Shown in pieces: positions 1-64,000 of a stretch of DNA of 64,000 nucleotides. The notes beneath the pieces are model-generated. The model worked only from the letters and a program-made list of their open reading frames with translations. It made no database searches and was not told the DNA's origin. The stretch spans positions 174,411 through 238,410 of the forward strand of contig BLSG01000411.1 in assembly GCA_012862495.1 (NCBI GenBank), given 5' to 3'. The position numbers were made by a program, and so were the translations under genes. Source of the stretch: Thraustochytrium aureum. Taxonomy: Eukaryota. The stretch's first letter is position 1; the number at the start of each line of letters is the position of its first letter.

Positions 1-976
1 GGAGCGCTGTCCAGCACTGCGCGGTCGAGCTTTCGAAGCTCCTCCTTCATCCCGGGCACGACGCCAGCGAGCTGGTTGGCGATCGAGTACAGGCAGGTGC
101 GCACGCTGGCGGCGTTGGCGTCGTCAAACTTGAAAAAGTGCGCCGCGCCGACAAGCAGGCCTATGCTGGCGCCCGCAAGCTTGCGCCGCTTTGCGTCCCA
201 CTCGTTGGTTTGGCTCGCTTTGCGCTTGGCGAGCAAGCCTCCTTCGAGGCAGAGCTTGGCCAGGAGCACCGACTTGCCAAACCCGGCGGGGCCTAGAAAC
301 ACCATGACGCGGCGTTTCTTCTCTTTGACAACGTCGTCCGTGTACCAGCGGCGCGCCTCTTCCAGCACCGCCTCGCGCGTGCCTCCTTCGTAGTCGCTGG
401 CCTTGCGGTGCGCCGCCAGCAGCGGGTCAAAGGTTTTGTCCAGCTCGAATATCTCGCTCATCTTGGCCCGGTCGACCGCAGTGAGCGCATTCGATGGGAG
501 TTTCTCCTTCGGAAGGGTCTTGGCCTCGATGATGGCAGACAGACCCGCCATGGTCTCCTCAAAGTTCTCGTGCACTTCTTGAAAGAGCTCCTCAGCGAGG
601 CTGACTCTGATCTGGCCTCTCCAGGAGCGCTGGTCGGTCATGCCCTTGGACGCTACCAGAGGCACAATCCGACCCGGCCTTTGTTTGGCAGCGAGGCAAA
701 ACTCTCGCCTGCAGCTGTCGTCGCTACCGCCATCGTTGACCTTTCGCGCGTACTCTTCGGTCAGCAGCACCACGACGACGTCGGCGTTCTCGACCGCGCC
801 GGCCGTGGCCTCATCGAAATTGCCAGCCTGTGTGTTCTGGCCGTCGAACCAGACGTCCCAGCCTTTCTCGCGCTTCATCCAGGCCGCGCCTCGTCCACAA
901 CCACCTTGGCCGCGCGACCGTGGACGGCAGACTGGCAGTCGTACGAGATCATGACCTTCCTCTGGCGCGCCGCCAT
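1..976 (-). CDS. TIR-NACHT (STAND NTPase) NLR-like protein, 5' part; truncated by the window edge, frameshift near 885
   Basis: Manual translation of the minus strand. ATG at 976 gives MAARQRKVMISYDC. After a frame change near 885 it reads AAWMKREKGWDVWFDG...AVENADVVVVLLTEEY...CRREF...RIVPLV (TIR motifs), then GTREAVLEEARRW...VMVFLGPAGFGKSVLLAKL...AAHFFKFDD...SIANQLA (NACHT P-loop region). Open to base 1. Confidence 0.8.
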
Positions 977-1531
977 CTCCCTTGCCTCCATCCGGCCCTC
1001 TCTCGCGCGCCGCAGCCGGGCCGCANNNNNNNNNNNNNNNNNNNNNNNNNNNNNNNNNNNNNNNNNNNNNNNNNNNNNNNNNNNNNNNNNNNNNNNNNNN
1101 NNNNNNNNNNNNNNNNNNNNNNNNNNNNNNNNNNNNNNNNNNNNNNNNNNNNNNNNNNNNNNNNNNNNNNNNNNNNNNNNNNNNNNNNNNNNNNNNNNNN
1201 NNNNNNNNNNNNNNNNNNNNNNNNNNNNNNNNNNNNNNNNNNNNNNNNNNNNNNNNNNNNNNNNNNNNNNNNNNNNNNNNNNNNNNNNNNNNNNNNNNNN
1301 NNNNNNNNNNNNNNNNNNNNNNNNNNNNNNNNNNNNNNNNNNNNNNNNNNNNNNNNNNNNNNNNNNNNNTCTCCCGTTCTTCCGTCCGTCCGTTCGTCCG
1401 TCCGCTTGCTCGCTCGCGCGGGCGCCTGGAGGTCGATCGGGCTGCATTCCGGGCATTCGGCGCGGGATTGCAGCGGTTTGGGAGCGGGTTGCCGCGGCTC
1501 GGACAGCAGACAACGACGCCCGCGCGCGTGG

Positions 1532-2818
1532 ATGGAGCTGGTGCAGCAGAGGGAGACTGGGGCGGGGGCAGCGATTGCTGGGGGGAGCTCGCTGCAGGTC
1601 GAAGGCCAGACGATGGCGGGCAAGCCGGCGGAGCTGGTGTGGGACGGCGAGCGACGGCTCTGCTGCGGCGCGAGGAGCACTATCTCGCAAGCGAGCGCCG
1701 GGGCGCCCGCCTCTGTGCTCCTCGTGCAGCTGCTGGGGATCGCGCTACTTATGGCGTTCCCGGTTCGGTACCTGACAGAGGCGCAGGCGCCCGGGGCTGT
1801 CGCTTTCCCGATCGTTGCCTCGTTGCTGAGCGTCTCCACCGTGACGCTCTTTGTTCTGACCGTCAGCGCGGACCCCGGCTTCTTGCCAAAGTGCCCCCGG
1901 CCCACAGAAATCGAGGCCACGCAGGCGCGCCCCCCGCGGAAGCAAAACTTTATTGCACACGGCAAGGTCGTGACGCGCCAGTTCTGTTTCACCTGCAACG
2001 TGTACCAACCCCCCTTCACGGTGCACTGTGCGATATGCCAGAACTGCGTGCGGCGCTTCGACCATCATTGCCCGTGGGTGGGCAACTGCATCGGGGCGCG
2101 CAATTACCGGTACTTTTTCGGATTCTTGGTCTCGGCGACCGCGCTGCTCGTGTTTAGCATCGCGCTGAGCGCCGTGCAACTCGTGGACCTCGCCAACTCC
2201 GGCTTGGGCAGCCGCGACGTTTTCGCGCAAGGTGGCGGCGCCATTGCCCTTGCAGTCATTTCGGCCATGCTCTTGCTCTTTGTGCTCGCCCTCCTCCTCT
2301 TCCACATCCAGCTCCTGCGCACCAACATGACGACCAACGACCACATTAAGAACTCGACGTGGCACTTGCGGCCGATCGGGTTCGGCCTTCGCGTTTCGGC
2401 AGAGCTCTTGTTCGGCCCAGCGGGCGCTAGCCTTGTGGCTTCGTGGGTCGACGCTGCGCGCCTGCGCGCCAGCGGTGAGCAAGACACTTCTGGCCTGAGC
2501 CTTGTGCGAGAGGCCTACGGGTTTGGCTTGAAACCGACCTCTCGCCAGGTCGCCATCGCAGACTTTGACCCCGCGCGTTTCTTCGGGCGCGCGAACGGCG
2601 CCCCTGGTCTCGTCAAACACGACGACGACGGTGAGGCGCGCATGCCCGTCGACGAGCGCCGAGACACCTTCGTGACCGTGGCGAGTGCGGACGAGAACGG
2701 TACCATGCTCGAGAACACTGCATTCGGGAGCGTCCGCGACCGCACAGACCTTGACTCATCAGGGGACGTGGCCGAGGTCACCCATGCAATTGAAGGGTCG
2801 CGAGAGCTGCGGCCATAG
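1532..2818 (+). CDS. DHHC-type protein S-palmitoyltransferase
   Basis: DPG motif, Cys-rich CFTCNVYQPPFTVHCAICQNCVRRFDHHCPWVGNCIGARNYRYFF, flanking TM helices and TTxD (NMTTND). First ATG after the gap is 1532; 1613 is an alternative. Confidence 0.93.
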   Translation: MELVQQRETGAGAAIAGGSSLQVEGQTMAGKPAELVWDGERRLCCGARSTISQASAGAPASVLLVQLLGIALLMAFPVRYLTEAQAPGAVAFPIVASLLSVSTVTLFVLTVSADPGFLPKCPRPTEIEATQARPPRKQNFIAHGKVVTRQFCFTCNVYQPPFTVHCAICQNCVRRFDHHCPWVGNCIGARNYRYFFGFLVSATALLVFSIALSAVQLVDLANSGLGSRDVFAQGGGAIALAVISAMLLLFVLALLLFHIQLLRTNMTTNDHIKNSTWHLRPIGFGLRVSAELLFGPAGASLVASWVDAARLRASGEQDTSGLSLVREAYGFGLKPTSRQVAIADFDPARFFGRANGAPGLVKHDDDGEARMPVDERRDTFVTVASADENGTMLENTAFGSVRDRTDLDSSGDVAEVTHAIEGSRELRP

Positions 2819-3475
2819 CATAAACTCCAGAGCTGGAGACGGTACCCTACGCAATCTGCGCATTCATCGATGTANNNNNNNNNNNNNNNNNNNNNNNNNN
2901 NNNNNNNNNNNNNNNNNNNNNNNNNNNNNNNNNNNNNNNNNNNNNNNNNNNTCTTCCATCACATGTTTTGTAAACGCTCGTTGATCTTGAAAATCGAACG
3001 AGCCGAGCGCGGGCCGGCTTCAGCAGAGCCGGTTCACCGCCAATCGGAACCTACTCGAGTCCGATCGAGCAAGACCGCCGCGGCCGACACTAATAAGCCT
3101 CCATCGCGCCAGCCGGCCATCCGCGCAGCCAGCCAAGCTCAGCCAGCATCTCGGCCAGCGCCGGCCAAACCTCATGCATGCATTGTCGCGAGTTATTCCG
3201 GGAAAACAATTCGAAAAAAAATCAACCCAAACCGCCAGGCGAGCAGACCCCCTTCGGCAGGCGGCGACGAAGACGAGGAGGCGCAAGGCGGACAACTTGG
3301 GCTCGGCACGGCACGGGCACGGGCGCGAGGTCTCGGCTCGAGGCCTTGCGGTCTGCTCGCAAGGGGGTTTCGTTGGTGCTCAATCACGACTCGGTGGACA
3401 TTCAGTCAACCAGCCACTCGAGCCAGCCATACAGACGAGACGTACGCTGCGCGGTCGGCTGCGCTGTAGCGCAGG

Positions 3476-6400
3476 ATGGATGAGGCGGATGAAGATGTTC
3501 AAGAGCTCCTTTCGGAGCTGTCGCGAGTCAATGTCGAGGCTGGGATGAGGACCACGCGGACGCCGCAGGTGCTTGGCGAAAGACGCGCCGGGGCGCCACG
3601 GTCGAGCCACACCCCAGGCCATCTGCGCGACCTCACAATGGAGGACGTCCTCTCGCCGGACTCGCGGCGCTTGCTCTACGAAAAGACCGATGGCCAAGCC
3701 GGTGAGCCCGGCGCAAGGACATCGGCCCACAAGCGCGTCCCAAGACCCGGGGACTTCTCGCAGCGTGCGCAGCGTGGCCCATATGACGATCTCCGCCGTG
3801 CAGAGGCGACCAGCGGTGAATTCGGGAGCGACGACGATGGCGATAACGACGAAGACGACGACGAGGAGCTGGGCGGGGCCGCGCCGTCTGATTTTGCAAG
3901 CTCAAGCCGCGGCCCGGCGCGCCTGCGCCAGGTCGACCACCTATCAGGGCGCCTCCCAGACCCGCCTGGGATCGCATCCCGGCCAGATTCGCCCTTTTCG
4001 GAAACGCGCCGCGCCCTCGAGTCGTACACCGCGCAGAGCTCAAGCCGGGCGAGCGCCGCGCGAAGCCTCCGCTCAAGCGACTTTGACGTTGCAGACGACA
4101 GCGAGCTGGACGCGCAGTTCGCGGCCGATCCAGCGGTGCTGTGCTTTGAAGACCGCGTCGTGCTACGCTCACACCGGGGGGCCTGCATCGCAATCTCACA
4201 GCGCAAGCGCAAGCCCAAAGCCATGCTGAACAGGTCGTTCCGAGGCTCGACGTCTATGCTTGGCGCGTCTTTCGGCGGAGAGGGCGCCGCTGGGCGAGCC
4301 GGCACAGGAGGTGGGGGGGGGCGAAAGGCGCGTTCCGCCTCGGTTTCTAGCACATACTCTAGCCTTTCCCAGGTCCCCGCATCGCGGCCCCTTGCGGGCG
4401 TCGTGAGCGGCAACCCAACAGAGCCGGCGTGCGAATTCGTCATCATGCCAACCCAGCTCCGGACGCACTCGGGCGCCATCAAGCACGGAGACACGGTCTC
4501 GCTTCTCTCGCGCGCGTCTGGCAGGTACCTTGGCGTCTTCAACAGGGACGAGGACGCCAGCTCGGCCGGACTGGCTGCGCTTGAGGAAGCCGGCTTCTCA
4601 GACTCGGACTCTGACGAATCGAACGCCGCGGACGACCTCCTGGCCGACTTTGATGCCGAGGCCTCGAGGACTGCGCTAGAGACGCAGTGGAAGGTTGGCG
4701 CCAAGCGCAAAGTCGCAGGCCGACGCGAGCACTGGACGATAGTCGAGGTAAAGAGCGGCAGCGCGGAGCGCGTCGAGGAGCGCGAGCGCCGCATCGCGGC
4801 TTCGACCGCCCGCATGGGCAAGCGCGCGATTGAGCTGGGCTACAGCGTAAAGTCCCGCAGCCACCTTACGCCCAACCAGCGCGAAGTCCCGGTGGTGGTG
4901 CGCTCCTCCGACGCGGTCTTGCTCCGCAGCTTGCACGCCGACTCGCTCTTCCTGAGCTGCGTGCGCGGCAAACTGCGGCTCAGTCGCGTCCCGCCGCAGA
5001 CTGTCAGCTGCGAGTGGTCCCTTGTCAAGACGCCGGCGCCATTTCTTCCTCTCTGGGCCCGCCAGCGCCCACTGCTCGTCGGATGCGCCTGCGACGAAAA
5101 CGCGGCCCGCCCTGGCAACTATCGCGGCCAGCAGGACGCCGAGGCCGTCGCCGACGCCAAGGCCCAGGCCAGCCTTTTGAGTCGACAAGAGCTGGAAGCG
5201 CAGCTCGTCGACAACCTCATTTTCGCAATGCAGGGCGTGGAGAGCGACCAACTCATCTGCGTCCCCGGCGGGCGGGGCACGGCTTGGTCTGTCAACAAGG
5301 ACCTCGTGCAAGACAGGGCCCTGGTCCACCTCGCCGAGAGGATGCTCCCGCTCTGCGGCAACTTTGTGGCTACTGAGAACTTTATCCTGCGCCGCGAGCG
5401 ATCCGAGTTTGGCCGAGTCTCTCACGCGCTCTCGGCGGCGATGCGCGAGCTCGTGGACGAGTACACGGTGCTTCTGGCGCAGCTCGAACACCAGCAACAG
5501 ATTGGCCGGCTCACGATCCAAAAGCTGTGGTTTTACGTCCAGCCCTCGATGCGCACGCTCGAGATCCTGGCGCTCGTGGCAAGCAAGGCAGGCACAGCAA
5601 CGGGGGGCGCACTCCTCAATGCCGTGCACGCCCTGGCCGCCAAAGGTGGGGACGCCAAGGCGCGGTCAGTGTTTCACTACCTCGTCCAGCGCGCCACCGT
5701 GCCATACCTCGAGATGCTCGAGCTCTGGGTCTACCACGGCGTCATTCGCGACCCATATGACGAGTTCATGGTCTGCGTCGACGAAGAGGCCTCTAAGAAG
5801 ACACTCCGCGACGACTTTAACGCTCGGTACTGGGACTCGCGATACACGCTGCGCTCTGCGGACCGCTCGACGCGGACCGTGTCGGCCCCGCTCAAGTCCA
5901 TGCTCGACGCCTCGGAAGCCGGCACCAGCTCCGGCGCGCTGACACACGTCCCCTTCTTCCTGGCGCGCATCGCGGAGAAAATCCTCACGACGGGCAAGTA
6001 TCTCAACGTGGTGCGCGAGTGCGGGCGCTGGGTCAGCAACAACTGCGAGGAACGCATTCCTTACAGCGACGAGAGCCACGCCTACGACCAGATCGTCTCT
6101 CGCGCGCACGACTTTGCGTCGCAGACCTTGCTGTCGCTCCTGCTCGAAGAGGAAAAGCTTGTGGCGCGCCTGCGCTCTCTCAAGCACTACTTTCTCCTTG
6201 ACCAGGGCGACTTTTTCGTTCACTTCATGGACATCGCTAACGAGGAGCTGCAGAAACCGGTCAAGAGCATCGCTGTGACTCGCCTCCAGTCTCTCCTCGA
6301 AATGTGCCTCCGAAGCCGCAATGTCAACGACCCGTTTCAAGAAGATCTCACGTGCGAGCTCGTTCCGTACGCGCTCATTCAGCACGTCGAGGCCATCCAC

Positions 6401-7327
6401 CAGTTCGCGGGCGCCGAGCTCACCGACTCGGCCATGGCCCATGCGGACGCGCTCACGACATCATCGCTGCACCATGGGGGGCTCAAGGAGCAGGATCCGA
6501 GCGGCCTGCACGGCGTGGACGCCTTCACACTCGACATCAAAGTGCGCTGGCCCCTCTCGCTCGTCCTCTCCCGCCAGGCGCTCACAAAGTACCAGCTCAT
6601 TTTCAGGCACCTCTTCTTCTGCAAGCACGTCGAGCGCCAGCTCTGCTCCACATGGCTCTCGCACCAGACCACCAAAGAGCTCAACCTGCGCTCCGCTCTC
6701 GGGCCCGAGTTTTGCCTGCGCCAGAGGATGATCCTCTTTCTCACCAACTACGAGTGGTACTGCACCGTCGAGGTGCTGGAGCCGCGCTGGCACCAGCTCG
6801 AGCTCAAGCTTGCGAGCGTGAAAACTGTCGACGAGCTCATGAAGCACCACTCGGAGTTTCTGGACACGTGCCTTCGCGAGTGCCTCCTGACCCACCAGGG
6901 CTTGCTCAAAACCCTCTCCAAGATTATGACGACCTGCCTCCTCTTCGCCGCGCAGAGTTCAAAGTTCACCGACCAGTTTGCGGAGCCTGCAGGCGTGGAC
7001 TCGGCTGGGACCGCCGCCGCCGCCGCGGGATCGTCGTCGCAGACTCGCGCTGCAAGCGAGAACACGCGGCGAGCTCGCCCGAGCGACAAGTCTCCCAGAG
7101 AGCTTCGCCAGTCGCGCATCGCGGCTCGCGAGCGACATGCTGTGACGCTTGTCACCCAGGAAAGCTACCGCCAGATGATAAAGCGCTCCGAGACGACGTT
7201 TGACACGATGCTGCAGCAGTTCATGGACGACCTTATCCGTGAGGCAACGCATGGCGAGTATCACTCGCACCTCACCAACCTTTGCACGAGGCTCGACTTC
7301 AACAGCTTTTACAAAACGCACAAGTAA
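3476..7327 (+). CDS. GCP2: Gamma-tubulin complex component 2 (Spc97/GCP2) with long N-terminal extension
   Basis: 1283-aa ORF with LTIQKLWFYVQPSMRTL, ILTTGKYLNVVREC, RLRSLKHYFLLDQGDFFVHFMD, WPLSLVLSRQALTKYQLIFRHLFFCKHVERQL and terminal RLDFNSFY. Confidence 0.92.
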   Translation: MDEADEDVQELLSELSRVNVEAGMRTTRTPQVLGERRAGAPRSSHTPGHLRDLTMEDVLSPDSRRLLYEKTDGQAGEPGARTSAHKRVPRPGDFSQRAQRGPYDDLRRAEATSGEFGSDDDGDNDEDDDEELGGAAPSDFASSSRGPARLRQVDHLSGRLPDPPGIASRPDSPFSETRRALESYTAQSSSRASAARSLRSSDFDVADDSELDAQFAADPAVLCFEDRVVLRSHRGACIAISQRKRKPKAMLNRSFRGSTSMLGASFGGEGAAGRAGTGGGGGRKARSASVSSTYSSLSQVPASRPLAGVVSGNPTEPACEFVIMPTQLRTHSGAIKHGDTVSLLSRASGRYLGVFNRDEDASSAGLAALEEAGFSDSDSDESNAADDLLADFDAEASRTALETQWKVGAKRKVAGRREHWTIVEVKSGSAERVEERERRIAASTARMGKRAIELGYSVKSRSHLTPNQREVPVVVRSSDAVLLRSLHADSLFLSCVRGKLRLSRVPPQTVSCEWSLVKTPAPFLPLWARQRPLLVGCACDENAARPGNYRGQQDAEAVADAKAQASLLSRQELEAQLVDNLIFAMQGVESDQLICVPGGRGTAWSVNKDLVQDRALVHLAERMLPLCGNFVATENFILRRERSEFGRVSHALSAAMRELVDEYTVLLAQLEHQQQIGRLTIQKLWFYVQPSMRTLEILALVASKAGTATGGALLNAVHALAAKGGDAKARSVFHYLVQRATVPYLEMLELWVYHGVIRDPYDEFMVCVDEEASKKTLRDDFNARYWDSRYTLRSADRSTRTVSAPLKSMLDASEAGTSSGALTHVPFFLARIAEKILTTGKYLNVVRECGRWVSNNCEERIPYSDESHAYDQIVSRAHDFASQTLLSLLLEEEKLVARLRSLKHYFLLDQGDFFVHFMDIANEELQKPVKSIAVTRLQSLLEMCLRSRNVNDPFQEDLTCELVPYALIQHVEAIHQFAGAELTDSAMAHADALTTSSLHHGGLKEQDPSGLHGVDAFTLDIKVRWPLSLVLSRQALTKYQLIFRHLFFCKHVERQLCSTWLSHQTTKELNLRSALGPEFCLRQRMILFLTNYEWYCTVEVLEPRWHQLELKLASVKTVDELMKHHSEFLDTCLRECLLTHQGLLKTLSKIMTTCLLFAAQSSKFTDQFAEPAGVDSAGTAAAAAGSSSQTRAASENTRRARPSDKSPRELRQSRIAARERHAVTLVTQESYRQMIKRSETTFDTMLQQFMDDLIREATHGEYHSHLTNLCTRLDFNSFYKTHK

Positions 7328-7504
7328 AACCACCTTGTGTAAAGCCTGCCACGCGGCCCTGCGCTACGCCCCAGCACAAATGCAAGCAAGCCTTGCACAG
7401 CGGCTGAAGAGGCCCGCGGCAACGCCACTCCAACAGCAAAACTCGAAACACAATTCTTTTGCAAACCTTTTCTTCCCGAGGGCAGCTGCCCGCTCTACCG
7501 GAGC

Positions 7505-10500
7505 TCACACAAGCTCTATCTCCATGCTGAGGAATTCGTGCATGAGCTCGCAAAACTCATCAGGGGACAGCTCGTGGTCCAAGTCAAAACCTTTGGTGAT
7601 TGTAATGCGCTCGAGGTCTTCGAACGAAAAGATGAGGTTGTCATCGTCTCCCTGAAACTGGTCCTTGGGCTTGTACTCCACATTGTTGAGCGCCTCGAAC
7701 AGCTCGCACAGACTCAACGAGCCGCCTCCGTCTTTGTCGTAGAAGCGAAAGAGCTCGAGCAACTCCTTCCGCTCGGCTTGTGAAATTGGACGCATCTTGC
7801 GCGTTGGTTCAACAGTCTGCGAGGTCGACTTGACGAAGTCGAGCATCTCGCGCAGTTCCTTCGGAGAAGCCGCCGGAAGCAGCAGCGACATGAGCTCAGC
7901 AAAAGAGATCTCTCCGGAATGGTCGTCGTCAATGACGTCAAACATCCCCGCGAGCCCGTCCAGATCGATGGAGAGCTTGTCCAGGTTGTCCATGAGCTCC
8001 TCCAAGTCGATTTTGCCAGAGCCGTCCCCGTCGATCTGGTCAAATATGATCTTCAGGTTTAGGATCTCCCTCTTCGAGTAGATCCCGATGTTGTTCTTGT
8101 TCGCCTTGATGTCCTTCAGGTTGTTGCGAGCATTGGGGGCAGACTCGCGCCGCGCTATGCTGCGTCGTGTCGCCAGAGACATCCTCCGTCGGCTCGGTAT
8201 CGCCGGACCGGCCTCGCCGGGCCCCGCTGCACGCTCGCGCTGGGCGAGCAAGTCGTCATCGTTCACCCTTTTGACACCGGCAGCCTCGAGGATGCTGAGA
8301 CGCTTTCGCGGCCGTCGCGCCTCATTCGCGACCACATCTTGGCGCGAGGCTTCCTCGTCACTGTCGCTGTCACCGCCACAAGCTGCATCGACGTCGGAGA
8401 GGCCATCGAATCGGTCGCTCAACTTTCTGAGGCTCGCCAGCTTCGATTTGCCGTGGCTCTTTGCATCTGGCGAAAGCGCGAGCGCTCCCGTTGGGGAACG
8501 GAGGAGCGCATCGATCCGCCCCAAGAAGCTGAGGCCCTGGCGCTGCAGGTTGCTTCCTCGCCGACCGTCCTGCCTCTCTCGCTTGTGCTTTGGGCTTTCC
8601 CGCTCTGTGACAGAAACCCGACGGCGCGAGGTGGAGTTGGCGTCTTGGAAGGCGGCGTCGCCGACCCTGGCAATGAGTCCATCATGGCGGCAAGCATAGC
8701 TGGGGAGCGCCGGCACGCTCTGGACGTTCTCCACGCGAGACAGCGCTAGGGGGTTGCCGTTCGGGGAAAAGTTCAGGTCGGGCTTGCTGTCGGAGGCGGC
8801 CGGGCTCCACGTGTTGAACTCGGTGGTGGGCGAGGAGCCGTCTGGCGAGCTCGCCTTTGCTTGCTGCCTTAGCCGCGGCTGCTGCCGCTTTCGTTTCCCG
8901 CGGCGCTCGTTCAGAGCGGCTTGCAAAAACGGCGATGGGGTCGTGTCGAGCGGCTGAAGCAGCGCCTTGCGCCGATTCGCCTTGTTTTGCTGCTTGAGGA
9001 GCTCTTGGTTGAGGCTCTCGTACGAGTTGCGAAGGGTCGAAGGTGGCAGGACCTCGGACTCGGATGCGCCCTCCACGTAGCTGCCAAGAGGCGAGCCCAA
9101 GCCGGCCAAGTCGCCGCCGAGAGGTACCAGCGCAAGCTCGCCAGCACTCCTTCCGCCGCCACTCGCCATTGAGCCTCGCGGGGAGCCGAAAACCGAGCCC
9201 GCGTCGGAGAGCACGGCGACCCCGGGCAGCCCTTCGCTCCGACTGGGGGCGGCAAACTCACCTCGAGGCGCTTGGACGCAGCAAAGGCCGCCGCATCAGC
9301 GGCGAGCGGGTCCGAGCTGTCGCTTTCGGTGGTCGCCTCGTCGATTTCGGTGGCCGCCTCGTCGAAGGCCTGGGCCATCAAGAGGAGTGCCGCCTGCACG
9401 CGCGGGTATTTTGCGGCCGCTGTTTGTCGCGCAGAGGCCTGCGCTTCCTCGAAGGTGCAATGCGAGTCTTGCGATCGGACGTCCTCGCCCGCCTCTTTAC
9501 GTTCCTGGAAATCGGCCAACTGGCGCAACGAGGAGAATCGAGCTCGTGACGGCATGCGTTTGAACGATTGAGAACGCTGTGGCGGGGACTCGGTGATGCG
9601 CCTCAGGATCCCTTGTGCACGTCTGTATTTCACGTCGTACTTGGCCTGCACGTCAACTGCAAACCGGAAACGTGTGGCCAAGAGCCGCCCAGTCTGCACG
9701 CCTTTCACCTCGGACTCGGCCATCGTGAGGTTGGCCACTCGCACCCCGTTCAAGTCCCATACGCGAACGTTGCCGTCAGCAGACGAAGTCAGTATCGCGC
9801 AGGGGTCGCTAATGAAGTCGATTCCATTGATTTCGTCGGTATGCGCGCTGAGGAGGCGAGACGCCTGGAACCTCGCCCGGGTTTGGGGGACCAGTTTTTT
9901 GGCCACCTTGCGAGAGGCCTTGAGCTTTTGGCGCATCTTCTCTTGTCTCCGCTTGCGCTCCTTCTTCTCCTGCATGATTTGCTTGAGCTCGGCGTCTTGG
10001 TGTCGCCCCAGGGGGGCTTTCTTGGCCTGCCCGTTGGCCCCGGCGGGGTCGCCGGGGTCCTCGAACAGGTAGCGATAGCTTATCTCTGCATGCCGAGTGG
10101 CATTGTAGCCTTCCTGATTGGCGGGCAGCCGTCCATCCTCCACCGGCTGAATATTGAGGTCTTGGATCAGCGTGTCCAGGTCCCACTCTTTAATGTTGCC
10201 GTTCTTGTCGCCCGAAAAGAGAACCAGCGATTCGGCAGCACGAGCAAGCCCTCTTCCCGTTTTCGCGGTCTGCCGACTGCGCTTGCGTTTCGTTTGACGA
10301 GGCGCCGCCGGGGGCGTCGTCGGGCTGGGTCTCGATTCCGCGAGCGATTGCAAACACGCGGATTGGGCACCGCTCTCGCAAGACAGCCTCCAGTTCCTCT
10401 CGCGACCCAGAGGCGGTCTGCAGCGTCACTCGTCGGGAGGGGCTGCGCAACAGACGCGCGCCGTCGACATTGACACGGCCACTTGTGAGCCTGTGCGCGT

Positions 10501-12706
10501 GGTCGCGGTCGGGTCTGGCGCGGGCACGGCGCAGCTTGTCGATTTCTTCGTCAAGGAGGCTGCTGCCTGCAGGGTTCTCGTCGAGACTTGCGTTCGCAAA
10601 CGCGGCGCCGGATGCGGCCACCTCGGTTCCACGGCGCTCCCGATGAAGCTTTATGGGAGACCCCTCGCTGGGGCGCAGTCGTGGCGCAAAGTTGACCGCC
10701 AGGGCGAGGCAGACGTAGGGACGTGGGTGAGGGCGCACGCTCCACACTGCAAGCGCGCCATCAATGTCGGCTGCGAGCAGGAGCGCAAACGGATCGACGA
10801 ACTGCAGGGCGAGGATGTCGCCTTCGTGGCCGATGCACTCGCCTTCAAGCCGAAGCTGCTGAAAGTCCCAGATGCGGATCATGTGGTCGGCCGAGCCGGT
10901 AGCGACCAAGGAGAGCCGATAGCTGAATGCACTGTGGGTCACTTGCGATTCGTGCACGTCGTGGGCCGCACGAAAGATGGGCAGCATGGCTCCGTCCGCT
11001 CGGTCGTCCACGTAGTCCTCGTCGAGGATGTATATGCTGTACGAGGTCACCGCAATCAAGCACTTGTCTGCGTCGTCGTAGTGCAGGCAGACAACGGTGG
11101 GGTCTGTGAGCGGGGAGGGCGCCGCCTCCGCCTCGGCCTCACCGGCCTTCCCGCCGCCGCTGTCATTTGACGAGGCGTGAAGGTTGTTCTGGAGCAAGGC
11201 AGACTTCATCACCGCGCCGTTGAGGGCGTTGAGGACCACGACGCGGCCTTCTGTGTTGCCGATAATAATCTTGCGCTTGCGGTCGTCGAAGCAGATGCTC
11301 GTGATTTCGGTGGCGGAGACGTGGTACCACTCCTCAATCATTTGGCCAGAGATGGCGCAGTAAACCTGCACAAAATTGCCGAGCGCGACGTAAAAGCGGT
11401 CCAGGACTGGGTTGAAGAGGGCGCCGAAGGGCATGAAGTGCTGCACGTATGTTGACACCGCTTCGTACAGGCGGATCTCGCGACTCGCCCCGAGGATGCG
11501 ACGCGGGCCGCACGCGACAAGCTTGCGCGGGCGATAGAGCCCGTTCTGCTGGTCTGCGAGAAAAGTGTGTCGGGCCTGCGTCTCGCCGTTCGGGGTGCGA
11601 TTCAGTTTCCAGAGCTTCATGATTCCGTCCGCATCGCACGTGATAGCGTGCTCCTCCTTGTCCTCGGCGTGCATGTAGGTGAGCTGAACGCCGACGCACG
11701 CGCAGGCGTGCCCGACGAGCTGCAGCACGATCTGCTTGGCGTAGACATCCCAGCAAAACACCTCGTGCTCGTACCCGGCGCTCAGTAATAAGTCGTGTGT
11801 CTCGGAGTACTCGAGGGAGCACACTGCGCGCCGGTGGCGCACGAGCTCGCCCTTGCTCGCGGTGCCGTCGAGGTCCCAGAGGCGGATCTTGGCGTCCATG
11901 CCGCCTGTCACCAACAGGCTATAGCGGCCAACTTCAGCAAATGTATTGACGATGCTGGTGTGGCCAGGGATGGAGCCGCGCGGGATGCAGATGCACGTGT
12001 TCTTGCCGGCAAAGAGCTTGATGCGCAGCTGCCAGAGCAAGATGACTCCCGAGTCGTCCGTCGTGTACAGCATCGACCGCGACGAGTAGAACATTTTTCG
12101 AATCGACTTGGTTTTGGTCCGCCCCAAGAACCGAAAGTCGTCCCACTGCCAGAACGTCATCGACAAGTTGGCACTGCACACGATCAGGAGATTCAGGTCG
12201 GGTGCGTACTCGACCCCGAGGATGGGGGACGTGTCGTCTTCGATCCCTGTCTGCAGGGTCCGCGCGAGCTTGAGCGTTTCTGCGTTCATGACGTGCACCT
12301 CGGAGCTGTTCGCTTCTACGGCCAAGACGGACCCCAGCGAAGCGAGATATTTGAGTTCAATCACGGTGTGGTGCGAGAGCGGGTCCCTGAATGATTCGTT
12401 TCGCTCGAAGTGCTCTGCGAGGGGCTTTTCGATGCGACGCGTCGCCAGCATACCGGCCTCAATGCAGTGCGATGTGAACTCCTCCCACTCGAGCTTGGCG
12501 TCGCCGTTCACGTCGATCTGCGTGAAAAGTTCGACCAGCTCCATTACCAGCTTGACCTGGCCTTCCTGGGTCGTTTCTTTTGGAAGGTACATGAGCATGG
12601 TGCTCACAAACTGGTCCATGTTGAGACCTTCGCCGTTCCCGCAGTCTCGGAACTTGGTCCTGAGCACGTCAAGCGAGGACGACGGCAGTCGCATCATCAC
12701 ATCCAT
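7505..12706 (-). CDS. EF-hand plus WD40 protein with C-terminal calmodulin-like EF-hands (WDR49/EFCAB8-like architecture); split by two frameshifts
   Basis: Three overlapping ORFs (12706-10190, 10353-8911, 9214-7505). N-terminal EF-hand QIDVNGDAKLEWEEF; WD repeats (TGGMDAKIRLWD, TGSADHMIRIWD, SGDKNGNIKEWD, TSSADGNVRVWD); C-terminal EF-hands DGDGSGKIDLEE, DDDHSGEISFAE, DKDGGGSLSLCE. Joining into one gene is inferred. Confidence 0.75.
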
Positions 12707-13398
12707 TTTTCCTGCGCGCTTCGGCCCGTCGGGCCAACCCCGTGCAAATCGCCAGTCCTGTTGCTTTCAGCGATCCGCGCGTGCAGCGGGGGCCTCGCGG
12801 GCTGCCAGACCCTGCACGAGCTCGGAGCTGCGCGAGGCGCCAGAGCCTGCACGCGCCTGCAGAGCTTGGACAGCGCGAGCCGCTTCTCGAGCTTGTTGCA
12901 AGCGGCTCGCAAGTGCGCGGCTCTCAAGTGCGCGAGCTTCGCGCGAGCCGCGAGGCGTCGCAAGAGCTATGCGCGAGCCGCAACTGCCGCGCGCTCAGCG
13001 GCGCTCTACTGCTTTGCAGAATCCAGTCTTCCAAGGCCAGGACGATCCAGCCCCGACCACGGTCGCGAGCCAGACAAAAACGAGGGCTCCGAATTCTGCA
13101 ACACACATGCGTAACGGATCGATTTCTTCTTCTGCTGTTCTGCTCGCAGGGATTCCATCCCGCGACCCTATGGGCCGGACGGAGCACGAGAAAGTGTCGG
13201 TTGAGCGCGTCAAGCCGCCCGCGTACCGGACACAACGCCGTTGAAGGCGCCGCGGCGCATCGTCCGTTGCGCGGTCGGGTAATGTTGTGGCGAGCTTCAA
13301 TGCGGCGCGGCAACACTTGTGAGACGCGCAGCACATGCATGCAAGAATGCAACAAGGCGCTTGCATGCAGGCGGCTTGAGCAGGCGCCCAACTGACGT

Positions 13399-13451
13399 AC
13401 CAGCAGCACCAGCAGCACCAGCACCAGCACCAGCAGCACCAGCACCAGCAG
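13399..13451. repeat. (CAG/CAC)n microsatellite
   Basis: cagcagcaccagcagcaccagcaccagcacc... in the divergent intergenic region. Confidence 0.85.
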
Positions 13452-13727
13452 CGGAAGCAGCAGTGGAAGCAGGCAGGGGCTTTTGTTGCGACAGACGGCT
13501 GCGGTCGGTTGAGGCGCACTTCTCGAGCATCGCAATACCCCACCAAGTCTGGCAGACGACTTGACTCAGGCGGAGGCAGCTTTGGTGCGCAGCTGGAAAT
13601 ACCTGCGCGGAGGGCTCGGCCTGGGCGAAGGCCGTGGGGGATATCGCAACTGGGAGAAAGGCGCCAGCGACGCGAAGGCGCAGACGTGGTCTGCGCGCTC
13701 AGGAGCGCGTAAAGCGCGACCGCAACC

Positions 13728-14921
13728 ATGTCGGACACGCAAGCCTACACATTCTCGTCCAAGCCGCAGGCCGTGCAGAGCCGTAAAGCGAAGGGCGGGT
13801 ACCGGCAGCAGCAGCAGCAGCAGCAGCAGCAGTTTGAAGATGGGGAGCCGGTCAACATCATGTTTGACCCGCGCGTATACCGCGGCAGCACATACTCGCG
13901 GCACACGAAGGACAAGCTGGTAGCGCAAGAGCAGGCCGCGCAAAAGCGAAAGATCGCCGCGCGCCAGCGCAAGGCCCGCGAGGGAAGCCAGGAGGCCCCG
14001 CAGTATGCGAGCGCAGACGAGGCACCCCCGCCCCTACCGGGCCGCAAGGACATGGACGTGCAGACAGACACATACTTGGAGGAACTCACCGACCGCGTCC
14101 CAGAGACCGAGATGGAGACCCAAACCGACGCGTTCATGGACAGGCCAGCCCTCCCGCTGTTTCTGCCGACAAAGACCGGGGTCGACGCGGAGACACAAGT
14201 CGACGTGGACGAACTCTTCGACTTTGACGCCGAGGTGGAGCCCATCCTCGAGGTCCTGGTCGGTAAGACGCTCGAGCACGCAATGATGGAGGTCCTGGAG
14301 GAAGAGGAGCTCGACGCGATCCGCAAGCACCAGCAGCAGTTTGAGCAAGAGCGCAACGTAGAGCGCGCGCAGGTGCAGCGGCTCGAGGCAGAGTCTATCC
14401 GACGCAACCAAGAGCGCAAGCGGCGGATTACGCAGGAGCAGGAGAGGCTGCAGCGCGAGGCGGAGGTAATGGACAAGGTCGCTGCGCGCGCGTTCGCATC
14501 CGACTATCTCGCGGACTTGCACAGCAACGTCTTCGACAAGCTCGTGGAGACTGGCCAATTCTTCGACCCGCTCATCAAGGAGGTGGAGGACTCGTTCCTT
14601 CCGTGGCTTATTGGGGCTGTGCAGCAGCGCAGTGACAAGCGCCTCGTGGCTCGCTCGCTCTTGGACGACTGCATCCGCGCCACGCTCGCAAAGGCCAAGG
14701 CAGAGATGGCCAAGCGTCGCCAGGCGGCAGAGGACCTCCGGCAAGCTGAGGAGCGTCGTATCGCAGAAGAGGAGGAGGAGCGACGCCGGGCAGAGATGGA
14801 GCAGGAAGACCTGGCTGGCGCTGTTGCTGGGGAGGCCGGCGAGGCTGAGGAGGGCGAGGGCGGCGCAGAGGCTGGCGGAGATGCCGCTGGCGGCGAAGAT
14901 GCTGAGGGCGGCGATGCGTGA
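13728..14921 (+). CDS. RSP3: Flagellar radial spoke protein 3
   Basis: NIMFDPRVYRGSTY, QTDTYLEEL, ELFDFDAEVEPILEVLVGKTLEHAMMEVLEEEEL, coiled coil and acidic tail. Confidence 0.95.
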   Translation: MSDTQAYTFSSKPQAVQSRKAKGGYRQQQQQQQQQFEDGEPVNIMFDPRVYRGSTYSRHTKDKLVAQEQAAQKRKIAARQRKAREGSQEAPQYASADEAPPPLPGRKDMDVQTDTYLEELTDRVPETEMETQTDAFMDRPALPLFLPTKTGVDAETQVDVDELFDFDAEVEPILEVLVGKTLEHAMMEVLEEEELDAIRKHQQQFEQERNVERAQVQRLEAESIRRNQERKRRITQEQERLQREAEVMDKVAARAFASDYLADLHSNVFDKLVETGQFFDPLIKEVEDSFLPWLIGAVQQRSDKRLVARSLLDDCIRATLAKAKAEMAKRRQAAEDLRQAEERRIAEEEEERRRAEMEQEDLAGAVAGEAGEAEEGEGGAEAGGDAAGGEDAEGGDA

Positions 14922-15215
14922 GCTTGGGCGCTTTTGCTCGGACTCGAGCTGTTTGTCCTCGTGTGGCAGGGCGCGCGGCACGGTGCCTCGGGTGAACGGC
15001 CGCTGTTGCTGCTGCGTGCGCCGCCTTTTGCAGTGTCTCCGTTTCTGTGTCTGCACCCCCAGCCCCCCCTCCCCGCTTGGCAGCGGGCCTTGATGATGCG
15101 CAACCAAGTACGTACGTACGATAAGAAATAGACTGCTCTCACAGTGTTGTACAAGTGCTTCTTGTTCGACGACCCAGGCTGTGCAGCCGCGACTGTTTCG
15201 AAACCCACCCCCTGC

Positions 15216-15290
15216 TCTACCCGACAAGGGTCTACCCGACACGGGTCAACCCGAGAAGGGTCTACCCGACAAGGGTCTACCCGACAAGGG
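15216..15290. repeat. Tandem repeat, 5 x 15 bp (TCTACCCGACAAGGG)
   Basis: Five consecutive units with 0-2 mismatches, between two convergent gene ends. Confidence 0.92.
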
Positions 15291-15332
15291 TCCGCCAAAT
15301 CCGTGCTGGCCTGCGACCACCAATCGACTCGG

Positions 15333-16233
15333 CTAGACGCAGACGCGCTTGCTCCTCTGCCCTCGGGCCGCCGCGACGGGCGGCACGCTGTCCAAGCTCG
15401 AAGGCGGCGTCGGCGCGGCTGGCGGCGCCTCGTCCTCGAGAAGGCCCTTCATCAGCCTGCCCATCCGCTCGTTCAAGGCAAGTAGTGCGTACTTGACCTT
15501 GCCGATCTCGCCCTTGAAGGCAGCTTGCAGCTGGGCGGGACTTGGGTTCGCGGCGTCGTCGCCTTTCGCGCAAGTCGCCGCCGCAAGCGCCGGGAGGCGC
15601 TCCTTGGCAAACGCCTCAAGTCTCGCGTCGACGATGGCCTCCACTTCGGCGGCCGTGAGACCCGTTTGTGGCTGCGGCTGCGGCAGCGGTGCGGCTGGCG
15701 CGACATCTGGCTCGGGGGCGTGGCGCTTCAACGTCTGCGCGGCTTGTGCGGCCCCAGCTTCCTTGCAAGCCACGCCCTCGCTTTCTGCTGCCTCCCCGAC
15801 GCGGGCCTGCTCCTCCTCGCCGGAATCTGTCGCGCGACGCTGCGCGTTAGCGGCGCCTGGCGCGAGCATGGCTGCGGGTCGTCCAAAGGGGCACTTACTT
15901 GGCTCCGCGTCCCAGGGCTTGACGGCGGCCACGACGACCTCGCAGCGCCTACCACTCAGGACCCCGACCTGGTTTTCGCAGCTGTCGCAAACAACAAACC
16001 CGTCCTGCACCGAGGTCAACTCGAGGTCTCCTGGTGAGCCGACCGCGCACCGCCTGTCAGGTCCGCTGCACGCGCTCGCTCGCACTTGAACCATGCCAAC
16101 TCGAGCACTTACGTTTGAACAACTTCGCGGCTTGCTTCCCGTCCCGGCGGACCCCGTGCCGCACGTTGACAGTGCCAACGACCTCGCCACAGTCGCGGCA
16201 TTCGAGCTCCTTCTGGGAGACTTGGCCCGCCAT
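15333..16233 (-). CDS. Yippee/Mis18-like zinc-binding protein with C-terminal coiled coil; exons 16233-16113 and 16030-15333
   Basis: Removing intron 16112-16031 (GTAAGT...CTGAC...CAG, 82 nt) gives an in-frame 272-aa protein with ECRDCGEVVG...VCDSCENQVG and the terminal helix EIGKVKYALLALNERMGRLMKGL. Confidence 0.6.
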
Positions 16234-17600
16234 CCCGCCCTCGCCCACCGACCCCGGACTGCCGTTGAGCAGCGCGCGCCTCGTCCCGACAAGGCAGAGG
16301 ACAGCGAAGGCTGCTTGCAACGAGGCCTCGGCTCGCCCCGCGCCCCGCCCGCGCCGCTGCGACTCTGCTCGAGGCCGCCGCCACGGAGTGTCCGACCCGT
16401 TCAAAAATGTGCGACCGCGGACTTGGCTGGCGTCGTGGGTCGTGAGTCGTGACCGCTGCGGTGGGGCTCTGCGCGGCGCCTGATCAAGCAACGAATGAAC
16501 CGCTTCACTCAGCAACAAACGCCGTCCTGCATGCGCGCGCCAAGGCGCCTGTCCCGCGGCTCGAGGAGTCCAACGAACGACGGCTGCTGCTGGGCGAGCC
16601 AGGCGTTGATCGTCCCGGCCTACGACGACGACCACGATGACGACGACGACGACGACCTCGTTGAGCTCGCTAGCTCGGTCGAAGAGAGCGAGCCAGCCCT
16701 GCCCAGCCAGCCAGCCAGCCAGGTGCAGGTCGAAGGTGCCGCAGGCGCGGGACCTTGCGCCACGTGCAGCACCCGATCGAGAGGAGCAAGACCGCACCGA
16801 GAAAGCGGGCAACCTAGGCGCGACTCGCGCGAGCGCCACTACACACTGGCGCCCGCCTCGCCCGCCGCGCGCCCTCCATCTGGCGCGCGGCGGCCGCGAC
16901 GCCGACCTCCGCGCACGCCGTCAACACTGCTCACGCAGACGGGCAACCCGCCAGCGCGGGGAAAACGTCCTCGGGCGGACTCAGGTACTCGGGAAAAAAA
17001 CCGTACGCTGCTGGGCCGGCCTCCACTTGTGCTCGGGGAAACGCGCGCGCGCCAGCGCCAGCCCCTCGCGCGTTCAGTGGCGCGCCTCGCCGGTCGTTAG
17101 CAGCATCCACGGTGCCAGCTGCGTGCGGTTTGCGCCACTGGCTTCCCGGGGGGTCCGTCCTCGCCTCGCGCGCTCTTGTCGGCGTAACACACTGCCCAAC
17201 GTGTCCTCGGATAAATTAAGAAATACACCGCGATGGTGCGTGAACTGCCGAAGTGCCGCGGCTCAAGTGTGCGAGCGGGCGTCGGTTGGATTCGGAGAAA
17301 GAGAGGGCGGCGCTGGGTTGGCCTTCGGTGAATTTGTGAGGCGGTCCGTCGGGCCATCTGCTCGCGAGGTGCGATTCACCGGCGCTGAGACAGAGAATAG
17401 AGAGAGACAGAGAGAGAGAGACAGAGAGGGCGCCCTCACACCCAACGTTTTTTCCCCCCCGCCCGCCCACACATCCCGCCAGTGAGGCGCCGCGCCAACG
17501 CCTCTGCCCCGCGCCGCCAGTCGATGTGAGCCGTTTCGAGTATGCGGTCAAGAGCCCCTGTTCCCGGCCTCCCCTCCTTGCATTGGAGCAGACCAGCCAA

Positions 17601-17770
17601 CAAAAACCACAAAACCCACAAAACAAGCACAAAACCCAAGTAAAACTCGAAACAAAAAAAGCAAAAAACCGCAGAATAACCACAAATCCTCAGTAAAACT
17701 TGAACAAAAAGCCCGAGTACCAAAGGGGCGGCTTTGAAAAAGAGAAACTGGAAAAAAAACGATAAAGAAA
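17601..17770. other. A-tract-rich, strand-asymmetric low-complexity intergenic segment
   Basis: Repeated A3-A9 runs, roughly 10 bp apart in 17602-17668. Confidence 0.7.
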
Positions 17771-18047
17771 AGGAGGGCGACTCGCAGAACAGCAAACAAG
17801 AAGCGGTCAGAGCAAGCGAGCAGGAGAGCAAGCGAGCAGAGCAGGAGAGCAGAGCAGACCTCGAGCGCGAAGAGCGGCAGGAGGAGGCCAGGAGCGAAGG
17901 CGGCACCTCGCGCGCGAGCAGCACCCTCGGCACCGTCGCCGGCACCATCGACATCCTCGGCAGGCGGTCGGTTGCGCCTGGGCGCCAAGTTGCGCAAGGC
18001 AAGATAGAAAGTGGTTGGGCTGGTTGAGCGAGGAGGCGCGACGGGAG

Positions 18048-18929
18048 ATGAGCCAGGACGAGGAAGCCGCGCAGCAGGCGATGGAGGGCGGCGCACAGGC
18101 GGAAGGGGATGGGTTGCACTATGCGGAAGGGGATTCCGTGCCGATTTCGGCGCAGGAGGGCGCCAGCACGCCGACGGCGAGCAAGCCGGCGGAGGCAGGC
18201 GACACCCCCGGAGCCTTCGACGGCAACCCGCTGACTAATGTTCGCAAGGCGTCCTGCGACATGTGCACGCAGATCAAGGTCAAGTGCTCCGGAGAGGAGC
18301 CGTGCAAGCGCTGCAACAAAAAGCAGCTCATCTGTGTCTACAGCCTCGCGAAAAAGCGCGGCCCACCAAAGGGCAAGAAGCGCACTGGCCCCTCCAAGCG
18401 CCAGCGCATCACCAACTCGAACGCAGTCCGCGTTGGGCCGACCAACTTCAACCCCAATATTTCCCTCGAGGCCCTGCGCGCCCGCATCCAGAGCTTTTCA
18501 GAGGACCGCCAGTGGGAAGGCTTTCACACCCCGCGCAGCCTTTTGCTGGCCATGGTGGGCGAGGTGGGCGAGCTCTCCGAGCTCTTCCAGTGGCGCGAGG
18601 ACGCGCGCCCGGGCCTGCCCGGCTGGCAGATCAAGGAGCGCGACCAGGTGGCGGACGAACTCGCGGACGTGCTCATCTACCTAATTCGCCTCTCGGACCG
18701 CTGCGGCATCGACCTCGGCGACGCTGCCATCAACAAAATACAGAAGAACGAGATCAAGTTCCCCAAGGAGAAGGTCAGGGGCAACCCGCTCAAGCACACC
18801 GCGTACGTTGGTAGAACCCACATCAGCGAGGCCGCCGCTGCCGCCGAGGCCGACGCTGTAGCGCAGCTGCAGACTGGCGGCGTGCCGCAGATGTCCGACA
18901 TGAACATGGATAACACTCGGGCGATTTGA
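18048..18929 (+). CDS. Zn(II)2Cys6 zinc-cluster domain fused to a dCTP pyrophosphatase 1 (MazG-like) domain
   Basis: CDMCTQIKVKCSGEEPCKRCNKKQLICVY (CX2CX6CX5CX2CX6C) plus KKRGP, then FSEDRQWEGFHTPRSLLLAMVGEVGELSELFQW...DELADVLIYLIRLSDRCGIDL...KIQKNEIKFP in the same uninterrupted frame. Confidence 0.92.
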   Translation: MSQDEEAAQQAMEGGAQAEGDGLHYAEGDSVPISAQEGASTPTASKPAEAGDTPGAFDGNPLTNVRKASCDMCTQIKVKCSGEEPCKRCNKKQLICVYSLAKKRGPPKGKKRTGPSKRQRITNSNAVRVGPTNFNPNISLEALRARIQSFSEDRQWEGFHTPRSLLLAMVGEVGELSELFQWREDARPGLPGWQIKERDQVADELADVLIYLIRLSDRCGIDLGDAAINKIQKNEIKFPKEKVRGNPLKHTAYVGRTHISEAAAAAEADAVAQLQTGGVPQMSDMNMDNTRAI

Positions 18930-19202
18930 AACGAAAACAATTCTGTTTCAGGATGTGCGCAAGTCCTCCATTACTACACGCAAACTGGTGCCAGGCGAAG
19001 CAAAGCAACAACAAACGGTATCAATCAAAACTGGAAAAGAAAGAATCGTGTACTCTTCACGCAATCTCGCCAAGCGCGGGTGCGGGGCGTGCTCTGACGC
19101 GTCGCCCGTCCGAGAGCCTCCTCTCGCTTGCGCAAACAAACAAACGAAAACAAAAAAGCGAACGAGGAGGTGGCCGACCGGAGGCGTCCTCGAGGGCCGG
19201 CC

Positions 19203-20849
19203 TCAGCTGTCCCCAAAACTGCGCGCCACGAGCTGCCGCCGCTGTCGCGCATCAAGCTGGTCCAAAACCCGAGCCCGCCGCGCTTTGACGGCGACCCCGC
19301 GGCCCGCGCAGCCGCGCGTCCAACGCTGAATAGTCAGGCAGGCCCGCTCGCGAGCAAAGTCCCACTTGTCCTTCATGCGGCGGTAAACCTTGAGCTTGGT
19401 GTGGTACGCCAAAATTCGCGCTCGCCAAAATTTCTGGATTCGCTCGGCCGCCCTGCCGCGCTCGCCAAGCATCAGGCCGAGCTGGCGCCTCGCAGCAAAC
19501 CCGCGCCACACGGCCTGCGCCGCAACGGCTGCGTCTACTTGTTCCTCGCGGCGCCGGACCCGGGCGTCAAACGCGACGACCCGAGCGAATGCCTGCACGC
19601 GCCGTACCGCCACGTCCCGCACAGCGTACGACGTCCAAGCTCGTACAGCTCCGCCAAGAGCAACCTCGCGCCAATGATCCAGAAGCTGGCCAAGGGCTCT
19701 GCGGGCCAGGCGGCGCCGACGCGCAAAGCGCTCCCACTCGCGAAGCGCAGTCAAGCCTTGCCTCTCGCGGCGACGGAAACTCGCCTGAAGGAACAACTCC
19801 TCGACGCGGTTCGCCAGCCTGCGCTGAAGGAGCGGAAGGTGGACCTGGCGCGGCGTCAATTGCGCTTCCCAAGCGCACAATAGTTTTGGAACAAAAACGC
19901 CCCCAAGACCAACCTGCTCTTCGTACTCCGGGTCGTGGGGGCGATACCCGGGCTGGAAGAGGTCTGGGAAGCCCTTCTCAATCATGAGGCGCAAGTCCGC
20001 GCGCCCGACGCGGCACTTGACCCGGTCGGAGAGCGGGACCCACACCTTCCAAGCCGCCTCGGCGCGCTGCAGGGCGCTTTCTAGCTGCGCAGAGCTCAAA
20101 ACGCCGATGGTCAGAAGCATGCGCCACTCCTCCTTTTGGACGTGCGACGCGCCAAACACGGAGAACAAGTCGCCGCAGAGCCGGTCAACCGCCGACTTGC
20201 TGCTCCCGAGCAGCAGCTTGCATGCAGCGACCAGCTCGCGCGCATCCAGGGCGTCCAGCTGGTGCACGACCAGGCCAGAGCGGTGGTATTGCATCGCTGC
20301 AAAGCAGTCAAATAGTTGCGCCGCATCCGAGCTACTCAAGCGCGCTCGGGACCGGACCAGACCCACAAACGCCGACTTTGAGATCCGCCCTGTCACATCC
20401 ACGAGGTCGCGGCCGGCTGCCCGGAAGCGGCTTCCAGGACCTTGCTCCTGTCCAAGCGCGTGGTCCCATCTTTTTTGCGTCGCGCTTGAAACGCTCGAGG
20501 TCAGCTCGGGCTCGAGCCTGCGAAGCTCGCTGGCAACATCGCCGCCTAAATCCACCAGGACCTGCCAGCGCCGCATCGCAAAGCTCTCGAGCCGGCTGCG
20601 CAGCTTTTCATCGCGGGCCTGGGCAATCGCCTCCAGCTGTGGCTTTGCAGTCCGCACGAGCACCTCGCGCCTGGCCTTCAGCTGCTCCACGCGGCCTCGT
20701 TCGCGTTTGTCGAGGTCGCGGTCGAAGACTATCCACGGCACAAACGGGCCGCCGCCGCTCGCCGACGACGCCGTCGCAAGGGCGCCAAGGCGTGGCCGCC
20801 CGCGCTGCGGCGAGCGGGGGCTGTGGTGGCCCTTGCTCTTGGCGGCCAT
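19203..20849 (-). CDS. IQ calmodulin-binding motif protein
   Basis: 548-aa ATG-initiated ORF with IQ-like motifs VQAFAR, AQAVWRGFAARR, IQKFWRA and IQRWTRGCAGR; possible degenerate EF-hands in the middle. Confidence 0.7.
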   Translation of the reverse strand: MAAKSKGHHSPRSPQRGRPRLGALATASSASGGGPFVPWIVFDRDLDKRERGRVEQLKARREVLVRTAKPQLEAIAQARDEKLRSRLESFAMRRWQVLVDLGGDVASELRRLEPELTSSVSSATQKRWDHALGQEQGPGSRFRAAGRDLVDVTGRISKSAFVGLVRSRARLSSSDAAQLFDCFAAMQYHRSGLVVHQLDALDARELVAACKLLLGSSKSAVDRLCGDLFSVFGASHVQKEEWRMLLTIGVLSSAQLESALQRAEAAWKVWVPLSDRVKCRVGRADLRLMIEKGFPDLFQPGYRPHDPEYEEQVGLGGVFVPKLLCAWEAQLTPRQVHLPLLQRRLANRVEELFLQASFRRRERQGLTALREWERFARRRRLARRALGQLLDHWREVALGGAVRAWTSYAVRDVAVRRVQAFARVVAFDARVRRREEQVDAAVAAQAVWRGFAARRQLGLMLGERGRAAERIQKFWRARILAYHTKLKVYRRMKDKWDFARERACLTIQRWTRGCAGRGVAVKARRARVLDQLDARQRRQLVARSFGDS

Positions 20850-21229
20850 CAGAGGTGGCCGCTGCCGCGAGCATTCAACAATGGGCGATCGATCGATCGC
20901 ATGTGGGAGTTAGAGCCGTTCGGGGTGGACACATGTGCGCTCCCCCGACCTGCCAACCTACTTTGCGGGCCAATGCGATGAAGGACGCACGAGCCGAGTG
21001 CCTTGCGCACAGGACGCGTGGCGGGAGGGAAGAGGGCTCGATCGGATGGGCGCGCGACTCCACGCCAGGACAACAACGGTCGGTCGGCGCGCGAGATTAG
21101 TTCAGACCTCCAGCTCGAACGTTTGTGCGCACGGGGCAAGCAGGAATGCAATTGGGAGCTTTTGAGTTGGTTACAGGGATAGGAAGGCAGCCGCGGGAGC
21201 TCGCACAGACGCCAAGGCGGCGATTCGAG

Positions 21230-23158
21230 CTACCGAGTCTTGATGCGTTGCGTCCACTGCTCTGGCGCCAGCATGATCCGCTGCGAGGCCTCCTCAAAAG
21301 TGAGCTGCTCGCGCAAAATGTCACGGGCAGCGTCGAGGAGCTCGCTCGCGTTGCAGCAGAGGATACCAACCACAATGTTGTTGCGAAGGTAGTAGACGAT
21401 TCCGCGCTCGAAGGCGGTCTCTGGCAGGGGCCGGCCAGTCTTGTCGTCTCGCTTTGAAAGCCAGATCCCTGTGCTGCTCAAGTTGGAGTTGATCTGACCC
21501 ACAGCCTCAAAGAGCATCCCCGTGCCCGGCATGATGCAGCGAAACGTGGGCTGGTGGTAGTAGCGGCGCAAGCGCCCGTCCTCGCTGACCATGTTTTGGC
21601 CCGCCAAGAGCCCCGAGTTGAGAGCGTTGTCGTAAAAGTCGACGCGGCGGCGGCCCAGGATGGCGTCAAAAAACGACGCGGACGAGCCGGCCACGAACAG
21701 TCCGTTGTAGGCCTCGAGGCTCGAGTTGCACACAATTCCACCGTTGCGCCGGTCGATCTCCAGGTGGCTCGCCTTGGCGATTTCCACGTCGGGGCTCACG
21801 TTCGTGCTGGCCAGCACCACGTAGTCACAGTCCAGGAGCTCCTTGCACGTGCCCTGCATCAGCGTCAGCTTGACACGCTCAGCGTCGTGGTCCTCGTAGG
21901 TGTGGGACGACGTGTGCCCTTCAGGGAGGTCCTCCTCCGGGGTGCCATCGACATTGGCGCCGGGCGCGCGTGCCGCAAACCCGCGCGTAGAGCACGTGCC
22001 GTCGCCTTCGTCGCCGTGGTAGTCAGAGAACTCGCCCGTTCGTGTGACGGACGTCACAAGCGAGTCTGGCAAGAGCTTGACCCCTTTCGACTCTAGCTGC
22101 TCCGCGATGTGTTTGCACAGGTAGTCTGGAAAGTACTGCTGCAGCGGCGTCGACTCCACAAATGTCTGCACGATTTCATTCGGCGTGCTCACCTCAAGGT
22201 TCATCTCAGCCAGTGCCGCGCAAAGCGTGGTCCCCAAATAGCCGCCCCCAACGACGACCACCCGTTGCCCGCCCCTGGAAACGACGCGGTGCAGGTCGTG
22301 AAAGTCCTGCACGTCCTTGAGCGTGTTGATCTTGTCCTTGAGCGTGTAGGAAATGCTAGAGCGCAGCACGTAGAGCTCGCGCGGTTTGCCGGGCGGCGCC
22401 AACAGGCACTTGCCGTACGAGAGCACGCTGCCGTCGGACAGGGTGATGGTCTTCTCTTCCGGGTTGATCTGCACCTCTGACGAGTCCTCGATGAGGACCG
22501 AGACCGAGTGGGCCGTCTCATTGCCGCCCCTGCTGTGGTCCTCGCCCTGCGAGTTGCGCCGCGTCCCCCACTTGCGCACGTTGGTGGCGGAAACCGAGGC
22601 GGGATCCGTCGCCGCGCCGCCGCCGCCACCGCCGCCGCCGCCGCTCCCGAAGCTCGAGTGCTCGTCCGAGCCGAGCCTGCAGGCGATGTGGCGTCGCCAC
22701 TCGTTGTAAACGTCTTGCAGCAGGTCTGGGAGGAAGTCTGCGCCCCATACATCCATGTCCATCCGCTGGATGTGCTGCTCCTCTGAGATCAGCAAGATCG
22801 AGGCGTGCGGCTTGGACTGCCGAATCGCCTCCAGTGCCGTGAATGCGGCCGTCCCCGACCCGCAGATCACATACTCGTAGTGGTGGATCGCAGGCCGCGG
22901 CCTTGAGTTGACTCTGCGCCGCGTCATGGCAATGCCGCCCATCTCCAGCGCCTCGTCCTCTGCCTCTCCGACCACCGTAGTGGCCCCGCGCATCGCCGCC
23001 CAGCCCAGCACGCCGGCAGCCGCGCCTCCGGCAGCAGCAGCGCGCCACCGGCCGTTCGTCTCCTGCCTCGCCTCGCCCATCCACATCGACCTCGTCGCCC
23101 ATCTTCGCGCCGCGCCGTAGGCCGCCATCCGCGCGGCGCCGCCGCGTCGGGCCCACAT
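21230..23158 (-). CDS. Apoptosis-inducing factor (AIFM1)-like mitochondrial flavoprotein, divergent
   Basis: Arg-rich presequence-like start, short hydrophobic segment, YVICGSGTAA, VVVGGGYLG, LGRRRVDFYDNALNSGLLAGQNM, FEAVG and RGIVYYLRNNIVVGIL match the AIF layout. Confidence 0.82.
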   Translation of the reverse strand: MWARRGGAARMAAYGAARRWATRSMWMGEARQETNGRWRAAAAGGAAAGVLGWAAMRGATTVVGEAEDEALEMGGIAMTRRRVNSRPRPAIHHYEYVICGSGTAAFTALEAIRQSKPHASILLISEEQHIQRMDMDVWGADFLPDLLQDVYNEWRRHIACRLGSDEHSSFGSGGGGGGGGGAATDPASVSATNVRKWGTRRNSQGEDHSRGGNETAHSVSVLIEDSSEVQINPEEKTITLSDGSVLSYGKCLLAPPGKPRELYVLRSSISYTLKDKINTLKDVQDFHDLHRVVSRGGQRVVVVGGGYLGTTLCAALAEMNLEVSTPNEIVQTFVESTPLQQYFPDYLCKHIAEQLESKGVKLLPDSLVTSVTRTGEFSDYHGDEGDGTCSTRGFAARAPGANVDGTPEEDLPEGHTSSHTYEDHDAERVKLTLMQGTCKELLDCDYVVLASTNVSPDVEIAKASHLEIDRRNGGIVCNSSLEAYNGLFVAGSSASFFDAILGRRRVDFYDNALNSGLLAGQNMVSEDGRLRRYYHQPTFRCIMPGTGMLFEAVGQINSNLSSTGIWLSKRDDKTGRPLPETAFERGIVYYLRNNIVVGILCCNASELLDAARDILREQLTFEEASQRIMLAPEQWTQRIKTR

Positions 23159-23329
23159 TCCCCTCTGCCTGAGCCCGCCCGCCGCCCGCCGCCGGCCCAA
23201 CCGACGACGCGTCCCCCCGGCCTGCACGCCGACCTACCCAAGGAACGCCGGCGCGCCTTTTTCAGCCACGCGACCCTGGCGAACACGGGCGCGGCCGCCC
23301 TCACCGCTATCCTGCGCGCGCTCCACTTG

Positions 23330-23612
23330 CCCGCCTGCCCGCCTGCCTGCCTGCCCGCCTGCCTGCCTGCGCGCCTGCCTGCCTGCCCGCTGGTCGTTGC
23401 GCGACTGCTGTTCGAGCCCCGACAGACTGTACTCTTGATCTTGAAGGGATAGTGAGTAGGATCCACTTGCGAGATGCGTCCCGTGGCGAGTCTGGCTGGC
23501 TGGCTGGCTGGCTGGCGTCGCGCGGGCGGGCGGGCGCCGCTGGCGGTCGTCGTCGGTTGGAACGGAGCGGGCCGGTCTTTGGCAGCTTGCTTTGCGGAGC
23601 ATTTTCTGGACG

Positions 23613-23646
<34 letters not shown>

Positions 23647-23655
23647 ACGGCTGGA
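23330..23655. repeat. Cluster of (GCCT)n and (GGCT)n tetranucleotide microsatellites
   Basis: gcctgcctgcct at about 23330-23390; ctggctggctgg at about 23492-23515 and 23613-23650. Confidence 0.8.
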
Positions 23656-24323
23656 CGGCATGCTGCAAGGGTGCTCGAGCGAAGAGCAACTCCAACGCGC
23701 GGCGCGCTCGAAGGTGCAGGTACTTCAAGTGCTTGCTCTCTCTCTCTCTGTCTCTACTTGCCGAGCTAGAGCTCTAGAGCTTGAGTACCGGTACCTGGAC
23801 TTGCGCCCGCTGCGCCGGGATGCTCTGGCGACGGCGCTGGCGGCCATCGTGATGTCGTTGGGATGGAGCGGGCCCAGCGGCGGGGACCGGCTGGGGCCGG
23901 GCGCTGCGCGGGGCTCGTGCAGCAAGCTGCATCGAGTCGCGCGCTGCAATCTGCATCAAATCGAGCGCTCGTGAGACGCGAGCCTTTGTCTACATGAGAC
24001 GAGACGGCTAGCAGTGCACGCAGGGGACCGAAGGCTGGGGAGCCACGCGTTGCCAGCCCCCGAAAAGCGCGATGCCAGCGCTCGCCAGCGGGAAACCCCA
24101 GGAAGCTGAGCGGCGTCTCTTGCGCGCGAGCCACCCGAGCAAAGACCACGCGGCTGTTCGATGTGTCCGCCCTGGCAGGGCGGAGGAGGACGCGATGATG
24201 TGACGCAGTGCACTGACGAGAGTGGTTTGGAATGCGGCCAGCCCAGGGGCGGAAAGGCGCTTCTGCATCCGCTGATGGCAGTCTGGCTTCAGAGCAGGCA
24301 GTCGTCTGAAGAGCAACTCATCA

Positions 24324-24368
24324 CCACTGCGTCCACTGCGTCCACTGCGTCCACTGCGTGCACTGCGT
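24324..24368. repeat. Tandem repeat, 5 x 9 bp (CCACTGCGT)
   Basis: Read directly, about 45 bp upstream of the ATG at 24412. Confidence 0.9.
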
Positions 24369-24411
24369 GCAGGACGCCCTCGACCAGGACGAGCGCAACA
24401 AAGCAACGGGG

Positions 24412-25944
24412 ATGGCGGACACACTGGAGTTCGGCGCAGCCGGGTCCTCAGAGACCGTGAAAGCCGTGCTTGCAGACGGCCTGCGCGCCGCGGGCCACCT
24501 GGAGCAGGCCGACCGGCTGGAGAAGGAGAAAAAATGGAGGCTCAAGTACACGGAGCACCTTATTGAGCTGCAAAAGCTCATGCTGGCCGACCCCGCGGAC
24601 TGCACGGTGATCGCCAAGGCGGCGCTCAAGAGCTTGCACTCGCGGATGCTTTGGAAGGGGATCCCACTCGAGCAGGTCAAGCCGACTGCGCACAACTTCA
24701 ACACACAAGTTGTGCAAGGCAGCGGGGCGAACCCCGCCGCCTTTGTGCTGCCTGTCCCAAAGCACAGCGCGGCAGCGACGGCCACCGCATCGGACCGAAG
24801 CGCGCAAGTGCGCCACTTGTCCGAACCCGGGGCCATTCTCGCCGAGGTGGAGCGCTGGGTAGAGCGCGGCATTTGCGAGCCGAGCGTGCTGGATGCCATG
24901 CGTGCGTTCCTGACCGAGAGCCGCTTCCGCGACTTTTCGCGGGACGCATACGTGTGCCTTGGCGCGGGGTCCGAGATGGGCGCCGCCAGGACGCTGCTGG
25001 CGCTCGGAGCCACCGTCGTCGCCATCGAGCTGCCCGGCAAGGAGGCAGTCTGGGACCACTTGGTGGAGATTGCGCGCAAGTCCGCCGGCCGCCTTGTGAT
25101 CCCCGTGCAGGCGGACGGACGCCGCGGGGCGGACATCATCAAGGACCTCCCCAACCTCATGGCTTGGCTAGCCGAGTGCGAGCCCGAGCGCCGCCTCATC
25201 ATCGGCTCCTATCTGTACCTCGATGGCGCCAAGTTTGTCAAGCTCGCTGCGGCCGCAGACCGACTCAGCTCCGCCCTTCTCGAAGCGCGCCAAGACACTG
25301 TGCTCGGGTACTTGTGCTCCCCCACAGAGGCATTTTGCGTGCCAGAGAAAAATGCAGCCTGGGCAAAGCAGCGGTTCGAGGGCGAGTCTCGGTTGCTCGA
25401 CCTCGCGCTGCGCCGCGTGCCCACCGCGCTCGAACCAAACCGGCCCGAGCCTGCCACGCAGAGTGGCCTTCTCTTGCAAGACTGCTATACTAGCGAGCAA
25501 GGACCAAACTACGCGGTGGCCAAGCTGGTACAGCGCTTCCGCACGATTGCCGAGGGCCCGCGCCGCGCCATTGCCAACGTGGCCCCGGCGTCGCTCACAA
25601 ACTCTGTCATGCACATGTGGATTGTCAAGGTTGGCATCCTGGGCTGCGAGCGATTTGGGATCGTCCCCTTCCTGCCCGAGACCTCGAACGCGATCATGAC
25701 GGCGCTCCTGGTGCACGATGCCAACACGCTTGACGACCCAGCCATTGCACAAGCTGCGGCTGCCAACCCGTTCTTGATGTTCCAGAGATCTGCGGTCCAT
25801 GGCGGGACTTGGACGTCTGCTTTCAAGACGTCGTCTACGACGCGGATCTCTGTACTCGTGCACTTTCTCAACATGCTCGACTCTGCGCCAGCCAAGGCCA
25901 GCTTGGCGCTTGCTCTCGGAGCGGCGATCTCCTCGCGCCTCTGA
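24412..25944 (+). CDS. Uncharacterised Rossmann/SDR-like protein
   Basis: VCLGAGSEMG Gly-rich loop followed by LLALGATVVAI; QGPNYAVAK (YxxxK); NVAPASLTNSV; HGGTW; hydrophobic C-terminus. Confidence 0.7.
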   Translation: MADTLEFGAAGSSETVKAVLADGLRAAGHLEQADRLEKEKKWRLKYTEHLIELQKLMLADPADCTVIAKAALKSLHSRMLWKGIPLEQVKPTAHNFNTQVVQGSGANPAAFVLPVPKHSAAATATASDRSAQVRHLSEPGAILAEVERWVERGICEPSVLDAMRAFLTESRFRDFSRDAYVCLGAGSEMGAARTLLALGATVVAIELPGKEAVWDHLVEIARKSAGRLVIPVQADGRRGADIIKDLPNLMAWLAECEPERRLIIGSYLYLDGAKFVKLAAAADRLSSALLEARQDTVLGYLCSPTEAFCVPEKNAAWAKQRFEGESRLLDLALRRVPTALEPNRPEPATQSGLLLQDCYTSEQGPNYAVAKLVQRFRTIAEGPRRAIANVAPASLTNSVMHMWIVKVGILGCERFGIVPFLPETSNAIMTALLVHDANTLDDPAIAQAAAANPFLMFQRSAVHGGTWTSAFKTSSTTRISVLVHFLNMLDSAPAKASLALALGAAISSRL

Positions 25945-26331
25945 ACGCCTCTGAACCGATGAAGCCGAGGCCTGCTAGTTGCGCAGTGCATTCTCGCTTG
26001 TGGCCGTGCTGCGCGGGCCCCGAGAGCGCAGCGAGCACAGCGAAGACTGCCGACCACTGCCTGGCGTGCGGTACATGACCAACACCTCCAAGTAACTATG
26101 AACCTCAAAAACGTCCAAAAGTCCTGCCGCATCGCCCGCAGCTTTGAAACGAGAGCAGGCCAACGCCCTTGCCAGCTTTACATCCGAGCCTGCGCGGCGA
26201 GCCAGCGGAGGACCGGGCTCTCGCGGCTCTTGTCACGACTAGCAGCCTCAAGCGCCTTGCTTGCTCGAGAAAAAGAAGGCCAAAAACATGGCTTCCGCGT
26301 CCGGCAACACCACCGCCTCCACCAGTCCCGG

Positions 26332-29300
26332 ATGCTGCGGCAGCTGCTCACAGCGGCGCCCTTTCCAGGCACCCGAGCGAGGCGCCTGCGCCACCACGCT
26401 GCGCGCGCACTCGAGCAGCGGCGAGAGCAGAGGGCTTGGCGGCCTGCGCCAGCGGGGAGGGCAGGCATCCAAACTCTGTACACGAACGGCCCGCGTGGTC
26501 GCGGCGCGACCACCTGCCTGAACGCCCCCCACGCCCGGAGCCTCCAGACAGCCGCAGTTCGCGCGATGGAAAGTGCCGAGGATGCGCCGCAGCGCAGCGC
26601 GGTACCGCCTGGTAGCGGGCCGGTGGGGGCCCAAGGCCCGCCGCAGAGCGAAGAAGCTGTGGAGCGACCAGCCCTCGCTGGCCGAAAAAGCATGTCCTCG
26701 CGCCTCACGCCCCGAGAGCGCAAAGCCCTGTACGATCGCAAAGTCGCGAAACGCGCCGCTGCTCTCAAAGCCGCGCTCAAGAGGATGTTCGAGCAAGCGG
26801 GCGCGCCAAACGACGACAACGCAAAGGAACGTTTCTTGCGGGCCCTTGAAGAGCTTTTCGCGCGACGGAAAAACGGCACCATTTACCGCCTAGACGGTGC
26901 CTCGTGGAAGCGAGCCAAGGCGGCGATCGCGGAGGCGATCTCGGAAACGCGCGATGAGCGTGCCCTCGCCAGGTTTCTCGACATCTGCGAAGCGATCCTT
27001 CAATCCGTGGATCGCAACAAACTGATTCACATCCTCCTCGAGAGCGCCTCTTTCGCTCGGGAGTGCGGGGGCCTGAGCGAAACATTCTCGGACGAGCTCG
27101 TGGAGCGCGCATCGCGCGTTGTGGGCGAGGGCGTTAGAAAGCTTGTTGCGGCCGCCGCCCAGCGCGACGAAGCCGACTTTAGGTCTTCAGCCTCCATCCA
27201 GACCTGGCACAAGCTGGCGGCAGCCTTCCACACGACAATCAAGCCAGATGACCTAGCAGCGTTCGCAAGCGCCCACCTCGCGTACATAAGAGCCTCCTTG
27301 GGGCCAGAGCCGGACTGGGCCAAAGTGGGTCGAAACCTCGGCATCGCCCACCGCGTGCGCGAGCTCGTTGCGCTCTCGACTGAACAAGAGGGCAGCGGGC
27401 TCCACCACCGCTTCGATTCAGACGACGCTGCGTTTTTGATCACGGTAGCCTTGAACATTGGCCAGGCTCGCTTGGCGCTGCCGCTCGCAACGACGGGGAA
27501 CGCGCCCAAGCACCTCGGCCGCTTGTTCGTTCGCACTGCGCTGGAGCTCAAGCCGCCTGAAACGCGAACCGCTTACATCTGCATGACCGAGTGCAAGCTT
27601 GAGGACGAGTTTCCTGGGCTGCTCCGCGACCACCGCACCCGAATGCTAAAGTACACAATCGAGAAGGAGCGCATCAGCGAAGGCATCTTCCACCTTCGCC
27701 GCTATGGGTGGGAGTGGGACCTCGTCGCCATGTACGTCGCGGAGCTCGCCGGCAACGGCCAGCACTTTCTGGCGCGACTCGTCTTGGAGCGCGCCGGGCT
27801 CGTGAGCGACGAACGCTTGGCGCCCCTCATTGACGACGCGATTTGTGAACAACAGGCGGCAGAGCGCCGGAGGGACTACTTGTCCTTCGACCCGGACATG
27901 GAGGCAAAGGTTCTCTTCGTTGCAGACGCTCTGTCAGCGAGCACGTTGTGCGACGACCTGCGCAGCTTGCCGCCGGGGGCGGTGCTTGGGCTCGACTCCG
28001 AGTGGCGGCCGTCTACGTACGCTTCCGGCTCGCTCTCAAGCATCATCCAGCTCGCGACCAGGGACCGCGCGTACGTACTCGATCTGCTGTGGATGGACTC
28101 GATTGCAGGGGGTGCTCATTGCGACGCGCTCGACCAGGCGCTCGCAAGCGTGTTCCAACGCCGGGACGTCTTCAAGGTTGGGTTTGGATTTTCGGGAGAC
28201 ATAAAAATCTTGGCTGGCTCCCATCCAAGAATGATCGCTTGGAAGCGGTTCGACGCCCTCGTTGACTTGCAGCACATACACCTGCTTCGCGCCGTCTCGA
28301 GTGATACCGCACCGGAGCCCCATGCAGCCTGGGAGGTCGGCTACAGAAAGTGCTCCCACGGCGGATTGGCAGACCTGGTCAAACTCGTGCTGGGGAAACA
28401 GCTGTGCAAGATTGAGCAAATGAGCGACTGGAACATTCGCCCGCTGCGACACACGCAGCTCGTCTACGCCGCCCTTGACGCCTTCTGCCTAGTCCAGGTG
28501 TTTGATCGAGTGTTCCCAAGAGGCGTGCCGCCGGACGCATTTGTATTCTTCAACGTCGGCGTCGGCCGACACGGCGAAGCTGGAACCTCGGCCGCACCAC
28601 ATGCCGCTAAAACTGCAGCAAGAGCTGATGTGGCCCAAGTGCCCGCATACGCCAGCGCAAAAGAGGCGAACGAGAGCCCCCAAGCTGTTGCCTTTGACGA
28701 AGTGGAGCAAACCCTTGTGCGCCTCTGCACTGAACGCACTTACCAATTTGAGCGGTGCGAGCCCGGCGAGTCACCCAAGCCTATGAGCGACGTGGCCATC
28801 GTAGGGATTTCGCATCCGACGGGCGCGTCCGTGAAGGAAGCAGCCCGGTTGCTGGGGGNNNNNNNNNNNNNNNNNNNNTGGAGTTGGCCTGCGTCCTCAA
28901 GAGCATGTCGTACATGGTGGAGACGGACGCCGGCTGGGCCCCAGTCATTGTGTGCTTGCGGGGCGACTGCTTTGTTGACGAAGGCAAGCTCTCAGGGGCA
29001 TTGCTCGACAAGCCTGCGCTTGCCTCAGATAGCGCGAGTCGGCGCTGCCGAAGGGCAACGCCGGCCGAGTGCGAATCGTTTTTGGGCTACAAGGTTGGAG
29101 CAATCGGCCCCGTCGCGCTGCGCGGCCCCGCGCGGGTTTTGCTTGACGCAAGTGTTGTGGAGCAAGAGCCGTCTTGCAGTGGCACCCTGTACTGCGGCGT
29201 TGGGTCTCCCAGTCACCTCCTCTTGGTGCGTTCCGGCAAGATTTTGAAACGGCTTGTGCAGGCGGAGGTTTGCGACGTCGCTACCCCACCGCGCAAGCGC

Positions 29301-30104
29301 AAGTCCAGCGCCGAGGCCGAAGGCGGCCGGAGCCGCGCCGCGAGTGCGGGAGCGCCAGGGGCGGCGCCTGCTGACGGCGAAGAGGCTGGCTCCTCAGGCG
29401 ACACCGCCACGCCGCCGCCCCGATTTATTGTGGATAACATGCTCGGTCGCCTTGGTAAGATGTTGCGGATTGTTGGGATCGACTGCATGTACGCCAGCGA
29501 CGTTGTCGGCAAGCGAACGAGTGCGCCTGCGCAGGACTTTCACGCGCACGGCCCCGACCGACGCAGCTTTGAGAAGCGCAAGCGCTACGAGGCGCGGCGG
29601 CGTGAAATTGCTGACATCCTTCGCGCCGCCCGCGAGCAGAACCGCGTGTTTCTGACAACTGATCGCAAAGCGCTGGCCAACTCGCACTCCGTGCGCATCT
29701 GCGTGCTCGACAACTTGTCCGGCCGCCGCGCACAGTTCAAGGAGCTGTCCCAGCGGTTCGGGTTTGCGCTGGAGCAGGAGGAGTTTTTGTCCCGCTGTGT
29801 CAAGTGCAACAACAAGGGTTTCGACTTTGTGAGCACTGGGGAGATTGCTCGAAAGAAGGTGCTTGGCGAAATCTCGGAGAGCCAGGTCCCCGCGGAGGTC
29901 CTGCGCAAAATGAACCGGTTCTACCGCTGCAAGAGCGCCGAGTGCGCGACCATTTACTGGGAGGGGCCCAAGTTTGACCACTGCGTGAAAAACTACGAGT
30001 TTCTCTTCGCAGACGGGCCCTCGAGCGAGGCGAGCAGCGGAGAGGACTCGGAGGCTTGCGGCGGAGGGGCGAGCCTTTCAAGCTCAGCTGCGCCAAGCGT
30101 TTGA
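26332..30104 (+). CDS. EXD3/Mut-7-like DEDDy 3'-5' exonuclease plus YbaK/ProX domain plus Mut7-C RNase domain; spans a 20-N gap
   Basis: Exonuclease motifs GLDSEW, IIQLAT, FSGD, QMSDWNIRPL...YAALDA. YbaK-like EAARLLG[V]ELACVLKS...RRATPAECESFLGYKVGAIGP...VLLD...LYCGVG. Mut7-C RFIVDNMLGRLGKMLRIVGIDC...FLTTDR...SRCVKCN...FYRC...C..IYWEG. Start codon uncertain (26098, 26332 or 26566). Confidence 0.85.
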
Positions 30105-30281
30105 AAGCCACGCTAAGCGTGTCGTTGGTTAGGTTCCTCTGAAGAGCAAGGCCAGCGGTTGCCCCGCCGAGAGGAATGCCGTGCGCCCTGAAGGCCGTGT
30201 CGCCCGGCCGCCCACGCACGGAAGACAGATAAGCTGTTCTTTTTTGACTCGTGAATAATGGATTTCGATTCGCCACCTCGA

Positions 30282-32147
30282 TCAGACAGCAGTCTTGCTG
30301 GACGAGCCGCCAGCGACGCGAGCCCCAGGCGAAGGGTCTTCTTCCTCGGAGGAGGCCGGAGCAGACGTTGCGCAGCCCGCCGCAGGAACGAGGCAACCAA
30401 AGACCACGCGTGCCACCTTGACCTGCTCGACCGGGTGAAAGGTCTGCGCAAAAGAATAGGTGAAAAAGAGCTCCATGATCCAGCCAAGCACAACTGCAGG
30501 GATCATGATGTAGATCCCCAGTTCGACCTGCGAGAACATTTCGATGCATGTGACGCTCTCGCCCGCGCAAGCGCGAATGCTCTCAGTCTGGCTGCCCACC
30601 GCTTTGGCGATGAGCAGGTTCCACTCGGCGGCGACCACCAAGAACGACAAGATGAAGACGTCCTGGCAAGCAAACCCGCCCACAATGTCAACCGCGGTGC
30701 AGAACCTGGCGAAGCGCTTGGGGCTCCCACAGCAGAGCCTGTTCCAGGGGAGGAACGTGGCCGCCAAGATGCTCACGTACTCGAACAGTGGGATCACGAC
30801 AGCGCACAGCAGGTAAACGAGCATCAAGAAAAGCGTCCCGGGAATCGAGCTGTTCAGCTCGAGCGCCTCCGGCGACGACAGAGACGAGGCAATCGTAGAT
30901 GCCGAGTACTCTGCAAAGTTGGGCCCCTCCTGCGTCGATAGCAGACCGCCGATGGAGAAGGAAATGCAAACGATGACCACGCTGGCAACCGCCAACCCGA
31001 TCTGGGCGAGCATGACAAAAAGCAGGAACAGGCGGCCAAACGTCGAGCAGCGCCGCGGTGTCGCCTCGGCAAAGGTAACAACGTCGATCATCGAGGACTT
31101 GGACGACACGTCGGCGAAATCGATGGGCGTTGCCTGGCTCGCGGCGCTGTGCTTGGACAGCGCCTCGAGGTGCTTGAGACGCATCCACTCGCCTTGCACC
31201 AGATCCCAGATCGCGGCCACGCAAAACGTGTAGATCGCAATGCGGGACTCGGCAAACACAAGGAGTCGATCGCCTCCGACCACGGTCTTGTCAATGCGCA
31301 CGCCTGCGAGGATGATCACAATCGCGAAAACGTCCACGAGGGACCACTTGGCGAGGCGCGTGAGGTTTTTGAGCATCGCGCTGCGCGTCGAAGCAGTCAT
31401 GGGGACAAACCAGGCGATGAGCATGATGAGGTTCTTCGCGTAGGGCCAAATTCCTGAGAACGCAACGATTACGATCGCGATGCCCCAGGCCCCGCCATTC
31501 GCGGCGTCGCGCACGCTCGAGATGAACGAGATGTTGTACACGACGAAGAGCTCGATGGTGTCCTCCTCTGCGCCCGCGGCCTGCAGGCTGCGGTCTGCCT
31601 GCAAAGTCCGCAAGGTGTTGGGGGTTGGGACGGGAACGCCAGCGCACCGCTGGAACTTGCCGTTGCAGTCGTTCGCGGTTTGGCATTCGATGCAGCCCGG
31701 AGAGCTGCGGTCAGCGAGGCAGTCCAAGAGGCAGTTGTCGGAAGTGCAGAGGATCGGCAGCTGGAAGCATGCGAGACAGTCGTCTGTGCCGAGCCAGCCG
31801 CGCCCGCGCATGCACGTCGCGAACGAGTCCGCGCTGCCGAGCACAAGCGACTGGCCGCACGCGAGCTGGATCTCTGAGTAGTTTGCCTTTCCGCCGCCGG
31901 TCTCCCAGTATGGCATGAACACCTCCGTATCGTTGACGCACACGTTGCTCGCCAGGCCCGGCCCAGAGCTCGCCTCCGCGTTCGGGTCGACGCTCGAGAT
32001 GATCACAGCGGACAGCCCCACGTGCGAGTAGACCTGTAGCGCAGCATTGCCCACGAGGAACAGCAGCGAGAGCCAGCCGGTGCGACTCGGGTACAACTGG
32101 TGGAGCGTGTGCTTCTCCTGCATGTCCACCTTGCCCGCCTCGTCCAT
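30282..32147 (-). CDS. Multi-pass membrane protein with PqiA-like segments and a Cys-rich extracellular region
   Basis: IVAFSGIWPYAK...LAKWSLVDVF resembles PqiA KWSMxDVF; second copy FACQDVF; many hydrophobic helices; N-terminal Cys-rich loop. Confidence 0.72.
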   Translation of the reverse strand: MDEAGKVDMQEKHTLHQLYPSRTGWLSLLFLVGNAALQVYSHVGLSAVIISSVDPNAEASSGPGLASNVCVNDTEVFMPYWETGGGKANYSEIQLACGQSLVLGSADSFATCMRGRGWLGTDDCLACFQLPILCTSDNCLLDCLADRSSPGCIECQTANDCNGKFQRCAGVPVPTPNTLRTLQADRSLQAAGAEEDTIELFVVYNISFISSVRDAANGGAWGIAIVIVAFSGIWPYAKNLIMLIAWFVPMTASTRSAMLKNLTRLAKWSLVDVFAIVIILAGVRIDKTVVGGDRLLVFAESRIAIYTFCVAAIWDLVQGEWMRLKHLEALSKHSAASQATPIDFADVSSKSSMIDVVTFAEATPRRCSTFGRLFLLFVMLAQIGLAVASVVIVCISFSIGGLLSTQEGPNFAEYSASTIASSLSSPEALELNSSIPGTLFLMLVYLLCAVVIPLFEYVSILAATFLPWNRLCCGSPKRFARFCTAVDIVGGFACQDVFILSFLVVAAEWNLLIAKAVGSQTESIRACAGESVTCIEMFSQVELGIYIMIPAVVLGWIMELFFTYSFAQTFHPVEQVKVARVVFGCLVPAAGCATSAPASSEEEDPSPGARVAGGSSSKTAV

Positions 32148-33627
32148 CTTGGCCTGGACCGCGTCGGGCCCGAGCGTACCAAACCGTTCAGCCTTCTTCC
32201 AACCGGCGCGTCGAGTTGCTCGCCTGCAGGTCTGCGAGCCGCGCGTCCGTTCGCGTTGTCGACAGCCTCACGGCGGTGTTTGCGCAAGGCCCTCAAGGAG
32301 CTGGAGATTCTGGACCGCTCCGCACCTGGCCACGACGTCAACGAGGGCGAGCACGTGCGCTGGCGCCGCCGGCCCGGCTGCGTCCTGCTCGAGCTCGGCG
32401 CGACGCCCGGCTTGGAGCGAGGGGTTTGATGCGCACGAGCGGCCGGTGGGGGTGAGGATCCGCCGTCCTGGTCTTTCTGGCGAGGCGGGATGGCGCAGTT
32501 TGGGCTGCGCACACCGTGAGGCCTGGCACGGCGGTGCCGCGGCCAGGGTGCTTCAGTTTGCCTTGCGCAGGTAGCCTTAGAAGCGCGTCTGGCGCCGGGG
32601 ACTCGCGGGCGCGCAAGTCGGCGGAGCTGCGTGCTGGATTAGTTGGCGTGGCGCCTCTCTGGCGCTGCGAGTGGGCGGGGCCCTCGCGGCGCGGTCCTCG
32701 CGGCGCGGTCCTCGCAACGCGGTCCTTGCGTCGTGCAAAGAGATGGGGCAAGTGGAGCTCTCGCGTGACTGGAGAAGCTCGTCCAGCGCGGGCAGCCCGG
32801 CGAGCCAGAACGCTCCAGCAAGTCCTCCGCTCACAGGTCCGCGCCCGCAGTGTTCATGCATTGGTTCCGCCGTGCGCGCAGAGCTGATGCCAATGAACCA
32901 GCCGCGGCGAAGGAAGGCCAGCCCCCACGCAAGGATGGGCAGCTCGCGCGACCCCATCTATCAGCATCCCCCATCCCACCGATGACACAAGCTAGGTTCC
33001 GGTAGTACTAGTTCCGGTCGGTACTTTGCGGTGGCGCCGGCGAGCAATTGATCATTTGCTTGCAATCAAAAGAACGCGTTCCTTCCGCCTGCCAGCCTGC
33101 GGACTCTGCCTCGAGTCGAGCGAGCCACGATCGCCGGTGCCACGGCTTCGCCATGATCGTAACGCCCTTGCCTTCGTCGCCCACCGCCAGCCCGGCTCTG
33201 GAGCGAAACCCGCGCTCACCCTGCCCCACCTGCTCGCTGACTCGGCCCACTTCCTGCCACGCCCGAGCCTTCTCCTGAGGAACACTTCCTTCCTTCCTCC
33301 ACTATACCGCGTTCATCCTGGTTGGGATTTTATTGGAGGTATTTGTGGAGCAGGTGGAGGCGCCCTGCCCGCCGTACATTTTCTCGCAGTGCCTGCGCAA
33401 CGACGTGCGAAGAGCGGGCGCCGCAGACACGCAACGCGTAGCAGCGCTGCCCGCGCGCGCGCCTGTGCGAGACGCGAGAGTCGCGGGGCACGTGCTTGCT
33501 GCTTGCGAGGCTCCGGCTGCCTTTGCGCTGCTCGCAGAGCGCGAGGTTGGCCGATTTGGGACGTGTCTGGTGGATTGACGCACAGGACGCCCTGCTCCAA
33601 GTCCTGCCTCGCTGCACGAGGTGCGGA

Positions 33628-35723
33628 ATGGCTGCAACGGTGGGGAGGATGCGGGCCATCGCGCAGAGCGCGCTCTGGAAGTCGGCGACCGGGCTGCCTG
33701 GCCTGGCGCCGCTGAGAAGCGCCGGACGGCTGGCCAGGCTCGAGGCGAATGTGGTGAACCGAGCGCCGCTGTTCGGCGCGAGGAGCGTGAGCTCGACCGC
33801 GGATCGGATCCGCAACGTGGCGATCGTGGCACATGTCGACCACGGGAAAAGCACACTGTAAGTACAAAGCAGCGCTGGTTCTTTGCAGGCGAGACGGCAA
33901 GCTGACGCCTCCGCAGGGTGGACGCACTGCTGAGCGCGGCCAACGCGAGCGCAAACATCGACCGCGAGATGGACAGCGACCCGCTCGAGCGCGAGCGCGG
34001 CATCACAATCTTGTCCAAGTCGACATCGCTGAATTTCGATGGCACGCTGATCAACATTGTGGACACGCCCGGCCACACCGACTTTTCTGGCGAGGTGGAG
34101 CGCGTCCTGTCGATGGTGGACGGAATCTGCCTGGTCGTCGACGCAACGGACGGGCCTATGCCGCAGACCAAGTACGTTTTGAGCAAGGCGCTCGAGAAGA
34201 ACCTGGTCCCGATCGTTGTCATCAACAAGGTGGACCGCCCGACGACGCGCCTTGGCGAAGTCGAGAACGAGATCTTCGACCTGTTCTGCTCTCTCGATGC
34301 CTCCGACGAGCAGCTCGAGTACCAGACCATCTACGCCGTTGGCCGCGACAAGTGGTCCGCGACGTCCATGCCAGAGACGCTCCCCAGCGCTTTCGAGCCA
34401 AATATGCAGCCGCTTCTCCAAACGATTGTGGATAGAATCCCGCCCCCGCGCGTGCAGGAGGGCGACTTCCGGATGCTGGTCTCTATCATGGAGAGCGACC
34501 CCTCGGTGCACCTTGGCAAGGTGCTGCTCACCGGCCGCGTGCACAGCGGCGTGGCCAAGCCCGGTTTGGGCATCAAGATCATCAAGTCGGACGGCGAGAC
34601 GGCGGAGGGCGAGCAGTCCATCATCAAGTTGTTCAAGCGGCTCGGCTCGCAACGCTACGAGGTTAGCGAAGCGCATGCAGGCGACATCGTGACCTTGGCC
34701 GGCGTGCTCGGCGGCCGGGTCGCCGACACGATTTCTTCCGTCGCCGCCGTGTCTCTTGGCGCGATCCCTGGCCCGAAGCTGGACCCCCCCACGATCTCGA
34801 TGTTCTTTGCAATCAACGACTCGCCGCTCGGCGGCAACAAAGAGTTTTCGGGTGGAACCAAGCTCACCTCGCAACTACTCAAGGACCGCCTGATCAAGGA
34901 GACCGAGAGCAACATTGCCGTTCAGATTGCGAGCGAGTCGGTCCCGGTCGACGGCCGCGACTGCATCGAGGTGCATGGCCGCGGCGAGATGCAGCTCGGC
35001 ATTCTGATTGAAAACATGCGTCGCGAGGGTTTTGAGCTCTCCGTGTCGCCGCCCAAGGCGCTCATGCGCAGGGACGAGAATGGCAACCTGGAAGAGCCTG
35101 TGGAGGAGGTCACGATCGACGTGTCCGAGGCGCAGGCCGGTTTGGTCATCGAGGCTCTCGTTGCACGCAAGGGCGAGATGACGGACAGCGTGCCGAACGG
35201 CGACGGAACGCGCCGCAAGGTCACGTTTCTCGTCCCCTCCCGCGGCACCGTTGGTCTGCGTGGAGAAATGATGCGCGGCTCTCGCGGGGACGCCATCGTG
35301 AGCTCTGTTTTCCACGGCTACATGCCGTACATGGGCAAGCTGGGGGAGACGCGCAAGGGGGTGCTTGTGGCCACGCACGCCGGCGTCGCTACAAATTACG
35401 CGCTCAAGACGACGGAGGAGCGGGGCGAGCTCTTCATCTCCCCGGGGCAGACCGTCTACGAGGGGATGATCCTGGGCGAGAACTCGCGCTCCGAGGACAT
35501 GCCCGTCAATGTGACAAGGACCAAAAAGCTCACCAACATGCGCGCTGCCGGCAAGGACGAGCAGGTGCGCCTTACGCCGCCGCGCCAGATGCAGTTGGAG
35601 GAGTGCATTGGATACATTCGCAACGACGAGCTCATCGAGATCACACCGCGCGAGGTGCGAATGCGCAAGTCTATCTTGGACGCGTCTGAGCGCAAACGCA
35701 GATCGCGCTCCGGCATGGACTAG
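33628..35723 (+). CDS. typA: TypA/BipA translational GTPase, probably mitochondrial; exons 33628-33857 and 33917-35723
   Basis: IRNVAIVAHVDHGKSTL joins VDALL across a 59-nt GTAAGT...GCTGAC...GCAG intron (33858-33916). Also ERERGITI, DTPGH, NKVD, GRGEMQLGILIENMRREGFE and KKLTNMRA. The N-terminus is presequence-like. Confidence 0.95.
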
Positions 35724-36120
35724 AGAGTGCCCTGCTGCTTGCGGGGTGGGATGGGGTGGGAGGTAGGAGACGCAGAGCTGCGCGTGTATCAGTGTGTCAA
35801 CCGCTGCCCCAGGCTCTTGTAGTCAGAGCCCATGGCCTCGCTGCGGCTTGGCCTCGCTGCGGCATGGCCTCCTTGCGGCATGGCCTCGGCAAGCGCTTCC
35901 CGAATGCGGACCGCTCTCCGCGCAACTCCAGGCCAAATTGCAAGTTCTGCGGCGCTGCATAACGAAAGACGAATGGCAGAGCTATTGTCACATCCTTGGC
36001 GTTGTTCTCTGTGGGACCCCGAGCGCTTCGGGCTAGCCGCTCGCGCGTTAGAGTTTGTCCTAAAGCTAATAGCCGAATGAGCGCCTGCCCAACTCAACTC
36101 GCCCGAGCAGGAGTGGGTAG

Positions 36121-38012
36121 CTATGCAGGGGAGAAGGGCTCCTCGACAAGGTACGGAAGGCCGCCGTCGTCGCAATAGTCGAGGCGGGAGGCACCGCTGC
36201 CAAGAGCGATATCTGCAATCGCGATTTGCACGTTGCGTTGGGCCGCTGAAAATCGCGTCGCCCCGGGCGAGGTGATTTGCGGGGACTTTGGCGAGGTCGG
36301 GTCCACGTACGTCGAGCATTCGCCCGTCCCGTTCTTGAAGTGAACAAAGTCTCGCTTGGTCTTCTCGTGCGAAACGAGCTTGCCGCCCACCGACTCGCGC
36401 TGCTGCTGCCGAACGACTTCGCGGTGCGCAAACTCGCCCGTCGCGCTCTCGAGGTGCGTCACCTCCTTGATAGTCTCCTCGAGCTCCTCCCAGACCTGGA
36501 CCTTGCCGTCCCAGAGCACCTTTGTGAACTCGACCTTGCGCGTCTCTGTGACGATTTCTCGGCGGCGAAAGCTCCCGCAAACGTCAAAGGTGCTCTGTGC
36601 AAGCACGCCAACAGACGGGCCACCACGACCGCGAAATCCGAGCGCAGCAAATACTTGGGGGTACATGCATGCCTCGCTCGTGTCACAAGCAAACGCCACC
36701 GAACCGCCTGGGATGAGCCAACCGCGCGCCGCGGCATCAAATCGGCGGGGGTCTACTTCGCTCTGGCTTTGCTGCGCCTGCTCAAAGATCTCTTCGCGAC
36801 GGCGCCGCAGCTCTTGCTCGCGCTCCATCTCGGCTTCCTCTTCAGGGGAGGGGTCGAGGCCGCGGTTCCACATGTCGATCAAGACGCTCTCCGTGCCGCG
36901 GATTGCTTCGTCCCACTCGGGGTCGTTGCTGAAGCGGATGCCCAGCTTGACCACGATCAATTTGGCGCATTGCTTGCATTCGTCGACCTCGCCGTGGGCC
37001 CAGAGGCATAGGGCAGAGAGGAGCAGCCCTGCGCGGCCCTCCAAGTCTGGCCCCACGTGCTCGGGAAGGTGGTCCACGATCTGCTCGACCGCGTTGGCGC
37101 ACTGCACCACCACGGCGGCAACGTCGTGCAGTGTGCCGGCCTCAAGGAGGGCCGCGAGCGTGCGGCCGAACCCGTACGGCATCCGCTCTCCGATGCGGTA
37201 GAGGCACACCATGGCCGCAGAGGCCACTAGCGGCTCTGGGTCGATGCTGCGGACAAGGCACATCTCCAAAAGGGCGCGCTCGTTGACGATATCGGAGCAG
37301 TCGTGCACTTGCTCGGGACAATTGTCGACAATAGTGGCCAGCACACCGAAAGCCTCGCCCGCCAGGCCGGGGTCCTCGCAGGCGGCAAGGTTGCACACCA
37401 GGGGCAGCACGTTCCGAACGATCCCAGCTAGCGTCTCGCAAGAATCGTGGTCCGCAAGGAGCCGCAATGCGTCCAAAACCCAGGGCAGGCTCGACAAGTC
37501 GCCGTCGTCGATTTCTGGGAGGCAGGCCAGGATCTGCTCAACGGCCTGGTCGGCATCCAGAAAGTCCCCTTCTTCCGCAGCTTCTCCAGAGCCTTCCTCG
37601 ATCGATTCCTCGGCAGGAAGGGCAGGGTCGCCTGGAACGGCTTGGGACTGGTCGATCTCGGCCCAATTTGGGGCCCCACCTTCGGGCGCGTCGTGGCTGG
37701 GCCGCTGGCGGCGCTCTTTCGATCCAAAGGCCGCCTCATAGCTAAGGGGTTGGTGCGGAAGCGGGCTGCGGGAACGCGACGTGGAGCAGTCGCTCTCGGC
37801 CGGCTCAGAGCTCGACGCTGAAGCGGATGACCGTGCCGTATAATCCTCCGCGTGCTGGGGGCGTGCTGTCTTTGAAGGGTCGTGCGATCTCGGGCTCTGT
37901 CGCGGCGAGAATGCGCTCGGCACGGCGCCTTGCTCGCCGAATAGCTCGTCTTTCGAGAAGGGTTGGTCAAGTGAGTCTGCACCGCGCTCGCTCCTACTCG
38001 AGCCCGAGTCAC

Positions 38013-38047
<35 letters not shown>

Positions 38048-38978
38048 GTGGTGTTTGTGGGGGTTGGGTGAGCGTTGCCGGTGGCCCTGGCTGGGCTTCG
38101 TTGCGCTCGTCGCGGGGACATTGCCTTGTCGTTCGCCGACCCAGGCTCCGCACCGCTCCACGCGGCACCGTGCTGGCCAAGAAACGGAATCTCCGGCACT
38201 TGCATACCGCTACCGGGAGCAAGCGCGCCATCGTTCTGCAGGAGGCCATCCTCGTGGCGCGCGTCGGCAAAGGCGCGACGCGGCGTGGCCTTTTCCATTC
38301 CTCCATGCTTAGGTCGACCTTTAGGAGGCGCTGGAGACGAAAACGGTGGCATACGCGGGTTTGCGCGTCCTTGTGGCACGGGGCGGACACCACGCAGTCG
38401 ACCTGCTCAATGAGGTACCGAGTCACAAAGTCCGCCGCCCATGGGAAGAAATCGTCCCATCCGAGGAATGACATGCCCGATTCGCTGAATGGCTCCTGAA
38501 CGAGCTCGTCCAGCCTCGCTGGGCTGGCCTTCAATAGCTTTGGCACCTTTTCGCCAAGCGTGCCCATCGCCCTGAGCACGCAGGTGAGCAACAGAGTGCA
38601 TTCGTCCGCGCCCAGCGCCGATGACGCCCCGAGGTCAAACAGGTTGAACAGCAACCTGCACTTGTCGCGCAGGGTGCCGTCGCTGAGCAAGCAAAGCGCC
38701 GTGAATACCGTGAGGGTGCACCCCTTCCGCGTGTGCGAGTTGGCCATGTTGCGGATATTGGCCCGCTCGCTGAACGGCTTGAACATCCTGACCGCCTCTC
38801 GCGTGCCCAGCCTCGGAAACGCCTGCACAAACGTCTCGAACGTGATCGACAGCGACCCAGGCTCCGCCACGCTTTCAAACCGATCCATGCACTCCTTCAC
38901 GTCCCGTACGCCCCACTTGCGCACCGAGCTCCGTTCAAACTCCGGCTTGAGCCGCATGTACGAAGCGTGATTCCCCAT
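36121..38978 (-). CDS. Protein with N-terminal calcineurin-B/recoverin-like EF-hand region, low-complexity linker and ARM/HEAT-like domain; frameshift near 38381
   Basis: MGNHAS start; LCLLSDGTLRDKCRLLFNLFDLGASSALGADE; the overlapping ORF 38379-36121 has a helical-repeat-like region. One added C in a C4 run joins the two frames. Two separate genes cannot be excluded. Confidence 0.6.
38014..38046. repeat. (GTT)n microsatellite encoding poly-Asn on the minus strand
   Basis: About 11 GTT units read directly. Confidence 0.9.
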
Positions 38979-40103
38979 CGTCGTTGAGCCTTGCTCCGCG
39001 AAGGCAGGGCCCCTACCGCCGTGCTTGAGAAGATCGGATACGCCGCAAGCCTTCGCCGCGCGCGACAACCGCCCACAGACTCTGCCGGCAAGGCGACCTG
39101 CCAGCCTGAAGCCAATCTGGCGCACGATCAACCCAATCAGCCATCACCAGAAAGTGTCCGTTGAACGTCTATCGATCAACGAGTTGCTCGGCGGCACCGC
39201 GACAACACGAACATCTTGATTGATTTCTTTCAAGAGAAAGCAAAGCAACTTGTCGCGGGGATGGGCGAGCGGCAACGACGAGAGAGCACGTGCATGCGCC
39301 AGCGCTGGCAAGCAGGCGCCCGCCCGCAGCATACCTGCATGTATGCATCCGACTCCAACAGCATGCGTAGGCGCCGATTCAGGTAGAGCGACAGCCTGAG
39401 CCACGTAGAAACCGGGATGGCGAAGAGCCCGACGAACGACGGCCTTCTCATGTTGACACGAAACGCCAGTGACAAACGCGTTGGCGGTCGCTCACCCGCG
39501 GATCGAAACAGTTGCGCCAAGCGACCTCTTGATCGCCATGGCGGAGCAGACGAGGCGGCCATGATGGTGCCGAGTCACCCGTGTGCCGTCCAAACAGGAG
39601 CTGCGAGCGCTGCGTCGGACGGGAAACCTATCGAATGATCTATTATTCCGTTCCGATTGAACGTGCAGTATAATCGATNNNNNNNNNNNNNNNNNNNNNN
39701 NNNNNNNNNNNNNNNNNNNNNNNNNNNNNNNNNNNNNNNNNNNNNNNNNNNNNNNNNNNNNNNNNNNNNNNNNNNNNNNNNNNNNNNNNNNNNNNNNNNN
39801 NNNNNNNNNNNNNNNNNNNNNNNNNNNNNNNNNNNNNNNNNNNNNNNNNNNNNNNNNNNNNNNNNNNNNNNATTATTCCGTTCCGATTGAACGTGCAGTA
39901 TAATCGATTGACTGGGCCAAGGTGCCGATTGGAAGAGAGCGAGTAACCGCAAGACGACGAGGAGGAGGAGGAGGAGGAGGAGGGAGGGGCAGGAGCGCGC
40001 GGAGGAGCAGAGCCGCAACGGGAGAGGGCGTCGGGGCGGCCTTTGCGGTGGTCGGAGGCGTTGATTGCAGCTGCGCGCCACGGCCGGGCGCCGCGGCGCT
40101 GGG

Positions 40104-43100
40104 ATGCGTAAATGCGGGAATGTGGACCAGAAGGTGGTCCTCGCGGACGACCGCTCCGGCCTGGAGGCGCTGCAGGGGTTCCTGATGAAGAAGTCGACGC
40201 GCGGGAGCTGGCAGAAGAGGTACTTTTGCGTGAGTAACCAGTTTCTGAACTATTTTGGGTCGCAGAAGATGCTCGCGCTCAAAGCGTCCTGCGACCTGTG
40301 TGAACTGTTGGAAGAGCCGAGCTTGGTGGGACGGTTTGGCGAGTTTCTGCTGAGGCTGCCCGACGGCGACGTTGCGCTCAAGGCAAAGAGCCTCAAGCAG
40401 GCCGGGGACTGGGTGCGGTGCCTGTGCGAGCGCCGCGCCTACTTTGAAAGCGGCCCCGGGTCCGTCTTGGTCCAGCTCTCCACTAGCGCCGCGCAAGGCG
40501 ACAACGACGCCAATACGGACGACGGCCAAGATGCCCCGGACAGCGCCGTCAGCAACGGGAGCGCTGCGTCCCATGCGAGCCGGACCAAAAACAACCTGCC
40601 TCGGTCAATGCCAAGCAGCATACCGAACGGCGCCGACGACCAACGAGACGACGACGGCCACGACGTGGAGCGCAAGGACGGCGCCTCGCCCCAACAATCG
40701 GCTGCCAAGCTACGCTCTGCTTCTGGGTCGCAGAGGAGCTTGGGCAGGAGCCAGTCCGGCTCGTCTCTGGCTGGACTCAGCGCAGAAGCGACTGCACAAG
40801 GCGCCAAAAACCTCAAGAACCGGGTGAAAAAGATCACCACGAGGAAAGCCACCACCGTCAAGGCGCGCGACACGGCGTGGGAAGCGCTTGCTGCTTCGAA
40901 ATGCGCCAAGAGCGGCATGCTGATGAAGAAGTCGCCGAGCCGCTTCAAAGCTTGGCAGGCGAGGCACTTTCGCCTCATTGAGGGCGGCCTATACTACTAC
41001 AAGAGCGAGCGCCACCCCTTTGGGAACTTTCAAGGGCGCATCGCCATCGACAAGGCTTGCGAGGTCGTTCGCGGGCCCGACGGTGGCGAGGGGGACGACG
41101 GCGTCGTCTTCCTCATCAAGACGCCGTTGCGCACGTTCGAGCTCAAGGCTGAAAGTGACGCAGTCCGTGCACAGTGGACCGCCGCCATCGAGGCCCAGCG
41201 CGCGGCACTAGAGGAGCGAGTGCGAGAGGAGATCGAGGTGGCGTTAAAGCACGAAGACGAGAAGACCGCTATCGAGCAGCAGCTGCTCGAGGAGGCTCTG
41301 ATGGAGGAGCGCGTCCCTGACTGGATGGTCGAATGGGACGAGACGGAGCACGTGGACCGCTTGGAGAAGATCCAGCTCAAGCTGGAAAACAAGTTTGCGG
41401 GAAGCTCCGAAAACCTCGACACGACCCTCGCGGCAGCAACCGGACTCATAGAGGAGCTGGACGAGCTCGCTGCGCAGTGCCTCGGCCAGCGCGAGCCGCG
41501 TGCCGACATTCTCACAGTGTTTGTCAGATTGTACCACATGCGCGTCGAGCACGAGATCGGCTATTACCTCGTCGGGGAGCGGTTTCAGAGTCTTTCGATC
41601 AACGACATGCTGCGGCTCATGGACCTGATCACTGCCTACGACGATTTCCTTCGCAAACTCTTGGAGGGCGAGCATGGCCAGCGCCTCCGCGATGAGCTCC
41701 CACCGAATTCGATGACAGATCACGTTGACCGCATGGCGGAGCGTTACCTCTTCGAGCTCCAGGACTCGCACGGGACTTGGGTGGAGAACATCATTCGAAC
41801 GCACTTTGCGCGCGGTGAAAGTTGCGTCGAGTCGCTCAGCCAGGGCAGCTCGCTGCTCTGTACGTCCGCGCCGGTGGACATCTTCAATATGATCAACGAG
41901 ACGCTCGTGATGGCCAAGGCGTCCGGCGTGGACCAGGTGCAAGGCGCCGTGCTTACGTGCTGCTTGGTCACTATTGCGGACTACATCTCCAACTTGATGC
42001 ACGACATCCAGCGCACAGAGCGCGGCAAGTTGCTCGCCAAGGACCTGCGCTTCCTCTGCGCCGTGACCAACGACTGCCACACGGTGATTGATCACCTCGA
42101 CAGTCTGGAGAAGGGCGAGTTCGGGGTCCCGTGCGCCGACTTTGGCATCGACTGGGAGCCCGTTCGCGTCAAGTACGAGCAGGCTGCGCTCGGCCTCATA
42201 AACTTGATCATCGATATGGTGCACGCCGACCTGGAACAGCTCTACGTCGTCCTCTTCACGAGCGGCCACCTCGACGTTGGGTCGGAAAACATCGAGGCGA
42301 ACGTGATGGCGCGCATCGCGGTGACCGTCCAAGACTATCTCAGTGATATCCGCATGTTTCTCTTCCCGGCCTACTTTTCCAAGCTCGTGCGCCTCCTCGT
42401 TCGCGACATCGTGGTCAAGTACTGCTCGCGCCTCGTCGCTTCAACGCCGGTGTACGAACGCGCACAGACCCTCGTCGAAGAGGTTCTCCCTGAGAAGCAG
42501 CGCTACTCTGCGCTTGACACGTTCTTAACCCTGCAGAGCTCCTCGCGGCTCTCGCTCGACGACATTTTCCACATCCGTGCCGACAAGGACGGCATCCTAG
42601 GCGAGCTGGCGCCATTTGTGTCGGATGCCGAAAAGTTTTTCGCCAAGGAGTTCGCGCTGCTGGACGACATTCTCGACCTCTTAGCTGTGTCGCCAGAGTT
42701 CTTTCCGAGCGCCGTGGTGAAGATGTGCGCAGGCAAGGCCAAGGTGGTCCAACGGGCGGTGGTTGCCACTGCTCTGGCCTGCCTCTCGCTTCGCCTCGAT
42801 GTAACGAGTGCGCAGTCGTCCCAGATCCGCCACGCGATAAGCACCTCGTTGCAGGAAGCTGCAGTCGCAAGGCATTTCACGGTCCTGCAAGGACGGCAGG
42901 ACGAGAGCGACAGTGCCGGCCAGTTCGAGGCGCAGCTCTATCACCGGCTCTGGCCGGACCTCACTCTCTCGTCCTCCGTGAGTGACAAGATATTCAACCT
43001 TGCGCGAGTGACCAAGATGCGAATGTCCGTGGTCCGCGAGGACGCCCTCCCGCCCGCCGATGCCGCCGGTGCTGGCGCCGCGCTGCTTGGCTTGGCAGCT

Positions 43101-44654
43101 GATGTCCTGAGCAGGGCGACCAAGGCTGTCGGGCAAAAGCCCATTCCTGAGGGCGCGGCGCAGGAGGAGCCGAGGCCGGCCGCGGCGAGCGGGCGCAGGC
43201 GGGGCTCATCCCTGCTCGAGGCCGTCTCGCTTGACATCTCCGACGATGCTGTCATGGCCCGCAAGCAGCTCAGACTCGGCAAGCTGGACACGACCGAGGA
43301 CATCCGCGACATCGACCTGCACGGCTACCTGGACAAGAAGAGCGCCAGTGCGCCGCACCCCTGGCAGCGGCGCTGGTTCGTCGTGCACAAAGCGCAGGAT
43401 GTCGGAACCAAGCAGTGGCGCGTTGCGCTCTCTTGGCACAAGACGCACAGCGCGCCTGTCAAGTCGCGCGTCTTCCTCGACGAGGTGGAGCGCATCGAGC
43501 TCGTGAGCGCGCTCCCCGTCCGCCTTGCAGCGGATGGGATCTCGCTGGTGCTCATCAAAGAGCAACTCCCGAAGAAAAACACGGGCAGCAGCAGGTACGA
43601 GTTTCAGGTAATCACTTCGCAGCACGCTTACTCGTTGCGTGCAACCTCGATGAGCGAGACGATCACCTGGGTCAACGGCCTCAACAAGGCGAGCCGCGAA
43701 GCGCGCCGCCTCGCAGCGGCCATCAAGTCGAGCGAAGACGCATGGCGCTCGAAGCGCCACTCGAGCTCGGTTGGAGGCCAAGCCGCCCACCTGAGCTCCC
43801 TCAACATGGCGCAGCTCCGCTCCCTTTGTGCGAGCAAGGGGATTCGAGTCGACCCGAACGCCGCCCCGGACGAGCTGGTTGCGCTTCTTCAAGAGGCTGC
43901 GAGGGTCGAGACGGACAAAAATGCTATGGCAGAGAGGGTCGACGGCGAGGAAAAGAAGAAGCTGCTGCTCTCCAAGTCGATCAGGGAACTGCGCGACACT
44001 TGCCAAGAGCACGGCCTGGATGCGGGCGAGTACATGGAGAAGTCGGAGCTCGTCACTTTGATTGCGTCGAGCACCAACGCGGGGGCGGTGCCGCGCGAGG
44101 AGGCGGAGGGGCACCTGCGGCAGCTCATTGCGCGAGGGCTGCAACTCCTTGAGGAGGCCGAAGGAGATGCGGAGGCAGGCGCCGCCAAGGAAGGAACCGC
44201 GGGCGGCAATTTGAGGCCAACGTCCCCGGCAGCTTCGCTCTCCAAGGTCGAGACTGCGGTGGGGATTTTCGAGCGCGTTGCCAGGGAGGCGAACGAGCTG
44301 GGCAATCGCCTAATCGAAGCCCGTGCATTTCATGGGCTGGCTTCGGCCTACTCGATCTCGGACGACCGACGCGCCGCAGCGCCACTAATGTTTGAAATGG
44401 CGTCCGGCATGTTCTTCACGGCCGGGGAGAAGTCGGACGCGCGCTCCTGTGTCATGGATGCGTCCGAAATGTACCGTATCGCTGGACAGTACGAGGACGC
44501 TGTGCGTGTCTTGGTGGAATTCGATACCAAGGCCAAGTCGCTCGAGTTTTCCTCCATGATCGAGCAGCTTCGCCTTGAGCTGCAGCGCAAGAACAAACCG
44601 GTCAAGACCTCGCGCTTCAGCCACCTTTTCGTCGGTTCGTCATCCCGCAAGTAA
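40104..44654 (+). CDS. Multi-PH-domain protein with central exocyst Sec6/EXOC3-like domain and C-terminal TPR/SNAP-like helices
   Basis: Three PH signatures (LQGFLMKKS...WQKRYF; KSGMLMKKS...WQARHF; LHGYLDKKS...WQRRWF). Sec6-like TSAPVDIFNMINE, FLCAVTND and TVQDY. Short helical repeats resembling SAP/HeH. Confidence 0.78.
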   Translation: MRKCGNVDQKVVLADDRSGLEALQGFLMKKSTRGSWQKRYFCVSNQFLNYFGSQKMLALKASCDLCELLEEPSLVGRFGEFLLRLPDGDVALKAKSLKQAGDWVRCLCERRAYFESGPGSVLVQLSTSAAQGDNDANTDDGQDAPDSAVSNGSAASHASRTKNNLPRSMPSSIPNGADDQRDDDGHDVERKDGASPQQSAAKLRSASGSQRSLGRSQSGSSLAGLSAEATAQGAKNLKNRVKKITTRKATTVKARDTAWEALAASKCAKSGMLMKKSPSRFKAWQARHFRLIEGGLYYYKSERHPFGNFQGRIAIDKACEVVRGPDGGEGDDGVVFLIKTPLRTFELKAESDAVRAQWTAAIEAQRAALEERVREEIEVALKHEDEKTAIEQQLLEEALMEERVPDWMVEWDETEHVDRLEKIQLKLENKFAGSSENLDTTLAAATGLIEELDELAAQCLGQREPRADILTVFVRLYHMRVEHEIGYYLVGERFQSLSINDMLRLMDLITAYDDFLRKLLEGEHGQRLRDELPPNSMTDHVDRMAERYLFELQDSHGTWVENIIRTHFARGESCVESLSQGSSLLCTSAPVDIFNMINETLVMAKASGVDQVQGAVLTCCLVTIADYISNLMHDIQRTERGKLLAKDLRFLCAVTNDCHTVIDHLDSLEKGEFGVPCADFGIDWEPVRVKYEQAALGLINLIIDMVHADLEQLYVVLFTSGHLDVGSENIEANVMARIAVTVQDYLSDIRMFLFPAYFSKLVRLLVRDIVVKYCSRLVASTPVYERAQTLVEEVLPEKQRYSALDTFLTLQSSSRLSLDDIFHIRADKDGILGELAPFVSDAEKFFAKEFALLDDILDLLAVSPEFFPSAVVKMCAGKAKVVQRAVVATALACLSLRLDVTSAQSSQIRHAISTSLQEAAVARHFTVLQGRQDESDSAGQFEAQLYHRLWPDLTLSSSVSDKIFNLARVTKMRMSVVREDALPPADAAGAGAALLGLAADVLSRATKAVGQKPIPEGAAQEEPRPAAASGRRRGSSLLEAVSLDISDDAVMARKQLRLGKLDTTEDIRDIDLHGYLDKKSASAPHPWQRRWFVVHKAQDVGTKQWRVALSWHKTHSAPVKSRVFLDEVERIELVSALPVRLAADGISLVLIKEQLPKKNTGSSRYEFQVITSQHAYSLRATSMSETITWVNGLNKASREARRLAAAIKSSEDAWRSKRHSSSVGGQAAHLSSLNMAQLRSLCASKGIRVDPNAAPDELVALLQEAARVETDKNAMAERVDGEEKKKLLLSKSIRELRDTCQEHGLDAGEYMEKSELVTLIASSTNAGAVPREEAEGHLRQLIARGLQLLEEAEGDAEAGAAKEGTAGGNLRPTSPAASLSKVETAVGIFERVAREANELGNRLIEARAFHGLASAYSISDDRRAAAPLMFEMASGMFFTAGEKSDARSCVMDASEMYRIAGQYEDAVRVLVEFDTKAKSLEFSSMIEQLRLELQRKNKPVKTSRFSHLFVGSSSRK

Positions 44655-44808
44655 ACGGTCCAACGTGGAGGTGGGGCCTGAGAACAGGTGGGGCCTGAGA
44701 ACGAGTGGGCTGCTTTTGCGGGTATGTAGATTAGTGGTGGCCGCGACGGTCACGACGGCGAGACCTTGATCTTGATCAAAAGAGAAAAAACAATTTATAA
44801 AAAAGCAA

Positions 44809-44891
44809 AGAATACCGCCGATGTCAGCACGGACTGTAGAATACCGCCGATGTCAGCACGGACTGTAGAATACCGCCGATGTCAGCACGGA
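44809..44891. repeat. Tandem repeat, about 2.9 x 29 bp (AGAATACCGCCGATGTCAGCACGGACTGT)
   Basis: Perfect copies without spacers, between convergent gene ends. Confidence 0.92.
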
Positions 44892-44920
44892 AGGACGAGA
44901 CGGCCATCAAGGCAAGGATT

Positions 44921-47644
44921 TCATGCCATGGCCACCACGAGCTCGTGCCCTGGCAGCGCGCCGCCCGCTCCAACGACGCCTGGTCGCGCAGTCCTGCCAT
45001 CCGCGTCAGCACCCCAGCCAGAAATCCACCTCTGAATCCACGCGACCATCTCGGCCTCGGACGGGAGCAGACGAGCCGAGGAACCAATCTCCTTGTTATA
45101 GCGCTCTCTGAGCTCCACGACCGAAATCTCGCTGTTGCCAGACCGCACCGAGGCGTTTCCAGCTTTGGTGTAGTACTGGTTGCTCGAAAGAAGTATGGCC
45201 GTGGGGTCCTCGAACGAGCTCATAAATGTCCCAACGAGCTCGTCGCAGCCGCCCCGGCATCCGCGTATCGCACACGTGTTGTTGTGGAAGACGTGCCGGT
45301 GCCCCGGCTTGAAAAAAGCGACGTTGAAGCAGTTCTGGCCGTCGTATGGCCTAACGAGCACAAGGTTGCCCGCGAAAACCGAGTCGTGGCCCCCGTAGTC
45401 CATCTTGAATCCGTCACCAAGAAAGACGTTGTCCAGGATGTGGTAGAAGGACGACCCGTCGTCGTTGTCCACGCCTTGGCTCGCCCCATAGTTGGCAACG
45501 ACAAGGTTGCGGCGAATCACCGTCGGGGGCGTGTCAAAGCCATACGAACCAGAGGCGTCCCAAAGGAATGGCTGCCGGTCCCACGAGTTGATCGCTCCGT
45601 GGTCGCCGCTCTCGCGGCACGTGTTGAACATAAGGTTGCCTTCGACGAGGTTTCCGCCTCCGAATCCGTCGTTGAAATTCACGGCTGCTCGGGGCAGGTT
45701 GAAAAACGAATTGCCACGAAGCGTGGTCTGGCAGGCCTTGGCTTGAAACCAAGCGCTGCTCTGCTTTTGGTAGATCCCGATTTCGCGCACAACGTTCCCT
45801 TCCACAAGAGTGCCACGCGGCTGGAGGCCCGCACGACCGTCCCACAAGTCCGTGGCCCCCCACGCTGCCATGGCGCTGGCTCCAAGCCAGCTGAACTCGC
45901 ACCTCGAGATCCGCACAGCGCGGGTCCTTCCGTGCAGCAGCACTGCATTGCCATCGAGGCGAGAAAAGGCGACGCGCTCCACGGTCGCGCCCTCCGTACT
46001 TGCAAGGACCAAAGCCGCGCTTTTGTGCAGCGCCCAGTCGCCGCCAGAGGGCACGCCGTGCTTTTCGAGGTGCGTGCGCCGCGCGTCGCGCATGCCGAGG
46101 TCGGAAACGGTTACGTTGTTCGCTCCCTCCACCCTGACCAGGGTTTGCAGCCGGGGAACTACTACGGAGAAGGGCCGCCGCACCCATCGCTCCCCATCAA
46201 CGCCCTCATCAAACACGGGATCGGTGTCATTCAGCAAGAGAAGGATGCGGCCCTCTGCGGCGTCAAAGAAAAACTCCCCGGCCTGGTCGAGCTCCTCGCG
46301 CACGTGCTCCACGTACCACGTCCCGCTCACGAGGCGCGTGTCTTTTGGGCCTGGCTCTGTGCCTTTCCGGCACCAGTTCCCAGCGTAGCCGCACTGATCG
46401 CAACGGCACCAGGACCGGCCGCCCTGGCTCCCGCCGCCTTTGGCGAACTCGAGTCGGTTCAGGGTGCGATTGTGGCCGCGAACCCTCCACGCGTTTGTGA
46501 ACCACGACTGGCCGTGCCAGGCGTGGACAACGGCTCCCGCAGGATCTCCCCAAGAGCGTATGCGCTGCCCGACAGAAGAGTTCACGTAGTACTCGAGCCC
46601 GACGGGAAGCCCGACGGTGCCCGACTTGGCAAACTCCTGGTCGACCTCAGCCCAGCCCCCGGCGGAAGCGTTGCCGCACCAGTACGACTCGCCATAGGAG
46701 GTGTCCCAAACGTCGTCACAGACCCCGCCGCGGCCAGAAGTGAACTGGTTGTACTCCTCCATCGCCGAGTCTTGCTTAGTAAACCCGGTGGGATTGCCCT
46801 CGCGCCGGAGGTCAACGTACGAGAAACGAGGCACCCCACGAGGTTCCGGCTTGGTCCACTCGCGCACCTCTGCAGCGCGCACGCTGACCGTGCCAGACAA
46901 GTGACTTGCATAACCCCACTGGTCGCGCTCGGTGTTGCCGTTTGGCCAGCGCGCCGCCTGGAATCGCACGTGTGGGTCGAGGCCAAACAGGCCGTCGACC
47001 TGCCGAATGTGAGGCGGCACGGGTATAGTCACCATGACAGTGCCGGCAGTCCGTCCAGTGCCGGCTATCGCGCGCTGCGACGGGACGATTAGCTGTTCCC
47101 CGCCGCTGAGCCAAGAGGCGTTGCGCCCGGCACCGCGGATCTGGACGCCGTGGTCTTTCCCTCCGAGCTCGAGAGTCTCCTTCAGAAAGGTGACGCCCGG
47201 TGGGACCAACAGAACCTTGCAGCGTCCGTCTGCGCCCGCCGCCGTAGCGCGCGACGCAGCAAGGGCCTCTCCCACGGTCGCAAAAGCGCCAGAGCCCACC
47301 CGAAAGATCCTGCATGCCTCGCGCGCTCCCTCTGCCCGGCCGAACGTGTGGTCTCGGCTCCGACCGCCGCGCTCGTCGAACAGACGGGGCCCACACATCT
47401 TGTCCAGCTCGAGGGCGTCCAGGAGGTCTCGGGGGTCGTCTGGGACGGCCGGGGCAAACTCGAGCGCCGCTTTCCGCAAGCCGCACTCGAGCACCTGCTC
47501 CTCGACCGCGTCGCCGCCGAGCCCCTGCCCACTGAACCTGCTTCCAAAGTACTGCGTCCCACGATGCGCGCTGCGGGCTTCTCCTGCGAGCGCCGCGAGC
47601 GCCAGCAGCGTCCCCAGCGCGAGTCCCGTCCGTCCCATCCCCAT
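44921..47644 (-). CDS. Secreted right-handed parallel beta-helix protein (GH141/pectin-lyase-like fold)
   Basis: Signal peptide MGMGRTGLALGTLLALAALAGEARS; ARWPN, WYVEHVREELDQAGEFFFD, EIGIYQKQSS, NLPRAAVNFNDGFGGG, RESGDHGAINSWDR and DNDDGSS. Confidence 0.8.
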   Translation of the reverse strand: MGMGRTGLALGTLLALAALAGEARSAHRGTQYFGSRFSGQGLGGDAVEEQVLECGLRKAALEFAPAVPDDPRDLLDALELDKMCGPRLFDERGGRSRDHTFGRAEGAREACRIFRVGSGAFATVGEALAASRATAAGADGRCKVLLVPPGVTFLKETLELGGKDHGVQIRGAGRNASWLSGGEQLIVPSQRAIAGTGRTAGTVMVTIPVPPHIRQVDGLFGLDPHVRFQAARWPNGNTERDQWGYASHLSGTVSVRAAEVREWTKPEPRGVPRFSYVDLRREGNPTGFTKQDSAMEEYNQFTSGRGGVCDDVWDTSYGESYWCGNASAGGWAEVDQEFAKSGTVGLPVGLEYYVNSSVGQRIRSWGDPAGAVVHAWHGQSWFTNAWRVRGHNRTLNRLEFAKGGGSQGGRSWCRCDQCGYAGNWCRKGTEPGPKDTRLVSGTWYVEHVREELDQAGEFFFDAAEGRILLLLNDTDPVFDEGVDGERWVRRPFSVVVPRLQTLVRVEGANNVTVSDLGMRDARRTHLEKHGVPSGGDWALHKSAALVLASTEGATVERVAFSRLDGNAVLLHGRTRAVRISRCEFSWLGASAMAAWGATDLWDGRAGLQPRGTLVEGNVVREIGIYQKQSSAWFQAKACQTTLRGNSFFNLPRAAVNFNDGFGGGNLVEGNLMFNTCRESGDHGAINSWDRQPFLWDASGSYGFDTPPTVIRRNLVVANYGASQGVDNDDGSSFYHILDNVFLGDGFKMDYGGHDSVFAGNLVLVRPYDGQNCFNVAFFKPGHRHVFHNNTCAIRGCRGGCDELVGTFMSSFEDPTAILLSSNQYYTKAGNASVRSGNSEISVVELRERYNKEIGSSARLLPSEAEMVAWIQRWISGWGADADGRTARPGVVGAGGALPGHELVVAMA

Positions 47645-47993
47645 CCTCGCCGAGCGGGCGCGCAGGCCGTGCGGCTCGGGCATCGTCCGCCACGCCGGTC
47701 CGCGCCGGGGAAGAGAAAGGCCGCCAGCTCGACCTCGCGCACTCGCTCGCGTTGCCTTGCGCACTCGTTCGCTGGCGGCCTGCGCGGGCGCGAAAGGGGT
47801 CTGCTGCGGTGCGCGTTCGCAGCTTTTTTCCTCGCTCGAAAAGGGCCTCGACGCGGTCGTCTTGCTGCTCGAGGCCGCGCTGCTGACCGGCAAGGCGCTG
47901 GGCCAGCGCGCCGCGAAGGCTGCTTGCCGGCTCGGGGTGGATTGGTTTTAATTAATGATTGCCGGTGGGCATCGATCGAGGGCGGTCGTCTAT

Positions 47994-50900
47994 CTACTTT
48001 GGGTCTGGCGCCGGGAAGTCGTCCGCGTCCGAGTCGACCTGCTCGACCTGCACTGCCAAGGTCTTGCGGCAGTACTCGGCGATGGCGCGCCCGGTGGAGG
48101 GCGACTTGCAGGCCTTGACGAAGTCGCGGATGGTGTCCGGACGCGACACGACCTGCAAGAGGAACATGAGCGTTTGGTCGGCGGCCGAAGCGACTGCGTC
48201 GACCGTGTCGTGGACGCAGCCGTGCACGAGTGGAACGACCACGACGAGGAGCTCCATCGGGAGCGCTTCGGGGTTGGCCTGCCGCGCAGCCCTGCGCAAA
48301 CCCTTGAGAGCCGCCAGACGGCCGTCTGGGTTCTTGGCATCGAGAAGCGCATCGTTCAAGAGCTTCGGCAGGGCTGTGGCCGCAGCTGGTGCGCCAGCAA
48401 GGAGCTCGCCGGCCGCCGCGACGCAGGATACAATGAGCGGGCCCATCGCCTTGTCCTTGGCCTCCTTGGCGAGGCCTGCAACGATGGCCTTGAACTGCTG
48501 CAGGACAGCAGCGTCGCCGAACACCTGGTCGCGCATGTAATGCGTGGACTGCTCGATGAGTTGAAGGGCGGTTCGCGCTTCGACAAGGTCGGTGGCGGCC
48601 GGCGGAGACCCTGCCAGCGCCGCAGCGCGCCGCGCAAAGTGCGCCTGGAACAGCGCGGGCTTCGCGTCCGCCTCTACGAGGCCCGTGGCCTTGGCAAACA
48701 CCTTAATCGCGATCTCCCGCACGGTGGCGTCGCGGTGAAAGAGAAGCGTGTCGTCGGCGAGACGAGCCACACACTTCTCAACGAGCACAGGCTGCGAGAC
48801 CTTGCGGCCGTTGATACTGAGCACCACATCGAGGGCCAGGAGGGTTGAGCTGCGCACTGCGCCGGGGATGGCGTCCGGGCTGGCGGCCGAGGCGCTGAGG
48901 TCCCCGACGAGCGGATCGACGCGCGCCGACAGATGCATGAGCTTGCCGAGGGCGCTGACTGCGCTGCTGCGCACTCGACTCGTCTCGCTCTGCAGAGATT
49001 TGACGAACGTCGTCTGGAGCTGTGGGAGGAACGGCCGCAGCATTGGGCCGCCCTTGTCGAGCAACTTGGTCAGCGTCTGCAGAATGGCAACCTTGACCCC
49101 GGGCGGGAAGCGGTCGCCCACGATGCGGATGAGCGGCCCCGTGATTTTGATCACGAATGGGCGAAGCGCCGCATCAGAGGTCAGGTCGACGAGCTCGCCG
49201 AGCCCGAGCGCAGCGTTCTCGCGCTGCTCAGGCGAGCCATTCATGAGCGCGTACTGGTACGAGGGGAGGAACGGGTCGAGCCCCTTGGGCAGGCACAGGC
49301 CAGGAAGCACGTAGTTGTCGCGCTCCGGGCCGGGCTTGAGCCGGTACTTTGCTTCAGAGGCCACGCTCTTCAGCATGTTGCGGATAAAGTCGAGGTGCAC
49401 GCAGAGCTCGTCGGCCGGGACCGCCTTGCAAAGCGCGTCCACCGAGTTCCAGGCCTCCTTGAGCAAGGCGCTATCGTCCGCCACCGAGAAGCGCTTGAGC
49501 AGGTCGCGGAGAATGCCGGGCACGAGCTCGCTGTAGTCCTCTTCGCTCGAGCGGCAGAATTCGCCCACCATAACGACAGCGACTCTGCGGTGCGTTGGCT
49601 TGCCCTCCGAGATGACCGTCAGGAGGCTGGGCACGAGCCAACTAATGCCATCGCCCTGGACGTTGGTCAATAGCGAGCACGCGGCCTCCCAGACATGCGC
49701 CGTCTCGTCCGCGTTCTCGCCCCCTGGCGCGCCCCCGCGGTCCGTGAGCTCCTCAATCAAAACCGGTTGGATGCGGTCGACGTAGTAGTGGAGCACAGGG
49801 CCGACGGTGTCGCAAACCGCGCCGAGGGCCTTGGCCCTGAACGGGTCCAGAGGGCGAACCAAGAGCTTGGGCAGGAGCAAAGGCATCACCTCGCGGCTTC
49901 GGAGGGAGAGAATCTTGGTGAGCCCCTCGAGAGCGCGCTCGGAGGCTTCCCCGCCCGTCTCGAGGGAGCTCAGCAGATTTGGGACGATGCCGTTCACCAC
50001 CGCCGCGCCGACCTGCCGGTACAGCGCGCCAAAGGCGTCCGCACCAGCGCTCTGGACCTCGTCGTTCGAGTCGCAAAGCGCAGCCTGAACGGTGCCGATC
50101 AGCTTGGACACGTAGTTCTCCAGCTGCCTCTTGCTCGCGGCACAAATGATGGCCACGAGGCCAAGCGAAACGCCGGCGCGCTCCTCCTCGCTCTCGCTGC
50201 ACAGCCCCTCTTGAATGATAGGCACAATGTCGGGCAAAACGCGGATCGCCCAGCTTCTTGACGATGTCGCCGAGGCAGCGCGCCGCGACCTGGCGGTTCT
50301 GCTCCTCTTCCCCAGAGAGCCCGTCGATGATCTTGCGCATGAGAGGCTTGAGGATCTCGCGCAGAGCGCGGCCGGTGTTGGGGATCAGATTCTTCCACAC
50401 GTTCACGGCGCTCTGGCGCACCACCGCCGAGAGGTCGCTGCGCATCAGGTACAGCGAAGCAAGCACCTCCTGGCGCTTGTCGTTCCCGAGCGCTTTGCTG
50501 AGCGCGTCCGCAAAGGTCTCGTCCACTGCGGCCGCCATGCGCCTCGGCTTGGCCCTCGCGCCGGTTTCGATGCCATCGTTTTGGCGGTTGGACGCCGCCG
50601 GCTCGCCGTCGCTGTCCGCATCGTCGTCGGCGTCGTCCTCGTCGTCAGCCAAGTTGAACGCCGCCCGGGCCTCGGCGGCGGCGCGAGCCGCGAAGACGGC
50701 GTCGGCGGCGCCGCCCACGCGATACAGCAGATCGCCGAGCAAGTGGACCGAGCTCTGGCGAATGCGCCAGCGCTCGTCCGTGAGGCCGCGCTCAAGCACG
50801 GGGAGGAGCATCGGCGTGTGCTCGATGGCATGCTGCTCCACCACTACCTGGCCGGCGCGCATCGCCACGTCGCGCACGAATTCAGACTCGTCCGAGAGGC

Positions 50901-53900
50901 CTCTGATGATGATCGGTAGCTCGCGCTCCACGTACTCGACGTTGCGGCTGAGCCCGAGGCACGGCGGCAAGAAAACGAGCACCCAGACGCACCCTTCGCG
51001 GACCGCTGGGGAGGAGTGCGCCGCGAGGGCGAATACATTCTCTTTCACCACGCGGTCGGTGAATTCTGGGCCGAGAGCGACAATCACTTCGACCAGGCCC
51101 TGCGCGCCACCGCTTCGCTCGACAGGGGACGTGTTGCCGCGCGACGTTTCGAGCAACCACTGCAAAAGGTCGGGAAAGTCGGGCAAATCCTCGCCCAGTC
51201 CGCGCGTCAGCGTTCCGAAAGCCTTGGCGGCGGTGGACCGGACGCCGGGAATCGGGTCCACGAGAACTTTCCGGAGCACTGGCATAAGGTCCTTGAGGTA
51301 AGGCAAGATGGCCTTGGGGTCGGAGATCATCGAGCACATGTTGCCTACAATGAGGGCTGCCTTCTTCTTGGTGTCTGTGACGCGCTCGTTCAAGCCACGG
51401 TCGAGAACAGGGACGATAAGCGCGAGGGACGGCGCGTCCACCATGTGAACGAAGCGCGTGCGATGCAGCGCGTTGACACAGCGCGACGTCTTGGTGTCGG
51501 GGTGCATGAGGGCGCGCTTCAAGGTGGGGACGAGCGCCTGGATCTCTGGGTTCTGGATCACGCTGCCAATCTCCTTGAGCGCCTTGCCGCCAGCGGCCCG
51601 CACCTTGACGTGCGTGTCGGTGAAGGACTGTGTCAGCACCGGCACGACCTGCGGCAGGCAGCTGGCGAGCTGCTTTCGAGCGCAAAACGCCATCGAGCCC
51701 AGCATGCGGATGGCCGCCACTTTGGTACGCCACGCCGGGTCCTGGATCGCCTCGAGCAGCGAAGGCATCACGAGCTTGACGCCGTGGCCACTGAGCTTGC
51801 TCATCAGAGCGCGGGACACGTCCTGCGCGGCGACCCGAACGGTGCGCTTGCTGTCCGAAAAGCACTGCAAGAGGGCTGGTAGCACTCCGATTACGTACGG
51901 CTCAAACAGCATGCCCAGCGTTGTGCACAACGACTCCAGCACAAGCAATGCGCCTTCACGGGATTCGACGGAGAGCGCTTTGGTACCCGCCTCGATGCGG
52001 GGCACGACCTTGTTCTTCTTCAGCACGGTGATGCCGAGACCTTTGACCACTGCGGCGACGCCCAAAGCCGCTCCGCGGCGCTCGCCAAACGACGTTGCGA
52101 CGGCTGGGTCGCACGGCGCAAAGGTGTCCTCGTCGTCCTCGTCAGTGGCGAGCGTCATAAGCGTGGCCCGCGTCATTACGCGGTCGAGAATCTCGGAGCC
52201 GTTCGCCTTTACCTGCGATGCCTTCATCAGCGGCGGGAGGCACCTCGTCGCTGCTAGTTGCACGGCTTCGCTCGGCGTGCGCAGAGCTTCGATGAGGTTG
52301 TCGACCACGCGCGGGATTCGCTCGTCCTCGCGGGACAGGAACGAGGCCAGCGAGCCGGTCAAGATCACCGCGCCTTCGCGCTGCCAGTCGCCTTGCATCT
52401 CCTCGGAGGCTCCAAGCCGCGAGGGTGCCTTGGCGGACCCGTTCGTAGATGACATGAACGGCTCGAGCATGGGGAGGAGCTTGTCTGTCATGGTCTGACC
52501 GTACGACTTGACGAGCTGGACGCCCGCCTCCAAAAAGGTCCCGCGCACAGCTGGGTGTTCGTCGCGGAGCCCGTCGGCGCAAATGAACGAGAAGGCCTCG
52601 AGCACTTGCGCTGGGTCAAAGACGCCCCCTTCGCCGTCTGCGTCTGCGCAGGCGAGAAGCGCTAGCGCGACGCCGTGGCGGGGCCAGCTTGCGCGCTCCC
52701 TGCGCAGCAATTTCTTGCGCTCTGCGTCTCGGTCGATAAACATGGGCTTCGCAGCTGCCATGGTCATGTCCTCCTTCTGCGCTTGGTCGAGCGCCTGCCG
52801 GTACGTAGCGACGAGCGCAGCGAGCGCGTCGGCTCCGACGTCCGGATGCTCGCCCACACCAGACGCGATCGCGCGGCCAGCCTGCAGCCGGACATGCGCG
52901 TGCGCGTGCGAGAGCAGCGCGATAAACGAAGGCACGAACTCGACAGGAAGGGGCTCGTTGGTCAAATCGAGCAGGCCCTTCGCCGCAGCGCTGGCTTTCT
53001 CATCGCTGTCGGAAGCGGCGAGCCACATGCGAATTGCAAGCTGTGGGAACGCGCTCGTCCGCAGCTCGACGCGAGTAGCCGCGGTCAGAGCCATGATGAC
53101 CGCCTCGCGTACGGCGGGGGATTCGGAAAGGAGCCCAACGTTGCCCAGAAGCACGTCTAGAATGTCGGCGCTAGTGAGCGGCGGCGGGCAGCCGCACAAG
53201 GCCTCCAAAACACTCGCAGGGCGAGGGGCGGCCTCGGGGACCAGCGCACACGACCCAAGCGCGGCGCGGACGGCGCCGAGCCGCGTGTCCTCGTGCGAGG
53301 CAAGCGACTGCGCGTGAAGCATCATCATCTCGAGGGCGCGCTCCACGGACTCTACCGGGCTTTCGCAAGCCTGACTAAAGTCGAGCCCATTGAGGGCCCC
53401 CGAGGCCTCTGGGCCGGCGGCGGCGCCGGGCGCGAGCGGCGGCGCTGCGGGGTCTGCCGTAGGCTCGGCCTCGTCGCCGCCAGCGTCGCCAGACTTTTTG
53501 GAGGATTTTTTCTCCTTCTTGTCCTTCTTGGGCTTGTCTTTGTCTTTCTTGGGGGCCTTGTCCTTCTTGGCTTTTTTAGCCTTCTTCTCGTCTTCGGCCG
53601 CGGCGGCTTCTTCGTCCTCGTCCTCCTCGTCCTCTTCATCCTCCTCGTCTTCGCCGCGGGCCCAGAGTAGCACGAGCTCGGGCACGTTGGAGGTGCCAAC
53701 CAGCAACTCGCGGAGCAAAGGAAACAGAAGCTGCAGCGTCTCGCTCGGGAGCTGTGTGTGATGCGAACCCTCAAGCCCGCAAACGTTGCGATGCAGCGCG
53801 CGGCACGCATGCCCGAGAACGAGCAGCGTTGACGGCGAGCAATCCCCGCGCAGCGCGGCCTGCATCGCGCTGGCCAAGAATCCCTTGGCGTCGCCGACCT

Positions 53901-56900
53901 TGGCGAGAGGGCTGCTGGCAATGAGCGCTGCGAGAACGGAAACCATGCGCTCTGCCACGAGAGGCGCGTTCACCACCGAGGTGCAGAGCGGGCCAATTTG
54001 CGGCAAGCTCTCGTGGAGCGTCGCGCGAGCTTGCGGCGAGTAGGCACTGATGGTCTCGAGCAAATCTGCGGCGCGGAAAGCGGCCGCTCGCAGCCCACGC
54101 AGGCGATCGCGGAGCGCGTCCTCTTCCTCGATTTGCTTGGTGACGGCCTTTTCCCCGTACAGCTCAAGCGGCGTCTCAGCGGCCGGCTCTGCGCTGGCAC
54201 CCTGCTCAGCCAACTTTTTCGCCTCCAGCTCCGCGCGAACCTGTCGCTCCCACTCGTCGTCCTTGCTCGAGTACATGCTCTTGGCAGCGAGCCCACCGGC
54301 GGTCTTGGTGCCGCGCCCCGTCTTTTGCTTGGCGGCCTTTTCGCCCGCAGCGACCTCGAGGGCGGCGAGTCCGACGGCGGAAAGCTCACCGTCACCTGCT
54401 TCGAGCACGACACAGTCGTCGGCAGTCACGGCGCACAGCGACTCTGTGTCAAGGCAAGCCTCGAGAGCCTGCACGACGCCAGGAACCGCCGACAAGCCGC
54501 GCGTCGAGGCGTGAGCGAGCCACGCGACCGCGTTGCGCGCCGCTACGACCATAGAATCGAGCGTGTTGCCCGGCGCAGAAAAGCAGAGCTCGTCCACGAG
54601 GAGCGCCTGGGCGTCACGCGCCGCAGAGCCGCACAGCAAGCGATCGGAAAGGTTCGACTCGCCTGCTCGAGCATAGGCCGCCTCCACTGCGGGCCAGAAA
54701 CAAGAGCCCAGTCGCGGGTGGTGGCTCAGCAGCAAAAGCCGCGGCAGCAAGGCGTCGACCGGGCACTCTTGCGCCAAGAGTCGGATGACGGCGCGCAGCC
54801 CAGCAGCGAGGCCGCCGTCTTGGCCCCCGGGGACAAACGCCTCGGGGGTTCGAAAGCGGGAAAGAAAGGTTTGCACCGCAGCAGCCACCGCCACAGCAGC
54901 GGCTTGCCCATTGGCAGCGATCGCGGCGCGCAGGGCGCGCAGCGCGGAGGCACGCACGTTGTGGTGAGGGCTCAGCGCGAGCGTGGCAAGCGCCATACTC
55001 GCCGCAGGTGCAGGCGGTGCGGCGGCGCGGGCCGCGGGCGCCACGGCGGTCGCGGCAAGCTCAAACGCGCGGCAGAGGGCGAGCTGGGCTTCTTGATGCT
55101 CTGTGAGTCCTACGACGTCCAGGAACCAGGGCGCTTTGCGAGACAGCGCAGGCGGGGGCGGGGCTCGCTGTTCAAGGTCGGCATCGTCGTTGGTGCCAGA
55201 TATGATGACCGCAACGCTGTGCCCAGGGCGCTGCTCGGGCGAGGCGTTCGCGACGCGGGCCACCTTGGCAACGAGCGAGCTCCAAACCTTCTTCGAGGAG
55301 GACAGGAGCCCGAAAAGCGAGAGGTCCGTGCGCGCCTCGTGCGCTACGAGCTTGGCCGCAAACGCCTCACTTGCGGTGGCCATGCCGACGAGCGCGGCGA
55401 GCGCCTCCGCCACGGCCGCGTGGTGCTGCTTGAGCGCAGCAGCGTTTGCGGCGATCCCTTCGCCGGCGAAAACGGTGTCAAAGAGTGCGCCGAGAACCCC
55501 TTCTCCGCTGCTTCGCATGGCCGCAGACGAGGCACCGGAGCTCGACAGAGCGGGGCCCGGATCCGCCGCCGGCGCCGCCGCCTTGGCCTTGGTTTTGGTT
55601 CCGCTCGGCTTTTTGGGCTTTTTGCCCCCCCCGGTGAGGGAAAGCATCTCAGCTTCAAGCGAGTCGAGATTGCCACCCGCCGGCTTCTTCTTCTTCGCGT
55701 CGGGGGCCTTGGTCTTCGACGCAGCAGCGGCCGCGCTGTCCTTCTTGTCAGCGGCAGCTGCGGAGGGCCCTGGAGCGGCGGACGCGCCCGTGGCATCCGC
55801 AACGCAAATCTCATGCTGCCTTGGAGCCCCAGACTTGCTCAGCGCCGCCGCAGCCAATTGCCGCCTGACACCGATAGGGCCCGCTGTGCAGAGCACAGAC
55901 AGGCCGCGGATGTACTCTCGAGCTACCGGGCCTTGGAGGAGGACGCCATCCACAAGCGCCTCAGCGATGTGCTGATCAAGTTCCTGTTCGCTGTGCATGC
56001 CCGCACTAATCCAGCGCGCGGCAGCGAGCAGAGCTTTGCCGCGAACAGGCGCTGTCGCTTCTGACCGCGCGTGCGCGCAGAGAACGTCGACCGCCTGTCC
56101 GGTTACCATGGCCGCTTCGTCCGCGTCATGAAGCGGGGCGCGGGCGGCGGGCTCGGGTCCAGCCTCAACGCAGATCGAGAGGGCGCCGATCGCCTCCACG
56201 ACGGAGGCGCGCTGGAAGGCCTGGGCCACGCCCTGCTTGCCGAGAGGGCCGGTCCCCGCCAGCATGGTCTGGAGCTCGTGCAGTACTGTGAGGGCCGAGG
56301 TGGTGCTCCCAACGCGGCGCGCGACCGCGCCAGCGAGGTTGACGGCCTGCTCTCGCGTCGCGTCGGACGTGCTCGCCAGGCTTTTGCAGAGCGGGGCGAG
56401 GAAGAACGGCGCGTCGCCGAGTGCTCCGACGTCCAAGTTTGCGCAAGCCGCGAAAACGGCGACAACGGCTTGCATCTTGGCCTCGGCGCGCAAGTTGAGC
56501 GCGGCCTCGAGCTTCGGCACGATCACCTCTACCACTACCGTTTCTGGGAGCTTGGCCAGCGCCGGAGCGGTCGCCTGGACGAGGCGCGGGTCCGCCGTCC
56601 CTCGGCTCTCGAGGGCGCAGGTCACAACCTTGATCGCGATCTTTGAGCAAACCTCCACGTCGCCGAGCTGGGCGGCGGCCTGGCAGAGCACGAGCGCGGG
56701 TTCAGCGCCAAAGGCCTCCACTCTGCGTCGGAGAGGGCCTCAAAGGCGGCTGCATACTTGGCGAGGCGCTCGGCGCTCTCGACGTGCAACGCCGAGCGCA
56801 CGCGGCGCGCTGGCTTGCGCGAGATGGTCCCGTTGGCAGCCGCCTCCATGAGCTTGAACTGCGTGACGGCGACGCCATGGATTTGCTCGACTGACTGGGC

Positions 56901-57305
56901 GCTCGCTTCTGACAGGCGCAGCAGGCCCAGGGCCGTGCTTGCTGGCAGCGCTCGCACGCGGAGGTCAGCCTTGCCGAGTGCCTCGGCGACAAACGGTTGC
57001 AACGCCGGCCACCGCGCAACGAACGGGAGCGCGGCCCGCTTGAGCAGCGTGCTGCCATCTCCGCCCACGAAGAGCACCACCAGGAGCCTCCCGACCTTGC
57101 GCAAGTGCGTCTCGTCCGCGGCGGGGTCGCTGGCCAGCGCGTCGAGTGCGGCCACCAGAGCGCTCCTCGCCGCCTTGCCCTCTGCAGCGGACCCGCCTCC
57201 CGGTGCGGCAGCGCACACCGCCCGCAGCGCATTCACGGCCTCCGCCGCGTTGCCGGCCATGGCCGCATGCGCAGCGGCCCCGCCCTCCTCGCCCAGCGCG
57301 CCCAT
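47994..57305 (-). CDS. GCN1: eIF2-alpha kinase activator GCN1 (HEAT repeats); split by frameshifts near 56721 and 50243
   Basis: ALRTPSEAVQ, FEPYVI, LSGHGVKLVMPSLL, WRTK, IQNPEIQALVP, DAPSLALIVP, ERSGGAQGL, WRIRQSSVHLLGDLLY, KITGPLIRIVGDR and LPQLQTTFVK across three overlapping ORFs, about 3100 aa when joined. Confidence 0.93.
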
Positions 57306-57476
57306 CTCGCCCGCGCGCCGTCCACCCGTCTCCCCTCGCGGTCCGTGTCGCGCTCTCACGGAGCGTGCGTGCTTCCTGGCTCGACCAACCTAGCGAGCTC
57401 GAGCGAGCCTTCTGCTCTGGCAGCGCGCTTTCTCCCAGCCAGCGCGCTCCCTTCCTCTCCAGCGTGCTCCCTGGCG

Positions 57477-57507
<31 letters not shown>

Positions 57508-57879
57508 CGCGCGGCTGCTGGCTCGGCGCTTGCCTGCGCGGCCGGTGTCCGTCCTGCTCTCCCCTCCAAAGATACACCATAGGCCTACACCTAAGCCAGT
57601 GAGTGGTCTGTAGGTAGACACAGGCTCGAGCTGTTGGTTGTGGATTCTCATGAGGTTGGCGACGCGGAGTGAGCAGGTACTCTACTACCTACCGATGGAC
57701 GCGAGCTAGCTGGTGTTCTGCGGCGTGGCGTGGAGTGGGGCCTGGGCGCCTCACAGGGCTTGGTGAGCGGGGCGCTGCGCCGTCCACACGTTCTGCGCCT
57801 CGAAAGCGCGCTTCTTTCTGAAAAGGCAGGCCGTTTGTGAGGGCGCATGGGGAAGGGAGGAATTGGCGCTACCAAAGCG

Positions 57880-58001
57880 GAAAGGAAAAGGAACAGAGAG
57901 AACGGAAAGAAAGGAAAGAATAAAGAGAGCGACAAGGAAAAAGGAACAGAGAGAACGGAAAGAACGGAAAGAATAAAGAGAGCGACAAGGAACAGAGAGA
58001 A
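57880..58001. repeat. Purine-rich imperfect repeat running into an assembly gap
   Basis: Duplicated blocks GGAACAGAGAGAACGGAAAGAA and GGAAAGAATAAAGAGAGCGACAAGGAA. Confidence 0.8.
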
Positions 58002-58515
58002 NNNNNNNNNNNNNNNNNNNNNNNNNNNNNNNNNNNNNNNNNNNNNNNNNNNNNNNNNNNNNNNNNNNNNNNNNNNNNNNNNNNNNNNNNNNNNNNNNNN
58101 NNNNNNNNNNNNNNNNNNNNNNNNNNNNNNNNNNNNNNNNNNNNNNNNNNNNNNNNNNNNNNNNNNNNNNNNNNNNNNNNNNNNNNNNNNNNNNNNNNNN
58201 NNNNNNNNNNNNNNNNNNNNNGAGAGAACGACAAGGAAGGAAGCAGGGGCTGGCAGACGCGGACGGAGCAGAGCAGGAACAGGCAGGAGCAGGAGCAGAG
58301 CAGGAGCAGCAGTGGGGAGGCGGCCGTGGCTCGGGCGAGGTGTCGGCTCGAGAAGCGCTCGGTTGCTGTGGCGCTCGGGCTCCAGAGCTAGCTCGCGTGC
58401 AGCTCGTTGCGCTTGCTCGCTTGGTCTTGGCTTGCTCGCGTACGTGCGTGCGTGCGTGCGTGCGTGCTTGTTGCTTGCTTGCGGGTAGGCTGTGCGGGAC
58501 GGAGCCAGCGGCGGG

Positions 58516-60036
58516 ATGGGCGAGATGGAGAGCGAAGTGCTGCGCATCGTCGGGCTGGGCGAGCCCGTGGACTCGCTTCGGCTAGCCGAGGAACGCAAGT
58601 GGGACCACAGTGAGCTGGTTGGGCTGATGAAGAGCTTGGCGGCCGACGAGTGCGTCGTGCTGGAGCAGCAAGCCGTGAGCAAGTTTGAGCTCACCGAGGA
58701 AGGCAAGCGCACGGTCGAGCAGGGCTCGCCAGAGTTTGCGCTGGTCTCGATTATCCCAGAGCAAGGGCTTCCAGTCGCCGAGGTTAAGCGGGACCACAAA
58801 GTGGGCATGGGCATGGCGATGAAGAATAAGTGGATCGCCGTGGACGGGCCCGTGGTAAAGCGCGTCGTCGACGCCGGCGCTGCCACCGACGAGCTCGCCG
58901 AGGATCTCAAGGCCGTCTTGGCCAGCGGCGGGGACATGGGAAGCGTGAGCGACGACAAAGCCAAGGTGCTCAAGAAGCGCAACCAGGTTGCCGTGATCAA
59001 AACGACCTTTTACGTGGGCACGAAAGGACCGCACTGGGGCCCGACGCGGTCCAAGGCCGAGTCGGCGCTGACCAAGGAAATGCTCGAGTCCAACTCGTGG
59101 CGCGACAAGCGCTTCAAGCCCACCAACTTCCACAGCCTCGGAACCCCGGTGAACGGCGGGTTCCTCCACCCGCTCATGCAGGTCCGCACCGAGTTTCGCA
59201 AGATTCTCGTCGGCATGGGGTTCGAAGAGATGCCCACCTCGCGCTGGGTGGAGAATTCGTTTTGGAACTTTGACTCGCTGTTCCAGCCACAACAGCACCC
59301 GGCGCGCGACGCGCACGACACGTTCTTCATCAAGGAGCCGGCCCAAGCCTCGCTGGAGAGCTGCCCGGCCTCGCTGGTGGAAGACGTGCGCACCATGCAC
59401 GAGGTGGGCGCCCACGGGTCGATCGGGCACCGGTACAAGTGGTCGCTGGACGAGGCCAAGAAGAACATTTTGCGGACGCACACCACCGCGGTGTCCAGCT
59501 ACATGCTCTGGAAGCTGGCCAACCAGCCGGGGGGCTTCAAGCCGGCCAAGTACTTTAGCATTGACCGCGTCTTCCGCAACGAGACCATGGACAACACGCA
59601 CTTGGCAGAGTTCCACCAGGTCGAGGGCCTCGTGGCCGACTACGGCCTGAGCCTGGGTGACCTCATTGGCGTCATCAAGCAGTTCTTCCTGGAGATCGGC
59701 ATCGAGGACGTGCGCTTCAAGCCGGCCTTCAACCCTTACACGGAGCCGAGCATGGAGATCTTCGGCTTTCACCCCGATCTCAAGGTCTGGACTGAGATCG
59801 GCAACTCGGGCATGTTTCGGCCAGAGATGCTCCGCCCGCTCGGTCTTCCGGAAGGTGTCCGAGTGATTGCCTGGGGTCTCGCGCTCGAGCGACCGACCAT
59901 GATCAAGTTTCGCGTCAAGAACATTCGAGAAATGTTTGGCCACCGCATCAAGCTCGAGCGGACGCGGACGTCGCAGCTGCCCCTGTTCAAGGAGCCCGCA
60001 GCTGAGCCGGCCAAGGCGCAGGCAAAGGAGGAGTGA
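58516..60036 (+). CDS. FARSA: Phenylalanyl-tRNA synthetase alpha subunit, cytosolic type
   Basis: FWNFDSLFQPQQHPARDAHDTF, LRTHTTAVS, DRVFRNE, EFHQVEG, FNPYTEPS, GNSGMFRPEM and AWGLALER. Confidence 0.97.
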   Translation: MGEMESEVLRIVGLGEPVDSLRLAEERKWDHSELVGLMKSLAADECVVLEQQAVSKFELTEEGKRTVEQGSPEFALVSIIPEQGLPVAEVKRDHKVGMGMAMKNKWIAVDGPVVKRVVDAGAATDELAEDLKAVLASGGDMGSVSDDKAKVLKKRNQVAVIKTTFYVGTKGPHWGPTRSKAESALTKEMLESNSWRDKRFKPTNFHSLGTPVNGGFLHPLMQVRTEFRKILVGMGFEEMPTSRWVENSFWNFDSLFQPQQHPARDAHDTFFIKEPAQASLESCPASLVEDVRTMHEVGAHGSIGHRYKWSLDEAKKNILRTHTTAVSSYMLWKLANQPGGFKPAKYFSIDRVFRNETMDNTHLAEFHQVEGLVADYGLSLGDLIGVIKQFFLEIGIEDVRFKPAFNPYTEPSMEIFGFHPDLKVWTEIGNSGMFRPEMLRPLGLPEGVRVIAWGLALERPTMIKFRVKNIREMFGHRIKLERTRTSQLPLFKEPAAEPAKAQAKEE

Positions 60037-60448
60037 GCGCGCGGCGCTGGAGGCCGCGCGCTCCGTAGCGAGACCGACCCTCTGCTCGCCCTTCGTAGTT
60101 GGCGGCATTTCGTTCTCGTTTCGCTCTACTCTGCCGCGGACAGGCGATAGACCACGCGTTTTCACAGAAAAGAAGCCAGAGATACAAATGACTCTTCCGA
60201 ACGTTTTCCTCACGAGCTTGCTTGGAGTGCCGCCGCACCCGTGCCAGTGTGGCGCAGTCGACGCCAAGGCGAGGCTGCGCGGGGCGGGCCGCAAGAATGG
60301 CCCGACAGCCCTCTGCCGCGCCCCAATCGGCACGCGCGCAGGAGCGGTGCAAGAGAAGGATGCCTCTGCGTGTGGCGTGGATCGCGTGCTGCGCACAAGA
60401 ACGAAATGCTTATGGTCATACGTCGCGGCTTTCGTCGCGACACTTCAA

Positions 60449-62218
60449 TTAGGCCTGGGGCGCCAAGCCCCGGGCTCTCTGCTTCTCTCTCAGCTCGTTC
60501 AACAGCCCTTTGTCGCCGCCAATCTCGCTGCCGCCCCTCGCGGTCGTGAGGCCGCGCGCCGGTGCCGGCGATTCTTTTGCCTTCCGGATCTGCTCATTGA
60601 TGGTCTTGCCTCCTCCGGCGTACAGCGGTGCTACGTCTCCGAACGCGCCCTTTGGTTCCGGGACGCCGTCCCTTGCCATCGCGTTGCGAACGGCGCCCTC
60701 AGGCACCCCCGAGGCGACCATCTTGGCGTACTTGGCGTACTTTGGGCCTTGCAGCTTGCTGGCGAGTGCGCCTGCGCTGGTGTCGGGGGGCGGCCCGCCG
60801 GCGGCAGGCCTAGCCGGCTCGTCGCTTCGCTTGCTGGGCGCAAGGTTGTTGCTAGAGCGGCGCGCCCGCCGCTCGGACGACTCTCTCTCCTTCTTCTTCT
60901 TCTTATCTGGGGACGAGCTGCCGCCGCCAAAGAGAAGGCGGAAGAATCCGCCGCGCTTGCTCTCCGTTCCGACGGTCACGGACGACCGCTTCCCGACGGC
61001 CTGGGGCACTGCGGCCTTGTCTCGCGCACGGGGGGGCACAGCCGGGATTGCTGCTGGCGGACTCGAGACCACCGACGTCGGAGACCCTGCACTCGCTAGG
61101 CCCGCTGGCAGGCGCTCCACCGCGGCCGGCGGCGCAGGGGCGAAACCTTGGCGTACCAGCAAACTGGCCTCGAGAGCCTTGCGCCTCTCCGCACCAAGGG
61201 TACTTGGCGTGACCGCAGGCCTCGACTCTGCCTCGGGTGCGCGGTTCGGCTTGCCACCGCCGGGCTGGCCTAGGCTCGCCAAGCTCTCTTTGACGGCCTT
61301 GTGCGCGTTCTTGTACGATTCGCTTGGCGGTTTTGAACAAGGTCGTGCCGAGGAATGCGAGCTCTTTGAGCCGCGCTTGCTCGATCGCAACGGGGCCGGG
61401 ACGAGGTTTGCGAACCAGTTCTTGATTCCTGTCCAGATCCGCGCTCGATTCCAGTACAAAGCAAGCCCCAGCCCGCCCAGCGTGGCCAGGATGACGAGCA
61501 CGCCGATGAGCTTTGCGCGGATCGCGGAAGTCTGCGGGGGCATTGGCATTGGTTTGACGAAATCAGCCACAGGCATACTTGATTTTCTGGGGAATCTCGC
61601 CTGCCTGGGCTTGCCCCTGGGCAGGAGAACGAGGAGGAGAGCCAGGCAAATTAAGGCAAGCGTGCTGCCGATAACCGCCATCCCTATGCGCTCTTTGACC
61701 GGCGGGGTCAGCAGCTTTCCTATTTTGCTGTTCTTGTCGACCTTGGCGAGGTCAAGCAGCGCCGTGGCCAGCCTAGAGCTCGCGGCTGCAAGCCAGTCCG
61801 ATCCAGGCCGACTGCTAAGGCTGCTACTGCCTTGCAGGCTGGCGGGCTTGGCGGGCTTGGCTGGCGGCGAGCGGCGGAATGAGCGCCGCGACGTCGTGGG
61901 TGCGAGGGGGGCGGCCGCCGCGCGGTCGGGCGCTGGCAACGACTGCGAAATCGCAGCGACCCATTCGCGGGCGTGTCGTTCGCTCTCAGCCCGAAACTCG
62001 TACGACCGCTTCTTCGTGACCACGACGATGGCGCTCGACCCTGACACAGTTTGCACGGTGCTCATGTTTCTGAACGGTATCATCGTGGCGTCCAGCTTCA
62101 TGGCTGCTTCGCGCGACTTGGCCGACACGAGCCCACCGCGATCATGGTTCACAACAAAGTACTTTTGCTTCCCGGTCGTCCACGACCCGCCCTTCGGGAC
62201 CTGCAGAAAACCTTGCAT
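60449..62218 (-). CDS. PH domain plus two TM helices plus CCDC53/DUF2360-like motif and WH2-like tail
   Basis: N-terminal PH (MQGFLQV...SYEFRAESERHAREWVAAI), two hydrophobic helices, PKYAKYAKMVASGVPEGAVRNAMARDGV and terminal GLLNELRE. Confidence 0.7.
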   Translation of the reverse strand: MQGFLQVPKGGSWTTGKQKYFVVNHDRGGLVSAKSREAAMKLDATMIPFRNMSTVQTVSGSSAIVVVTKKRSYEFRAESERHAREWVAAISQSLPAPDRAAAAPLAPTTSRRSFRRSPPAKPAKPASLQGSSSLSSRPGSDWLAAASSRLATALLDLAKVDKNSKIGKLLTPPVKERIGMAVIGSTLALICLALLLVLLPRGKPRQARFPRKSSMPVADFVKPMPMPPQTSAIRAKLIGVLVILATLGGLGLALYWNRARIWTGIKNWFANLVPAPLRSSKRGSKSSHSSARPCSKPPSESYKNAHKAVKESLASLGQPGGGKPNRAPEAESRPAVTPSTLGAERRKALEASLLVRQGFAPAPPAAVERLPAGLASAGSPTSVVSSPPAAIPAVPPRARDKAAVPQAVGKRSSVTVGTESKRGGFFRLLFGGGSSSPDKKKKKERESSERRARRSSNNLAPSKRSDEPARPAAGGPPPDTSAGALASKLQGPKYAKYAKMVASGVPEGAVRNAMARDGVPEPKGAFGDVAPLYAGGGKTINEQIRKAKESPAPARGLTTARGGSEIGGDKGLLNELREKQRARGLAPQA

Positions 62219-64000
62219 GTCTGCCGCCGCCCTCTGCGCCACCCAGCCGAGCGCTGCTTGCTGCGCGCGCGTTTGTCCGCCTGCGTCCGGCGGTGCGTGC
62301 TGTCAGCCCAACCACAGCGTGCGCACCTTTTCCAGAATCACCTGCAGCGGGCGGGCGACTCCTCGTGCGTAGCGTCAACGAGACCGCGTTGCCCGGGCCC
62401 TTTCTTTGCCCCCGCGATGTCCTCGTGCAGGCAGGCCCGCACCCGAGCAGCAGGCAGCCACAGACTGCGCCGAGCTTGGGCTTTGCGTGCACCACTTGGG
62501 AGTCGGGACCACTCAACGCCTCGCTCGTCCATTGTTTTCCGGCGCACACCGTCTCCAGAGGCGAGTGCCACGCTGTCGGCATTGCGCGCCGCGGAGCAGG
62601 AGAGGAGAAGGCAGCCCTGTTGGTGCCGACTTCAGCTGACAAATGCCGGCGTGCGGAGAGGTAGAGGGTACGAGCTATACATGCTGTTTCTGCAGGCAGG
62701 TTGCAGGTCGCGCGTCCTGACAGCAGCTCTGCTCGAACCTGTGCGGCGAGCGCTGACGCGCGCCGCACCGCAGGCTAGTGCGAGCGTCCACCTCTACTTG
62801 TTCGACCGCGTTGGAGACGTCGGGGGAAAAAGTCGGTCGGTGTGGCGAGGTCCGAGGCGCCCCAAAAAATCGATGCCCAGCAAGTGCTGTCGATGCCCAG
62901 CAAGTAGTACCGGTAGGAGTCTGCCCGAGTCAATCAGAAAGTCGTCGCAAGTGGTCGTCCGCCAGGTCTCGAGCGGCATCTCGGCCAGCGATGGAACTCA
63001 GCTCGTCCACATTGTGCTGCCAGCGGTGCGCGTTGGTGGCTCCAAGGTGGCTCTCGGTGACGACCTCCGTCGATCAGGATCAGGCTGTTTCGCACACAGC
63101 CGCGGACGAGGCCTTCCAGCGCCGTCCGAGCCGCTCGTGAAGGCCTCTAACAGTAGGCCTTGCGAAGACATCTACCTATCTGTTCGGCCGTCCGAGGCGC
63201 CAGCAGCCGAGGCCGAGGCGCGACTCGCCAAAGCCGCCAACTGCGGCGCCGCGCGCCGCTGCCAGTAGGACCTCACTGGCTCCAAGTCGAGCACCGGGGC
63301 CACACCCGCAAATGAGCTGATCCTGCGCTGGCACTCTTGGGGCGCTCGACGTGCGGACAAGGAGGATCCTCCTTGGTGTGGAGCAGAATCGGACATGTCT
63401 TCTGATCCACCTTGACCAGGGGCAGACTTCAAACGAGCTCTCTGGCGTGCACGGGCCGTCCTGGAGTTCCCTCGCGCAACTAACGTCGTCAACAGATCCG
63501 CCCGTCAACGCATCGGAACTCAGCGCATCGGAACTCATCGCAACGGAACGGCAATCGCTTCTTGAACTGTCCTGCTCCGCGAATAGAGTCGCGTAGAGTA
63601 CCTACTCTACTGCCTGTACTTCCTACTCCTTGTCCTACTACTTCCTCTTACTTTCCTGCGAGTCACCGTACTTTCTCCGGTACGTACTGGCATTGGCAGG
63701 ACGGCGGAGTACTTCCTCCGAGTCGTCGTTGTTTTCGTTGTTGTATGTCGTGGTCGTCGCACACCCTGGTGAAGCAGGCCTTGCCGTTCGCGCGTCTTGC
63801 GAAGTCGCGATCGCCCACGTAAGTGAGTATGTTACGCTACTTCCGACGACCAAACTCAATCAAACCCACATCCATCCGTCGCACTCGAAGCCGCATCCAT
63901 CCGTCCGTCATTTGCCAAAGCCAGGCGGCGGCTGCACGGTTTGCGCGGGCGAGCTGGAAGCCACCAGAGCCGAACAGCAGGACAGCTGGCTGGCTGTGGC

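What the first reader, a model, noticed from the sequence alone, without database searches (positions are those of the whole stretch)
18048..18929. Zn2Cys6 DNA-binding domain fused to an intact dCTP pyrophosphatase
Seen: one gap-free ORF with a canonical six-Cys zinc cluster (18255-18335), a basic linker and NLS-like stretch (KKRGPPKGKKR...KRQR), and a full DCTPP1-like domain with the acidic metal ligands (GEVGELSE, DELAD). Known: Gal4-type clusters bind DNA, usually as dimers; DCTPP1 is an oligomeric MazG-fold enzyme that hydrolyses dCTP and 5-modified dCTPs. I do not know this fusion from characterised proteins. Inference: either a one-component transcription factor that senses dCTP or modified dCTP and oligomerises through the enzyme domain, or a nucleotide-sanitising enzyme tethered to chromatin.
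Basis: partly seen in the sequence, partly recalled or inferred. Interest (0 to 1): 0.88.

Follow-up and report, generated by a model that had tools for sequence, protein, structure and literature searches.

The report
DNA-binding zinc cluster on dCTP pyrophosphatase
A marine protist makes one protein in which a Gal4-type zinc cluster is joined to a dCTP-destroying enzyme domain, a fusion kept in related thraustochytrids and paralleled by homeobox and trihelix fusions of the same enzyme in green algae and a liverwort, so it is likely a gene regulator that would use the enzyme domain to assemble and to sense cytosine nucleotides.

Summary
18048-18929 (+) is one 293-codon ORF with a six-Cys Zn2Cys6 cluster (Pfam E 1.4e-8) and a full DCTPP1 domain (E 1.8e-36 to mouse DCTPP1). 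In two runs that contain spliced mRNA, one unspliced contig spans the whole ORF. Four other sequence clusters carry the same fusion with the metal ligands intact (named: Hondaea, Mucochytrium). A fifth keeps the zinc cluster but has lost the ligands. The cluster (77% mean identity) and its basic tail (83%) are better conserved than the enzyme domain (57%), and keep Gal4's base-reading Lys18. No Gal4-type coiled coil is predicted; a four-copy model places every confident contact in the enzyme domain. New here: the same enzyme is also fused to a ZF-HD-type homeobox across chlorophyte algae, to a trihelix domain in a liverwort and to BED-like fingers. Best reading (0.5): a DNA-binding regulator that oligomerises through, and likely senses (modified) dCTP with, a still-active enzyme domain, like bacterial NrtR. 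A DNA-tethered house-cleaning enzyme is the main rival. DNA binding, catalysis and coupling are untested; whether the genome has a stand-alone DCTPP1 could not be checked. Four literature searches for such fusions returned no description of one.

The parts
17868..19033 (+). Extent of the longest transcript contig (unspliced; includes 5' and 3' untranslated parts)
   Evidence: Run X2 record spans 17868-19033, run X3 17873-19015, no joints here. Contigs cannot give the true start, end or strand.
18048..18929 (+). Single-exon CDS, 293 aa, Zn2Cys6-DCTPP1 fusion
   Evidence: GC3 0.84 overall and 0.74-0.91 in each part; 3 of 3 differences inside the CDS in the runs are synonymous third positions.
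18048..18230 (+). Acidic, low-confidence N-terminal region (aa 1-61); candidate activation or low-complexity region (inferred)
   Evidence: pLDDT under 50 for 1-66; 20% Asp/Glu here, 18-27% Gln in the five homologues; about 21% identity between homologues.
18255..18335 (+). Zn(II)2Cys6 binuclear cluster, C70-C96; Lys77 (18276-18278) aligns with Gal4 Lys18
   Evidence: Pfam PF00172 E 1.4e-8; best PDB match Gal4 1d66, E 1.8e-4; loop T[QRA][IL]KVK in 6 of 6 fusions.
18351..18407 (+). Basic tail KKRGPPKGKKR...KRQR (aa 102-120): likely DNA-backbone/minor-groove contact and nuclear localisation signal
   Evidence: KKRGPPK invariant in 6 of 6 fusions; 83% mean identity over aa 101-112 among ligand-intact members; role inferred by analogy with Pho7 (PMC6265462).
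18441..18797 (+). DCTPP1 (MazG-fold dCTP pyrophosphatase) domain, aa 132-250
   Evidence: E 1.8e-36 to mouse DCTPP1; W156, H160, E172, E175, W182, E204, D207, Y211 kept; I147 and F238 replace His38 and Tyr129; carries all confident contacts of the four-copy model.
18798..18929 (+). Variable C-terminal tail and stop codon
   Evidence: 0-42% identity between homologues; mostly pLDDT under 50.

Best explanation
This is one expressed protein joining a Zn2Cys6 cluster to a DCTPP1 domain, and it is likely a sequence-specific transcription regulator whose enzyme domain is predicted to supply the dimer/tetramer interface and would act as a sensor of dCTP or C5-modified dCTP. Shown: the fusion, its transcript, its conservation, the kept catalytic and DNA-reading residues. 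Inferred, in order of falling support: (1) the cluster and its basic tail bind DNA, probably a CGG-type half-site through Lys77; (2) the DCTPP1 domain replaces the missing Gal4 coiled coil and presents two to four clusters on flexible linkers of about 35 residues; (3) the enzyme still hydrolyses dCTP-type substrates; (4) nucleotide binding or turnover in the pocket, which is built from two subunits, changes DNA binding or transcriptional output, as ADP-ribose does in NrtR. Target genes are unknown.
For: Single transcript. Same architecture in four further clusters, with Hondaea fermentalgiana GBG28001.1 and Mucochytrium quahogii named, both Thraustochytriidae. Mean pairwise identity among the five ligand-intact proteins: cluster 77%, basic tail 83%, linker 27%, enzyme 57%; unrelated clusters from metagenomes reach only 34-59% to the query, so the DNA-binding part is under its own constraint. 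Gal4 Lys18, its only base-contacting side chain (PMC6265462, passages), is Lys in 6 of 6. No helix is modelled after the cluster (102-135, pLDDT under 50). Four-copy model: score 0.90, best of 3 controls 0.50, runs agree in at least 77% of contacts, pLDDT at least 69, named contacts all within 132-247; the mark was reached by 21 of 30 solved pairs and 0 of 23 single chains (eukaryotes 17 of 29 and 0 of 30); DCTPP1 tetramers are solved, so the pass may be from memory. P0129 keeps the cluster (68% identity) and KKRGPPK but has E63>K, E66>A, D98>N, H51>Q, the pattern seen in NrtR, where many members have lost catalysis (PMC2330246, passages). The same enzyme is joined to a ZF-HD-type homeobox in chlorophytes (11 of 234 representatives; PDB 1wh5 E 3.7e-8), to a trihelix domain in Calypogeia (E 5e-16) and to BED-like fingers (3, below the Pfam cut-off).
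Against: No DNA-binding, enzyme or ligand data. The dead homologue is a single unnamed sequence with no relative found and could be a decaying copy or a poor gene model. Five of six fusions keep all four acidic ligands, which fits an ordinary working enzyme equally well. The variable linker (C6 to the FHxPR motif 60-97 residues) gives no obvious path for allostery. Gal4 Arg15 and Lys17 positions are Thr and Ile/Leu, so affinity or specificity may differ. The AlphaFold model is poor (mean pLDDT 51, 6 sequences), so the absence of a coiled coil is weakly shown. DCTPP1 is also fused to non-DNA-binding partners (methyltransferase, KH, L22, PIN) and I have no null model for enrichment of DNA-binding partners. 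No nucleotide-metabolism gene cluster surrounds the gene.
Confidence: 0.5

Rival explanations
1. A house-cleaning enzyme tethered to DNA: the zinc cluster and basic tail serve as a nuclear or chromatin anchor that concentrates dCTP pyrophosphatase where DNA is made or repaired, without regulating transcription.
For: Catalytic residues kept in 5 of 6 fusions. Human DCTPP1 accumulates in nuclei of tumour cells (PMC4491611, passages). Any DNA-binding domain would do as an anchor, which would also explain fusions to several unrelated ones. No stand-alone DCTPP1 with a thraustochytrid name appeared among the 103 hits of 161-513 aa, though shorter proteins were not searched and many hits are unnamed.
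Against: A plain anchor need not keep the base-reading loop almost invariant. A tether with a dead enzyme (P0129) has no purpose. dNTPs diffuse fast (general knowledge), so tethering gains little over a nuclear localisation signal. N-termini are Gln-rich or acidic.
Confidence: 0.25
2. Two uncoupled jobs in one chain: a transcription factor that borrows DCTPP1 only as an oligomerisation scaffold while the enzyme does its ordinary work, with no sensing.
For: Long, variable, low-confidence linker; no modelled contact between cluster and enzyme; P0129 has lost pocket residues as well as metal ligands, which fits a pure scaffold; small stable oligomer domains are easy to recruit (inference).
Against: The nucleotide pocket is built across subunits (Trp73 from an adjacent monomer, PMC13291643 section 5), so ligand binding and assembly are physically linked; repeated recruitment of this particular enzyme is more than a generic scaffold would predict (inference, no null model).
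Confidence: 0.21
3. An artefact or neutral accident: mis-assembly, read-through of two genes, or a recent non-functional fusion.
For: None found.
Against: One ORF, no N in it, single transcript contigs, same fusion in independent genome and transcriptome records, synonymous-only variation.
Confidence: 0.02

Closest known systems
Mammalian DCTPP1 / RS21-C6 (PDB 2a3q, 6sqw, 7mu5)
   Same: Homologous over the whole catalytic domain (E 1.8e-36); Trp sandwich, His51, Asp98, Tyr102 and the acidic motifs kept; homo-oligomer predicted.
   Different: No DNA-binding domain in the solved proteins; His38 is Ile and Tyr129 is Phe in this copy; activity and substrate range untested.
Fungal Zn2Cys6 regulators (Gal4, Ppr1, Put3, Leu3; monomeric Pho7, AlcR)
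   Same: Canonical Cys spacing, Lys18 equivalent, basic segment after the sixth Cys.
   Different: No coiled coil modelled and no fungal TF effector domain found by Pfam; an enzyme follows instead; host is a stramenopile by homology. Zn2Cys6 proteins outside fungi are known and of varied architecture (PMC5611559, passages).
Bacterial NrtR (Nudix hydrolase + winged HTH)
   Same: A house-cleaning nucleotide pyrophosphatase domain joined to a DNA-binding domain; family holds both active and inactive members (PMC2330246, passages).
   Different: Unrelated folds on both sides (MazG all-alpha and zinc cluster against Nudix and wHTH); eukaryotic; effector and regulon not shown here. A functional analogy, not membership.
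Hondaea fermentalgiana GBG28001.1 and Mucochytrium quahogii EP00516_P009884
   Same: Same architecture, 50-60% identity over the matched part; likely orthologues.
   Different: The Hondaea record is annotated only as 'dCTP pyrophosphatase 1'; no characterisation was found.
Chlorophyte DCTPP1-homeobox proteins (Polytomella A0A7S0YF31, Bryopsis GMH41438.1, Caulerpa g5111, Myrmecia WJX72_005627)
   Same: DCTPP1 with intact acidic ligands fused to a transcription-factor DNA-binding domain, with Gln/Pro-rich flanks.
   Different: ZF-HD-type homeobox, placed C-terminal; another supergroup; also undescribed as far as reach.

Membership tests
Zn(II)2Cys6 DNA-binding domain | C-x2-C-x6-C-x5-12-C-x2-C-x6-8-C motif, above the Pfam cut-off | tested here: met
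   C70-C96; PF00172 35.1 bits against cut-off 21.
Zn(II)2Cys6 DNA-binding domain | Base-contacting residue at the Gal4 Lys18 position | tested here: met
   Lys77; Lys in 6 of 6 fusions.
Gal4-type dimeric Zn2Cys6 transcription factor | Coiled-coil dimerisation helix after the linker | tested here: not met
   No helix at 102-135 in the model, but pLDDT there is under 50; sequence is Gly/Pro/Asn-rich.
Gal4-type dimeric Zn2Cys6 transcription factor | Sequence-specific DNA binding and control of transcription | not testable with these tools
   Needs SELEX/DAP-seq/ChIP and a knockout.
DCTPP1 (dCTP pyrophosphatase 1) | Full-length homology to solved DCTPP1 | tested here: met
   E 1.8e-36, residues 114-275.
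DCTPP1 (dCTP pyrophosphatase 1) | Four acidic Mg ligands (E63, E66, E95, D98; their role as metal ligands is recalled, not from a call) | tested here: met
   E172, E175, E204, D207; conserved in 208-212 of 212 non-fusion rows.
DCTPP1 (dCTP pyrophosphatase 1) | Cytosine pocket: W47, W73, F41, F50, I101, Y102, Y129, H38, H51 | tested here: inconclusive
   7 of 9 identical; H38>I (His in only 7 of 212 relatives) and Y129>F (3 of 212), which loses an alpha-phosphate hydrogen bond.
DCTPP1 (dCTP pyrophosphatase 1) | Homotetramer | tested here: inconclusive
   Model supports self-association (0.90 against best control 0.50), but may reflect solved relatives; not a measurement.
DCTPP1 (dCTP pyrophosphatase 1) | Hydrolyses dCTP and 5-modified dCTP | not testable with these tools
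   Needs an assay.
NrtR family | Nudix domain plus C-terminal winged HTH | tested here: not met
   Pfam finds Zn_clus and MazG only. Works-like claim only.

The most novel reading that the evidence does not exclude
DCTPP1 is a repeatedly recruited nucleotide-sensing module of eukaryotic transcription factors: thraustochytrids (Zn2Cys6), chlorophyte algae (ZF-HD homeobox), a liverwort (trihelix) and an unnamed lineage (BED finger) each built a one-component regulator that reads the dCTP or modified-dCTP pool directly at promoters.
Probability: 0.3. Interest if true: 0.88.

Novelty: new variant of a known kind. Interest (0 to 1): 0.7.

Why it matters
Enzyme-plus-DNA-binding one-component regulators are common in bacteria and, to my recollection, rare in eukaryotes. 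A DCTPP1-based one would tie the cytosine nucleotide pool, including methylated dCTP, directly to gene control. The recurrence of such fusions in separate lineages suggests a property of DCTPP1 that the mammalian literature has not examined, and the test is cheap: thraustochytrids and green algae are genetically tractable and the protein is small. It also gives a handle on what Zn2Cys6 proteins do outside fungi, which PMC5611559 names as an open question.

Tried and rejected
No whole genome is held for this window, so a stand-alone DCTPP1, DNA methyltransferases and candidate target promoters could not be searched; within the 64 kb window there is no second copy. A metagenome scan with the fusion alignment gave 16 loci, all generic zinc clusters, 0 of 16 with a DCTPP1 domain nearby: no synteny information. 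A region search on the cluster alone returned only 3 known fusions among 9 candidates. A search for relatives of the dead homologue P0129 returned only itself among 145 candidates. Proteins shorter than 161 or longer than 513 aa were not covered, and only the best 150 of 5801 hits were seen, so further or more degenerate fusions may exist. The Atlas gave only stand-alone DCTPP1/MazG clusters for P0004 and P0192; it searches clusters of 50 or more only. No listed run is on record as RNA; their RNA nature rests on the intron joint. Uncovered stretches are not used as evidence. The domain tree (56 chosen rows of 246, 119 columns) is mostly unresolved: the six zinc fusions need 3 changes, one origin is not rejected (p-AU 0.54), and holding them with the trihelix fusion costs 36.9 log units but is not rejected at 0.05 (p-AU 0.067); so independence of the fusions rests on different domains, positions and hosts, not on the tree. 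A quick tree's grouping with Vitrella was judged noise. The taxid written in P0002's source name resolves to a basidiomycete; as P0002 is 97% and 84% identical to Hondaea in the two domains I treat that as a source error and do not count it as a named taxon. A SAP-like motif in P0156 seen by eye got no Pfam support and is dropped. His38 loss as a fusion-specific change was rejected. Supplements of an Aurantiochytrium proteome paper held no matching term (4 text files). The primary paper on the Schizochytrium zinc-finger repressor LipR is not held; citing papers call it only a zinc finger protein, so identity with this family is not excluded by a call (its binding site as I recall it looks C2H2-like).

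Full report
Observation. Pfam places Zn_clus at 69-104 (E 1.4e-8) and MazG-like at 172-242 (E 2.7e-8), both above their curated cut-offs. The best solved relatives of the whole protein are mouse and human DCTPP1 (E 1.8e-36 and 1.7e-30); for residues 60-125 alone the best is Gal4 (E 1.8e-4). The window is eukaryotic and intron-poor, with radial spoke 3, AIF-like, gamma-tubulin complex, GCN1 and PheRS genes around; the neighbours scanned show no pyrimidine-pathway cluster. That the host is a thraustochytrid-like protist is inferred from the homologues below.

One transcript. Three runs of one study hold the stretch; none is on record as RNA. Laid on 8900-28800, all three skip a GTAAGT..AG intron in the next gene upstream (16031-16112, minus strand) and show a second joint beside it, so they contain spliced RNA. 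In X2 one contig covers 17868-19033 and in X3 one covers 17873-19015, with no joint inside the ORF; X1 covers it in overlapping pieces. The three differences inside the CDS are all synonymous third positions (3 of 3).

Conservation. Of 103 hits of 161-513 aa, the top four carry both Pfam domains. Their clusters include Hondaea fermentalgiana GBG28001.1, Mucochytrium quahogii and marine-protist transcriptome records; both named species are Thraustochytriidae. The exhaustive search added P0129. In all, 5 of 234 representatives hold the six-Cys motif; the two sets are clustered at different levels, so these are not species counts. Among the five ligand-intact proteins mean pairwise identity is 77% in the cluster, 83% in the basic tail, 27% in the linker, 57% in the enzyme domain and about 20% in both termini. 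Unrelated clusters pulled from metagenomes match the query at 34-59%. The recognition loop is T[QRA][IL]KVK in all six; its first Lys aligns with Gal4 Lys18, the only Gal4 side chain that touches bases (PMC6265462, passages). Gal4's Arg15 and Lys17 are replaced by Thr and Ile/Leu.

Enzyme domain. Using the numbering of PMC13291643 (passages and section 5), the query keeps F41, W47, F50, H51, W73, D98, I101, Y102 and the acidic E63, E66, E95 (that these four acids bind Mg is recalled). It differs at His38 (Ile) and Tyr129 (Phe). Of 253 stored proteins, 246 had a long enough domain; after removing labelled fusions and their cluster mates, 212 remained, and only 7 of these have His38, so that change says nothing about the fusion. 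Phe129 occurs in 3 of 212, and the other four intact fusions keep Tyr, so this copy may be slightly weakened. P0129 has K, A, E, N at the four acidic positions, Gln for His51, and ends early, while its cluster is 68% identical to the others. It is one unnamed sequence seen on two contigs, with no close relative. End branches of the fused enzyme domains are long (0.50, 0.56, 0.92, 1.85 against a median of 0.27; the close pair P0002/P0004 0.03 and 0.19), which may mean faster change or thin sampling.

Assembly. Most Zn2Cys6 factors dimerise through a coiled coil after the cluster; Pho7 and AlcR bind as monomers. The AlphaFold model shows no helix between residues 102 and 135, but it is of low confidence overall (mean pLDDT 51). 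A four-copy model of residues 62-254 scored 0.90 against a best control of 0.50, with at least 77% shared contacts and pLDDT of at least 69; all named contacts lie in 132-247. The mark was reached by 21 of 30 solved pairs and 0 of 23 single chains (eukaryotes: 17 of 29 and 0 of 30); the calibration used two copies, and DCTPP1 tetramers are solved, so this shows likeness to them and not that this copy binds.

A wider pattern. Reading the DCTPP1 hits showed other fusions. Eleven of 234 representatives carry a C-terminal homeobox-like domain, eight of them complete; a profile of nine such proteins matches the ZF-HD homeobox structure 1wh5 at E 3.7e-8, and one passes the Pfam Homeodomain cut-off. 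Named carriers are Polytomella, Caulerpa, Bryopsis and Myrmecia. Calypogeia fissa has a trihelix (Myb_DNA-bind_4, E 5e-16) N-terminal to DCTPP1, nested among plant-type sequences (99/91); it rests on two gene models of one species. Three unnamed ENA proteins form a clade (100/100) with a BED-like finger below the cut-off (E 0.007-0.02), and a skink protein has a similar weak match. All of these keep the four acidic residues. Against this, a Pfam scan of 90 further hits with flanks of 60 residues or more found no further DNA-binding domain, and non-DNA-binding partners occur too: a methyltransferase in Rhodosorus, KH, ribosomal L22, PIN. I have no null model, so enrichment is not shown. The tree neither rejects one origin of the zinc fusions (p-AU 0.54) nor formally separates them from the trihelix fusion (p-AU 0.067); separate origins are inferred from the different domains, their positions and their hosts.

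Mechanism. The anatomy is that of a transcription factor: low-complexity acidic or Gln-rich N-terminus, conserved cluster and basic tail, then an oligomer. I put 0.5 on a regulator that assembles through DCTPP1 and senses cytosine nucleotides with it, 0.25 on a DNA-tethered house-cleaning enzyme, 0.21 on a regulator that uses the enzyme only as scaffold, and 0.02 on artefact. The closest worked precedent is NrtR, a Nudix pyrophosphatase joined to a winged HTH, in which ADP-ribose weakens DNA binding and many members have lost catalysis (PMC2330246, passages); the folds are unrelated, so this is analogy.

What is in print. Searches for Zn2Cys6 with dCTP pyrophosphatase (0 papers), homeodomain with MazG and green algae (0), homeobox with dCTP pyrophosphatase (9, unrelated by title and abstract start) and MazG/DCTPP1 with fusion terms (3, prokaryotic or phage by title) gave no description; on thraustochytrid regulators were seen as listings only. 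A green-lineage homeobox paper has no 'MazG' or 'pyrophosph' in its main text (PMC6219170, term search; supplements not read). Zn2Cys6 proteins outside fungi, including stramenopiles, are known (PMC5611559, passages). The library lacks most subscription journals, the LipR paper was not available, and supplementary domain tables that I did not see could list these architectures. The architecture is visible in public database records, where it is annotated as plain dCTP pyrophosphatase. Earlier notes of this scan held nothing on this sequence; one noted a sirtuin fused to a Zn2Cys6 cluster, an unchecked parallel for the tether reading.

Verdict. A real, expressed, conserved and apparently undescribed fusion; a new variant of the enzyme-plus-DNA-binding regulator type, made more interesting by parallel fusions in the green lineage. 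Function is inferred, not shown. Interest 0.7.

Noticed in passing
P0015, P0031, P0033, P0132, P0147, P0167, P0174, P0192 (and truncated P0019, P0146, P0197): DCTPP1 fused to a C-terminal ZF-HD-type homeobox ending in FFNNRKPK, in Polytomella, Caulerpa, Bryopsis, Myrmecia and unnamed records; worth its own study.
   Followed up: partly
P0204, P0250 (Calypogeia fissa CAM6093629.1, CAM6126819.1): Trihelix/Myb-SANT domain fused N-terminal to DCTPP1; gene models only, transcript support not checked.
   Followed up: partly
P0013, P0022, P0024; P0201 (Tiliqua scincoides): BED-like zinc finger N-terminal to DCTPP1, below the Pfam cut-off; three unnamed ENA proteins form one clade.
   Followed up: partly
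P0129: Zn2Cys6 fusion with a degenerate, shortened DCTPP1 domain: candidate pseudoenzyme transcription factor; single sequence.
   Followed up: yes
P0006-P0008, P0012, P0118-P0122 and others: Tandem two-domain DCTPP1 proteins in Hydra, Clytia, Fibrocapsa and others, in several cases with one domain degenerate.
   Followed up: no
P0065, P0083, P0206 (Rhodosorus); P0188; P0214; P0104; P0101: DCTPP1 or MazG joined to a methyltransferase, a KH domain, a weak RanBP2-type finger, a PIN domain, and (by eye only) a DNA-glycosylase-like domain.
   Followed up: no
P0009-P0011, P0136, P0144, P0162, P0176, P0183, P0191 and others: Many protist DCTPP1 homologues end in a hydrophobic stretch that looks like a membrane anchor (by eye).
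   Followed up: no
window 15333-16246 (-): Small gene with two introns (joints at 15823/15899 and 16029/16112), spliced in all three runs; the 253-aa ORF 15333-16094 has no Pfam match.
   Followed up: partly
window 24412-25944 (+): 510-aa ORF covered by contigs of the runs, with no Pfam match at E 0.1.
   Followed up: no
window 30282-32147 (-): 621-aa eukaryotic ORF with a PqiA domain match (E 2.4e-8).
   Followed up: no
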